Below, piece after piece: positions 1 to 64,000 of a DNA stretch of 64,000 bases. The notes under the pieces were generated by a model. The model was not told where the DNA came from and made no database searches. It was given only the letters and a program-made list of their open reading frames with translations. Numbering within the stretch: position 1 is the stretch's first letter; each line of letters opens with the position of its first letter. Position numbers and translations under genes: made by a program. The stretch comes from Pristiophorus japonicus (Eukaryota), in assembly GCF_044704955.1 (NCBI RefSeq), contig NC_091989.1:98270001-98334000 (forward strand), read 5' to 3'.

Positions 1-417
1 TCTCCGCAAAGATTTGAAATATGAAGAAAGATTGCTGTAATGGAGAAATTATATCATAATCATGTGAGAACAGTTTGTCTATTTTTTAAAAATTGTCCCT
101 CATGATGGATCATTCAAATTGTGTTTAGAAGAAAGGTTTAACACCGGGAGCTCGCGGATGAAATTGGTCTTCCGAAAATAAAATCGGTCACGATGTAAAA
201 CGGGTTGCCGATTCGTTATCACTCGTTTCGCGCTAACGCCGAAGAGCAATTTCTCTCCCGCACCCGGCGCGTGCTGTTACAAATGGTTAAAGAAGAAACA
301 AAAACGTGCAGTTTCGTTGAAAATCTATCTAGGTAATAATTGTTTACAGAATCAATAATAGTTATATTTCTGCGAAAAGCTTAATGACTCTGTGATCTAG
401 AGCCTCTTAGCAATTAA

Positions 418-570
418 AGATTTCTGTAATAAAAACAGAAAAGTCTGGAAATACTCAGCAGGCCAGGCAGCACCTGCGGAGAGAGAAACAGAGTTAATGC
501 TTTAAGTCGATGACCTTTAGTCAGAACTGGAAAAAGTTAGAGATGGAACAGAATTTAAGCAAGTACAGTG
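418..570 (-). mobile_element. Short interspersed repeat remnant, probably a Penelope-like element terminus (second copy ~28470-28570)
   Basis: AAACAGAAAA..CTGGAAATA..CAGCA...GGAGAGAGAAAC.GAGTTAATG is shared by both sites; the family assignment is from recall. Confidence 0.4.
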
Positions 571-663
571 GCAGGGAAAGGGGCAGGGGAGGAGAGGGGC
601 AGGCCACTGCGGGGGTGAGGGAGAAAGGCCAATTAACAATGTTTCCAAATATTGGTTTTACAG

Positions 664-837
664 ACGGAACAAATGGCAGCTGGTGACAGGCTGATCTGCG
701 CGACTATAGCATTGACTGGCTCAGAGAAAACAGCGAAATGCAAAAAAAGCGCTAGGAGCACACAATATGTCCAGCTGCAGACCAAAAAACAAAGAGGTGT
801 AACAGAGGTTGCGTACGCAGAAGCAAGGATTAATTAG
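664..837 (+). CDS. Terminal cytoplasmic exon of an upstream IgSF receptor paralog, with ITIM/ITSM-like motifs (TQYVQL, VAYAEA)
   Basis: Acceptor ggttttacag|ACG (phase 0); open to TAG at 835-837; homologous to the exon at 33994; peptide TEQMAAGDRLICATIALTGSEKTAKCKKSARSTQYVQLQTKKQRGVTEVAYAEARIN. Confidence 0.7.
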   Translation, partial: TEQMAAGDRLICATIALTGSEKTAKCKKSARSTQYVQLQTKKQRGVTEVAYAEARIN

Positions 838-1409
838 CAATATATTTTAGCTGGAGAATTCACATATTTGGTGTGTACTGATTGCATTCTGCTTCCACAT
901 CAACTCCACGCATATGTCTATTGTGCAATACCAACAGTCCGGGACGAAACCCATTCCAGTGATATATTAGAGAATGCAGTGTGTAGTTATTAGTTACTGT
1001 TCAATTATTTGATGAATTTTCTTTTAGCTGCTTTTACGAAAAATATAACTATCCTGACATAATTTAATGCTAAATCTGTTCTTTTTAACTGATGACCAAT
1101 CTTTTCACTTTCGATTGCAATGATATGCCAATAGCGTTGCCCTGCCTAATTATCATCATACGTGAATTCTATAATAATAGACGATCTACGATGTCTCTCA
1201 AATCAGCGATTTGTGCTCATTTTTGGCAAGTCAAACGGAAAAACCTCAGCTTTGATTTACGTATCGTATTTCCAAATTCTGATTTCAGTCGAGGAGACGC
1301 TCCTGATGTGAAACGGCTGAAGCTTCAGTCTATGGACTAATACATCAACCTACTGAACGTAGCTAGCAGTTGTTTTATGTCCTCTATAAAGAGCTGTATA
1401 GGCCAAGTG

Positions 1410-1590
1410 GAGTTACAGGATCTTACAGCACAGAAGGACGCTATGCGGTTCATTCTGCCCATCCGGCACTTTGAAAGATCTATCCAATTAGTCCCATTCT
1501 CGCTCTTTCCCCAAAGCCCTGCAATTTTCTCCTTTTTCATGTTTATATCCAATTCAGTTCTGAAAGTTCCCATGTATACTGCTTCCAAGA
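1410..1590 (-). mobile_element. CR1-type LINE 3' stub
   Basis: Resembles the reverse complement of CR1 3'UTRs elsewhere in the window; not seen in the paralogous block. Confidence 0.45.
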
Positions 1591-2254
1591 GTAATTATTC
1601 ACTGGTGTCCCCGTTTCATTTAAAATAAAATCAAGGCAAAGGACATCTGCTGAATTGGCTTTGTCTATTCTCGCTGTTGGTTTTCAAAATAATTCTCGAA
1701 GGGAAGTCAGGCACGACTTGCCTTTTCGAAAGCCGGGCTGATTTGCCCTGATTCGCTCAGGATTCTACAAGAACGTCGTAGTTTTATCCCGAATGACACA
1801 GGGCCAGAAAAGTGCAAGTAATTGTGCAACTGCTTATCTGCCATTGTCTTTCTGTTTACTTCACATTCGATTTTCTCATCTAAGAACAATTAATTGCTGC
1901 AAAATGGAGACAAAGTGGTGTAAATTATTTTGATAATTAATTAACCGAAACAGTGGCACATCTATGTCCAGAAATTAAAAGGTCAATGCGTGGGCGATCT
2001 ATCAGTTCGGATAAAGCTTAAGCCATTAGCTGGGGTTTTATCTTCTGGTTTTCGCTACACTGATATGTTGCTAAATGTTGACACGGGCGAATCGTTTATC
2101 CGAATTAATAAAGGAGGTGGTTCAGTGGTTCAGCTCGACGCAACAACATGTCTTATTCAAAATTGAACTATGTTAATGGCAAGATATTGTAAAGGTATCT
2201 AGTGCTGACTGGCAACAGCTATTTCACACCGCACGTTTTGAGGTAATTATGACC

Positions 2255-3650
2255 TAAGAACATAAGAACATAATAAATAGGAGCAGGAGTAGGCCATTCG
2301 GCCCCTCGAGCATGCTCTGCCATTCAATAAGATCATGGCTGATCGTCTACCTCAACTCCACTTTCCTGCACTTTCCCCATATCCCTTGAATTCCTTAATA
2401 TTCAAAAATCTGTCGATCTCTGTCTTGAATATACTCAAAGACCGAACCTCCACAGCTCTCTAGTTTAGAGAATTCCAAACATTCACCACCCTCTGGGTGT
2501 AGACGTTTCTCCTCATCTCAGTCCTAATTGGCCACCCCCTTATTCTGAGACTATGACCCCTGGTTCCTATCTCCCCTGCCAGAGGAAACGATCTTCCTTG
2601 CTTCTACACTATCAAGCCCTGTAAAAATGTTACATGTTTCAATGAGTTTACACCCCATTCTTCTAAATTCTACAGAATATAGGCCCACTCTACTCGATCT
2701 CTCCTCAGAGGACAACCACCCCCCCCCCCCCATTTCATGATTCAGTCTGGTGAATCTTAGTTGATCTCCTTCTACAGCAAGTATATCCTTCCTTAGGTAG
2801 GGAGACCAAAACTCTACACAATACTGCAGGTGCAGCCTCTACAGGGCCATCTATAATTGCAATAAGATGTCTTTACCCTTATATTAAAGTCCTCTTGTAA
2901 TAAAGACCAACATACTATTTGCATTCTTAATTGTTTGCTGTACCTGCATGTTAATTTTGATTGATTCGTGACAAGGACTCCCAGGTCCCTCTGAACTCCA
3001 ACATTTCCCAATCACTCACCATTTAAAAAATACTCTGCAATTATATTTTTCCTACCAAAGTGGATAACTTCACATTTTTCCACATTATATTCCATTTGCC
3101 ATGTTCTTGCCCATTCAATTAGCCAGCCTACATCCCGTTGAAGCCTCTTTGCATCCTACTCACAACTTACATTCCCACCTAGCTTTGTATCATCAGCAAA
3201 CTTGGATATATTACATTTGGTCCCCTCATCAAAATCATTGATATAGATTGTGAATAGCTGGGGCCCAAGCACAAATCCTTGTGGCACCCCAATAGTTACA
3301 GCCTGCCAACCCAAAAATGACCCGTTTATTCCTACTCTCTGTTTTCTGTCAGTTAACCAGTCCTCAATCCATGCTAGTATATTACCCCCAATCCCATAGG
3401 CCTTAATTTTGTTTTGTGTGGCATTTTATCTGAAAATCCAAATACACCACATCCACTGGTTCCCCCTTATCTATTCTAATACTTACAACCTCACAAAATC
3501 TAACAGATTTGTCAAACATGATTTCCCTTTCATAATTCCATGTTGCCTCTGTCCAATCCTATTATTATTTTCTAAGTGCTCTATTACCACATCCTCAATA
3601 ATAGATTCTAGAATTTTCTCTACAACTGATGTCAGGCTAATTGTTCTATA
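2255..3650 (-). mobile_element. 5'-truncated CR1 LINE (RT C-terminal half plus 3' tail)
   Basis: (TAAGAACA)n tail at 2255; peptides GLYSVEFRRM, QRDLGVLV; strong similarity to 39502-40910. Confidence 0.92.
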
Positions 3651-6025
3651 GGTCAGTTAATGTTCCGTTGTTTAAAAAGGGATAAACTGGGTAATTATGA
3701 GCCAGACAGCCTACCCTCAGTGGTAGGCAAATTATTGGATTGACATTTTTTATGAGGTAACATGGAAGGTTGATGAGGGTAGCGTGCTTGTTTTTGTCTA
3801 CATAGATTTTAGTGAGGGTTTTTACAATGTCCCACATGGAAGACTGGTCAGAAAAATAAAAGTCCATGGGATCCAAGAGAACGTGGCAAGTTGGATCCAA
3901 AATTGGCTCAATGGCAGGAAGCAAAGGGTAATGGTCAATGGGTGATTTTGTGACAGAAAGGCTGCTTCCAGTGGGGTTCCACAGGACTCAGCACTAGGTC
4001 CCTTGACTTTTGTGATATCCCTCAATGATTTAGACTTCAATATAGAGGCATGATTAAGAAGTTTGCAGATGATACAAAAATTGGCCATGTGGTTGATAGT
4101 GATGAAGAACGCTGTTGACTGCAGGGAGACATCAATAGATTGGTCAGGTGGACAGTAAAGTGGCAATTGGAATTCAATCCAGAGAAGTGTGAGGTTATGC
4201 ATTTGTGCAGGGCTAACAAGGCAAGAGAATACACAATAAATGGTAGGATACTGAGAAGTGTAGATGAACAGAGAGAAATTGGAGTGCATGGCAACAGATG
4301 CCCGAAGGTAGCAGGGCAGGTAGATAAGCTGGTTAAGAAGGATACTTTCCTTCATTAGCTGAGGCAAAGAATGTAAGAGCAAGGAGTTTATGTTTTATTT
4401 TTATTCATTTGTGGGATGTTGGCATCACTGACGAGGGCAGCATTTATTGCCCATCCATAATTGCCCTTGAACAGATGGTGGTGAGCTACCTTCTTCAACC
4501 ACTGCAATCCATGTCGTGAAGGTTAGCCCACAGTGCTGTTAGGAAGGGAGTTCCAGGATTTTTACCCAGCGACGATGAAGTATCGATCTTTCCAAGTCAG
4601 GATGGTGTGTGACTTGGACGGGAACGTGGAGGTGGTGGTGGTGTTCTCATGCACCTGTGGCACTTGTCCGTCTAGGTGGTAGAGGTCACGGATTTGGGAG
4701 GTACTCTCAAAGAAGCCTTTGTGAGTTGCTGCAGTGCTTCTTGTAGATGGTACAACCTGCAGCCACGGGACATCGGTGATGGAGGGAGTGAAGGTTTAAT
4801 GTGTTGGATGGGGTGCCAATCAAGTGAGCTGCTTTGGCTTGGATGGTGTCGAGATTCTTAAGTGTTATTGGAGCAGCACTCATTCAGGCCAGTGGAGAGT
4901 ATTCCATCGCTCTTCTGACTTCTGCCTTGTAGATGGTGGAAAGGCTTTGGGGAGTCACTCGCCACTGAATAACCAGCCTCTGACCTGCTTTTGTTGCCAC
5001 TGTATTTATGTGGCTGGCCCAGTTAAGTTTCTGGTCAATGGTGACCCCCTGGATATTGATGGTGAGAGATTCGGCGATGGTATGCTGTTGAATGTCAAGG
5101 GGTGCTGCCATTGCCTGGCATTTGTGTGGCACAAATGTTACTTGCCACTTATCAGCCCAAGCCTTAATGACATTCAGCTCTTGCTGCATGTGGACATGGA
5201 CTGCTCCATTTTCTGAGAAGTTGCGAATGGCACTGAACAATATGCAGTCATCAGCGAACATCCCCACTTCTGACATGATGGAGGGAAGGTCATTGATGAA
5301 GCAGCTGAAGTTTGTTGGGCCTAGGACACTGCCCTGACGAACTCCTGCTGTGATGTTCTGGGGCTGACTATTGACATCCAATCACCACAGCCATCTTCTT
5401 TTGTGCTCGGTTTGACTCCAGCTAGTGGAGAGTTTTCCCCTTGAACTGTATAACAAATTAGTAAGGTCACAGCTAGAGTTCTGCATACAGTTCTGGTCAG
5501 CACATTATAGGAAAGATTTGATTGCACTGGAGAGGGTACAGAGGAGGTTTAGGAGGATTATGCCAGGACTAGAGAATTTTAGCTATGAGGAACATTGGTT
5601 TGGCTAGGTTTGTTTTCCTGGTACCAGAGGAGGCTGAGAGGAGACTTAATTGAGGTGTATGACATTACGAGGAGCCTAGATAGAGCGGATGGAAAGCACC
5701 TTTTCCCTTAGCAGAGAGGCAACTAACCAGTGGGCATAGGTTTAAAGTAATTGGTAGAAGGATTAGAGGAGAGTTGAGGAGAACTACTTTCAGCCAGAGC
5801 TTCGTAGGGGTCTGAAAGTGAATGCCTGAAAGGTTGGGAGAGGCAGAAACTCACATCGCATTTAAAAAGTACTTGGATATGTACTTGAAGTGCCGTAACC
5901 TACAAGGCTACGGACCAAGAGTTGAGGTGGGATTAGGCTGTATAGTTCTTTTCGACGGGCACGTTGGGCCGAATGGCCTACTTCTGTACCATAAATGTCT
6001 ATGTTTTTATTATTCTATGATTCAT
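3651..6025 (+). mobile_element. Degenerate CR1 LINE fragment interrupted at 4395-5440
   Basis: AAGTTTGCAGATGATACAAAA (KFADDTK), WQLEFNPEKCEVMH, then resumes at 5441 with LYNKLVRSQLEFCIQFWS. Confidence 0.88.
4395..5440 (-). mobile_element. CR1/L2-clade LINE 3' fragment nested in the CR1 above
   Basis: ORF 4884-5381: GVRQGSVLGP...MFADDC...WADKWQVTF RT motifs; T-rich tail at 4395. Confidence 0.88.
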
Positions 6026-7071
6026 ATTCAACAGAGATTCAACTTCGCATTTGTAATTGTAACTTTGCTAACCTCACTATCAGTGCAGATGGGAATGTGT
6101 AAGCACTTTGCTTTAAGACATGTTATTTATTCTATTTCAAATATTAATCTAAGTGGTTTTCTAAGAGTATTTTCTGTCTTTGTGTTTTATTCATCCACAC
6201 ACAAATTTCAGTACAGTTAAATTGGTTAAATCTCTGAAATGCATTGCAATTTCCTCATATCCTACAATATTGTAACATTGATCACATGGGCTCACAAATT
6301 GTCGGTTCTGCATATTGTCCAAAACGCCAAGAGAGTTACTGCCTCTACCACCCTTTTAGGCAGTGAGTTCAAGACCTCCACAACCCTCTGGCTGAAAATA
6401 GAAAGCACATATTATTCAATTGTTCCATAATTGTAACCATTTTGTGAGGGTTGTTGCTCCTTCAATTTGTTCCTATCACACTGTTTGACAAAATAGAAAT
6501 TACATTTGGAGATGCTGAAGGAGCAGATTTGCAATTAATTTTAATGTGTCATCTTGAGGTCCCGTTCAAATCACAACGGGACATTGAGCAGAGGCAAGGA
6601 GTCCCCGTTCGTGATGTCACAGGAGAAGCACTTCCATGCAGGATTCCTGCTCCAGGACACCATGCAACCGGCAGAACGATATCACAAGAAAGGGGACTGG
6701 AAGACAGTAATATGATAAAAAGATATGTCCCATGGCATTATTGAAGGAATATAAGACAATTTTGAAGCAGTTTTGAGATGTTTGAATTCCCCTTAAAGAA
6801 TACATTTTCTATGATTATGTATAGGATGATTGAAAAGACAATACGCAGACATATGCGCAGAAGCAACTATACCGGACAATACATAAAAGGCAAATATATC
6901 ATGGCTGCGGAAAATTATTGACAAAGTATCCAACTTCGAAAGTAAATGGGTGCAACTCTTGGCATCTCCATCCAGATAGATTCGTAGATTAGGATTTTGA
7001 TGGTCGCTTAATGTAATCATTGCTGCAAATACATTATTTTGCTTTATATTATAATTAATACATGATCAAAT

Positions 7072-7660
7072 AAACATAAGAACATACGAAATAGGAACAG
7101 AAGTAGGCCATAAGGCCCCTCGAGCCTGCTCCGCCATTCAATAAGATCATGACTGATCTGATCATGGACTCAGCTCCACTTCCCTGCCCGCTCCCCATAA
7201 CCCCTTATACCCTTATCGTTTAAAAAAACCTGTCTATTTCTATCTTAAATTTATTCAATGTCCCAGCTTCCACAGTTCTCTGAGGCAGCAAATTCCACAG
7301 ATTTACAACCCTCTGAGAAAATAAATTCCTCCTCATCTCAGTTTAAAATGGGCTGCCCCTTATTCTAAGATCATGCCCTCTAGTTCAAGTCTCCCCCATC
7401 AGTGGAAACATCCTCGCTGCATCCACCTTGTCAAGCCCCCTCATAATCTTATACCTTATGATAAGATCACCTCTCATTCTTCTGAATCCTAATGAGTAGA
7501 GGCCCAACCTATTGAACCTTTCCTCATAAGTCAACCCCTCATCTCCGGAATCAATCTAGTGCACCTTCTCTGAACTGCCTCCAAAGCAAGTATATCCTTT
7601 CATAAATATGGAAACCAAAACTGCACACAGTATTCCAGGTGTGACCTCGCCAATACCAAT
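7072..7660 (-). mobile_element. CR1 LINE 3' fragment
   Basis: CATAAGAACAT tail and 3'UTR similar to 2255-2860. Confidence 0.9.
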
Positions 7661-8574
7661 AAAGATATGAATAAGAATGGATAATCAACTTAACAGACTC
7701 AAACACGTTTATTTCTTATTTGCTTGACCTTTATGTAACCTCCAGTAAACCCGTTTTACTTGCTCACCACCACAACCCCAATCAAAAGGCAGTTTATTTC
7801 GTCGATTCTCTAGCCGCAAATTGTCGTTATAAGCCTGAGTCAGAGACATTGTGCTTACAGTTATATTCAGAACATGGTTTACAGAGCTTAGAGTCGGGAC
7901 CTCTGATTCCACACGAACAGCAGGATTTCCTACTGCAGTTGATTTTGTCGACGTGAAAAAGAAGTTGCAGCTAACACTGTGGGATGTATCATTTTATATT
8001 GTTGACACTCGATGGAAGCACTGTTCACATTTAAATCACTATCAATAAAACTGTCTGCTGCCCGACATTATGAAGACTGTATTTGCAGCCGCGACCAATT
8101 TGGTTTCAGTGGGAAACACAGGTGAATATCGGTCAATACAAAGATGGAAAATGAGGAACACCACAAGGCATTCCCTGTGAACTTTACTTTTTTTTAACAT
8201 AATATTTCCCACTGAGTTACACCCAGTGCGGTATCGATCTTCATCCCTGTTCGGCTAACTCTTTCTGTCAGTCCGTGATTTGTATTCATGCTGCAAGTTC
8301 AGCATGGCTGGCAAACGGAAACCAGTTCACTTGGAAGCGAAAGTTGGTGACAATGAAATCTGACGGTGTATAATCATTGCCTATGAACCATGTTGGTTTT
8401 GAAAACGCCAGGAAAAATTGATACTTTTCAAACAATCTACGATTCCCGCCGACCGCGTATTTTAGGGCAAAAGCTGCCACTGGCTTTGATAATGAATTCC
8501 AGAGTTAAACAAATAAATGGTTAATTTTGAAAGAGATTTTATTGTGGTTATTAAAATCGCATATTAGCCCGACT

Positions 8575-10330
8575 GCATTGCCTTGCTTCTGGAGCTGTCC
8601 AGTGGCTTACTCTATCCAATTTTCAACCTTGCCGGGTAGATGCGAGTGTTATAGCTGTACTGGAACAGCTTGACTAGAGGTGCGACTAATTCTGCAGCAC
8701 ATGTCTTCAGCAGTACAGCAGGAATGTTGTGGGAGTTCATAGCCTTTGCTTCATTTATTATAGCTCCTGTGTCTACGTTTTATTCAATCACTTCTTTCCG
8801 TATGGTTTCCAGTATCTGTCCTATCACTGTAGTTAATCTGACTGGTCTATAGTTCCCAGGTTTTGTTCTATCTCCCTTTTTGGAATATAGGAATAACATT
8901 AACTGTCCGCCAATCTTCTGCACTATCCCCTCTTCCAAGTAACTCATATACATATAGATAGATAGATATCGACATAGATAAACAAGTGCCACGACTATCT
9001 GCTCTCTAGTTTTTCTGAGTACATGAGGGTGCACATCATCTGGAACTGGGGTGTTACCTTCTTTTAGTTTTCCTAGTTTGTCAATTATTTTCTCCCTTGC
9101 TATCCCAACTGTATTAATAATTTTTCTTCGCTCATCCTCTGAAGAAGTAAATATTGTGTTACCTTTTTCAGTAAAAATTGAGGCGAAGTAGTTATTCAAT
9201 GGTTCTGACATTTCTCTGTCATTACCTGTCAGTTTATCTTGTTCATCTTTTCGTGCCATTATCCCAACTTTAATTTTCATTTTGTTGTTGATGTGTCTAT
9301 AGAGCACGTTATTACTTATTTGTATACTGGTTGATCTTTGCCTTCTGAGTTGTTTTTAGCTCCTAATTCCTCGTTGTCCTCCTCTGCCTTAGTAACTAAT
9401 CACTTCTTATATTTTTTTTCTTTAGGTTCACGGTTCCATTTAGTGCTTTATTCATTCTGTGGTGCCCAATAATTATCTTGCTTGTTTTTGCTTTTAGTGC
9501 AATACGTTTCTCTTGAATGCAATTGATTATCCTTTTCAAGATTTCGCAATCTTTTTCTGTATCTTTGTTTTTCACGATTTTCTCCCGGTTTACCCTCTTT
9601 AGTTCCACGTCATTTACTCATAATATGCTCTTTACAATCTATAACCTTAGTCTTTCACCTACATATATAATTCTTGATCCTAATCTATGTTGGGATCATT
9701 ATTAGTAATATGCTCTCCTACTCTCACTTCTCCTATATATTCTGGCTCATTATCCATGACAATATGCAGTAGTGATTCTTTTCTTGTTAGAATTCTTTCA
9801 CACTGTAAAAACTCAATTCCCTTTTCTCCTTTCGTGACTTCTTTCTGCCAGTTTATTTGAGGGTAGTTGACATCTCGCAGGATTATTCTATGCATGTTGC
9901 TCACCTTGTAGATTTACCTACATATTTCTTCCTCCAATTCCCTTTCACAATTTGGTGATTTATAATAGACCCCTATTAGGGTGATAGTTCCCTTCTTAAC
10001 TCAATCCATATGTATTTTGTATCTATCTAATTGATAGTTTCAGCCAAACTGGCATTATGTTATCTTTAACTAGTACAACTACTCCACATTCCCCCTTCCC
10101 TTTCATTCATGTGTTACATCCTACTATATTTAGTTGCCAATCATGCTCTCTATCCATGTTTCAGTTACCCCTAATATATCCGGATCCTCTCTACAAGTTA
10201 TTGCTTCCAGTTCAAATATTTTGTTTTGAATACTACAAATATTGCTGTACAAACAGTTCACATTATTATTATTTATTATTCCCCTCTCTTCATTTTTAGT
10301 AGTTATTTTACTTTTATGCTCTATGACTTT
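8575..10330 (-). mobile_element. Old CR1-type LINE fragments (endonuclease to RT N-terminus)
   Basis: CLYSNICSIQNK...ILGVTETW; GNYRPVRLTTVIGQILE; 8575-8745 encodes a separate IPAVLLKTCAAELVAPL LINE piece. Confidence 0.82.
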
Positions 10331-10334
10331 ATTC

Positions 10335-10925
10335 AGTCGCTGGAGAAATACCACCAACGATGACTCCGCAAGATCCTAAATATCCCCTGGCGGGACAGAC
10401 GCACCAACATTAGCGTCCTTGACCAGGCCAACATCCCCAGCATCGAAGCACTGACCACACATGATCAGCTCCGCTGGGCAGCCCACATAGTTCGCATGCC
10501 AGACATGAGACTCCCAAAGCAAGTGCTCTGCTCAGAATTCCTTCATGGCAAACGAGCCAAAAGTGGGCAGCTGAAACATTACAAGGACACCCTCAAAGCC
10601 TCCCTGATAAAGTGCAACATCCCCACTGACACCTGGGAGACCTTGGCCAAAGGCTACCCTAAGTGGAGGAAGCACATCTGGGAGGGCGATGAGCACCTCG
10701 AGTCTCACTGCTGAGAGTGTGCAGAAATCAAACGCAGGCAGTGGAAAGGGCGCACGGCAAACCAGTCCCAGTTACCCTTTCCCTCAATGACTATCTGCCC
10801 CACTTGTGACAGAGACTGTGGTTCTCGTATTGGATTGTACAGCCACCTAAGAACTCATGTTAAGACTGGAAGCAAGTCTTCCTCGATTCCGAGGGACTGC
10901 CTATGATGATGATGATGATGATGAC
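10335..10925 (+). mobile_element. RTE-clade LINE 3' end
   Basis: MPDMRLPKQVL; C-terminal CPTCDRDCGSRIGLYSHLRTH zinc finger; (GAT)n tail; matches 45105-45686. Confidence 0.93.
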
Positions 10926-12040
10926 CTGAAGTTTACTTATTGAAATAATTGATCACTTGAGGTCTCCGTTAATTAATTAGGAGAATTTAGCTTGATGTTA
11001 AATATATTCGTAGTTAGTTACTATGATTAATTACACATGCAGGGCGTGAAGTTGCTGCACTAATTGATTAGTTACCCACTAAACAACCCAAACATGTCAG
11101 GACTGGTGCATTTCGGTGTAACTGATTTTTTTAACGAATGATTAGTCTTAATTATGCCATACAATCTCTTTGGCCTTGAAACATTAATTTTATTAATGTA
11201 GAGTCTTTAGAATTTAATTATTGTTGGAGATTTTTTTTAATTCAATGTTTTCTTTGACTTTTTTTATCTCTCTTAATTTTTCCCTGTCTTTATTTTGCTT
11301 TCTTTAAATAACTTTATAGATGTTAAGGCGATTTATATTAACAGACAATATTCATTGTATTTTCATCTCTGTATCCATAACCAGCATAGGGAATGTACGT
11401 AGTTACCTATTAATGTTACAAATACACTGTCGTCACCTGATTTCTAAGTTAACTCGTCTTTTCTATTACTCTTCCAAACTTGCTGGTGAGATGCATCATA
11501 GCACTTGGACCTTTATTTCTCACATTTGAGAATATGCATTAACCCACACATTGAATATTTGGACCAAGTAGAAACATTGGAACAGGACTGGGCCATTTAG
11601 CCCCTGGTGCCTGTTCCACCATTCACTGAGCTCACTGCACTCAGCACTGACAGATACACGAGTGAGTTGGTCAATTCGTGAATGTAAAGAAGTCTGGGAC
11701 TGTTGATTTTAATGACTATGGGAATTTAAAACCCCACCATTCTGATAGGAGAATGCCAACACACGCTATCTCGAAGACTGCATCGTTGTATTACACTTAC
11801 ATCTGATGTATCTAAATTAGATTCTCATTGTTTAAAAGCGCAGAATTATAACTGATGAGGTAGAGAACGCACAAATCAAACGTGCCGAAGGAAGGAGGAA
11901 ACAGCACCGATAGTGAATTAATAAGATATTAAAACATGAATGCATGATCAATCAGTAAAATATACACATTAAATAAAGAGGAACCAACCAAATTAATCGT
12001 CTTTTTGAAAATAATCATGTGTTTTTATTTTCACCATTAG

Positions 12041-12297
12041 CTGAGGTTTACCAGCGGAAACAAGGCTTAGAACATCATAATTACACAATTTACAATAAAA
12101 TATTTAACCAAATTGATACAATAGATTTTTCTGTGTTTTCATCAGATTTTGAGACGTTTTCGGATGGAAGCTTGTTCCTCGCTGAGAGGCCCGAGTTTAC
12201 AGTGTATGGGCTTTCCAGCGATATCACTGTCAGCGGAAATACGCCAGAAAGGGAAGAGTCGACAGCTCCCAACATGCACCACTATGACTGCTTTTAA
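12041..12297 (+). CDS. Candidate orphan terminal exon (Tyr-motif cytoplasmic-tail-like peptide)
   Basis: Acceptor gtttttattttcaccattag (phase 1); ~85 open codons containing TIYNKI and TVYGL; TAA followed by AATAAA at 12331. Confidence 0.3.
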
Positions 12298-12785
12298 CAG
12301 TCTGTGTGGACTCATTGCGAGCATGTACTGAATAAAACCCTTCTCAGTACGCGCCAGACCTTGTGTTTCGTACAAACACCTAACGACCCCCACTGTCCAT
12401 GGCAACAGAAATGTAAACAAGGCGTTATTTGTCTCATGAATACATTAGCCATAGCTGCAATTTATCTGCATGGAACATTAAAGCAACGTAAAACATGACG
12501 TTTTGAACACGTCCTTAAACACCAGTTTTCGATCACTTGGTGATTTATGTAACTACAGATATTACATGCACGTTTTTAATGATTTATGTTACTGCGTTAT
12601 GTGTTTGAAATAAAGTGATTTATTTATAGATCCTGCATTGGTCGAGGAAAATGCTATGTTTTTATTATTTGAATTGTTAGTTCAAATAGAAATTTCAGGA
12701 TCAAATTAAAACAATTGCAAGTTCGTTCAATGGCAGCGTGCATCACTGTGATATTTAAATTTAATGGCAGAGGTAACTTTGATCC

Positions 12786-13033
12786 TAATATGTCCTTACT
12801 ATACAGTACAAATGCACACGAGGCCCATACTCGAGAGAAAGATCACTCTGTGACCAGTAACCTTTATTAGCCAGCACTGAACTGGAGAAGATGGGTGGAG
12901 CTTCCCCTTTTATACCTGAAAGTCCAGGTTAGGAGTATCTCCCACAAGTTCACCATCTAGTGGTCAGTGTTCTCACGGTGTACAACTTAGGTCAGTTTAT
13001 ACATGAATTAAAATGACAGTTGAATACATGGCA
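12786..13033 (-). repeat. Gypsy 3' LTR (248 bp)
   Basis: Adjacent polypurine tract (minus strand ACTTTGGGGGGAGGTGA, 13034-13050) followed by TG; homologous to the other two LTRs. Confidence 0.93.
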
Positions 13034-16000
13034 TCACCTCCCCCCAAAGTCTTATTGGGATTACAGGTTAAATCTCTCTGATGGTTTACGCTCCCTTGTA
13101 GAGCGCCTGAGTTGGGGCTCCGGTTGTTGGGCACTGGCCTGAGTGTCTGCTGTTTGCGGTGCCTCAGGCCTGTCCGGACTGCCCACAGTGACTGGGCTCT
13201 CCTCCACTTAGTTCCGGTGTTCGGTCACGTGTGGTGGAGTGAACTCAACAACGCATTCTTCCTCTGCTTCTTCTATGGGGTTGCTGAACCTCCTTTTTGT
13301 TTGATCCACGTGTTTGCGGCAGATTTGTCCATTGGTAAGTTTAACTACCAGAATCATATTCCCCTGTTTGGCAATCACAGTACCTGCGAACCATTTGGGC
13401 CCTGCAGTGTAGTTGAGGACAAAGACAGGGTCGTTGACATCAATACATCGCGCCCTCGCATTCCCGTCATGGTAGTCACATTGTGACCGGCGCCTGCTCT
13501 CAACAATTTCTTTCATGGTGGGGTGCATAACGGATAGCCTGGTTTTAAGCATCCTTTTCATTAGCAGTTCTGCGGGTGGAATCCCTGGGAGCGAGTCTGG
13601 TCGGGATCTATTGGCCAACAGAAGGCATGATAAGCGGCTTTGTAGGGAACCCCCTTGGATTCTGAGCATTCCCTGTTTGATTATCTGCACTGCTCGTTCT
13701 GTCTGGTGTTTGAGGCCGGCTTGAACAGTGCCGTTCTGACATGGTTGATACCATTTCCTGCCATGAAGTCCTGTAATTCAATGCTAGTAAAGCACGGGCC
13801 ATTGTCACTGAATAAAATGTCCGGTAGACCATGGGTGGCGAACATTGCCCGTAGACTTTCTATCGTGGCAGAGGATGTGCTTGAATTGAGAATGTCACAC
13901 TCAATCCATTTGGAGTAGGCATCTACGAGAACCAAGTACATTTTACCCATGAAAGGACCTGCGTAGTCCACATGGATGTGTGACCATGGCTTGGCGGGCC
14001 AGGACCAGGGGCTAAGTGGGGCTTCCCTGGGTGCATTGCCCAGCTGGGCACACGTGTTGCACCTGCAAACACAAAGTTCCAGGTCTGCATCTATCCCTGG
14101 CCACCAAACGTGTGACCTGGCAATTGCCTTCATCATAACAATGCCCGGGTGCTCATTGTGGAGTTCTCGGATGAATGCCTCTCTGACCATCTGGGGCATG
14201 ACTACTTGGTTTCCCCATAGTAGGCAATCGGCCTGAATCGAGAGTTCATCCTTGCGCCTGTGAAATGGTTTAAATTCCTCAGGGAATGCCCCGTACGTGG
14301 CTGCCCAGTCCGCATTCAGGTCACATTTCTTGACTAAAGCCAGTAACGGGTCTCTATTTGTCCAGACGGGCTGTCACGGGTGAGCCTTCGCTTTCAAAAG
14401 CTTCAACATCCATGACCATCTCAGCAGCATGCTCGGTTGCCCCCTTGGTGGTGGCTAGTGGGTGCTTGCTGAGTGCATCAGCGCAGTTTTCAGTGCCCAG
14501 TCTATGCCGAATGGTATAGTCATAGGCGGCTAACGTGTGTGTCTACCTCTGTATGCGGGCCGATGCATTTGCATTCATGGCCTTGTTGTCGGCCAAAAGG
14601 GACATTAGGGGTTTGTGATCTATCTCCAGCTCAAAGTTCCTCAAACAGGTACTGGTGCATTTTCTTTTCTGCATTTACATATGCAAGCGCTTCCTTTTCT
14701 ACCATCCCATAGCCCCTTTCTGCGCGAGACAGACTTCTTGAGGCAGAAGCTACTGGCTGTAACTGACCCTTGGTATTAACATGCTGCAACACACACCCGA
14801 CCCCATAGAATGATGCATCACATGTTAAAACAAGTTTCTTACATGGGTCATATAGCTTCAACAGATCGTTGGAGCACAACAAATTGCGTGCACTATCAAA
14901 AGCCCTTTCTTGGCTGTGCCCCCCAGACCCATTCATGACCTTTGCGTAGGAGCACATGTAGCAGCTCTAACAGCGTGCTCAGTTTGGGAAGAAAGTTACC
15001 AAAATAGTTCAGGAGGCCCAGGAACGAATGCAGCTCCTTCGTGTTACAGAGTCTGGGTGCTCTCTGAATCGCTTCTGTTTTGGAAGTGGTAGGTCTGATC
15101 CCGTCTGCTGCTACCCTCATCCCCAGAAATTCTACCTCTGGAGCTAGGAAGACGCACTTCGCTTTTTTCAGTCGCAGACCTACCCGGTCCAGTCTGCGTA
15201 GCACCTCCTCCAGGTTGTGGAGGTGTTCTTCAGTATCGGGACCCATAATGACGACGTCGTCTTGAAAAACCACCATCCTTGGAATCGACATGAGGAGACA
15301 TTCCATGTTTTGTTGAAAGATCGCGGCGGCCGAGCGAATCCCGAACGGACATCTGTTGCACTCAAACAACCCCTTGTGTGTCGTGATGGTGGTCAGCTTC
15401 TTCGACTCACTCGCCAGCTCCTGGGTCATGTAAGCTGAGGTCAGGTCCAATTTTGAAAAAAATTTGCCACCAGATAGCGTTGCAAAGAGGTCCTCCGCTC
15501 TTGGTAGCAGGTACTAGTCTTGGAGTGACACCCGACTGATGGTGGCCTTGTAATCGCCATATTTCCTGACTGACCCATCCGCCTTGAGCATCAGCACAAT
15601 CGGGCTTGCCCAGTCACTGAATTCGACTGGTGAGATGATGCCTTCCCTCAGCAGGCGATCCAATTCACCTTCTATCTTTTCCTGCATCATGTACGGCACT
15701 GCTCTGGCCTTGTGGTGTACTGGCCTGGCGTCCAGATTTATGTGAATCACTACTTTGTCCGCATGAAAGTGCCAATGCCGGGTTGAAATAGTGAGTCAAA
15801 TTTGTCCAGGACCTGTGAGCATGATATTCGCTCCACAGATGAAATTGCATTGACATCGCCCCATTTCCAGTTCATGACAGCAAGCCAACTCCTCCCCAGT
15901 AGTGCGGGACCGTCGCCCGGGACAATCCAGAGTGGCAACCTGTTCTCCGAATCTTTGTGGGTCACGACTACCATGGCGCTGCCTAGCACCGGAATGATTT

Positions 16001-17263
16001 CCTTTGTATATGTCCATAACTGTGCATCAATCGGCAATAATTTTGGCCTCCTGGCCTTGGACGCCCACAACTTGTCGAACTGTTTGATACTCATCAGGGA
16101 CTGGCTGGCCCCCGTGTCTAGCTCTATTGATACTGGGATGCCATTGAGGAGTACTTTCATCATTATCGGTGGCGTCCTGGTGTATGAACTGTTTTTGTGC
16201 TCCACATGAACTCGCTGAACTTCAGCTTCCAGCAAGTTCCCCCAGTGTCCATTTGGCCTCGTAGGGCTTACATCGAGCCCGTCCTCCTCGTACTTCAACC
16301 TGGCTTCAGGCTTCCTGCACATACGCGCCAAGTGACCGCTGACGTTGCAGTTTCTGCAGGTATGTTGCTGATACCTGCAAGCTCTGGCTGTGTGTTTGCC
16401 TCCACACCTCCAACATGAGCCGTTGTTGGAAACAAAAGGTCCATTACCAGTCGATCATCTTTGACTGTCTCTGTAACTGTCCTTAAACACACCATTGACA
16501 GGTGTTGATGGCCCCATTACTAGCCGCATTGTCCCTTGTGATGGCATGAATCGCTGTTCAGCTAGTCATTTTCTCTGTTGAATTCCCCCTCTGGGTTTGA
16601 CTACATGCTCGGGCATGGCCGATTGCCTCTGTCTGCCTGGAGAACTGTGTGCCGTGTTAACAATGTTGACTCCCTGTCCATTTGCTGCATTTAAACCAAG
16701 ATTTTTGTCAAACATCATTCTAGTCTCTTCCTCCCCGAGATAAATGTCTGGGCCATCAAAGCCGCCATTTCCAAGGTCAAGTCTTTGATCTCAATCAGTT
16801 TCCTGAAAACCCCAGTGTGCCCGATGCCCTCAATGAAAAAGTCTCACAGCATCTCCTCTCTGCATGGATCTGGGAACTTACATAGGCTCGCCAGTCGCCG
16901 GAGATCTGCCACGAAGTCTGGAACGCTTTGCCCTTCTCGCCGCCGGTGCGTGTACAATCGATGTCTCACCATGTGCATGCTGCTCGCCGGTTTAAAGTGT
17001 TCCCCGATCAACTTACTGAGCTCTTCAAAAGTCTTGTCCGCCGGCTTCTCTGGCGCTAGAAGGTCCTTCATCAGGGAGTATGCCCTGGATCCACAAACTG
17101 GCAGGAGATGAGCCCTGCCTTTGTCGGCCGAATCCTGTCCCAGCCATTCCTTTGTGATGAAACTTTGCTGTAGTATCTCAATAAAATCGTCCCAATCATC
17201 ACCAACATCTGTGCTGCTAGTGGCCATGCTCGTGTTGTTTAAATCCCAGCTTCTCATCGCCAA
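13034..17263 (-). pseudogene. Gypsy internal gag-pol, copy 1 (frameshifted)
   Basis: Fragmented ORFs 17326-16844, 16331-15750, 15450-14896, 14957-14631, 14199-13681. Confidence 0.93.
17241..17262 (-). other. Primer-binding site, tRNA-Ser(GCU)-like (repeated at 21690-21711)
   Basis: Minus strand TGGCGATGAGAAGCTGGGATTT next to the LTR; resembles the complement of the tRNA-Ser(GCU) 3' end (TGGCGACGAGGATGGGATT, from recall). Confidence 0.65.
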
Positions 17264-17482
17264 TAATATGTCCTTACTGCTCGAGAGAAGGTCACTCTGT
17301 GACCAGTAACCTTTATTAGCCAGCACTGAACTGGAGAAGATGGGTGGAGTTTTCCCTTTTATAGCTGAAAGTCCAGGTTAGGAGTGTCTCCCACAAGTTC
17401 AACACCTAGTGGTCAGTGTTCTCACGGTGTACAACTTAGGTCAGTTTATACATGAATTAAAATGACAGTTGAATACATGGCA
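17264..17482 (-). repeat. Gypsy middle LTR (219 bp, chimeric)
   Basis: Left part carries the variants of the 21713 LTR; right part carries the variants of the 12786 LTR. Confidence 0.92.
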
Positions 17483-20400
17483 TCACCTCCCCCCAAAGTC
17501 TTATTGGGATTACAGGTTAAATCTCTCTGATGGTTTACGCTCCCTTGTAGAGCGCCTGAGTTGGGGCTCCGGTTGTTGGGCACTGGCCTGAGTGTCTGCT
17601 GTTTGCGGTGCCTCAGGCCTGTCCGGACTGCCCACAGTGACTGGGCTCTCCTCCACTTAGTTCCGGTGTTCGGTCACGTGTGGTGGAGTGAACTCAACAA
17701 CGCATTCTTCCTCTGCTTCTTCTATGGGGTTGCTGAACCTCCTTTTTGTTTGATCCACGTGTTTGCGGCAGATTTGTCCATTGGTAAGTTTAACTACCAG
17801 AATCATATTCCCCTGTTTGGCAATCACAGTACCTGCGAACCATTTGGGCCCTGCAGTGTAGTTGAGGACAAAGACAGGGTCGTTGACATCAATACATCGC
17901 GCCCTCGCATTCCCGTCATGGTAGTCACATTGTGACCGGCGCCTGCTCTCAACAATTTCTTTCATGGTGGGGTGCATAACGGATAGCCTGGTTTTAAGCA
18001 TCCTTTTCATTAGCAGTTCTGCGGGTGGAATCCCTGGGAGCGAGTCTGGTCGGGATCTATTGGCCAACAGAAGGCATGATAAGCGGCTTTGTAGGGAACC
18101 CCCTTGGATTCTGAGCATTCCCTGTTTGATTATCTGCACTGCTCGTTCCGTCTGGTGTTTGAGGCCGGCTTGAACAGTGCCGTTCTGACATGGTTGATAC
18201 CATTTCCTGCCATGAAGTCCTGTAATTCAATGCTAGTAAAGCACGGGCCATTGTCACTGAATAAAATGTCCGGTAGACCATGGGTGGCGAACATTGCCCG
18301 TAGACTTTCTATCGTGGCAGAGGATGTGCTTGAATTGAGAATGTCACACTCAATCCATTTGGAGTAGGCATCTACGAGAACCAAGTACATTTTACCCATG
18401 AAAGGACCTGCGTAGTCCACATGGATGTGTGACCATGGCTTGGCGGGCCAGGACCAGGGGCTAAGTGGGGCTTCCCTGGGTGCATTGCCCAGCTGGGCAC
18501 ACGTGTTGCACCTGCAAACACAAAGTTCCAGGTCTGCATCTATCCCTGGCCACCAAACGTGTGACCTGGCAATTGCCTTCATCATAACAATGCCCGGGTG
18601 CTCATTGTGGAGTTCTCGGATGAATGCCTCTCTGACCATCTGGGGCATGACTACTTGGTTTCCCCATAGTAGGCAATCGGCCTGAATCGAGAGTTCATCC
18701 TTGCGCCTGTGAAATGGTTTAAATTCCTCAGGGAATGCCCCGTACGTGGCTGCCCAGTCCGCATTCAGGTCACATTTCTTGACTAAAGCCAGTAACGGGT
18801 CTCTATTTGTCCAGACGGGCTGTCACGGGTGAGCCTTCGCTTTCAAAAGCTTCAACATCCATGACCATCTCAGCAGCATGCTCGGTTGCCCCCTTGGTGG
18901 TGGCTAGTGGGTGCTTGCTGAGTGCATCAGCGCAGTTTTCAGTGCCCAGTCTATGCCGAATGGTATAGTCATAGGCGGCTAACGTGTGTGTCTACCTCTG
19001 TATGCGGGCCGATGCATTTGCATTCATGGCCTTGTTGTCGGCCAAAAGGGACATTAGGGGTTTGTGATCTATCTCCAGCTCAAAGTTCCTCAAACAGGTA
19101 CTGGTGCATTTTCTTTTCTGCATTTACATATGCAAGCGCTTCCTTTTCTACCATCCCATAGCCCCTTTCTGCGCGAGACAGACTTCTTGAGGCAGAAGCT
19201 ACTGGCTGTAACTGACCCTTGGTATTAACATGCTGCAACACACACCCGACCCCATAGAATGATGCATCACATGTTAAAACAAGTTTCTTACATGGGTCAT
19301 ATAGCTTCAACAGATCGTTGGAGCACAACAAATTGCGTGCACTATCAAAAGCCCTTTCTTGGCTGTGCCCCCCAGACCCATTCATGACCTTTGCGTAGGA
19401 GCACATGTAGCAGCTCTAACAGCGTGCTCAGTTTGGGAAGAAAGTTACCAAAATAGTTCAGGAGGCCCAGGAACGAATGCAGCTCCTTCGTGTTACAGAG
19501 TCTGGGTGCTCTCTGAATCGCTTCTGTTTTGGAAGTGGTAGGTCTGATCCCGTCTGCTGCTACCCTCATCCCCAGAAATTCTACCTCTGGAGCTAGGAAG
19601 ACGCACTTCGCTTTTTTCAGTCGCAGACCTACCCGGTCCAGTCTGCGTAGCACCTCCTCCAGGTTGTGGAGGTGTTCTTCAGTATCGGGACCCATAATGA
19701 CGACGTCGTCTTGAAAAACCACCATCCTTGGAATCGACATGAGGAGACATTCCATGTTTTGTTGAAAGATCGCGGCGGCCGAGCGAATCCCGAACGGACA
19801 TCTGTTGCACTCAAACAACCCCTTGTGTGTCGTGATGGTGGTCAGCTTCTTCGACTCACTCGCCAGCTCCTGGGTCATGTAAGCTGAGGTCAGGTCCAAT
19901 TTTGAAAAAAGTTTGCCACCAGATAGCGTTGCAAAGAGGTCCTCCGCTCTTGGTAGCAGGTACTAGTCTTGGAGTGACACCCGACTGATGGTGGCCTTGT
20001 AATCGCCATATTTCCTGACTGACCCATCCGCCTTGAGCATCAGCACAATCGGGCTTGCCCAGTCACTGAATTCGACTGGTGAGATGATGCCTTCCCTCAG
20101 CAGGCGATCCAATTCACCTTCTATCTTTTCCTGCATCATGTACGGCACTGCTCTGGCCTTGTGGTGTACTGGCCTGGCGTCCAGATTTATGTGAATCACT
20201 ACTTTGTCCGCATGAAAGTGCCAATGCCGGGTTGAAATAGTGAGTCAAATTTGTCCAGGACCTGTGAGCATGATATTCGCTCCACAGATGAAATTGCATT
20301 GACATCGCCCCATTTCCAGTTCATGACAGCAAGCCAACTCCTCCCCAGTAGTGCGGGACCGTCGCCCGGGACAATCCAGAGTGGCAACCTGTTCTCCGAA

Positions 20401-21712
20401 TCTTTGTGGGTCACGACTACCATGGCGCTGCCTAGCACCGGAATGATTTCCTTTGTATATGTCCATAACTGTGCATCAATCGGCAATAATTTTGGCCTCC
20501 TGGCCTTGGACGCCCACAACTTGTCGAACTGTTTGATACTCATCAGGGACTGGCTGGCCCCCGTGTCTAGCTCTATTGATACTGGGATGCCATTGAGGAG
20601 TACTTTCATCATTATCGGTGGCGTCCTGGTGTATGAACTGTTTTTGTGCTCCACATGAACTCGCTGAACTTCAGCTTCCAGCAAGTTCCCCCAGTGTCCA
20701 TTTGGCCTCGTAGGGCTTACATCGAGCCCGTCCTCCTCGTACTTCAACCTGGCTTCAGGCTTCCTGCACATACGCGCCAAGTGACCGCTGACGTTGCAGT
20801 TTCTGCAGGTATGTTGCTGATACCTGCAAGCTCTGGCTGTGTGTTTGCCTCCACACCTCCAACATGAGCCGTTGTTGGAAACAAAAGGTCCATTACCAGT
20901 CGATCATCTTTGACTGTCTCTGTAACTGTCCTTAAACACACCATTGACAGGTGTTGATGGCCCCATTACTAGCCGCATTGTCCCTTGTGATGGCATGAAT
21001 CGCTGTTCAGCTAGTCATTTTCTCTGTTGAATTCCCCCTCTGGGTTTGACTACATGCTCGGGCATGGCCGATTGCCTCTGTCTGCCTGGAGAACTGTGTG
21101 CCGTGTTAACAATGTTGACTCCCTGTCCATTTGCTGCATTTAAACCAAGATTTTTGTCAAACATCATTCTAGTCTCTTCCTCCCCGAGATAAATGTCTGG
21201 GCCATCAAAGCCGCCATTTCCAAGGTCAAGTCTTTGATCTCAATCAGTTTCCTGAAAACCCCAGTGTGCCCGATGCCCTCAATGAAAAAGTCTCACAGCA
21301 TCTCCTCTCTGCATGGATCTGGGAACTTACATAGGCTCGCCAGTCGCCGGAGATCTGCCACGAAGTCTGGAATGCTTTGCCCTTCTCGCCGCCGGTGCGT
21401 GTACAATCGATGTCTCACCATGTGCATGCTGCTCGCCGGTTTAAAGTGTTCCCCGATCAACTTACTGAGCTCTTCAAAAGTCTTGTCCGCCGGCTTCTCT
21501 GGCGCTAGAAGGTCCTTCATCAGGGAGTATGCCCTGGATCCACAAACTGGCAGGAGATGAGCCCTGCCTTTGTCGGCCGAATCCTGTCCCAGCCATTCCT
21601 TTGTGATGAAACTTTGCTGTAGTATCTCAATAAAATCGTCCCAATCATCACCAACATCTGTGCTGCTAGTGGCCATGCTCGTGTTGTTTAAATCCCAGCT
21701 TCTCATCGCCAA
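17483..21712 (-). pseudogene. Gypsy internal gag-pol, copy 2 (near-identical to copy 1)
   Basis: Same ORF set offset by 4449 bp, with the same disabling lesions. Confidence 0.93.
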
Positions 21713-21931
21713 TAATATGTCCTTACTGCTCGAGAGAAGGTCACTCTGTGACCAGTAACCTTTATTAGCCAGCACTGAACTGGAGAAGATGGGTGGAGTT
21801 TTCCCTTTTATAGCTGAAAGTCCAGGTTAGGAGTGTCTCCCACAAGTTCAACACCTAGTGGTCATTGTTCTCATGGTGTACAACTTAGGTCAGTTTATAC
21901 ATGGATTACAATGACAGTTGAATACATGACA
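21713..21931 (-). repeat. Gypsy 5' LTR (219 bp)
   Basis: Minus strand begins TGTCATGTATTC; flanked by TSD GATCC and the PBS. Confidence 0.93.
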
Positions 21932-23339
21932 GATCCTAACAGTAAACGCCCAAAACAGTTTTGGCCTGTTCCTGTTGGGCGTGAATCACAGAAAAAACGG
22001 TCCAGTTTGGAACCAATTTTCACTCTCACTGAGAGAAACCATAGGATAATTAGTGCAGGAGTGCAAAACAAAATTACTGGTCTACATGCCAGATTCTACT
22101 CAGGTTAGGGCTGAGCCATGTGGTTAATTCGTGCCTCTCTTGCCATGGATCGTGCTGACAGCATAACATTGGCTCTCTGTTATATGTAAGGAAATAGCAA
22201 ATCGATTCGTTATAAACAGAATTTTGTCATACATAGATACTACATAGATAAAGCAGGATATCGCCCCTGTTCTTAGCCCTCACATTCTTCACTGGGATAA
22301 ATGCAAAATTCACACTAACAGATTTTTAAAAGGAGGAAATAGAGTTTGTAGATCAGTTAAACTAAAAACAGAAACTTTTGCCGTGCCTGATCAGTAACCC
22401 CATAGCACCCCATTACCGCCAGCACAGGCACTAACGGGAGGCACAAAGCAGCCGAATTTTTCCCCGTTATATTTCATTGTTGAAACAAAGCGGTCCACAG
22501 CCAATGGATTTTTTTTGAAGTGCTAGCACTGTTTTGTCGACAAACAGAGCAGTCAATGTGAACACAACAAGGTCACACAAACAGCAAATATTTTGAATGG
22601 TCAGCATATTTTATGTTAACTTGGGAAGGACTGCTGACTGGGAAACTGGGAAAGCGGTGCGTTCTTCGTTAAAAATACCAAGGGGGCGGAGGTTACTTTT
22701 ACCTAAACTGGCAGTCGGTTCCTTAGTTAATCTTAAAGCTGACAGTTCAATTAAGGCAGAATTCCCTCAGTACCATATATTATATCAACGCACACTTCCT
22801 GTCAATTTTAATATTTATAATGGAAATTGCTTCTGTTAGTTTGTCAAGCTGTAAATAGACCTCTCCCCATCAGAAGCATTGCAGCGCCGCCACTAGCAGA
22901 TGGGCGTAATTGCAGCTGGATGTGTTTAACTTTGGGACATTTTCATTCTAAAAATACATATCGGAATTTACAATGCAGAATGTATATGACTTTGAATGAG
23001 TATGCCTGCAGAGATCCAAATATCACAAATAACCCTGCTTCACCTGATGACTACAATGCAATTTGAGTCGCTTTGTTGATTGTACTGTATTTTATGAAAT
23101 TTACCTTAACTTTTAAGAAAATGGCTGATGTGGACTTGCATAATAGAAGCATAGCCAGTGATTTATGATAAGAGGAGCTGCAACAAAATAGTCGGCCTTC
23201 ATGATGGGTGTTACATCATTTTGTGGAATATTTCAGCATTTCCTGTTACTGATCATTACTTAACCTTCATACAAAAAGAACGAGGACGAGAGTGGGTTAG
23301 CTCTATTGATAAAGGATGGAATCACTTAAATAGTGAGAA

Positions 23340-23962
23340 ATGATATTGGCTCAAATGATCAGGATGTTGAAACAGTTTGGGTGTAGATAAGGAATAAGAG
23401 GAAAAAGTCACTGGTGGGCATAGTCTTTAGGCCCCGTAACAGTAGCAACTCTATTAGTCAGAGCATAAACCAGGAAATAGTGGGGACTTGTAAAAAGGGA
23501 ACAGCAATAATCATGGGTGATTTTAACCTCCATTGGACAAATTAAATTGGTCAGGGTAGCCTTGAGGAAGAGTTCATAGAATGCATAAGGGACGGGTTCC
23601 TTGAGCATTATGTAAAGGAACCAACCAGGGGGCAGCCTATCTTAGATCTGGTCCTGTGTAATGAGACAGGATTAATAAACAATCTCCCAGTAAAGGATCC
23701 CCTTGGAATGAGTGATCATAGCATGATTGAATTTCAAATTCAGATGGACGGTGAGAAAGTTGGATCTCTAACAAGCGTACTAATCTTAAATAAAGGAGAC
23801 TATGAAGGTATAAGGGCAGAGTCAGCTAAAATGAACTGGGAAAATAGATTAAACTGCAGGACAGTTGATGAAGAGCGGTGTACATTTAAGGAGATATTTC
23901 ACAACCTTGAAGAAAAATATATTCCAGTGAGGAGGAAAGGGTGTAAGAGAAAAGATAGCCAT
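23340..23962 (+). mobile_element. CR1 LINE endonuclease-region fragment
   Basis: IIMGDFN, ILDLVLCN, SDHSMIEF motifs. Confidence 0.88.
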
Positions 23963-25510
23963 CCGCCTGGCAGCTCCTGAAACATCGCAGATATAATGCT
24001 CTCACATTGGATGAAAGTATCATGGATGCTAGTGGGATATTTGTCATACACTGCCATGATCTACTGCAGATCGTCGCACACCAGCTGCACATTTAGGGAG
24101 TGAAACCCTTTCCTTTTGCAGTAAATTTTGGAATCTTGCAAGGGTGCTCTCAAGGCGATGTGGGTACAGTCAATGGCACCTTATACCCTGGGGAAGCCAG
24201 CAATTCTGGAGAACCCCACAGCACTGACTCTCATTACCTGCATGGTCATAGGGACCCCGACCTGCGAGGAAGCACCAGCCACAGGTCAGGGATATAAGAG
24301 GAGCGGCGGCCCTGGAAACAGCGCGGTGCCCCAACCTGCACAGAAATATCAGCGCAGGTCAGGGGTATAAGAGGAGGAACATGCCACTTCATGATACAGT
24401 GCGAGCCATTCCAGGAGGGCGACAGCTTTGAGGAGGGCAACTGAGTGACGCCAGCAAAACCCAAGTCGCCGCTTGGAGCGTGGGCAGGAACTTTGGCGGG
24501 GCCTCGGTACAGTAAAGGTGTGGCGAATGATTGGGGCGGATGTGTGACGACAGATCATGGTGTAGGTGCTGCGAATGACCGGCACAGAGGAACGGAGAGA
24601 GATTGGGGCACGAGCGCCGTGATGTGGGCCCAGGGGCAGCACGGGCCAGCCCACACTGTGATATGTGTGCGCACTAAGTCCGTGCAGCAGAGCTGGTCTC
24701 CAGTTGTCTTGGTTAATCCTTGCCACTGAACCAAGACCAAGCTCTGTCAAGCCCATGTGGTGGCTGGTGTGCAGTGGCCACCACACATTAATAAAATCCA
24801 TGCACAGGCATCTTCCACCCTTCAATGTGTAGTACGCGACCTGGAATATCAGGTCATCATCGAAACATCTGTTGAACTCATCCCTTTTTGGTGTGGAAGC
24901 AAGTCATCCTCAATACGAGGGACTGCTAAGAAGAAAGAAGATAGGGAAAGAGATGAACTGATCCCTTTTGGCATACAGTGCAGCAGTCACCTGGGGAATG
25001 CAGCAATAGATGGTGTGCTGAGTGATCGAGCATACGTCCTCAGTTAAAGCTTGAAATGGGCACCAGAGGGACAGGAATGCATCATCACCCCCGACAACCA
25101 AATTTTAATTTGAAGCACGTAACGTCTAAAGTTTAATTTGTTTATTTGTCGGTCTATTGCCCCTTTAATAAAGGGGCACTTGTATTACACTTGATTTACA
25201 GGTACAACTTAAAATAGTTGAAACTTGAAATGATCCCGCAGCATAGAAGGCATGTGCCGCTGTTACCTTTACTTCTTCAGGTAGGGCAGTCCTCCTTCCA
25301 CTTCTTGGCCATATTTCTGCCCTGATTAGTTGGCAGATCTCAGTGATGACCTCCTTTCTGAATCACAGCCTGGAATGCAGTCTGCCTCACTTAGTTGCAG
25401 GTATGAGCGCCTCTCCCTATAGACTCGCTGAGGGTAAGCCTGTCTCCCTGATAACGGCATCGAATTATTCATCGCCTCTGCATGCCATATATGGCCAATA
25501 CCCTTATCAC
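23963..25510 (-). mobile_element. Degenerate PIF/Harbinger transposase, split by an insertion at 24255-24940
   Basis: Manual minus-strand translation: RSYLQLSEADC..FRKEVITEICQL..VKVTAAHAFYAAGS; QVTAALYAKRDQFISFP; [18 protein letters not shown]...[14 protein letters not shown] (HARBI1-type DDE motifs). Confidence 0.88.
24255..24940 (+). mobile_element. Non-autonomous bipartite RTE-derived retroelement
   Basis: TSD ATAGGGA (24248-24254, 24941-24947); 24685-24860 matches the RTE 5' region 37692-37855; 24895-24927 matches the RTE 3' end; (AAG)n tail. Confidence 0.8.
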
Positions 25511-26424
25511 ATCAGGCATGCTAAAAATTGCGCCCATTATAATTGTTATTATGCAGATAACTACTTAAATCACTGACACCTTTCCTCTCCTTTTGTTCCA
25601 CAAGGCTGGGTGACGCCCTAGGTCGACCCACACCCTGTTTGTTTGTACAGTGATTCTCCTGAGTCACCTGTGACAAATGGTGAGATCGAGCTTGCTGCTG
25701 TGCCTGTGCACAAAACATTTGGGATGCTGACTACAGTGACTCTCCTGGGCTCTGATACTTATATCTGGCCGAGCCCCCGACCCTGCCCGGCCGGCACTTC
25801 CCCGACCTATACCTGGAGCCCGGCCAGCAACGATTGTTTTGGGGTGGACAGTCGCGATTTGAGTGAAAAAGAACCACCCTCACCCTAACCACCCTCACCC
25901 TAACCCAGCAAAGTTATTTCAGTTACCTCCGTCCGAAAAACATATACATTTGTTTATTAAATTGTCTCACTCCAAAAACTCGGAAATTAATTTGCGAGTT
26001 ATTTTCAGAGTACCATGTGCAAAAAAATCCATGTATTTGTATTTTATTTTATCCTCTTTTGCCTGGCCCCAATGTCCTTTTGTGCGCCGCGCTGATTTCC
26101 TTAAGTTCACAGAAGGTTTTGTTTCTGGGGAGCTTTTTGGCAGTGTGCGCCGCGTTGAAAAATATCATGGACGGCCAAAATCTCCTAACTGCAGAAAAAT
26201 GGCGCCCGAGCCCGTTTTCACTTGTGTCTGCACCAAAAAAATTTAACTGGCGCACATGATCCGCGCCGTCGTACACACGTTGGTGAAAATTGGAAATTCA
26301 GGATTTGACGCAAAAAAGTTTGGATGCCAAAAAACGATACATATTCATGGCGAAAACAGGCGCCTTTGTATCTGTCTTCATAGAAGAAGACGTAAAAAAA
26401 AAACCTCCTGGCAAAAATGGAGGA

Positions 26425-27455
26425 CCAAGGGTCTAGTGAGAATGAGGAACTGAAAGAATTTAGTATTAGTAAAAAAAAGTACTGGAGAAATTAATGTGAC
26501 TGTAATGTAATATATTCAAGTTTGGTGAAAATACAAAGCTAGGTCGGAATATAAGTTGTGAGGAGGATGCAAATGGCTCCAATGGAATATAGGCAGAGTA
26601 AAAGAATGTGTAAGGACGTGGTAAATGGAATATAATGTGGAGAAATGTGAAGTTATCCACTTTAGTAGGAACAATAGAAAAGCAGAGTATTTTTTAAATG
26701 GTGAGAGATTGGGAAATGTTAGTGTTCAGTGGGACATGGATGTCCTTGTAAACGAATGACTGAAAGTTAACATGCAGGTACAGCAAGTAATTAAGAAATC
26801 AAATGGTATGTATGTTGGCCTTTATTACAAGAGGATTTGAGTATAAGAGTAAAGATGTCTTACTGCAATTGTATAGGACCCTGGTGAGACTGCACCTGGA
26901 GTATTGTGTACAGTTTTGGTCTCCTTACCTAAGGAAGGATATACTTGTCATAGAGGGAGCGCAACAAAGGTTCACCAGACTGATTCTTGGGATGGAGGGA
27001 TTGTCCAATAAGGAGAGATTGCGTAGAGTGGGCCTATATTCTCTAGAGTTTAGAAAAATGAGAGGTGACCTCTTTGAAACATACACATTATTACAGGGCT
27101 TGATAGTGTAGATACATGGTGGATGTTTCCCCTGGCTGGGGAGTCTAGAACTAGGGATCACAGTCTCAGAATAAGGGGCCAACCATTTCGGAGTGAGATG
27201 AGGAGAAATTTCTTCACTCAGAGGGTGGCGACTCTTTGGAATGCTCTGTCCCTGAGGACTGTGGATGCTCAGTCGTTGAATATATTCAAGACAGAGATTG
27301 ATAATTTTTTGGATATTAAATGAATCAAGGGATATGAGGATAGTGCAGCAAAGTGCAGTTGAGGTAGAAGATCAGCCATGATCTTATTCAGCGATGAGCA
27401 GGCCTGTGAGGTCGAATGGCCTACTCCTGCTCCTATTTATTTTGTTCTTATGTAA
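26425..27455 (+). mobile_element. CR1 LINE 3' fragment
   Basis: LYRTLVRLHLEYCVQFWSPY, RRNFFTQRV; ends in TGTTCTTATG. Confidence 0.92.
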
Positions 27456-27528
27456 GTTCAACAACCGTGACATAGCTGATTCCAATGCTGCCTAACAGCA
27501 GAACGGTCATCAAATTTCATATCACAAA

Positions 27529-27596
27529 CCAATCCTATGTTTCCACACACAGACACAGGATGTCAGACGTCATTGCAGTGCAATTCGGTTTAAATA
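27529..27596 (+). promoter_or_regulatory. Candidate proximal promoter: CCAAT, ETS-like ACAGGATGT, CRE-like GACGTCA, TATA-like TTTAAATA
   Basis: Motifs at 27529, 27555, 27566 and 27589, i.e. 76-143 bp upstream of ATG 27672. Confidence 0.4.
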
Positions 27597-27671
27597 ATCA
27601 GCAAACACTTCTTATAGTGGCAAACACATAGTCAATCATCAGTTCATCATCGGTGGAAGCTTTTCCCCGGA

Positions 27672-27732
27672 ATGTGGTCGACAGTGATGTTTCTGTTCCT
27701 GTTCCTGTCTCTCCCGGGGATCATTTACACAG
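27672..27732 (+). CDS. VJ-C1 receptor exon 1: signal peptide MWSTVMFLFLFLSLPGIIYT
   Basis: ATG, hydrophobic leader, phase-1 donor AG|gtacct. Confidence 0.88.
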
Positions 27733-27913
27733 GTACCTGTTTATTCTCCATTCCAACAGTCTCAATAAAAAAAATATGAATTAGTTACCACACCAGTTGA
27801 ATGAAATTTAGTTTGTCCATCTGTAATCTTTATCTTTTTCATTTCCATGTATAAATAGTGCCTGGTTCCGCATGGAATACAATTGACCAAACTTTGAATA
27901 TGTTTTCTAACAG

Positions 27914-28234
27914 CTGCTGGGCGTAGTTCGATCAGCGTGTCTCAAACTCCCGAACAAGTAATTAAATTAAGGGGGACAAATATCACCTTCTACTGCATAA
28001 TCCCTCTTTCTCATGACAATTCGGGGGTAGATGTGCGTTGGTGGAAACAGGGTGAGAATGAATATCTACAAACAGGAGCCGATAACAGAAAACGAGTTGG
28101 TGTCAAAAATAAAGGAGGCGGTTTCTTTGAGTTGCTGAACCTGACTATCCAGGACACTGGAATCTATCATTGCGCAGTGATCCGTCAGGGAACAATTATT
28201 GGAAATGGAACAGGATCACATCTAACTGTGATCG
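27914..28234 (+). CDS. VJ-C1 receptor exon 2: germline-joined V-set domain with J-like strand (NKp30/antigen-receptor-like)
   Basis: Acceptor ttttctaacag, donor G|gtaagt (phase 1/1); VSQTP, FYC, WW, DTGIYHC, GNGTGSHLTV. Confidence 0.95.
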
Positions 28235-28859
28235 GTAAGTGACCGGAGTGAGCGGGAAGGTCCACATGTACCAAATGTAACAAGGATGATATTTTGTCAT
28301 TGTTTGATTGTATCGTCTTTGATATTATAGAAAGTATATTTGTACATTTAGAGTGAATCTCTGCACACAATTGCTAATTATACCGCAAAGTATGACATAT
28401 CATTTGCTGAGTTGTGTACGTTGCCATCAATATTAACCATATTAAGTCATATGTTAAAAAGGCAAAATATTTTGGATGCTGGAAATCACAAATATAAACA
28501 GAAAATGCTGGAAATAGTTAGCACGTCAGTAGCATGTGTGGAGAGAGAAACCGAGTTAATGTTTCTGGTATCTCACCGATCAAAAGTAACATGTTACTGG
28601 AATCATCTCGAAATACAATTTTTACATCGGATTCCTAATAATGGACAAATGATGCGCACAAAATTAAAATACATTTATGACTTTCTGAAAATCTTTTCTA
28701 TTGATGCGCCGCTCCCGCCAAGAACACGGCACTATTGGGGAAACAGACAGGCCTAGAGTTAGTAACACCCAGGGAAATACTAAGGATACCATTCTTCTCC
28801 CATATCTTGTGTTTAGTATCCTCACAGTAACCTGATTTTCCCCATTCTCTCTTCCACAG

Positions 28860-29165
28860 CTGCCCCAACTCCATTGAAGATTGTCTCCAAGACATCCGAG
28901 ACAACTGTGTCTCTGACACTTGTGTGTGAAACGGCGGAGTTTTACCCGGGAGTTTTTACCCTCGTTTGGTATAGAAATGGCGTCGAAACCACAACTGGGA
29001 TAAATTCCACTACACGGCAGAACACTGAGGGGTTGTATAGGGTTTCCATTACTTTGGAAGAGAGGCAGCCTGTGCCGAACGGGGCTGTTTACATCTGTTT
29101 GGTGACTCATGCCTCCATCGGGAATCCCGCCATTGCCATCCACACTGTTATTAATTCTGACCCAG
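28860..29165 (+). CDS. VJ-C1 receptor exon 3: C1-set Ig domain
   Basis: Acceptor ctctcttccacag, donor G|gtacga (phase 1/1); LVC..FYP..LVWYRNG..YRVSITL..YICLVTH. Confidence 0.95.
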
Positions 29166-31344
29166 GTACGAGGTTAACGGGCGAAGAATTGCGGTCAGCT
29201 ACTGTTAAATTCTGAAAGGGTATTTCATAGAGTTTATACATATTGATAATCATAAATATAGTTTAAAAAGAAACTCCCGGGCAACATCAAAGCAAGGAGA
29301 AAATTAATGCTTCAATGTAAAATATTATTGACCCGGATCCGTTGTTAACCCGAAGAATTAAAATCGCCCTTTACCCAGTATCTGTCTGTTAAACCTCAGC
29401 AGTTTCCAATGTTAAAAGAAGTATGAACAGGCGGTTTATCTCTTCTATCCAATTATTTCCATTTCTTGCTTATTGCTCAACATTCAAACTTATCCCCTTG
29501 TTGAACTGAATTCATTGTTTCGCATTATCTGATTCCTAACATGAGGTGCAGGGCTAGAAGCGGCAGTTTGTTTGTCTAGTCTCCAGCCACTCCCAGTGCG
29601 GTTCCTGAATCATGCCTTTGATGGGCGATTCACTGTGAGGGTCTTTACACCGTCAATGACTCCCAACCATCAGCTCATGTCCTGTGTTCCCAGCTCTCAC
29701 CTTTCAGTTACGCAACGGCCTTCGGCCCCACGGTGCTGGATCAGTCCGGCCACCAAGGACACAGACTAAAATTTAATTATATTCCTAAATCTCAGCACGC
29801 CCACACGCGACAACATGATTAATAGTGGGTCGATCCTTCTTCCATTCTGTTGAAGCGTACATTCTCCTGCAATTTCCATGAACGAAATTGATTCCATCGT
29901 GTGGTCCTGGCCGCAGCTCTGCCTACACGCCTACCAGCCAACCAGTTTCCCCATCCCACATCCTCTCTCAATTCACCATCTGGCATCACCTCTCCAAAGC
30001 CTCTATCACCGAGTATATGTTGCCTTCCATCTTCCCACATACCTAAGATCGTAAACAAAGGCAAGAAATAAATATTAAATATATTAAAAATGGAACTGCT
30101 GTGAGAGCCGCTACACAACAATTGGAAGTATCTTAGGAGGGAAATAATGGAGATTTCATTCATTGGGAGTGAAACAGACAAAATGCAAAAAGTGCTGCAA
30201 AGACTTTTACAGACACCACAATGAATAAATTGTGTGACAATCATACAAATAGAAAGATTAAGAAAGAAGAAGGTGTAAGACGAAGATAGAGAGGGCAGCA
30301 CAAAAGGAATTTGCAAGTGGGAAAGAAGCAAAGATGCAATTGCAAGAAGCAATACCACAGGTGTTGGTGGTATTATAACCTCCAGAGTCAGCTTCTTGTT
30401 ATAGAATGTACTGTGCACAGCACCGCTGGAAATCCAAATATAAACTTATTTCCCATGGCTTGCTCCTGGTGAGTATGAGATTGTCCTGCTGGGTGGGAAG
30501 GAGAGTGGGTTTCAGGGCTGGGTAAGTCGGAGCCGTGGACTCCTGAACCGAATGAATTTGGAAATCATTTCACAAGAAACTGAAATCAAGGAAGTGTTTT
30601 TAAATGTTTGCTGGAATACTCGGGAAACTCATGGGAATATAAACGAACACATAAAATCCATGTTTCAATGTATAATAGAGCCGATGTGTTGTAAAATCGG
30701 TTATATCGTCCGCCATACAAACATTCTCAGTAAAATATTAGTCTTCAAATTCCTGTATTTGATAACATGAGGCTTATCTTTGTTATCCGAGTACATTTCA
30801 TATTTCGCTCATTGTTAATCTTTTTTGTTTCCATGTTAATGTTTTATTTATTACCGTTCCTGGTTTTCCTTCATCTGGACGATTACCAGGAGCTGCGGTC
30901 AAGGTGTCTCGGGTTTCTCCCAGTGCCGTTCCCGATCCTGATCCGTGTTTTGGCGATTCCGTGTGAAGAGTTCTGAAATTAACCCTTTAGCCAACGTTAC
31001 CCTCATCCCTCCATGACACAGCGGGTTGAAGTGGGATCTGTCTCGTACAGTCCATTTAAACTGTGCTCGCTGTCAGACTGCTGTTCAGATGGTTATATCA
31101 TTTTATTAATAACAGTTTACCTCACCAGATAATAATTAATAAACCACCGCACGTTGATCTCCTTTACATTTCGCGAAATTGCTACTTCGCTAAACAACAG
31201 ATAGGTGAACTGCGGGTTTAACCGATTCCTGCAATCCGGCATTCTGTACAGGGGACGGCGAAAGAATTGTTACCCAATTGCCCGCAATTACATCAGACAA
31301 TAAGTAAAGAACACAAGGGTAGTGAAGGGTAAGAGCAAACCATT

Positions 31345-31503
31345 TATAGAAATAAGAAACATAGAAAATAGGTGCAGGAGTAGGCCATTCGGCCCTCCGA
31401 GCCTGCACCGCCATTCAATGAGTTCATGGCTGAACATGCAACTTCAGTACCCCATTCCTGCTTTCACGCCATAACCCTTGATCCCCCTAGTAGTAAGGAC
31501 TAC
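31345..31503 (-). mobile_element. Young CR1 3' stub in intron 3
   Basis: Near-identical to 39505-39660. Confidence 0.9.
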
Positions 31504-31793
31504 TATAGAAACATTTGGCCCAGGGAATCATTTATCTCATATACTACCTCTCCCACACTATTCCCTCTTCGCAGTTTATGCCATAATTGTCTCATCCATT
31601 GGATGCATAAGATCTTCCCAATATTATATCTAAAAAAGAATAAGTTTTTAATTAAAACATCCTCATTACCTTTCTATACTCCCGAGTTACTAAATGCGTC
31701 AACAGTTCAACCAATGAACTCTGTGAGGCCTCTTTATAGGAAACACCCGCCACAACGTACAACTTAATATATTTGCTCCTATTATTCTTGCAG

Positions 31794-31907
31794 ATTGTGT
31801 CGGTATCGTCCCTTACTACTCGGGTTTTAGATATGCGGTGGGTGGATTAGCGTTCCTGCTGATCCTGATCATCATTGGGATGCACTGTCAATTGCATGTT
31901 AATAAAG
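31794..31907 (+). CDS. VJ-C1 receptor exon 4: stalk and transmembrane DCVGIVPYYSGFRYAVGGLAFLLILIIIGMHCQLHVNK
   Basis: Acceptor ttattcttgcag, donor G|gtatga, phase 1/1, hydrophobic helix in frame with C1. Confidence 0.88.
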
Positions 31908-31997
31908 GTATGATCTATTGTAAGACATTTGATTTTCATAAAAAATTCCAGAGAGCTGTGGGGACTTAAAGTTGAAGGCAGTATTAACTGTTTTCAG

Positions 31998-32131
31998 GGA
32001 GCGCTAATTGTTCCAAACAGCAACAGATTCAGGATTTTAAAAAAGCATTACTCGCAGGATTTAAATTAAAAGGTCTGATCATCCGGATATTTAGAACAGA
32101 AATTTCCACGTCGCAGCAAGGTGAACGGAAG
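31998..32131 (+). CDS. Candidate cytoplasmic exon 5 (phase 1 to 0; alternative in-frame acceptor at 32100)
   Basis: Acceptor ctgttttcag; open frame to AAG|gtatct; supplies the phase change needed to reach the later exons. Confidence 0.35.
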
Positions 32132-32340
32132 GTATCTTCAATAGGTGTGAGACTCCAAGCCGGAATGTTTGTATACCATTTCTGGTCGCTGCCGTGGGAT
32201 TTCAAACACTGACAGCACAATCTGAAATGAAAATCATGACCGGTTTTATATCACCTCTAGAAATGTCTTTGAAATCATTGATATCGAAACGTGGTACATA
32301 TTTCAATCATTCATTTTGATTTAATTTCATTACTTCATAG

Positions 32341-32382
32341 GGAAAAAATGCTGTAAAGGGACCGAACCGGCGTGAGGAGCTG
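32341..32382 (+). CDS. Candidate cytoplasmic mini-exon 6 (GKNAVKGPNRREEL in phase 0; GKKCCKGTEPA* if joined directly to the TM exon)
   Basis: Acceptor ttcattacttcatag, donor CTG|gtacgt. Confidence 0.5.
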
Positions 32383-32456
32383 GTACGTTAATTCATTCAT
32401 CCTCGCAAGGGATTTAATTTTGAAGAAAGATTGATACCTTATCGACAGTTTGTCAT

Positions 32457-33070
32457 TGTTGTAGGCATTAGGCACCTGCTGAATATATAAAACACTAGAC
32501 ATTAGGCACCTGCTGAATATATCTAAACTCATATAAGTTTAAAGCTGCCACATATAAAATGGCTGCCCAAGCATGATGGGAACCCCGTTAGTCAAGTAAT
32601 GAACTGGGGCTGACCGAGCAATGACCGAGCGATGACCCTGTGAGGTCCACTACCAGGAATGCCTTGGATACAAGATAATTATAATGAACCAGTGATTTCA
32701 CACAGCCGAAGTCCAAGGAAGAGAGATAAGGGGAGAACCTGCCTCACATAACGAGGTCATTAATCAGCCCGAGCTGACAAAAATTGAACATACAGCCCCT
32801 GAGGTACCAGGGGAATTCTATTGGGTTAAAGAAACCTATATGGAATCTATAATCGTTATGATTGGATTGTGTCCAGCCGAAGTGGGCTGAGTAACTGTAA
32901 AGAACTATTGTAAAACATATAAATATCGATGAGTTTCCTTGTTCGGAGGAGAGAAGTGCCTGGATCCAGTCCTGAGGCTTCCTCCCTGCTGGCATTAATA
33001 AAGGCCGCATTGGCGTTGGAACCGACTCTGAGTGTTGAGTGATTCTTCTGATAAAACACTAACACTAACA
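32457..33070 (+). mobile_element. Solo LTR (614 bp) in the receptor intron
   Basis: TG...CA ends; TSD GTCAT (32452-32456, 33071-33075); TATAAA 32918; AATAAA 32997; empty site in the paralog at ~53-58. Confidence 0.88.
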
Positions 33071-33993
33071 GTCATAATCACGTCAGAAAAGTTTGTCTAT
33101 TTCTTGGAAGTATTTGCCCTGGTTAATCGGCCATTCAAATCGTATTCAGATAAATATCTGTCGTCAGCGGGCAAGGATTTAATCCTCGGCGCGATATTGG
33201 TTTTCGGTAAAAAAAAATGCGAGTGCGGTGTAAAACCGTTGTCTAATCGTTATCGCCGGTTTCGCCCTACCGCCGAAGATCAATTTCAGCCGTACCCCCG
33301 GTGCGTTGCTGGTTTAATTAACTAGCAGACAAGACAACTGTCAGCTTCGTTTAAAACGTACCCAAGTAATAACTGTTTCTAAATTCAATATTATTTATAC
33401 TTGGGGAAATCCTTTAATAAATCCGTGCTCTGGAACTATCGCTCATTTAAACATTTCTGTAGCATTGTATTGGAAAACGAATATTGGCAGCTTTAATTAT
33501 TAGTAATAACGACCACAGTCCACATGGGTCTCAACATTCGCACTTGTATAACTACATTAATTCTGCTTTCTGCCCCGTGTATCTAGCCTATGTTGTTCTG
33601 ATCACTGTTTCACCAGTAGTTTGTAAACTGGTGAAGGCAAATGAACTAGCCACATAACAAAATACATCATTGTTTCTGGCCCATGCGGGAAGAAAATGCT
33701 CCGATTGTTGATGAGCTGCAGTAGCTATGAGCAGATCTAAGTAAACTACAAGATGTAAATTTGAAGAGGAAAGGACTGTGTAGCATCAGGCGAGGCGGGG
33801 TAGCGGATCAGAAAGACACAAATCACCAGTGCACAACCTACATCTATGCGATAACTGAGACTACAAGGTTGGTTGACTCGGGTTTTATAATGTACCTCAA
33901 GCTGTCTGAGTGTTATTCTGATGATTGTTTTCGGCAAGTTCAAAAATTTGGCAAAACGACCTATTTACAATATTTCCAAACAAAGGTTTACAG

Positions 33994-34149
33994 ACAAAAC
34001 AAGGAATCTGCGCGGCTCTCGATTTGTCAGGCTCAAAAACTCGGGGAAATCCAAACATAACCAAACACAGAGTGACATATTTTAATATATCCTTGAATAT
34101 GGGTGTAATAGTTTGTTATTGCTTAAATAGCCGAGGAGTTTTGATTTAA
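33994..34149 (+). CDS. Terminal cytoplasmic exon (possibly decaying): TKQGICAALDLSGSK...VTYFNI...*
   Basis: Acceptor ggtttacag| homologous to that of exon 664-837; AATAAA at 34251. Confidence 0.55.
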   Translation, partial: TKQGICAALDLSGSKTRGNPNITKHRVTYFNISLNMGVIVCYCLNSRGVLI

Positions 34150-35039
34150 TTACTTGTAAGAAAATGAATTTGCCTTGTACATTTTTAATTAATCTCTGCA
34201 ATGATACGAGAATTGTTTTGCTGCATCTAGCTATCATCATACATAAATTTAATAAAAATAGATGTTATACGATCTCTCTTATCAATCCACCATTCCTAAT
34301 TTGTTTAAGTTAACGGGTAAAACTGAAATGCCTGAGTTTTGATTTCTGTGTTGGGTTACTGTATCCTGATTTCCTGTGCAGGCTATTCTCCTGGTTTGGA
34401 AGACAGGGCGCTCCAGTGTAGGAACTCCTCCATAAACCCTCTGAACACAGCTTGCCAAGGAAGGTGTATAAGATGCCTTTCCCTAAATTCTGCATGACTG
34501 TCCTTTCCTACTCGAAGCGATGCACCCAAACAATGCCAATTCGCTACCAAAGCAAATACCTCGATTATTCTCATTGGGCTGTGTCTTCAGGATGTAGCAC
34601 TTACATTGTGAGAAAAGCCCAACAGTGTTTAATGCATTTTAATTGGAGAAAAGACCAAACTAAAAGTGATACAGGCCTTTAAAATGTTAAATGTCGTGGA
34701 TAATATAGATATAAGCAGGTTGTATGGTTTTACACGCAACTAGCGAATTAACGAGCCCTATGAGAAAGAATTGAACTACAACCATTTATCTATTGTAGTC
34801 TGGCTGCCTCGTCAGTGAAAGGCAACTCGTAGTTGTCACGACTAAACTGTGAGTATTGATGAATTAGATCGATTGAATTATCGGTTTAGAACATTGTGTG
34901 ATTGTTACTGAAAGAAAGTCAGCCAACAGTTCCAGTGACCAAAGGTTTAGCTCCGCATGTAAGGACAATACAAGGCGAAGTGAATCCGTTGCGTCTTGTT
35001 CTGCCTACCTGTTCTGGCATGATGACTGTATGCATTAAC

Positions 35040-36135
35040 AAGCTTTTTACGGCACAGAAATAAAGTCTGTACTTTTTTCTCTCCACATGAACCACTCCCT
35101 TTTACCATTAGATTGACACAATTGTTAATATTCCTCTTTTTGAAGCAACTAATTCAATTCTAAAAGAATTCTTGGCAGTGATTCTTGGTGAAAGAGAACT
35201 TCTCATATTCTAACCAGTCTCTGCATAAAGAATATTTTAGCTCTCCCTTTATGTTTACGATTTTGTTAAAGTTGTGTTCACTCGCTACCGTCTACTTGAA
35301 AGTGAAAATAACTATCAATATTTTCTTGTCATAACGCATTATAGTTTTGAAAACGTCTATCAAGTCACTTAGCAATTTTTTGAGCTCCAGTTAAGGAAGG
35401 TCACGCTTCTCAAATAATAACCCTCTATTCTTGGTCAATTAGGCGGCGCCTTTTAATTTATTTTTGTATTCTTCCATAGTTCTACACAAGCTCTCCCATC
35501 AATTGAACATTATCTCCTTGCTTCTGTATTCGATGTCACCAAAATCTAAACTTTGCATTTTTATTTCGCAATGAACTACTGTTTCAATAATTCATTCAGG
35601 TCCCTCTTCTCCTCTGCAGCATTTAAAATTCTACCATTCAAGGCGCATTTCTTGATTCTAAATGTACCTGCAAAAATAACTAGTTCACATTACGCTGCAT
35701 TCTACATTAAATATCTATCCGCCCTTCAAACTGACTATTGATGTCATCTGCAGCATTTCCCGATGTGGATCATAATTTATTTCCTGACTCCCCATAAAGT
35801 ATAATTAGCACGTTTTAATGTTGCACCCTCAATTCCCCACTCAAGGTCATTGATATGTATAATATATAGAAGTAGCCCAACGCAGTATCCGTGGAACACC
35901 ACTCGCCACATCTTACCACGAGAAACGTCCCTTTGCCCTTAAACTTTGTTTCCTATCTTCCAACCATCTCTCTAACCATGTGGCCCCTTGCCCTTACATC
36001 CGCATGGCGTTATATTATGTGGTGCCGTCTCAAAGACGTTTTGAAAATCTATATAAACTTCATCTATTGCATTTCCTTCATCTCCTCTGGTATTTCTTCA
36101 ATAAAGCCTGTAAGTCAAGCGTGATCTACCTTTTA
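35040..36135 (-). mobile_element. Highly decayed CR1-like fragment
   Basis: Residual similarity to CR1 RT/3' sequence (e.g. GTGGAACACCAC, GTCAAGCGTGATCTACCTTT); no ORF. Confidence 0.45.
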
Positions 36136-36786
36136 GAAATTGGTGCTGACTGGGCTTGATTAGCTCCGGTTTCTGCAAGAGTTTTATGCCGAATGACACG
36201 GGGCTTGCGAGATCTAAGTAAATGTGCAAATGTTTCTTTGCTCTTACGTTGCAATCTATGTCACATTCTTTTTGCTCATCTAATAAAAATGCGTAGGCTT
36301 CGAGCTCGAGATTAAGTCAACTTGGAGTAAATTATTTTGACAATTCGGTAAACAAAAGTAACTCATTCACGTACAGCAGTAAAACATGAATATTTGGGCG
36401 TTCTATTAGTCCTGGGTTCTGATAAAATGTAAGGTATCAACGGAGGCGTTGACCAGTCTGTTTTTAGCTGCACGAGATATTTTGCTAAATATCGACATGA
36501 GCGTATCGCTTTCTCAAGCTAAGTATGCAACATGGCTCAGCCCCTCAGCTCGAAACACCGAATGTTCAAAATTGAAATTTAGCTCTGTTAATTGCAGCAT
36601 CACGAAAAGCTATCGAGTGTCGAATAATGATAGTTATTAAGCACCAATATTTCAATGTAATGGTAACAACATATAATATTCGCATTTAACAGATTTGACT
36701 ACATATTTTCCTTTGAAATATCTCTTAACCTTATCAAATGTTATGCAATGAATCAGTCTGCAACATCTAACTATCCGCTTGAGAGT

Positions 36787-37007
36787 CAGATGTGGCTCAG
36801 TGGGTCTCGGAGTCAGAAGGTTGTAGGTTCAAGTCCCACTCCAGGGACTTGAGTTCAACAATCAAATGCTGCACTTTCGGAGGTGCCATCTGTCGAGTGA
36901 GACACTAAACCGAGGCACCGTCTGCTCTCTCAGGTGGGTGTGAAAAATCCCCTCACACTATTTGGAAGATGAGCAGGGGAGTTATCCTCGGTGTCCAGGC
37001 CAATATT
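36787..37007 (+). mobile_element. tRNA-headed Deu-domain SINE (SacSINE1-like), 5' half
   Basis: Pol III A box TGGCTCAGTGG (36793) and B box GGTTCAAGTCC (36826); breaks at CCAATATT. Confidence 0.8.
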
Positions 37008-39501
37008 GGAGTCAAGATGGCTGCCGGGGTGGTAGCTCCCGAGGGAGCGCCCCTGCTCCAAACAACTCCCACCAGCTGTTGGCAACTTTCTGCCCCCCCC
37101 CCTCAACCTTCCCCCTCCCGCTGTCTAAAACTCCACTATCCAAATAGATCCTAATAGGGGGTCTAAGCATGTAAACCCTTACCCGAGTTCGGACTATTCT
37201 GGCCTACCGCAGGCTTCCTACCACATCAATTTCTGACGACCTCCGGAGGCGTCATCCTCGACCTGGACATGGTTATCGGGGCTCCAAACCCCGCCACCCC
37301 CTGCGATGATCTGATCGGAACACCTCCAGTGATGGCAGATGGGCCTCTCCTCCACGACGGAGTCTGGGCCTCCTCGATGTAGGCTGGACCTCCTGTGGAG
37401 AGAGACGAGCTCCTCCTCAAAGACGACTGGGTTGCCCTCACCCATGTCGGCGACTGGCCTCCCCTCCTCCTTCAGCAACGACTGGAGCTCTCCTTCCCAA
37501 CCGGTGGCCTGGCCTCTTCTCCACCTCCAATACGTGGTGAGTTCCATGGCTGTGACCCCCGTGCCCTCCCACCCTGAACCCCGGTGGGCCACTGACCCTC
37601 CCAATGCCTGTCCCCAACCAGGCCTCGGAAAACCTACCACCAAGGGCGCGAGCCTGTGGCCAACATCTTGCCGCAGGCAACTAGGCCCCTATAGCAGTGC
37701 CTGGTCTCCAGTCATCTTGGACCCCCTTGCCACTGGATCAAGACCTCGCTCAGCTAAGCCCGTGTGGTAGCCAGTGTGCAACGACCATCTCATGCACAGG
37801 CATCTTCCACTCGGTTAACTTGAAGTTCGGGACCTGGAACGTCAGGACCCTCATGGACAACCCCAATAGTGACAAGCCGGAACACCGCACCGCCATAGTT
37901 GCCTGGGAACTTAGACGCTTTGATTTCGACATCGCCGGCCTAAGCGAGACCCAGTGGGCAGCAGAAGGCCAGCTCAAGAAACAAGGTGGAGATTACACCT
38001 TCTTCTGGAAAGGGAAACCAGAGGAAGAACGGCGCCTCCACAGAGTCAGCTTCGCCATCAAAAACTAGCTGGTTGACCGCCTCAAAGACTCCCCCTGCGG
38101 GGCTAACGAACGCCTCATGACTCTCCGACTCACCCTATCCCGGAACCAGTGCACCACAGTCATCATTGCATATGCCTCGACACTCGATGCAACTGATGAG
38201 GCCAAAGAGGGTTTTTACACCAACCTCGAAAAATCCCTGTCCTGCGTCCCCGCGGATAATAAACTGATCTTCCTCGGTAACTTCAACACCAGGGTTGGCA
38301 AGGACACAGACCTCTGGGGAGGGTGGGGGGGGCATGATTGGCAGAGAAGAGGTAGGGAAAGCCAACTCCAGTGATACCCTACTCCTGACAAATGTCTAGA
38401 GCATGAATTTGCCAGAGGGACAAATACAAGGTATGGTGGCAACACTCTTGCTTCAAGCACTGGCACATGCTTGACTATATCATTATCTGAACTAGGGATC
38501 ACAAGGATGTGCGCATCACCTGCGCCATGACAGGATGGACCACCGCCTAATCTGGTCCATCATCAACATCAACATAGTCCCAAAGCGGAGGGGGTAGCAG
38601 AAGCAGCGCTGCAAAAAAGTCAATGCCGGAGCACTTAAAGACCCAGCTAAGAGAGCCCTATACAGCCCTACACAGCTAACCTGGTGTGTCTTGATGATCC
38701 CAAGACACAGAATGCCCACAGTGCTTGGTCTGCCCTCCAGGCCTACATAACCAATGCCTGCAAAGAGACACTCGGTTACTCAACCAGGAAACACGAGGAC
38801 TGGTTTGATGAGAATGATCAGGAGATCGAAGAGCTAATAGATCGCAAACGCAGGGCATTTCTGAGCCTTAAAACACAACCCAACACAGGAGCAGCAAAGC
38901 GGCTCAAGGCTGACGTCCAACAAAAAACCCGAGAGCTAAAGAACAGGTGGTGGATGGAGAAACCACAGGAGATACAGCAGCTGGCTGACAACCATAATGT
39001 GCGAGGATTCTTCACCGCAGTCAAGGCCATCTACGGGCCAAACACCCAAGGCCTCACCCCACTGCTGGCCAAGAATGGGAAACATTCATCAAGGACACCA
39101 AGGCAGTCAGGGCCCGCTGGAAGGAACACTTTGAAGATCTCCTCAATCAAGACTCTGCCATTGACTCGAGTGTTCTCGACTCCATCTCGCAGCATGCTAC
39201 CCGCCACCACCTCAGTGAGACCCCAAAACTGCACGAGGTAGAAAAAGTCAGAAGACAGCTTAAAAACAACAAGGCTACGGGTGCAGACAGAATCCCTGCT
39301 AAGGCATTGAAGTATGGCAGAGAGGCACTGCTGGCGCGAATACAAAACCTCATCTATCTCATCTGGAGGGAGGAGAGCATGCCGGGGGATCTCAGAGATA
39401 CAGTAATCATGACCATCTTTAAAAAAGTGAACAAGTCTGACTGCAGCAAGTACAGAGGAATCTCCCTGCTATCAGCCATTGGGAAGGACGTCACGAGAGT
39501 C
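37008..39501 (+). mobile_element. RTE LINE, 5' half (5'UTR, endonuclease; frameshifted)
   Basis: KFGTWNVRTL, GLSETQW, FLGNFNTRVG, YRGISLLSAIGK. Confidence 0.94.
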
Positions 39502-39600
39502 ATAGAAACATAGACACATAGAAAATAGGTGCAGGAGTAGGCCATTTGGCCCTTCGAGCCTGCACCACCATTCAATAAGTTCATGGCTGAACATGCAACT

Positions 39601-42600
39601 TCAGTACCCCATTCCTGCTTTCTCGACATACCCCTTGATCCCCCTAGTAGTAAGGACTTCATCAAACTCTCTTTTGAATATATTTAGTGAATTGGCCTCA
39701 ACAACTTTCTGTGGTAGAGAATTCCACAGGTTCACCACTCTCTGGGTGAAGAAGTTTCTCCTCATCTCGGTCCTAAATGGCTTACTCCTTATCCTTAGAC
39801 TGTGATCCCTGGTTCTGGATTTACCCAACATTGGGAACATTCTTCCTGCATCTAACCTGTATAAACCCGTCAGAATTTTAAATGTTTCTATGAGATCCCC
39901 TCTCATTCTTCTGAACTCCAGTGAATACAAGCCCAGTTTATCCAATCTTTCTTGATATGTCAGTCCCGCCATCCCGGGAATCAGTCAGGTGAACCTCCGC
40001 TGCACTCCCTCAATAGCAAGCATGTCCTTCCTCAAGTTAGGAGACCAAAACTGTACACAATACTCCAGGTGTGACCTCACCAAGGCCCTGCCCAACTGTA
40101 GTAACACCTCCCTGCCTCTGTACTCAAATCCCCTCGCTATGAAGGCCAACATGCCATTTGCTTTCTTAACCGCCTGCTGTATCTACATGCCAACCTTCAA
40201 TGACTGATGTACCATGACACCCAGGTCTCGTTGCACCTCCCCTTTTCCTAATCTGTCACCATTCAGATAATAGTCTGTCTCTCTGTTTTTACCACCAAAG
40301 TGGATAACCTCACATTTATCCACATTATACTTCATCTGCCATGCATTTGCCCACTCACCTAACCTATCCAAGTCACTCTGCAGCCTCATAGCATCCTCCT
40401 CGCAGCTCACACTGCCACCCAACTTAGTGTCATCCGCAAATTTGGAGATACTACATTTAATCCCCTCTTCTAAATCAACAATGTACAATGTAAACAGCTG
40501 GGGCCCCAGCAAAGAACCTTGTGGTACCCTACTAGTCACTGCCTGCCATTCTGAAAAGTACCATTTACTCCTACTCTTTGCTTTCTGTCTGCCAACCAGT
40601 TCTCAATCCATGTCAGCACACTACCCCCAATCCCATGTGCTTTAACTTTGCACATTAATCTCTTGTGTGGGACCTTGTCTAAAGCCTTCTGAAAGTCCAA
40701 ATACACCACATCAACTGGTTCTCCCTTGTCCACTCTACTGGAAACATCCTCAAAAAATTCCAGAAGATTTGTCAAGCATGATTTTCCTTTCACAAATCCA
40801 TGCTTACTTGGACGTTTCATGTCACCTCTTTCCAAATGCGCTGCTATGACATCCTTAATAATTGATTCCATCATTTTACCCACTACCGATGTCAGGCTGA
40901 CCGGTCTATAATTCCCTGTTTTCTCTCTCCCTCCTTTTTTAAAAAGTGGGGTTACATTGGCTACCCTCCACTCCATAGGAACTGATCCAGAGTCAATGGA
41001 ATGTTGGAAAATGGCTGTCAATGCATCCACTATTTCCAAGGCCACCTCCTTAAGTACTCTGGGATGCAGTCCATCAGGCCCTGGGGATTTATCGGCCTTC
41101 AATCCCATTAATTTCCCCAACACAATTTCCCGACTAATAAGGATTTCCCTCAGTTCCTCCTTCTTACTAGACCCTCTGACCCCTTTTATATCTGGAAGGT
41201 TGTTTGTGTCCTCCTTAGTGAATTCCGAACCAAAGTACTTGTTCAATTGGTCTGCCATTTCTTTGTTCCCCATTATGACTTCCCCTGATTATGACTGCAG
41301 AGGACTTACGTTTGTCTTTACCAACCTTTTTCTCTTTACATATCTATAGAAACTTTTGCAGTCCGTCTTAATGTTCTCTGCAAGCTTCCTCTCGTACTCT
41401 ATTTTCCCTGCCCTAATCAAACCCTTTGTCCTCCTCTGCTGAGTTCTAAATTTCTCCCAGTCCCTGGGTTCACTGCTATTTCTGGCCAATTTGTATGCCA
41501 CTTCCTTGGCTTTAATACTATCCCTGATTTCCCTTGATAGCCACGGTTGAGCCACCTTCCCTTTTTTATTTTTACGCCAGTCAGGGGTGTACATTTGTTG
41601 TAGTTCATCCATGCAGTCTCTAAATGTCTGCCATTGCCCATCCACAGTCAACCTCTTAAGTATTATTCGCCAATCTATCCTAGACAATTCACGCCTCATA
41701 CCTTCAAAGTTACCCTTCTTTAAGTTCTGGACCATGGTCTCTGAATTAACTGTTTCATTCTCCATCCTAATGTAGAATTCCACCATATTATGGTCACTCT
41801 TTCCCAAGGGGCCTCGCACAACGGGATTGCTAATTAATCCTCTCTCATTACACAACACCCAGTCTAAGATGACCTCCCCCCTAGTTGGTTCCTCGACATA
41901 TTGGTCTAGAAAACCATCCCTTATGCACTCCAGGAAATCCTCCTCCACCGTATTGCTTCCAGTTTGGTTAGCCCAATTTATATGCATATTAAAGTCACCC
42001 ATGATAACTGCTGCACCCTTATTGCATGCATCCTTAATTTCCTGTTTGATGCCCTCCCCAACATCACTACTACTGTTTGGAGGTCTGTACACAACTCCCA
42101 CTAACGTTTTTTGCCCTTTGGTGTTCTGCAGCTCTACCCATATAGATTCCACATCATCCAAGCTAATGTCCTTCCTAACTATTGCATTAATCTCCTCTTT
42201 AACCAGCAGTGCTACCCCACCTCCTTTTCCTTTTATTCTATCCTTCCTGAATGTTGAATACCCATGGATGTTGAGTTTCCAGCCATGATCATCCTGGAGC
42301 CACGTCTCTGTAATCCCAATAACATCATATCTATTAACATCTATTTGCACAGTTAATTCATCCACCTTATTACGGATACTCCTTGCATTAAGGCACAAAG
42401 CCTTCAGGCTTGTTTTTTTAACACCCTTTGTCCTTTTAGAATTATGATGTAGTGTGACCCTTTTTATTTCTTGCCTTTGTTTACTCGGCCTTCCACCATT
42501 GCTTTTTACCTTTCTACCATCTGTTTCTGACTCCATATTACTCCGCCCTATCTCGCTGCATAGGTTCCCATCTCCCTGCCATATTAGTTTAAACACTCCC

Positions 42601-42602
42601 AA
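39601..42602 (-). pseudogene. CR1 ORF2 (APE endonuclease + RT), broken by a few frameshifts/stops
   Basis: LCLNARSI, GITETW, MGDFN, SDHNMV, YLDFQKA, PQGSLLGP, FADDTKL. Confidence 0.95.
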
Positions 42603-43496
42603 ACTGCATTAGCAAATGTTACCCCCAGGACATCAGTTCCAGTCCTGCCCAATTGCAGACCATCCCTTTTGTACAGGTCCCACTTCCCCCAGAACTTGCT
42701 CCAATGTCCCAGGAATTTGAATCCCTCTCTCTTGCACCCCTGCTCAAGCCACATATTTATTCTAACTATCCTGCTCCCTCTACTCTGATTAGCATGTAGT
42801 ACTGGTAGCAATCCAGAGATTACTACCTTTGATGTCCTACTTTTTAATTTAACTCCTAGCTCGCTAAATTCAGCGTATAGGACCTCTTCCCACTTCTTAC
42901 CTATATCGTTGGTACCTACATGTACCATGTTCACCCTCCCTCTCCAGAATGCTCTGCAGCCACTCCGAGACATCCTTGACCCTTGCACCAGGGAGGCAAC
43001 ATACTATCCTGGAGTCTCGGTTGCAGCTGCAGAAACTCCTATCTATTCCCCTTACAATAGAGTCCCCTATCACTATAGCTCTCCCACTCTTTTTCCCGCC
43101 CTTCTGTGCAGCAGAGCCACCCATGGTGCCATGAACCTGGCTGCTGGTGCCTTCCCCTGGTAAGTCATCTCCCCCAACAGTACCCAAAACGGTATATCTG
43201 TTTTGGAGGGAGATGACCGCAGGGGACTCCTGCACTACCTTCCTGCTCTTGCCTTGTCTCTTGGTCACCCATTCACTATCTGTCCTAACCCTTACCTGCG
43301 GTGTGACCAACTCACTAAATGTGCTATCCACAACATTCTCAGCATCGCGCATGCTCCAGAGTGAGTCCATCCGCAGCTCCAGTGCCATCATGCGGTCTGT
43401 CAGGAGCTGCAGCTGGACTCACTTCCCGCACACAGCATCCCTGACTTCCCACATAGCACAGTAGGAGCATGACACGGGTCCGAGCTCTCCTGCCAT
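42584..43496 (-). pseudogene. CR1 ORF1 (zinc finger/coiled coil + SGNH esterase-like domain), disrupted
   Basis: VIGDSIVRG, CCLPGA, VHVGTND, DGLQL. Confidence 0.9.
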
Positions 43497-44187
43497 GACT
43501 TAACCCTTAAATTAATTTACTTACAAAAATTTCTTTAACACCAAACAGCTACTTAGTAGTTCGCTGCCAATTAAACCAATCTAAAAGTCAGTCTAAAAGA
43601 GAGTTATACTGACCAGTCGAACAGCCAACCACTTACCAGCTTGGCTGTGACGTCACCTCTCAATTTTGCACCCCTCTATCTTTGTCTGTAACTAGTTGGG
43701 CTGGTCTCTGGGCCTCCGTCTCCTATTCTCACACTCCTTATCAGCTGCTCTAGTATCAGCACTGGTAGGTAAAACAAGACAAAACAGCACCTGCCACCCC
43801 CGCTTGCCCAAACTCACCCACTTACCAAACTCACAAATGCCACTCTATGCTGTTGCACTCTGTGCTCTGCACGAGCTGCCTCTTTTTATACTGTATCTAG
43901 GTCAGATGACTCACTACTGGTCAGTCGTTTACAGAACTGGTGTTAACTAGCTGCTAATTGCCTCCTACTGGAGAGTTACCTTGTTTTTCTCTGCCTAAAC
44001 CTGAAACATTCCCAACTATTTAACTTTTCCCCTTTAAATTAAACTGCTACTTACTTAGAAGCTACTGGCAATTGCCACTAACAATTTACTCCAGCCTCCA
44101 AATGGTTTAAAGAGAATAACTCTTAAAACTCACCCACTTGCGAAACTCACAAATGCCACTCTATGCTCTTGCACTCCGTGCTCAGTC

Positions 44188-45686
44188 CTCCTCAACCGAC
44201 TTCTTCCCGTGGCTGAGGAGCTTCTCCTGGAGTCATAGTGAAGATTTCGTCCCCTACGGGCAAAATGGACATGCTTTTTGCAGCGCGACAATTACAGGAA
44301 AAATGCAGGGAACAGTGCCAGCCCTTATACATAGCCTTCTTCGACCTTACAAAGGCCTTTGACATTGTCAACCGCGAGGGTCTATGGAGCATCCTCCTCC
44401 ATTTCGGATTACCTCAAAAGTTCATCACCATCCTCCGCCTGCTCCACGATGACATGCAGTCTGTGATCCGTACCAGCGGACCCATCACAGACCCAATCCA
44501 CGTCCGGAACAAGTTAATCGCCCCAACCCTCTTCTCAATCTTTCTCGCCGCCATGCTCCACCTCACAGTCAACAAGCTCCCTGCTGGAGTGGAACTAAAC
44601 TACAGAACCAGTGGGAACGTGTTCAACCTGCGTCGTCTCCAGGCCAGATCCAAGACCACCCCAACCTCTGTCTTCAAGCTACAGTACACGGACGACGCCT
44701 GCATCTGCGCACATACAGAGGCTGCACTCAGGACATAGTCGACATATTTACTGAGGCGTACGAAAGCATGGGCCTTACGCTAAACATCCGTAAGATGAAG
44801 GTCCTCCACCAGCCTGTCCTCATCACACAGCACTGCGCCCCAGTCATCAAGGTCCACAACGCGGCCCTGGACAACATGGACCACTTTCCATATCTCAGGA
44901 GCCTCCTATCAACAAGCGCAGGCATTGACGACGAGATCCAACACCACCTCCAGTGCACCAGTGCAGTCTTCAGCTACCTGAGGAAAAGAGTGTTTGAAGA
45001 CCAGGCCCTCAAAACTGCCACCAACCTCATGGTCTACAGAGCTGTAGTAATACCTGCCCTCTTGTATGGCTCAGAGACATGGACCATGTACAGTAGACAC
45101 CTCAAGTTGCTGGAGAAATATCAGCAGCAATGTCTCCGCAAGATCCTACAAATCCCCTGGGAGCATAGGTGCACCAACATCAGTGTCCTCATTCAGGCTA
45201 ACATCCCCAGCATTGAAGCACTGACCACATTCGATCAGCTCCGCTGGGCAGGCCACATAACCCGCATGCCAGACATGAGACTTCCAAAGCAAATGCTCTA
45301 CTCGGAGCTTCTTCGTGGCAAACAAGCCAAAGGTGGGCAGTGGAAATGCTACAACGACACCCTCAAAGCCTCCCTGACAAAGTGCAACATCCCCACCGAC
45401 ACCTGGGAGTCCCTGGCGCAAGACCGCCCTAAGTGGAGGAAGTGCATCCGAGAAGGCACTGAGCACCTCGAGTCTCAACGCCGAGAGCATGCAGAAATCA
45501 AGCGCAGGCAGCGGAAAGAGTGTGTGGCAAACTAGTCCCACTCACCCCTTCCCTCAACGTCTATCTGTCCCACCTCTGACAGAGTCTGTTGCACTCGTAT
45601 TGGACTGTTCGGCCATCAAAGAACTCACTTTAGGAATGGAAGCAAGTCTTCCTCGATTCCGAGAGACTGCCTATGATGATGATGAT
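44188..45686 (+). mobile_element. RTE LINE, 3' half (RT)
   Basis: FFDLTKAFD, LQYTDD, LLYGSETW; (GAT)n tail. Confidence 0.95.
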
Positions 45687-45869
45687 TTATCCCTCAATCA
45701 AAATAACAAAAACAGATTATCTGGTCATTATCACATTGCAGGGTGCTTGCTGTGCACAAATTGGCTGCTGCGTTTTCTACATTAGAATAGTGACTACACT
45801 CTAAACAGTATTTCATAGCTTTGAGACATCCGGTGGTCATGAAAGGTGCTATATTGCAAGTCTTTTTTT
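45687..45869 (+). mobile_element. Deu-domain SINE, 3' half
   Basis: Resumes TTATCCCTCAATCA...CAAATTGGCTGC...GCAAGTCTTTT, rejoining 37007. Confidence 0.8.
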
Positions 45870-46149
45870 AGGGTGCTTGTATGTGTCCCACTGTTTCCAT
45901 TCTCATCTATTGGGCTGAAAATTGTGGTCTGCGGCTTCCGTCGTACGAATGCCTCTGACCCCCAAAAAATCTACGAAACTACCTGTTGGTCCCAAAGGAA
46001 TGTAGGATTCTGGTCTGAGGCCTTCATTCGCTGTGCAGCGAATGGGAAAATGTCTTCCACATCCAAACGCATCTGCTGGAATCACGTGTGCCTGGACCAC
46101 CAATCACTATCTAGTATTCGCATTGATAAAAATGGGAGCTCTGTTTGTA

Positions 46150-49100
46150 GGGAGTCCGAGAGTGGGAGAGTTCGGGAGAGTCCGAGAACCGGAGAACAAG
46201 AGAACTCGAGAGAGTCGGAGAGCGTTAGTGTGCGGGAGAGTCGGAGAGCGGGAGTGTGCGGGAGGGTAAGAGAGTGGGAGAGTTCGGGAGAGTCGGTGAG
46301 CAAGAGAGCTCGGGAGAGTCGGAGAGCGGGAGAGTTCGGGAGAGTCGGAGAGTGGGAGTGTGCAGGAGAGTCGGAGAGCGGGAGAGTTCAGGAGAGTCGG
46401 AGAGTAAGAGAGCTCAGGAGAGTCGGAGAGCAAGAGAATTCGGGAGAGTCGGAGAGCGGGAGAGTTCGGGAGAGTCGGAGACCAAGAGAGCTCGGGAGAG
46501 TCGGAGAGCTGGAGAGTTCAGGAGAGTCGGAGAGCAAAAGAGCTCGGGAGAGTCGGAGAGCGGTAGTGTGCGGGAGAGTCGGAGAGCGGGAGAGTTCGGG
46601 AGAGTCAGAGAGTGGGAGTGTGCGGGAGAGTCGGAGAGCAGAAGTGTGTGGGAGAGTCGGAGAGCGGGAGAGTTCGGGAGAGTCAGAGAGTGGGAGTGTG
46701 TGGGAGAGTCGGAGAGCGGGAGAGTTCGGGAGAGTCGGAGAGCAAGAGAGTTCGGGAGAGTCGGAGAGCGGGAGTGTGCGGGAGAGTTGGAGAGCGGGAG
46801 AGTCCGGGAGAGTCGGAGAGCGGGAGAGTTCGGGAGAGTCGGAGAGCAAGAGAGCTCGGAAGAGTCGGAGAGCGGGAGTGTGCGGGAGAGTCAGAGAGTG
46901 GGAGAGTTCAGGAGAGTCGGAGAGCAAGAGAGCTCGGGAGAGTCGGAGAGCGGGAGTGTGTGGGAGAGTCGGAGAGCGGGAGAGTTCGGGAGAGTCAGAG
47001 AGTGGGAGTGTGCGGGAGAGTCGGAGAGCGGGAGAGTTCGGGAGAGTCGGAGAGCAAGAGAGTTCGGGAGAGTCGGAGAGCGGGGGTGTGCGGGAGAGTT
47101 GGAGAGCGGGAGAGTCCGGGAGAGTCGGAGAGCGGGAGAGTTCGGGAGAGTCGGAGAGCAAGAGAGCTTGGGAGAGCCAGAGAGCGGGAGTGTGCGGGAG
47201 AGTCAGAGAGTGGGAGAGTTCAGGAGAGTCGGAGAGGAAGAGACCTCGGGAGAGTCAGAGAGCGGGAGTGTGCGGGAGAGTCAGAGAGCGGGAGAGTTCG
47301 GGAGAGTCGGAGAGGAAGAGAGCTTGGGAGAGTCGGAGAGCTGGAGTGTGCGGGAGAGTCGGAGAGCGGGAGAGTTCGGGAGAGTCGGAGAGCAAGTGAG
47401 CTCGGGAGAGTCGGAGAGCGGGAGTGTGCGGGAGAGTCGGAGAGCGGGAGAGTTCGGGAGAGTCGGAGAGCAAGAGACCTCGGGAGAGTCGGAGAGCAGG
47501 AGTGTGCGGGAGAGTCGGAGAGCGGGAGAGTTCGGGAGAGTCGGAGAGCAAGAGAGCTCGGGAGAGTCGGAGAGCGGGAGTGTGCGGGAGAGTCGGAGAT
47601 CGGGAGAGTTCGGGAGAGTCAGAGAGTGGGAGTGTGCGGGAGAGTCGGAGAGCGGGAGAGTTTGGGAGAGTTGGAGAGCAAGAGAGTTCGGGAGAGTCGG
47701 AGAGCGGGAGTGTGCGGGAGAGTTGGAGAGCGGGAGAGTCCGGGAGAGTCGGAGAGCGGGAGAGTTCGGGAGAGTCGGAGAGCAAGAGAGCTCGGGAGAG
47801 TCGGAGAGCGAGAGTGTGTGGGAGAGTCAGAGAGTGGGAGAGTTCAGGAGAGTCGGAGAGCAAGAGAGCTCGGGAGAGTCGGAGAGCGGGAGAGTCGGAG
47901 AGCGGGAGTGTTCGGGAGAGACCAAGAGCAGGATAGTTAAGGAGAGTCGGAGAGTGGGAGAGCTCGGGAGAGTCGGAGAGCGAGAGCGTGCAGGAGAGTC
48001 GGAGAGCGGGAGAGTTCGGGAGAGTTCGGGAGAGTCGGAGAGCGGGAGAGTGTGGGAGAGTCGGAGAGTGGGAGTGTTCGGGAGAGACCAAGAGCAGGAT
48101 AGTTAAGGAGAGTCGGAGAGTGGGAGAGTTCGGGAGAGACCAAGAGCAGGATAGTTAAGGAGAGTCGGGGAGCGGGAGAGTTTGGGAGAGTCGGAGAGTG
48201 GGAGTGTGCGGGAGAGTCAGAGAGCGGGAGAGTTCGAGAGAGTCGGAGAGCAAGAGAGCTCGGGAGAGTCGGACAGCAGGAGAATTCGGGAGAGTCGGAG
48301 AGCGGGAGAGTTCGGGAGAGTCGGAGAGCAAGAGAGCTCGGGAGATTCGGAGAGCAGGAGAATTCGGGAGAGTCAGAGAGCAAGAGACCTCGGGAGAGTC
48401 GGAGAGCGGGAGTGTGCGGGAGAGTCGGAGAGCGGGAGAGTTCGGGAGAGTCGGAGAGCAAGAGAGCTCGGGAGATTCGGAGAGCAGGAGAATTCGGGAG
48501 AGTCAGAGAGCAAGAGACCTCGGGAGAGTCGGAGAGCGGGAGAGTCCGGGAGAGTCGGAGAGCAAGTGAGCTCAGGAGAGCCGGAGAGCGGGAGTGTGCG
48601 GGAGAGTCGGAGAGCGGGAGAGTTCGGAAGAGTCGGAGAGCAAGAGAGCTCGGGAGAGTCGGAAAGCGGGAGTGTGCGGGAGAGTCGGAGAGCGGGAGAG
48701 TTCGGGAGAGTCGGAGAGCAAGAGAGCTCGGGAGAGTCAGAGAGTGGGAGAGTTCAGGAGAGTCGGAGAGCAAGAGAGCTCGGGAGAGTCGGAGAGCGGG
48801 AGAGTCGGAGAGCGGGAGTGTTCGGGAGAGACCAAGAGCAGGATAGTTAAGGAGAGTCGGAGAGTGGGAGAGCTCGGGAGAGTCGGAGAGCGAGAGCGTG
48901 CAGGAGAGTCGGAGAGCGGGAGAGTTCGGGAGAGTTCGGGAGAGTCGGAGAGCGGGAGAGTGTGGGAGAGTCGGAGAGTGGGAGTGTTCGGGAGAGACCA
49001 AGAGCAGGATAGTTAAGGAGAGTCGGAGAGTGGGAGAGTTCGGGAGAGACCAAGAGCAGGATAGTTAAGGAGAGTCGGGGAGCGGGAGAGTTTGGGAGAG

Positions 49101-52100
49101 TCGGAGAGTGGGAGTGTGCGGGAGAGTCAGAGAGCGGGAGAGTTCGAGAGAGTCGGAGAGCAAGAGAGCTCGGGAGAGTCGGACAGCAGGAGAATTCGGG
49201 AGAGTCGGAGAGCGGGAGAGTTCGGGAGAGTCGGAGAGCAAGAGAGCTCGGGAGATTCGGAGAGCAGGAGAATTCGGGAGAGTCAGAGAGCAAGAGACCT
49301 CGGGAGAGTCGGAGAGCGGGAGTGTGCGGGAGAGTCGGAGAGCGGGAGAGTTCGGGAGAGTCGGAGAGCAAGAGAGCTCGGGAGAGTGGGAGAGTGGGAG
49401 TGTGCGGGAGAGTCAGAGAGTGGGAGAGTTCAGGAGAGTCGGAGAGCAAGAGAGCTCGGGAGATTCGGAGAGCAGGAGAATTCGGGAGAGTCAGAGAGCA
49501 AGAGACCTCGGGAGAGTCGGAGAGCGGGAGAGTCCGGGAGAGTCGGAGAGCAAGTGAGCTCAGGAGAGTCGGAGAGCGGGAGTGTGCGGGAGAGTCGGAG
49601 AGCGGGAGAGTTCGGGAGAGTCGGAGAGCAAGAGAGCTCGGGAGAGTTGGAGAGCGGGAGTGTGCGGGAGAGTCGGAGAGCGGGAGAGTTCGGGAGAGTC
49701 GGAGAGCGGGAGAGCTCGGGAGAGTCAGAGAGCGGGAGCGTGCAGGAGAGTCGGAGAGCGGGAGAGTTCGGGAGAGTTCGGGAGAGTCGGAGAGCGGGAG
49801 AGTTCGGGAGAGTCGGAGAGCGGGAGTGTTCTGGAGAGACCAAGAGCAGGATAGTTAAGGAGAGTCGGAGAGTGGGAGAGTTCGGGAGAGACCAAGAGCG
49901 GGATAGTTCAGGAGAGTCGGAGAGCGGGAGTGTGCGGGAGAGTCAGAGAGTGGGAGAGTTCAGGAGAGTCGGAGAGCAAGAGAGCTCGGGAGAGGCGGAG
50001 AGCGGGAGTGTGTGGGAGAGTCGGAGAGCGGGAGAGATCGGGAGAGTCAGAGAGTGGGAGTGTGCGGGAGAGTCGGAGAGCGGGAGAGTTCGGGAGAGTC
50101 GGAGAGCAAGAGAGTTTGGGAGAGTCGGAGAGCGGGGGTGTGCGGGAGAGTTGGAGAGCGGGAGAGTCCGGGAGAGTCGGAGAGCGGGAGAGTTCGGGAG
50201 AGTCGGAGAGCAAGAGAGCTTGGGAGAGCCAGAGAGCGGGAGTGTGCGGGAGAGTCAGAGAGTGGGAGAGTTCAGGAGAGTCGGAGAGGAAGAGACCTCG
50301 GGAGAGTCAGAGAGCGGGAGTGTGCGGGAGAGTCGGAGAGCGGGAGAGTTCGGGAGAGTCGGAGAGGAAGAGAGCTCGGGAGAGTCGGAGAGCTGGAGTG
50401 TGCGGGAGAGTCGGAGAGCGGGAGAGTTCGGGAGAGTCGGAGAGCAAGTGAGCTCGGGAGAGTCGGAGAGCGGGAGTGTGCGGGAGAGTCGGAGAGCGGG
50501 AGAGTTCGGGAGAGTCGGAGCGCAAGAGACCTCGGGAGAGTCGGAGAGCGGGAGTGTGCGGGAGAGTCGGAGAGCGGGAGAGTTCGGGAGAGTCGGAGAG
50601 CAAGAGAGCTCGGGAGAGTCGGAGAGCGGGAGTGTGCGGGAGAGTCGGAGATCGGGAGAGTTCGGGAGAGTCAGAGAGTGGGAGTGTGCAGGAGAGTCGG
50701 AGAGCGGGAGAGTTCGGGAGAGTTGGAGAGCAAGAGAGTTCGGGAGAGTCGGAGAGCGGGAGTGTGCGGGAGAGTTGGAGAGCGGGAGAGTCCGGGAGAG
50801 TCGGAGAGCGGGAGAGTTCGGGAGAGTCGGAGAGCAAGAGAGCTCGGGAGAGTCGGAGAGCGAGAGTGTGTGGGAGAGTCAGAGAGTGGGAGACTTCAGG
50901 AGAGTCGGAGAGCAAGAGAGCTCGGGAGAGTCGGAGAGCGGGAGAGTCGGAGAGCGGGAGTGTTCGGGAGAGACCAAGAGCAGGATAGTTAAGGAGAGTC
51001 GGAGAGTGGGAGAGCTCGGGAGAGTCGGAGAGCGGGAGCGTGCAGGAGAGTCGGAGAGCGGGAGAGTTCGGGAGAGTTCGGGAGAGTCGGAGAGCGGGAG
51101 AGTGTGGGAGAGTCGGAGAGTGGGAGTGTTCGGGAGAGACCAAGAGCAGGATAGTTAAGGAGAGTCGGGGAGCGGGAGAGTTCGGGAGAGTCGGAGAGTG
51201 GGAGTGTGCGGGAGAGTCAGAGAGCGGGAGAGTTCGAGAGAGTCGGAGAGCAAGAGAGCTCGGGAGAGTCGGACAGCAGGAGAATTCGGGAGAGTCGGAG
51301 AGCGGGAGAGTTCGGGAGAGTCGGAGAGCAAGAGAGCTCGGGAGATTCGGAGAGCAGGAGAATTCGGGAGAGTCAGAGAGCAAGAGACCTCGGGAGAGTC
51401 GGAGAGCGGGAGTGTGCGGGAGAGTCGGAGAGCGGGAGAGTTCGGGAGAGTCGGAGAGCAAGAGAGCTCGGGAGAGTGGGAGAGTGGGAGTGTGCGGGAG
51501 AGTCAGAGAGTGGGAGAGTTCAGGAGAGTCGGAGAGCAAGAGAGCTCGGGAGATTCGGAGAGCAGGAGAATTCGGGAGAGTCAGAGAGCAAGAGACCTCG
51601 GGAGAGTTGGAGAGCGGGAGAGTCCGGGAGAGTCGGAGAGCAAGTGAGCTCAGGAGAGTCGGAGAGCGGGAGTGTGCGGGAGAGTCGGAGAGCGGGAGAG
51701 TTCGGGAGAGTCGGAGAGCAAGAGAGCTCGGGAGAGTCGGAGAGCGGGAGTGTGCGGGAGAGTCGGAGAGCGGGAGAGTTCGGGAGAGTCGGAGAGCAAG
51801 AGAGCTCGGGAGAGTCAGAGAGCGGGAGCGTGCGGGAGAGTCGGAGAGCGGGAGAGTTCGGGAGAGTTCGGGAGAGTCGGAGAGCGGGAGAGTTCGGGAG
51901 AGTCGGAGAGCGGGAGTGTTCTGGAGAGACCAAGAGCAGGATAGTTAAGGAGAGTCGGAGAGTGGGAGAGTTCGGGAGAGACCAAGAGCGGGATAGTTCA
52001 GGAGAGTCGGAGAGCGGGAGAGTTCGGGAGAGTCGGAGAGTGGGCGTGTGCGGGAGAGTCGGAGAGCGGGAGCGTTCGGGAGAGTCGGAGAGCAAGAGAG

Positions 52101-55100
52101 TCCGGGAGAGTCGGACAGCAGGAGAATTCGGGAGAGTCGGAGAGCAGGAGAGTTCGGGAGAGTCGGAGAGCAAGAGAGCTCGGGAGATTCGGAGAGCAGG
52201 AGAATTCGGGAGAGTCAGAGAGCAAGAGACCTCGGGAGAGTCGGAGAGCGGGAGTGTTCTGGAGAGACCAAGAGCAGGATAGTTACGGAGAGTCGGAGAG
52301 TGGGAGAGTTCGGGAGAGACCAAGAGCGGGATAGTTCAGGAGAGTCGGAGAGCGGGAGAGTTCGGGAGAGTCGGAGAGTGGGCGTGTGCGGGAGAGTCGG
52401 AGAGCGGGAGAGTTCGGGAGAGTCGGAGAGCAAGAGAGCTCGGGAGAGTCGGAGAGCGAGAGTGTGTGGGAGAGTCAGAGAGTGGGAGAGTTCAGGAGAG
52501 TCGGAGAGCAAGAGAGCTCGGGAGAGTCGGAGAGCGGGAGAGTCGGAGAGCGGGAGTGTTCGGGAGAGACCAAGAGCAGGATAGTTAAGGAGAGTCGGAG
52601 AGTGGGAGAGCTCGGGAGAGTCGGAGAGCGGGAGCGTGCAGGAGAGTCGGAGAGCGGGAGAGTTCGGGAGAGTTCGGGAGAGTCGGAGAGCGGGAGAGTG
52701 TGGGAGAGTCGGAGAGTGGGAGTGTTCGGGAGAGACCAAGAGCAGGATAGTTAAGGAGAGTCGGAGAGTGGGAGAGTTCGGGAGAGACCAAGAGCAGGAT
52801 AGTTAAGGAGAGTCGGGGAGCGGGAGAGTTCGGGAGAGTCGGAGAGTGGGAGTGTGCGGGAGAGTCAGAGAGCGGGAGAGTTCGAGAGAGTCGGAGAGCA
52901 AGAGAGCTCGGGAGAGTCGGACAGCAGGAGAATTCGGGAGAGTCGGAGAGCGGGAGAGTTCGGGAGAGTCGGAGAGCAAGAGAGCTCGGGAGATTCGGAG
53001 AGCAGGAGAATTCGGGAGAGTCAGAGAGCAAGAGACCTCGGGAGAGTCGGAGAGCGGGAGTGTGCGGGAGAGTCGGAGAGCGGGAGAGTTCGGGAGCGTC
53101 GGAGAGCAAGAGAGCTCGGGAGAGTGGGAGAGTGGGAGTGTGCGGGAGAGTCAGAGAGTGGGAGAGTTCAGGAGAGTCGGTGAGCAAGAGAGCTCGGGAG
53201 ATTCGGAGAGCAGGAGAATTCGGGAGAGTCAGAGAGCAAGAGACCTCGGGAGAGTCGGAGAGCGGGAGAGTCCGGGAGAGTCGGAGAGCAAGTGAGCTCA
53301 GGAGAGTCGGAGAGCGGGAGTGTGCGGGAGAGTCGGAGAGCGGGAGAGTTCGGGAGAGTCGGAGAGCAAGAGAGCTCGGGAGAGTCGGAGAGCGGGAGTG
53401 TGCGGGAGAGTCGGAGAGCGGGAGAGTTCGGGAGAGTCGGAGAGCAAGAGAGCTCGGGAGAGTCAGAGAGCGGGAGCGTGCGGGAGAGTCGGAGAGCGGG
53501 AGAGTTCGGGAGAGTTCGGGAGAGTCGGAGAGCGGGAGAGTTCGGGAGAGTCGGAGAGCGGGAGTGTTCTGGAGAGACCAAGAGCAGGATAGTTAAGGAG
53601 AGTCGGAGAGTGGGAGAGTTCGGGAGAGACCAAGAGCGGGATAGTTCAGGAGAGTCGGAGAGCGGGAGAGTTCGGGAGAGTCGGAGAGTGGGCGTGTGCG
53701 GGAGAGTCGGAGAGCGGGAGCGTTCGGGAGAGTCGGAGAGCAAGAGAGTCCGGGAGAGTCGGACAGCAGGAGAATTCGGGAGAGTCGGAGAGCAGGAGAG
53801 TTCGGGAGAGTCGGAGAGCAAGAGAGCTTGGGAGATTCGGAGAGCAGGAGAATTCGGGAGAGTCAGAGAGCAAGAGACCTCGGGAGAGTCGGAGAGCGGG
53901 AGTGTGCGGGAGTGTCGGAGAGCGGGAGAGTTCGGGAGAGTCGGAGAGCAAGGGAGCTCGGGAGAGTCGGAGAGCGGGAGTGTGCGGGAGAATCGGAGAG
54001 CGGGAGAGTTATGGAGAGTCAGAGAGTGGGAGTGTGCGGGAGAGTCGGAGAGCGGGAGAGCTCGGGAGAGTCGGAGAGCAGGAGAGTTCGGGAGAGTCAG
54101 AGAGCAAGAGACCTCGGGAGAGTCGGAGAGTGGGAGTGTGCGGGAGAGTCGGAGAGCGGGAGAGTTCGGGAGAGTCGGAGAGCAAGAGAGCTCGGGAGAG
54201 TCGGAGAGCGGGAGTGTGCGGGAGAGTCGGAGAGCGGGAGAGTTCGGGAGAGTCAGAGAGTTGGAGTGTGCGGGAGAGTCGGAGAGCAAGAGAGTTCGGG
54301 AGAGTCGGAGAGCGGGAGTGTGCGGGAGAGTTGGAGAGCGGGAGAGTTCGGGAGAGTCGGAGAGCGGGAGAGTTCGGGAGAGTCGGAGAGCAAGAGACCT
54401 CGGGAGAGTCAGAGAGCGGGAGTGTGCGGGAGAGTCAGAGAGTGGGAGAGTTCAGGAGAGTCGGAGAGCAAGAGAGCTCGGGAGAGTCGGAGAGCGGGAG
54501 TGTGTGGGAGAGTCGGAGAGCGGGAGAGTTCGGGAGAGTCAGATAGTGGGAGTGTGCGGGAGAGTCGGAGAGCGGGAGAGTTTGGGAGAGTCGGAGAGCG
54601 GGAGTGTGCGGGAGAGTCGGAGAGCGGGAGAGTTCGGGAGAGTCAGAGAGTTGGAGTGTGCGGGAGAGTCGGAGAGCAAGAGAGTTCGGGAGAGTCGGAG
54701 AGCGGGAGTGTGCGGGAGAGTTGGAGAGCGGGAGAGTTCGGGAGAGTCGGAGAGCGGGAGAGTTCGGGAGAGTCGGAGAGCAAGAGACCTCGGGAGAGTC
54801 AGAGAGCGGGAGTGTGCGGGAGAGTCAGAGAGTGGGAGAGTTCAGGAGAGTCGGAGAGCAAGAGAGCTCGGGAGAGTCGGAGAGCGGGAGTGTGTGGGAG
54901 AGTCGGAGAGCGGGAGAGTTCGGGAGAGTCAGATAGTGGGAGTGTGCGGGAGAGTCGGAGAGCGGGAGAGTTTGGGAGAGTCGGAGAGCAAGAGAGTTCG
55001 GGAGAGTCGGAGAGCGGGGCTGTGCGGGAGAGTTGGAGAGCGGGAGAGTCCGGGAGAGTCGGAGAGCGGGAGAGTTCGGGAGAGTCGGAGAGCAAGAGAG

Positions 55101-58100
55101 CTTGGGAGAGCCGGAGAGCGGGAGTGTGCGAGAGAGTCAGAGAGTGGGAGAGTTCAGGAGAGTCGGAGAGGAAGAGACCTCGGGAGAGTCAGAGAGCGGG
55201 AGTGTGCGGGAGAGTCGGAGAGCGGGAGAGTTCGGGAGAGTCGGAGAGCAAAAGAGCTCGGGAGAGTCGGAGAGCGAGAGTGTGCGGGAGAATCGGAGAG
55301 CGGGAGAGTTCGGGAGAGTCGGAGAGCAAGAGAGCTCGGGAGAGTCGGAGAGCGGGAGAGTCGGAGAGCGGGAGTGTTCGGGAGAGACCAAGAGCAGGAT
55401 AGTTAAGGAGAGTCGGAGAGTGGGAGAGCTCGGGAGAGTCGGAGAGCGGGAGCGTGCAGGAGAGTCGGAGAGCGGGAGAGTTCGGGAGAGTTCGGGAGAG
55501 TCGGAGAGCGGGAGAGTGTGGGAGAGTCGGAGAGTGGGAGTGTTCGGGAGAGACCAAGAGCAGGATAGTTAAGGAGAGTCGGAGAGTGGGAGAGTTCGGG
55601 AGAGACCAAGAGCAGGATAGTTAAGGAGAGTCGGGGAGCGGGAGAGTTCGGGAGAGTCGGAGAGTGGGAGTGTGCGGGAGAGTCAGAGAGCGGGAGAGTT
55701 CGAGAGAGTCGGAGAGCAAGAGAGCTCGGGAGAGTCGGACAGCAGGAGAATTCGGGAGAGTCGGAGAGCGGGAGAGTTCGGGAGAGTCGGAGAGCAAGAG
55801 AGCTCGGGAGATTCGGAGAGCAGGAGAATTCGGGAGAGTCAGAGAGCAAGAGACCTCGGGAGAGTCGGAGAGCGGGAGTGTGCGGGAGAGTCGGAGAGCG
55901 GGAGAGTTCGGGAGAGTCGGAGAGCAAGAGAGCTCGGGAGAGTGGGAGAGTGGGAGTGTGCGGGAGAGTCAGAGAGTGGGAGAGTTCAGGAGAGTCGGTG
56001 AGCAAGAGAGCTCGGGAGATTCGGAGAGCAGGAGAATTCGGGAGAGTCAGAGAGCAAGAGACCTCGGGAGAGTCGGAGAGCGGGAGAGTCCGGGAGAGTC
56101 GGAGAGCAAGTGAGCTCAGGAGAGTCGGAGAGCGGGAGTGTGCGGGAGAGTCGGAGAGCGGGAGAGTTCGGGAGAGTCGGAGAGCAAGAGAGCTCGGGAG
56201 AGTCGGAGAGCGGGAGTGTGCGGGAGAGTCGGAGAGCGGGAGAGTTCGGGAGAGTCGGAGAGCAAGAGAGCTCGGGAGAGTCAGAGAGCGGGAGCGTGCG
56301 GGAGAGTCGGAGAGCGGGAGAGTTCGGGAGAGTTCGGGAGAGTCGGAGAGCGGGAGAGTTCGGGAGAGTCGGAGAGCGGGAGTGTTCTGGAGAGACCAAG
56401 AGCAGGATAGTTAAGGAGAGTCGGAGAGTGGGAGAGTTCGGGAGAGACCAAGAGCGGGATAGTTCAGGAGAGTCGGAGAGCGGGAGAGTTCGGGAGAGTC
56501 GGAGAGTGGGCGTCTGCGGGAGAGTCGGAGAGCGGGAGCGTTCGGGAGAGTCGGAGAGCAAGAGAGTCCGGGAGAGTCGGACAGCAGGAGAATTCGGGAG
56601 AGTCGGAGAGCAGGAGAGTTCGGGAGAGTCGGAGAGCAAGAGAGCTCGGGAGATTCGGAGAGCAGGAGAATTCGGGAGAGTCAGAGAGCAAGAGACCTCG
56701 GGAGAGTCGGAGAGCGGGAGTGTGCGGGAGTGTCGGAGAGCGGGAGAGTTCGGGAGAGTCGGAGAGCAAGGGAGCTCGGGAGAGTCGGAGAGCGGGAGTG
56801 TGCGGGAGAATCGGAGAGCGGGAGAGTTATGGAGAGTCAGAGAGTGGGAGTGTGCGGGAGAGTCGGAGAGCGGGAGAGCTCGGGAGAGTCGGAGAGCAGG
56901 AGAGTTCGGGAGAGTCAGAGAGCAAGAGACCTCGGGAGAGTCGGAGAGTGGGAGTGTGCGGGAGAGTCGGAGAGCGGGAGAGTTCGGGAGAGTCGGAGAG
57001 CAAGAGAGCTCGGGAGAGTCGGAGAGCGGGAGTGTGCGGGAGAGTCGGAGAGCAAGAGAGTTCGGGAGAGTCGGAGAGCGGGAGTGTGCGGGAGAGTTGG
57101 AGAGCGGGAGAGTTCGGGAGAGTCGGAGAGCGGGAGAGTTCGGGAGAGTCGGAGAGCAAGAGACCTCGGGAGAGTCAGAGAGCGGGAGTGTGCGGGAGAG
57201 TCAGAGAGTGGGAGAGTTCAGGAGAGTCGGAGAGCAAGAGAGCTCGGGAGAGTCGGAGAGCGGGAGTGTGTGGGAGAGTCGGAGAGCGGGAGAGTTCGGG
57301 AGAGTCAGATAGTGGGAGTGTGCGGGAGAGTCGGAGAGCGGGAGAGTTTGGGAGAGTCGGAGAGCAAGAGAGTTCGGGAGAGTCGGAGAGCGGGGCTGTG
57401 CGGGAGAGTTGGAGAGCGGGAGAGTCCGGGAGAGTCGGAGAGCGGGAGAGTTCGGGAGAGTCGGAGAGCAAGAGAGCTTGGGAGAGCCGGAGAGCGGGAG
57501 TGTGCGAGAGAGTCAGAGAGTGGGAGAGTTCAGGAGAGTCGGAGAGGAAGAGACCTCGGGAGAGTCAGAGAGCGGGAGTGTGCGGGAGAGTCGGAGAGCG
57601 GGAGAGTTCGGGAGAGTCGGAGAGCAAAAGAGCTCGGGAGAGTCGGAGAGCGAGAGTGTGCGGGAGAATCGGAGAGCGGGAGAGTTATGGAGAGTCAGAG
57701 AGTGGGAGTGTGCGGGAGAGTCGGAGAGCGGGAGAGCTCGGGAGAGTCGGAGAGCAGGAGAGTTCGGGAGAGTGAGAGAGCAAGAGACCTCGGGAGAGTC
57801 GGAGAGCGGGAGTGTGCGGGAGAGTCGGAGAGCGGGAGAGTTCGGGAGAGTCGGAGAGCAAGAGAGCTTGGGAGAGTCGGAGAGCGGGAGTGTGCGGGAG
57901 AGTTGGAGAGCGGGAGAGTTCGGGAGAGTCAGAGAGTGGGAGTGTGCGGGAGAGTCGGAGAGCAAGAGAGTTCGGGAGAGTCGGAGAGCGGGAGTGTGCG
58001 GGAGAGTTGGAGAGCGGGAGAGTTCGGGAGAGTCGGAGAGCGGGAGAGTTCAGGAGAGTCGGAGAGCAGGAGAGTTCGATGAGTCGGAGAGTTCGGGAGA

Positions 58101-61100
58101 GTCGGAGAGCAGGAGAGTTTGAGAGAGACCGAGAGCAGGAGAGTTCGGGAGAGTCAGAGAGCAGGAGAGTTCGGGAGAGTTGGAGAGCAGGTGAGTTTGA
58201 GAGAGATCGAGAGCGGGAGAGTTCGGGAGAGTCGGAGAGCAAGAGAGCTCGGGAGATTCGGAGAGCGGGAGTGTGCGGGAGAGTCGGAGAGCGGGAGAGT
58301 TCGGGAGAGTCAGAGAGTGGGAGTGTGCGGGAGAGTCGGAGAGCAAGAGACCTCGGGAGAGTCGGAGAGCGGGAGTGTGCGGGAGAGTCGGAGAGCGGGA
58401 GAGTTCAGGAGAGTCGGAGAGCAAGAGAGCTCGGGAGAGTCGGAGAGCGGGGGTGTGCGGGAGTGTCGGAGAGTGGGAGAGTTCAGGAGAGTCGGAGAGC
58501 AAGAGAGCTCGGGAGAGTCGGAGAGCGGGAGAGTTCGGGAGAGACCAAGAGCAGGATAGTTAAGGGGAGTCGGAGAGTGGGAGATTTCGGGAGAGACCAA
58601 GAGCGGGATAGTTCAGGAGAGTCGGAGAGCAGGAGAGTGCGGGAGAGTCAGAAAGCAGGAGAGTTTGGGAGAGTCAGAAAGCAGGAGAGTTCGGGAGAGT
58701 CGGAGAGTTCGGGCGAGTCAGAGAGTGGGAGAGTTTGGCACAGTCACAAAGCAGGAGAGTTCAGGAGAGTCGGAGAGCGGGAGAGTTCGATGAGTCGGAG
58801 AGTTCGGGAGAGTCGGAGAGCAGGAGAGTTTGAGAGAGACCGAGAGTGGGAGAGTTCGGGAGAGTCGGAGCGTTCGGGAGAGTCAGATAGCAGGAGAGTT
58901 CTGGAGAGTCGGTGAGTTTGGGATAGTTGGTGAGTGCGGGAGAGTCAGAGAGCGGGAGAGTGCGGGAGAGTCAGAGAGCAGGAGAGTTCGGGAGAGTTGG
59001 AGAACAGGAGAGTTTGAGAGAGACTGAGAGCAGGAGAGTTCGGGAGAGTCCGAGAGCAGGAGAGTTCAGGAGAGTCGGTGAGTTTGGGAGAGTTGGAGAG
59101 TTAGGGAGGGTGTGGGAGAGTCAGAGTGCAGGGGAGTTCGGGAGAGTCGGAGAGCAGGAGAGTTTGAGAGAGTCGGAGAGCAGGAGAGTTTGAGAGAGAC
59201 CGAAAGCGGGAGAGTTCGGGAGAGTCGGAGAGTTCGGGAGAGTCGGAGAGCAGGAGAGTTCAGGAGAGTCGGAGAGCAGGAGAGTTCGATGAGTCGGAGA
59301 GTTCGGGAGAGTCGGAGAGCAGGAGAGTTTGAGAGAGACCGAGAGCAGGAGAGTTCGGGAGAGTCAGAGAGCAGGAGAGTTCGGGAGAGTTGGAGAGCAG
59401 GTGAGTTTGAGAGAGATCGAGAGCGGGAGAGTTCGGGAGAGTCGGAGAGCAAGAGAGCTCGGGAGAGTCGGAGAGCGGGAGTGTGCGGGAGAGTTGGAGA
59501 GCGGGAGAGTTCGGGAGAGTCAGAGAGTGGGAGTGTGCGGGAGAGTCGGAGAGCAAGAGAGTTCGGGAGAGTCGGAGAGCGGGAGTGTGCGGGAGAGTTG
59601 GAGAGCGGGAGAGTTCGGGAGAGTCGGAGAGCGGGAGAGTTCGGGAGAGTCGGAGAGCGAGAGAGTTCAGGAGAGTCGGAGAGCAAGAGACCTCGGGAGA
59701 GTCAGAGAGCGGGAGTGTGCGGGAGAGTCGGAGAGCGGGAGAGTTCAGGAGAGTCGGAGAGCAAGTGAGCTCGGGAGAGTCGGAGAGCGGGAGTTGCGGG
59801 AGAGTCGGAGAGCGGGAGAGTTCGGGAGAGTCGGAGAGCAAGAGACCTCGGGAGAGTCGGAGAGCGGGAGTGTGCGGGAGAGTCGGAGAGCGGGAGAGTT
59901 CGGGAGAGTCGGAGAGCAAGAGAGCTCGGGAAAGTCGGAGAGCGGGGTTGTGCGGGAGAGTCGGAGAGTGGGAGAGTTCAGGAGAGTCGGAGAGCAAGAG
60001 AGCTCGGGAGAGTCGGAGAGCGGGAGAGTTCGGGAGAGACCAAGAGCAGGATAGTTAAAGGGAGTCGGAGAGTGGGAGATTTCGGGAGAGACCAAGAGCG
60101 GGATAGTTCAGGAGAGTCGGAGAGCGGGAGAGTGCGGGAGAGTCAGAAAGCAGGAGAGTTTGGGAGAGTCAGAAAGCAGGAGAGTTCGGGAGAGTCGGAG
60201 AGTTCGGGCGAGTCAGAGAGTGGGAGAGTTTGGCAGAGTCACAAAGCAGGAGAGTTCAGGAGAGTCGGAGAGCGGGAGAGTTCGATGAGTCGGAGAGTTC
60301 GGGAGAGTCGGAGAGCAGGAGAGTTTGAGAGGGACCGAGAGTGGGAGAGTTCGGGAGAGTCGGAGCATTCGGGAGAGTCAGATAGCAGGAGAGTTCTGGA
60401 GAGTCGGTGAGTTCGGGAGAGTTGGTGAGTGCGGGAGAGTCAGAGAGCGGGAGAGTGCGGGAGAGTCAGAGAGCAGGAGAGTTCGGGAGAGTTGGAGAAC
60501 AGGAGAGTTTGAGAGAGACCGAGAGCAGGAGAGCTCGGGAGAGTCCGAGAGCAGGAGAGTTCAGGAGAGTCGGTGAGTTTGGGAGAGTCGGAGAGTGTGG
60601 GAGGGTGTGGGAGAGTCAGAGAGCAGGGGAGTTCGGGAGAGTCGGAGAGCAGGAGAGTTTGAGAGAGTCGGAGAGCAGGAGAGTTTGAGAGAGACCGAAA
60701 GCGGGAGAGTTCGGGAGAGTCGGAGAGTTCGGGAGAGTCGGAGAGCAGGAGAGTTCAGGAGAGTCGGAGAGCGGGAGAGTTCGATGAGTCAGAGAGTTCG
60801 GGAGAGTCGGAGAGCAGGAGAGTTTGAGAGAGACCGAGAGCAGGAGAGTTCGGGAGAGTCAGAGAGCAGGAGAGTTCGGGAGAGTTGGAGAGCAGGTGAG
60901 TTTGAGAGAGATCGAGAGCGGGAGAGTTCGGGAGAGATCGAGAGCGGGAGAGTTCGGGAGAGTCGGAGAGCAAGAGAGCTCGGGAGAGTCGGAGAGCGGG
61001 AGTGTGCGGGAGAGTCGGAGAGCGGGAGAGTTCGGGAGAGTCAGAGAGTGGGAGTGTGCGGGAGAGTCGGAGAGCAAGAGAGTTCGGGAGAGTCGGAGAG

Positions 61101-62368
61101 CGGGAGAGTTCAGGAGAGTCGGAGAGCAAGAGACCTCGGGAGAGTCAGAGAGCGGGAGTGTGCGGGAGAGTCGGAGAGCGGGAGACTTCGGGAGAGTCGG
61201 AGAGCAAGTGAGCTCGGGAGAGTCGGAGAGCGGAGTGTGCGGGAGAGTCGGAGAGCGGGAGAGTTCGGGAGAGTCGGAGAGCAAGAGACCTCGGGAGAGT
61301 CGGAGAGCGGGAGTGTGCGGGTGAGTCGGAGAGCGGGAGAGTTCGGGAGAGTCGGAGAGCAAGAGAGCTCGGGAGAGTCGGAGAGCGGGGGTGTGCGGGA
61401 GAGTCGGAGAGTGGGAGAGTTCAGGAGAGTCGGAGAGCAAGAGAGCTCGGGAGAGTCGGAGAGCGGGAGAGTTCGGGAGAGACCAAGAGCAGGATAGTTA
61501 AGGGGAGTCGGAGAGTGGGAGATTTCGGGAGAGACCAAGAGCGGGATAGTTCAGGAGAGTCGGAGAGTGGGAGAGTGCGGGAGAGTCAGAAAGCAGGAGA
61601 GTTTGGGAGAGTCAGAAAGCAGGAGAGTTCGGGAGAGTCGGAGAGTTCGGGCGAGTCAGAGAGTGGGAGAGTTTGGCACAGTCACAAAGCAGGAGAGTTC
61701 AGGAGAGTCGGAGAGCGGGAGAGTTCGATGAGTCGGAGAGTTCGGGAGAGTCGGAGAGCAGGAGAGTTTGAGAGAGACCGAGAGTGGGAGAGTTCGGGAG
61801 AGTCGGAGCGTTCGGGAGAGTCAGATAGCAGGAGAGTTCAGGAGAGTCGGAGAGCGGGAGAGTTCGATGAGTCGGAGAGTTCGGGAGAGTCGGAGAGCAG
61901 GAGAGTTTGAGAGAGACTGAGAGCAGGAGAGTTCGGGAGAGTCCGAGAGCAGGAGAGTTCAGGAGAGTCGGTGAGTTTGGGAGAGTCGGAGAGTGTGGGA
62001 GGGTGTGGGAGAGTCAGAGAGCAGGGGAGTTCGGGAGAGTCGGGGAGCAGGAGAGTTTGAGAGAGTCGGAGAGCAGGAGAGTTTGAGAGAGACCGAAAGC
62101 GGGAGAGTTCGGGAGAGTCGGAGAGTTCGGGAGAGTCGGAGAGCAGGAGAGTTCAGGAGAGTCGGAGAGCGGGAGAGTTCGATGAGTCGGAGAGTTCGGG
62201 AGAGTCGGAGAGCAGGAGAGTTTGAGAGAGACCGAGAGCAGGAGAGTTCGGGAGAGTCAGAGAGCAGGAGAGTTCGGGAGAGTTGGAGAGCAGGTGAGTT
62301 TGAGAGAGATCGAGAGCGGGAGAGTTCGGGAGAGTCGGAGAGTTCGGGAGAGTTGGAGAGTTCGGGAC
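46150..62368. repeat. ~16.2 kb purine-rich satellite; 26-bp consensus GGAGAGTTCG-GGAGAGTC-GGAGAGCG, with higher-order repeats
   Basis: Read directly; 10+8+8 GGAGAG subunits; recurring variant blocks at kb-scale offsets. Confidence 0.98.
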
Positions 62369-64000
62369 ATTCCGAGAGCGGCCCCGACCTCGGTGAGTTC
62401 GGGAGGCCAGGAGTCTGAGGAACAGGAGGCAGGCGAGGCGTTCACAGCCCTTATCCAGGCAGGTAAGTGGTTGGCTGTTTGATTGGTAAGTATCTCGTTT
62501 TTTTCTTTTTCTTTTTAATTAGATTTTAAATTAGGTAAGTTTAATTAGGGGTATGGCAAGGCAGCTTATTCCCATGGACTGCACATCCTGTGGCATATGG
62601 GAAGTTCTGGACGCTTCACATGGCCTAGACAACCATGTGTTCAGGAGGCGTCTACAGCTTCAACTACTTGAGCACTACATTTCAGAGCTCGAGCGGTGGC
62701 TGGAGTCACTACGGTGCATCTGTAAGATTGAGAGCTACGTAGATAGCACGTTTCAGGAGATGGTCACCCCACAGCTTAAAAACATGCAGGTAGAAGGAAA
62801 GTGGTGATCACCAGATAGAGTAAGAATGCTAGCAGGTAGTGCAGGAGTCCCCCCCTGTGAGTCCATCTCACTTTCTCTTCTGAGCACTGGTGATGCTGAG
62901 CAGAGGGCGATGGTGCCTCTGGGGAGAGCAGCCAGAGAAGCATTTCTGCGGCCATAGACGTGACTCCAGAATGGTATGGTGCCTCCCTGGTGCCAGGGTC
63001 AAGAATGTCACAGAGCAGATGCAAGGCATTCTGGGGGGGAGAGGGTAAAAAACTAGAGGTCGTGCTCCTTTTTGGGAACAATGACATAGGTAGAAAGTGG
63101 GATGAGGTCCTGCAGGCAGGATTTATGGAGCTAGGAAGAAAATTAAAGGGTAGGACCTCAAAGGTAGTAATCTCTGGGTTACTACTGGTGCCACGTGCTA
63201 ATGAGTACAAGAGTAGAATGATCGAGAGTTTGAACGCGTGGCTGGAGAGTTGGTGTAGGACGGAGGGCTTTCAATTCCTGAGATCTTGGGACTGCTTCTG
63301 GGGGAGATGGGACCTGTACAAACCGGACGGGTTGCAACTCAACAGTGCCGGGACCAAGATCCTCACGGGGAGTTTTGCTAGTGCTGTTGGGGAGAGTTTA
63401 AATTAGCTTGGCAGGGGATGGGAACCTGTGAACAAATTCAATAGGGAAGCTGAAATTGGATAGCAAGAATTTAGAAAGTGAATCTGTAAGACAGAGAAAT
63501 CAAGGGTTAGTAAGTACTAATCAAGGAGGTCTTCCTGTGCTAAATTGTATATTCTTTAATGTAACGAGTATAGCGAATAAGGCGTATGAGCTAAGAGCAC
63601 AGGTAGATACTTGGGAGTATGACATTATAGCCATTATAGAGAGAAGATTTGGCAGCTCAATAGTCCTGGTTACAGGATTTTTAGACAAGGCAGAGAGGGG
63701 GGTCAAAAGGGCGGGGGATGGTGTTATTGATTAAAGTAACTATTACAGCGGTGAGGAGGGATGATATGTGAGAGGGATCATCAAATGAGGCCATATGAAT
63801 TGAAAAATAAAAAAGAGGCGATCACACTGATGGGCGTGTATAATAGACCCCAAACAGTGGGAGGGAGAAAGAAGAGAAAATATGTAACCAATTTGCTGTG
63901 AAGTCCAAAAACCATAGGGCAGTAATAGTAGGGGATTTTAACTATCCTATATTGATTGGGACAAATTTAGTGGAAAGGATATAGAGGGTGCGGAATTTTT
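62369..64000 (+). mobile_element. CR1 LINE 5' part (5'UTR, decayed ORF1, start of ORF2), runs off the window
   Basis: MARQLIPMDCTSCGIWEV, SKVVISGLL, WDLYKPDGLQL, CIFFNVTSI; 5'UTR motif GGTAAGTGGTTGGCTGT shared with the CR1 at 43621-43637. Confidence 0.93.

What the first reader, a model, noticed from the sequence alone, without database searches (positions are those of the whole stretch)
27672..34149. Intact non-rearranging VJ-C1 antigen-receptor-like gene
Seen: leader, V, C1 and TM exons with canonical splice sites, all phase 1, forming an uninterrupted 267-codon frame. The V exon already contains a J-like G strand (GNGTGSHLTV; compare NKp30 GTGNGTRLVV), and I saw no RSS around it. Known: V(J)+C1 is the TCR/Ig light-chain architecture, and germline-joined VJ-C1 genes (shark NARL, Xenopus VJC1, PRARP) are discussed as relatives of the pre-RAG antigen-receptor ancestor. 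Inference: this is a member of such a family, or an undescribed NKp30/SIRP-like lineage.
Basis: partly seen in the sequence, partly recalled or inferred. Interest (0 to 1): 0.85.

Follow-up and report, generated by a model that had tools for sequence, protein, structure and literature searches.

The report
Shark SIRP-like VJ-C1 receptor gene
This is a real gene for a cell-surface immune receptor with one variable-type and one constant-type immunoglobulin domain, but it is one member of a large family already predicted in many shark, ray and chimaera genomes, here in an 'activating' form that has lost its inhibitory tail, not a unique relic of the antigen-receptor ancestor.

Summary
Leader, single-exon VJ, C1 and stalk/TM exons lie at the stated places, with canonical AG/GT sites. 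All are phase 1 and give 267 open codons. No RSS stands out above background.

The gene is not a singleton. The V exon finds about 90 representative V-C1(-TM) proteins, and every named one is chondrichthyan. NCBI auto-names them SIRP-beta-1-like, PTPNS1-like, tapasin-related-like and similar.

Separate V and C1 trees both place the gene in one elasmobranch orthogroup: Heterodontus, Scyliorhinus, Mustelus, Chiloscyllium and several rays.

"Intact" is only partly right.
- The exon after the TM exon is frameshifted, with a stop at 32373-75.
- Two ITIM-type exons further downstream are decayed.
- The TM carries an Arg, as in the short-tailed relatives.
- It therefore reads as the activating partner of an ITIM-bearing lineage.
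- The terminal exon of a second family member lies at 664-840.

The closest solved relatives of the orthologue are UrIg2 and SIRP-alpha. Human NKp30 is not close. In catshark, sawfish and white shark the family does not sit on the MHC chromosome.

No RNA data could be obtained, so splicing is unverified.

Verdict: a new member of a known kind, of moderate interest.

The parts
27672..27732 (+). Leader exon: ATG, 20 codons plus 1 nt of a split leader, phase-1 donor.
   Evidence: Hydrophobic signal sequence; donor CAG|GT.
27914..28234 (+). Single-exon VJ (V-set) domain ending in the J-like G strand GNGTGSHLTV. No flanking RSS.
   Evidence: V-set E 1.8e-9; AF2 pLDDT 89.8.
28860..29165 (+). C1-set constant domain exon.
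   Evidence: (C1-set E 6.3e-11).
31794..31907 (+). Stalk/transmembrane exon. It has a membrane-proximal Cys, an Arg at the outer end of the TM (motif FRYAVGG), and a juxtamembrane HC.
32341..32382 (+). First cytoplasmic exon (AG at 32339-40, GT at 32383-84).
- In the spliced phase-1 frame it reads G-KKCCKGTEPA-stop, with the stop at 32373-75.
- The frame homologous to relatives (..GPNRREEL) is shifted by one base.
- This is consistent with one extra A in the run 32343-48.
   Evidence: The single-base insertion is inferred from the protein alignment and the exon phases; it was not seen in DNA of relatives.
33715..33816 (+). Decayed relic of the first ITIM-type exon. It has two in-frame stops and has lost the tyrosine codons.
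   Evidence: tblastn E 0.002-0.004 against P0021 and P0160. (tail HMM i-E 0.0075 at 33712-33810).
33991..34149 (+). Relic of the terminal cytoplasmic exon.
- It carries a deletion over the first ITIM tyrosine.
- It is no longer reachable in frame from the TM exon.
   Evidence: (E 0.04 against P0009), and (no significant match to P0181).
664..840 (+). Terminal cytoplasmic exon of a second family member lying upstream. It is an open frame (acceptor AG 662-663, stop 838-840) and resembles the C-terminus of Heterodontus P0181.
   Evidence: (tail HMM i-E 1e-14), and (BLASTP E 4e-11, ending at the same C-terminus).
1..430 (+). Non-coding DNA homologous to 32983-33470: the 3' parts of two tandem gene copies.
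   Evidence: long identical runs; about 67% column identity over the whole alignment.

Best explanation
The gene encodes a type I membrane receptor of a large cartilaginous-fish family of SIRP-like, germline-joined VJ-C1 immunoglobulin-superfamily receptors. The family comes in paired inhibitory (ITIM-rich tail) and activating (short tail, basic TM residue) forms.

Shown:
- The exon structure and the V-set and C1-set domain types.
- Membership of the family, and of one elasmobranch orthogroup within it.
- Truncation of the tail, with decayed ITIM-type exons behind it.
- A neighbouring paralogue's terminal exon.

Inferred mechanism:
- The V domain binds a conserved, probably host-encoded, ligand. 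Its CDR1-like stretch is conserved between shark and ray orthologues.
- The C1 domain and the stalk cysteine make a disulfide-linked dimer.
- The TM arginine recruits an ITAM adaptor of the DAP12/FcR-gamma/CD3-zeta kind, so ligand binding activates the cell.
- ITIM-bearing relatives with similar ectodomains would inhibit through SH2 phosphatases.
- The activating form arose from an ITIM-bearing ancestor by a one-base frameshift, decay of the tail exons, and gain of the TM Arg.
For: Family and domains:
- V exon against 1.84 billion representatives: 165 hits. The best is Heterodontus francisci P0001 (E 5e-49, 79% identity). About 90 hits have V-C1 architecture.
- All named members are chondrichthyan.
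- The V tree puts the gene in a 9-row clade (SH-aLRT 99) with P0001, P0003, P0164, P0179 and the ray proteins P0002, P0182, P0167, P0169. The C1 tree gives the same set at support 89.

Lost inhibitory tail:
- Rays of this clade carry ITIM tails. The sharks P0164 and P0179 and the window gene have an Arg in the TM and short tails.
- Across 75 family members, a basic residue at the TM start goes with absence of ITIMs: 23/12 against 9/31, odds ratio 6.6, p 2e-4. The rows are not phylogenetically independent.
- Exon 5 is frameshifted with a stop, and ITIM-exon relics lie downstream.
- A paralogue's terminal exon lies at 664-840.

Dimer:
- Homodimer model of the orthologue P0164 ectodomain: ipSAE 0.40 against a best control of 0.00. 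The three runs agree in at least 84% of contacts, and partner pLDDT is at least 80.
- That mark was reached by 21 of 30 proteins solved as pairs of one chain and by 0 of 23 solved as single chains. On eukaryotes it was 17 of 29 (animals 7 of 16), and a pass may come from memory of solved Ig dimers.
- The interface lies on the C1 domain and brings Cys231 of each copy together.
Against: - No RNA evidence exists. No run was listed, so the junctions, the use of exon 5 and expression itself are all unverified.
- If exon 5 still splices to the downstream relics, its stop would lie upstream of further junctions and could make the transcript an NMD target.
- The C1 end branch is rather long (0.27 against a median of 0.16; 63% identity to the nearest relative against 76% for V). 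That could mean relaxed constraint.
- The one-base insertion is inferred from protein alignments only, because DNA of relatives could not be fetched.
- The dimer pass may reflect memory of solved Ig dimers, and it was run on the orthologue, not on the window protein.
- The ligand and the adaptor are unknown.
Confidence: 0.6

Rival explanations
1. The gene is a decaying copy, a pseudogene in the making. An ITIM-bearing receptor gene suffered a frameshift in its first cytoplasmic exon. The tail exons have already decayed, and the still-open ectodomain and TM exons are simply younger casualties-to-be.
For: - Frameshift and stop in exon 5.
- In-frame stops in the ITIM exon relic.
- A possible NMD configuration.
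- A longer-than-median C1 branch.
- No expression data.
- Heavy transposon load around and inside the gene.
Against: - 267 codons across four exons are open, with all eight splice signals canonical.
- All invariant family residues of V and C1 are kept.
- The TM Arg sits at the column where other short-tailed family members have it, and is absent from ITIM forms. That is the expected signature of a selected activating form, not of drift.
- The shark orthologues P0164 and P0179 have the same short-tail plus Arg design.
Confidence: 0.22
2. The gene is a member of the shark NCR3 (NKp30) family, that is, a relative of the MHC-linked natural cytotoxicity receptor, retaining a primordial C1 domain.
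For: - The VJ-type V has a GNGT-containing G strand and a TM Arg, as in NKp30 (the sequence, compared with NKp30 from my own knowledge).
- Some family members are auto-named after the NKp30 ligand B7-H6.
- Multi-copy NCR3 genes are reported in sharks (PMC12227049).
- The key paper, Kinlein et al. 2021, could not be read, so overlap with their gene set is not excluded.
Against: - Human NKp30 is not among the best 60 solved-structure hits of the V exon or of the family V profile. Its fold match is Z 12.5 at rank 41, against Z 14.2 for the top match, a skate IgNAR V domain.
- The family's chromosome differs from the MHC chromosome in three species: catshark 198.79 Mb against chr13 ending near 163.4 Mb, sawfish 53.95 Mb against chr34 near 19.8 Mb, and white shark 193.5 Mb against chr19.
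- Separate 'NCR3' genes are annotated beside AIF1 on the MHC chromosome of white shark and catshark.
Confidence: 0.1
3. The gene is a direct, slowly evolving relic of the pre-RAG antigen-receptor precursor, closer to TCR/Ig than any other non-rearranging gene, in the way proposed for UrIg and UrIg2.
For: - Split leader, single-exon VJ, C1, stalk Cys and a basic TM residue recall a TCR chain.
- UrIg2 is the best solved hit of the orthologue P0164 (E 1.4e-17).
- The V exon's best solved single-domain hits are IgNAR and TCR V domains.
Against: - SIRP-alpha scores the same as UrIg2 (E 1.6e-17).
- The family is a fast birth-and-death multigene family with ITIM/activating pairs, typical of innate paired receptors.
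- No linkage to Ig/TCR or MHC genes is seen in the window.
- Fold searches do not discriminate between candidate relatives.
Confidence: 0.05

Closest known systems
SIRP family (SIRP-alpha/PTPNS1, SIRP-beta-1, SIRP-gamma) of tetrapods
   Same: - An N-terminal VJ-like V domain followed by C1-set domain(s).
- Paired inhibitory (multi-tyrosine ITIM tail) and activating (basic TM residue, short tail) members with similar ectodomains.
- SIRP-alpha is the joint best solved sequence match of the orthologue P0164 (E 1.6e-17, one colinear V+C1 stretch), and it ranks 4th for the family profile.
- NCBI auto-names most members after SIRP.
- From my own knowledge, SIRP-beta-1 is a disulfide-linked homodimer that signals through DAP12.
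   Different: - One C1 domain, not two.
- The basic residue is an Arg at the outer end of the TM, not a mid-membrane Lys.
- Members were found only in cartilaginous fish, as a large expanded cluster.
- Orthology, synteny with the SIRP locus and CD47 binding are all untested.
UrIg and UrIg2 (non-rearranging shark VJ-C1 genes; PMC12227049, PDB 9dmx)
   Same: - Split leader, germline-joined single-exon VJ and C1-type constant domain.
- UrIg2 is the top solved hit of the orthologue (E 1.4e-17) and 2nd for the family profile.
- A homodimer is known for UrIg2 and predicted for the orthologue here.
   Different: - UrIg has three C1-type domains and only a secreted form. UrIg2 has nine C domains in nurse shark. 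Here there is one C1 plus a TM.
- UrIg and UrIg2 are described as single genes, linked to the MHC and to the Ig/TCR complex respectively. Here there is a large paired-receptor family on another chromosome.
NKp30 / NCR3 (including the multi-copy NCR3 genes of sharks)
   Same: - A non-rearranging VJ-type V domain.
- An Arg at the TM boundary, suited to ITAM adaptors.
- Multigene status in sharks.
   Different: - Tetrapod NKp30 has no C1 domain.
- Human NKp30 is not a close sequence match and is only a mid-rank fold match.
- Shark NCR3 genes are annotated in the MHC class III region beside AIF1, whereas this family lies on another chromosome in catshark, sawfish and white shark.
TCR chains and Ig light chains
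   Same: V(J)-C1 architecture, split leader, phase-1 introns, a stalk cysteine, and a basic residue in the TM (as in TCR chains).
   Different: - The V and J parts are one exon with no RSS.
- Many germline paralogues carry ITIM tails.
- Sequence scores to Ig light chains are about 17-20 bits below those to SIRP-alpha and UrIg2.

Membership tests
Cartilaginous-fish SIRP-like VJ-C1 paired-receptor family (NCBI 'PTPNS1-like / SIRP-beta-1-like / tapasin-related-like' models) | Leader, one V-set domain with a J-like G strand, one C1-set domain, and a TM exon with the ..VGGL..IIIG..C motif. | tested here: met
   The TM exon aligns to 14 relatives. Architecture table.
Cartilaginous-fish SIRP-like VJ-C1 paired-receptor family (NCBI 'PTPNS1-like / SIRP-beta-1-like / tapasin-related-like' models) | V and C1 exons each nest inside the family tree, next to the same orthologues. 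| tested here: met
   V clade at SH-aLRT 99. C1 clade at 89 with the same species set.
Cartilaginous-fish SIRP-like VJ-C1 paired-receptor family (NCBI 'PTPNS1-like / SIRP-beta-1-like / tapasin-related-like' models) | Clustered multigene arrangement. | tested here: met
   A second member's terminal exon lies at 664-840, with duplicated 3' DNA. In each species the relatives listed share one chromosome-sized contig.
SIRP family (tetrapods) | A V domain followed by two C1-set domains. | tested here: not met
   There is only one C1 exon between V and TM, and no further Ig exon in the window.
SIRP family (tetrapods) | Closest sequence relationship to SIRP among characterised proteins. | tested here: inconclusive
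   SIRP-alpha ties with UrIg2 as the best solved hit of the orthologue. No phylogeny with SIRP sequences could be built.
SIRP family (tetrapods) | Paired ITIM form and basic-TM form. | tested here: met
SIRP family (tetrapods) | Synteny with the SIRP locus; CD47 as ligand. | not testable with these tools
NCR3 / NKp30 | Location in the MHC class III region beside AIF1. | tested here: not met
   This applies to the relatives only. The family contigs are 198.79 Mb (catshark), 53.95 Mb (sawfish) and 193.5 Mb (white shark). The MHC chromosomes end near 163.4 Mb, 19.8 Mb and about 116 Mb. LOC119970986 lies outside the chr13 gene-ID block. The window itself cannot be placed.
NCR3 / NKp30 | A V domain specifically similar to NKp30. 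| tested here: not met
   NKp30 is not in the best 60 solved hits of the V exon or of the V profile. Fold match Z 12.5, rmsd 2.8, 101 residues aligned, rank 41.
NCR3 / NKp30 | A single V ectodomain without a C domain (tetrapod form). | tested here: not met
   A C1-set exon is present.
UrIg / UrIg2 | A VJ domain followed by three or more C1-type domains. | tested here: not met
   There is one C1 exon only. Definitions from PMC12227049.
Rearranging antigen receptors (TCR, IgL) | V and J as separate segments flanked by RSS. | tested here: not met
   V and J-like parts form one open exon. There is no RSS above background.

The most novel reading that the evidence does not exclude
This family would be a formally undescribed, chondrichthyan-wide lineage of VJ-C1-TM receptors with these features:
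- one C1 domain, a stalk cysteine and a basic TM residue, so TCR-chain-like in outline;
- distinct from the MHC-linked NCR3 genes and from UrIg and UrIg2;
- co-orthologous to tetrapod SIRPs.

That would add a third, membrane-bound and dimer-forming class of non-rearranging VJ-C1 genes to the discussion of how antigen receptors arose. The window would show an inhibitory-to-activating switch caught with its relic exons still in place.
Probability: 0.3. Interest if true: 0.6.

Novelty: new member of a known kind. Interest (0 to 1): 0.38.

Why it matters
Single-exon VJ genes joined to C1 domains are sought as relatives of the gene that the RAG transposon split (PMC12227049).

This finding shows that cartilaginous fish carry not one such gene but a large, fast-evolving paired-receptor family of that design, off the MHC chromosome. 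The window gene is an ordinary activating member of it. That lowers the claim of a unique ancestor-like gene.

It also offers three useful things:
- a clean example of how an activating receptor is made from an inhibitory one (a frameshift, decayed ITIM exons still visible, and gain of a TM arginine);
- a tandem neighbour that keeps the tail exon;
- a family that deserves to be included, next to NCR3, SIRP and UrIg/UrIg2, in V and C1 phylogenies of antigen-receptor origins.

Tried and rejected
- RNA evidence: the look-up of sequencing runs listed no run, so read laying could not be used.
No DNA of orthologues was obtained, so there is no dN/dS, no exon-phase check and no synteny.
- Papers not held: Kinlein 2021, Flajnik 2012, Ohta & Flajnik 2015 and the UrIg 2023 paper.
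- Kiwi hits P0142 and P0147, tried as a bridge to NKp30: they are CTLA-4-like in the solved-structure search and have only uncharacterised reptile relatives. Rejected.
- ESM Atlas search: generic V-set clusters only.
- Profile against solved structures with the V alignment: swamped by multi-domain Ig proteins.
- Fold searches of V and C1: all Ig-type neighbours are effectively tied and do not discriminate between candidate relatives.
- A bacterial-type promoter scan of the 5' flank is irrelevant to a vertebrate gene.
- The joined (spliced) protein was not built or searched. Exons were searched singly by reference, and the full-length orthologue P0164 stood in where a whole chain was needed.

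Full report
**Observation.**
- Leader exon 27672-27732, VJ exon 27914-28234, C1 exon 28860-29165, stalk/TM exon 31794-31907.
- Each is bounded by canonical AG and GT, and every junction is phase 1.
- Translated one by one, they give 20, 106, 101 and 37 whole codons plus the split codons. That is 802 nt, or 267 open codons plus one base.
- The V exon ends in GNGTGSHLTV. Pfam V-set covers model positions 1-108 of 109 (E 1.8e-9), and the next exon is C1-set (E 6.3e-11).
- A permissive RSS scan found nothing beside the V exon beyond the window's background of 0.42 weak matches per kb.
- AlphaFold models of the two domains are confident, with pLDDT 89.8 and 87.4.
Exons were searched singly by reference.

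**It is one of many.**
- The V exon, scored against 1.84 billion representative proteins, found 165 relatives. About 90 have the same V-C1(-TM) layout.
- Every one that carries a name is from a shark, ray or chimaera: Heterodontus francisci, Scyliorhinus, Mustelus, Chiloscyllium, Stegostoma, Heptranchias, Carcharodon, Pristis, Mobula, Hypanus, Hemitrygon, Leucoraja, Narcine and Callorhinchus.
- The names are an automatic medley: SIRP-beta-1-like, PTPNS1-like, tapasin-related-like, CD276 homolog, NCR3-ligand-1-like and Ig lambda-like.
- The only non-chondrichthyan single-V hits I named, two kiwi proteins, are CTLA-4-like and uninformative.
- Within each species, the members listed share one chromosome-sized contig.

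**Orthologues.** I built separate trees for the V and C1 exons (family members only, IQ-TREE quick search).
- The V exon sits in a 9-row clade (SH-aLRT 99) with Heterodontus P0001 (76% identity), Chiloscyllium P0003, Scyliorhinus P0164, Mustelus P0179 and four ray proteins.
- The C1 exon falls with the same set at support 89.
- The gene is therefore a member of an elasmobranch-wide orthogroup, and its V and C1 exons share one history.

**The tail.**
- The exon after the TM exon (32341-32382) reads G-KKCCKGTEPA-stop in the spliced frame.
- The frame that matches relatives (..GPNRREEL, as in P0161 and P0162) is one base off. With the phases of the neighbouring exons, this points to one extra A in the run 32343-48. 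That step is inferred, because no DNA of relatives could be fetched.
- Further downstream, 33715-33816 matches the first ITIM-type exon of relatives but has two in-frame stops (tblastn E 0.002-0.004; tail HMM i-E 0.0075).
- 33991-34149 is the position of the last exon. It has a deletion over the first ITIM tyrosine and no remaining significant similarity to Heterodontus P0181.
- No splice choice that I examined restores an ITIM tail.
- The same HMM found an open terminal exon of another family member at 664-840 (i-E 1e-14). It is 40% identical to the C-terminus of P0181 and ends at the same residue.
- Window 1-430 is homologous to 32983-33470. Two family genes therefore lie head to tail, about 27 kb apart.

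**Activating design.**
- The TM exon has an Arg at the outer end of the membrane span (FRYAVGG).
- Short-tailed relatives have an Arg in the same column: P0004, P0164, P0179, P0011 and others. ITIM-bearing relatives have Gly, Cys or Tyr there.
- Over 75 members, a basic residue at that place goes with lack of ITIMs (odds ratio 6.6, p 2e-4, rows not independent). Median tail length is 33 residues against 108.
- In the gene's own orthogroup the rays keep ITIM tails and the sharks have the Arg/short-tail form. This fits the relic exons: an inhibitory ancestor became an activating receptor.
- A stalk cysteine lies a few residues after the C1 domain in the window gene and in P0164 and P0179.
- A homodimer model of the P0164 ectodomain passed the tool's mark. 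The ipSAE was 0.40 against a best control of 0.00. The runs agree in at least 84% of contacts, and partner pLDDT is at least 80.
- That mark was reached by 21 of 30 proteins solved as pairs of one chain and by 0 of 23 solved as single chains. On eukaryotes it was 17 of 29, and a pass may come from memory of solved Ig dimers.
- The modelled interface is on the C1 domain and the two Cys231 touch. This supports a disulfide-linked dimer but does not show one, and it was run on the orthologue.

**Comparison with known families.**
- The orthologue P0164 finds UrIg2 (E 1.4e-17) and SIRP-alpha (E 1.6e-17, one colinear V+C1 stretch) as its best solved relatives. SIRP-gamma follows, and Ig light chains come about 17-20 bits lower. 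The family profile gives the same picture.
- Human NKp30 is not among the best 60 hits of the V exon or of the V profile. It is a mid-rank fold match (Z 12.5, rmsd 2.8, 101 residues, rank 41). The top match, a skate IgNAR V domain, scores Z 14.2.
- C1 fold neighbours are all close: MHC II beta2, IgNAR C, IgL C, TCR C-beta, UrIg2, SIRP-gamma and B7-H6, with Z 13.6 to 12.4.
- Verissimo et al. 2023 annotate 'NCR3' genes beside AIF1 on the MHC chromosome: five in white shark (chr19) and one in catshark (chr13).
- The present family lies on contigs of 193.5 Mb, 198.79 Mb and 53.95 Mb in white shark, catshark and sawfish. The MHC chromosomes end near 116, 163.4 and 19.8 Mb. A catshark family gene ID also lies outside the chr13 ID block.
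- So the family is not the MHC-linked NCR3 cluster in those species. It has one C1 domain, not the two of SIRPs or the three or more of UrIg and UrIg2. I therefore call it SIRP-like by how it works and by best similarity, not a proven SIRP orthologue.
- From my own knowledge, and untested here, the four-tyrosine tail pattern of the inhibitory members resembles that of SIRP-alpha.

**Limits.**
- No RNA run was listed.
- The key shark NCR3 paper and three others are not held.
- Reference NKp30 and SIRP sequences could not be brought into a tree.
- The window has no single-copy neighbours, only retroelements and a satellite, so its own chromosome is unknown.

**Verdict.** This is a real gene of known kind, an activating member of a cartilaginous-fish SIRP-like VJ-C1 paired-receptor family, with a truncated tail and a tandem paralogue. 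Interest is moderate. The most novel reading still open is that the family as such has not been formally described and belongs in the antigen-receptor-origin debate.

Noticed in passing
window 12839-22036 (- strand ORFs): A tandem array of a retroelement with a 4449-bp period. Copies of a 300-nt unit sit at 12839, 17288 (98% identical) and 21737 (70%). Near-identical broken pol ORFs (integrase zinc-binding and core domains, reverse transcriptase) are repeated twice.
   Followed up: partly
window 46150-62480: A 16-kb G+C-rich stretch (GC about 0.6, GC skew about +0.6) of short repeats that read as endless ..GESESGRVRESRRAGEFGRV.. ORFs in several frames. It is a satellite, also flagged by another first-stage note (s1-874540).
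   Followed up: no
window 40183-43391 (-) and 44238-45535 (+): LINE fragments. One has a 437-aa endonuclease ORF (Exo_endo_phos) followed by a reverse-transcriptase ORF; the other is a second RT-like fragment on the other strand.
   Followed up: partly
window 28455-28487 (- strand, V-C1 intron): The odd C-terminal end of the Heterodontus francisci gene model P0001 (..DFQHPQYFAFI..) matches this intronic stretch at 82% identity (tblastn E 0.005). This suggests the public model runs into a repeat shared by both genomes.
   Followed up: no
window 431-515 and 28490-28570: By eye, an element of about 80 nt (..ctggaaata..gagagagaaac.gagttaatg..) recurs upstream of the neighbour's last exon and inside the V-C1 intron. 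It is probably a SINE or a LINE tail.
   Followed up: no
window 31796-31840: The stalk/TM motif YYSGFRY is shared almost exactly with Scyliorhinus P0004, which belongs to a different V clade. The orthologue P0164 instead has YLWAIRC. This may reflect exon exchange or gene conversion of activating TM exons between family lineages.
   Followed up: partly
window 664-840: In the neighbour's open terminal exon the first ITIM-position tyrosine is a Cys (..RLICATIAL..), as it is in the relic exon of the studied gene (..GICAALDL..). Heterodontus P0181 also lacks it. The later tyrosine motifs (TQYVQL, VAYAEA) remain.
   Followed up: partly
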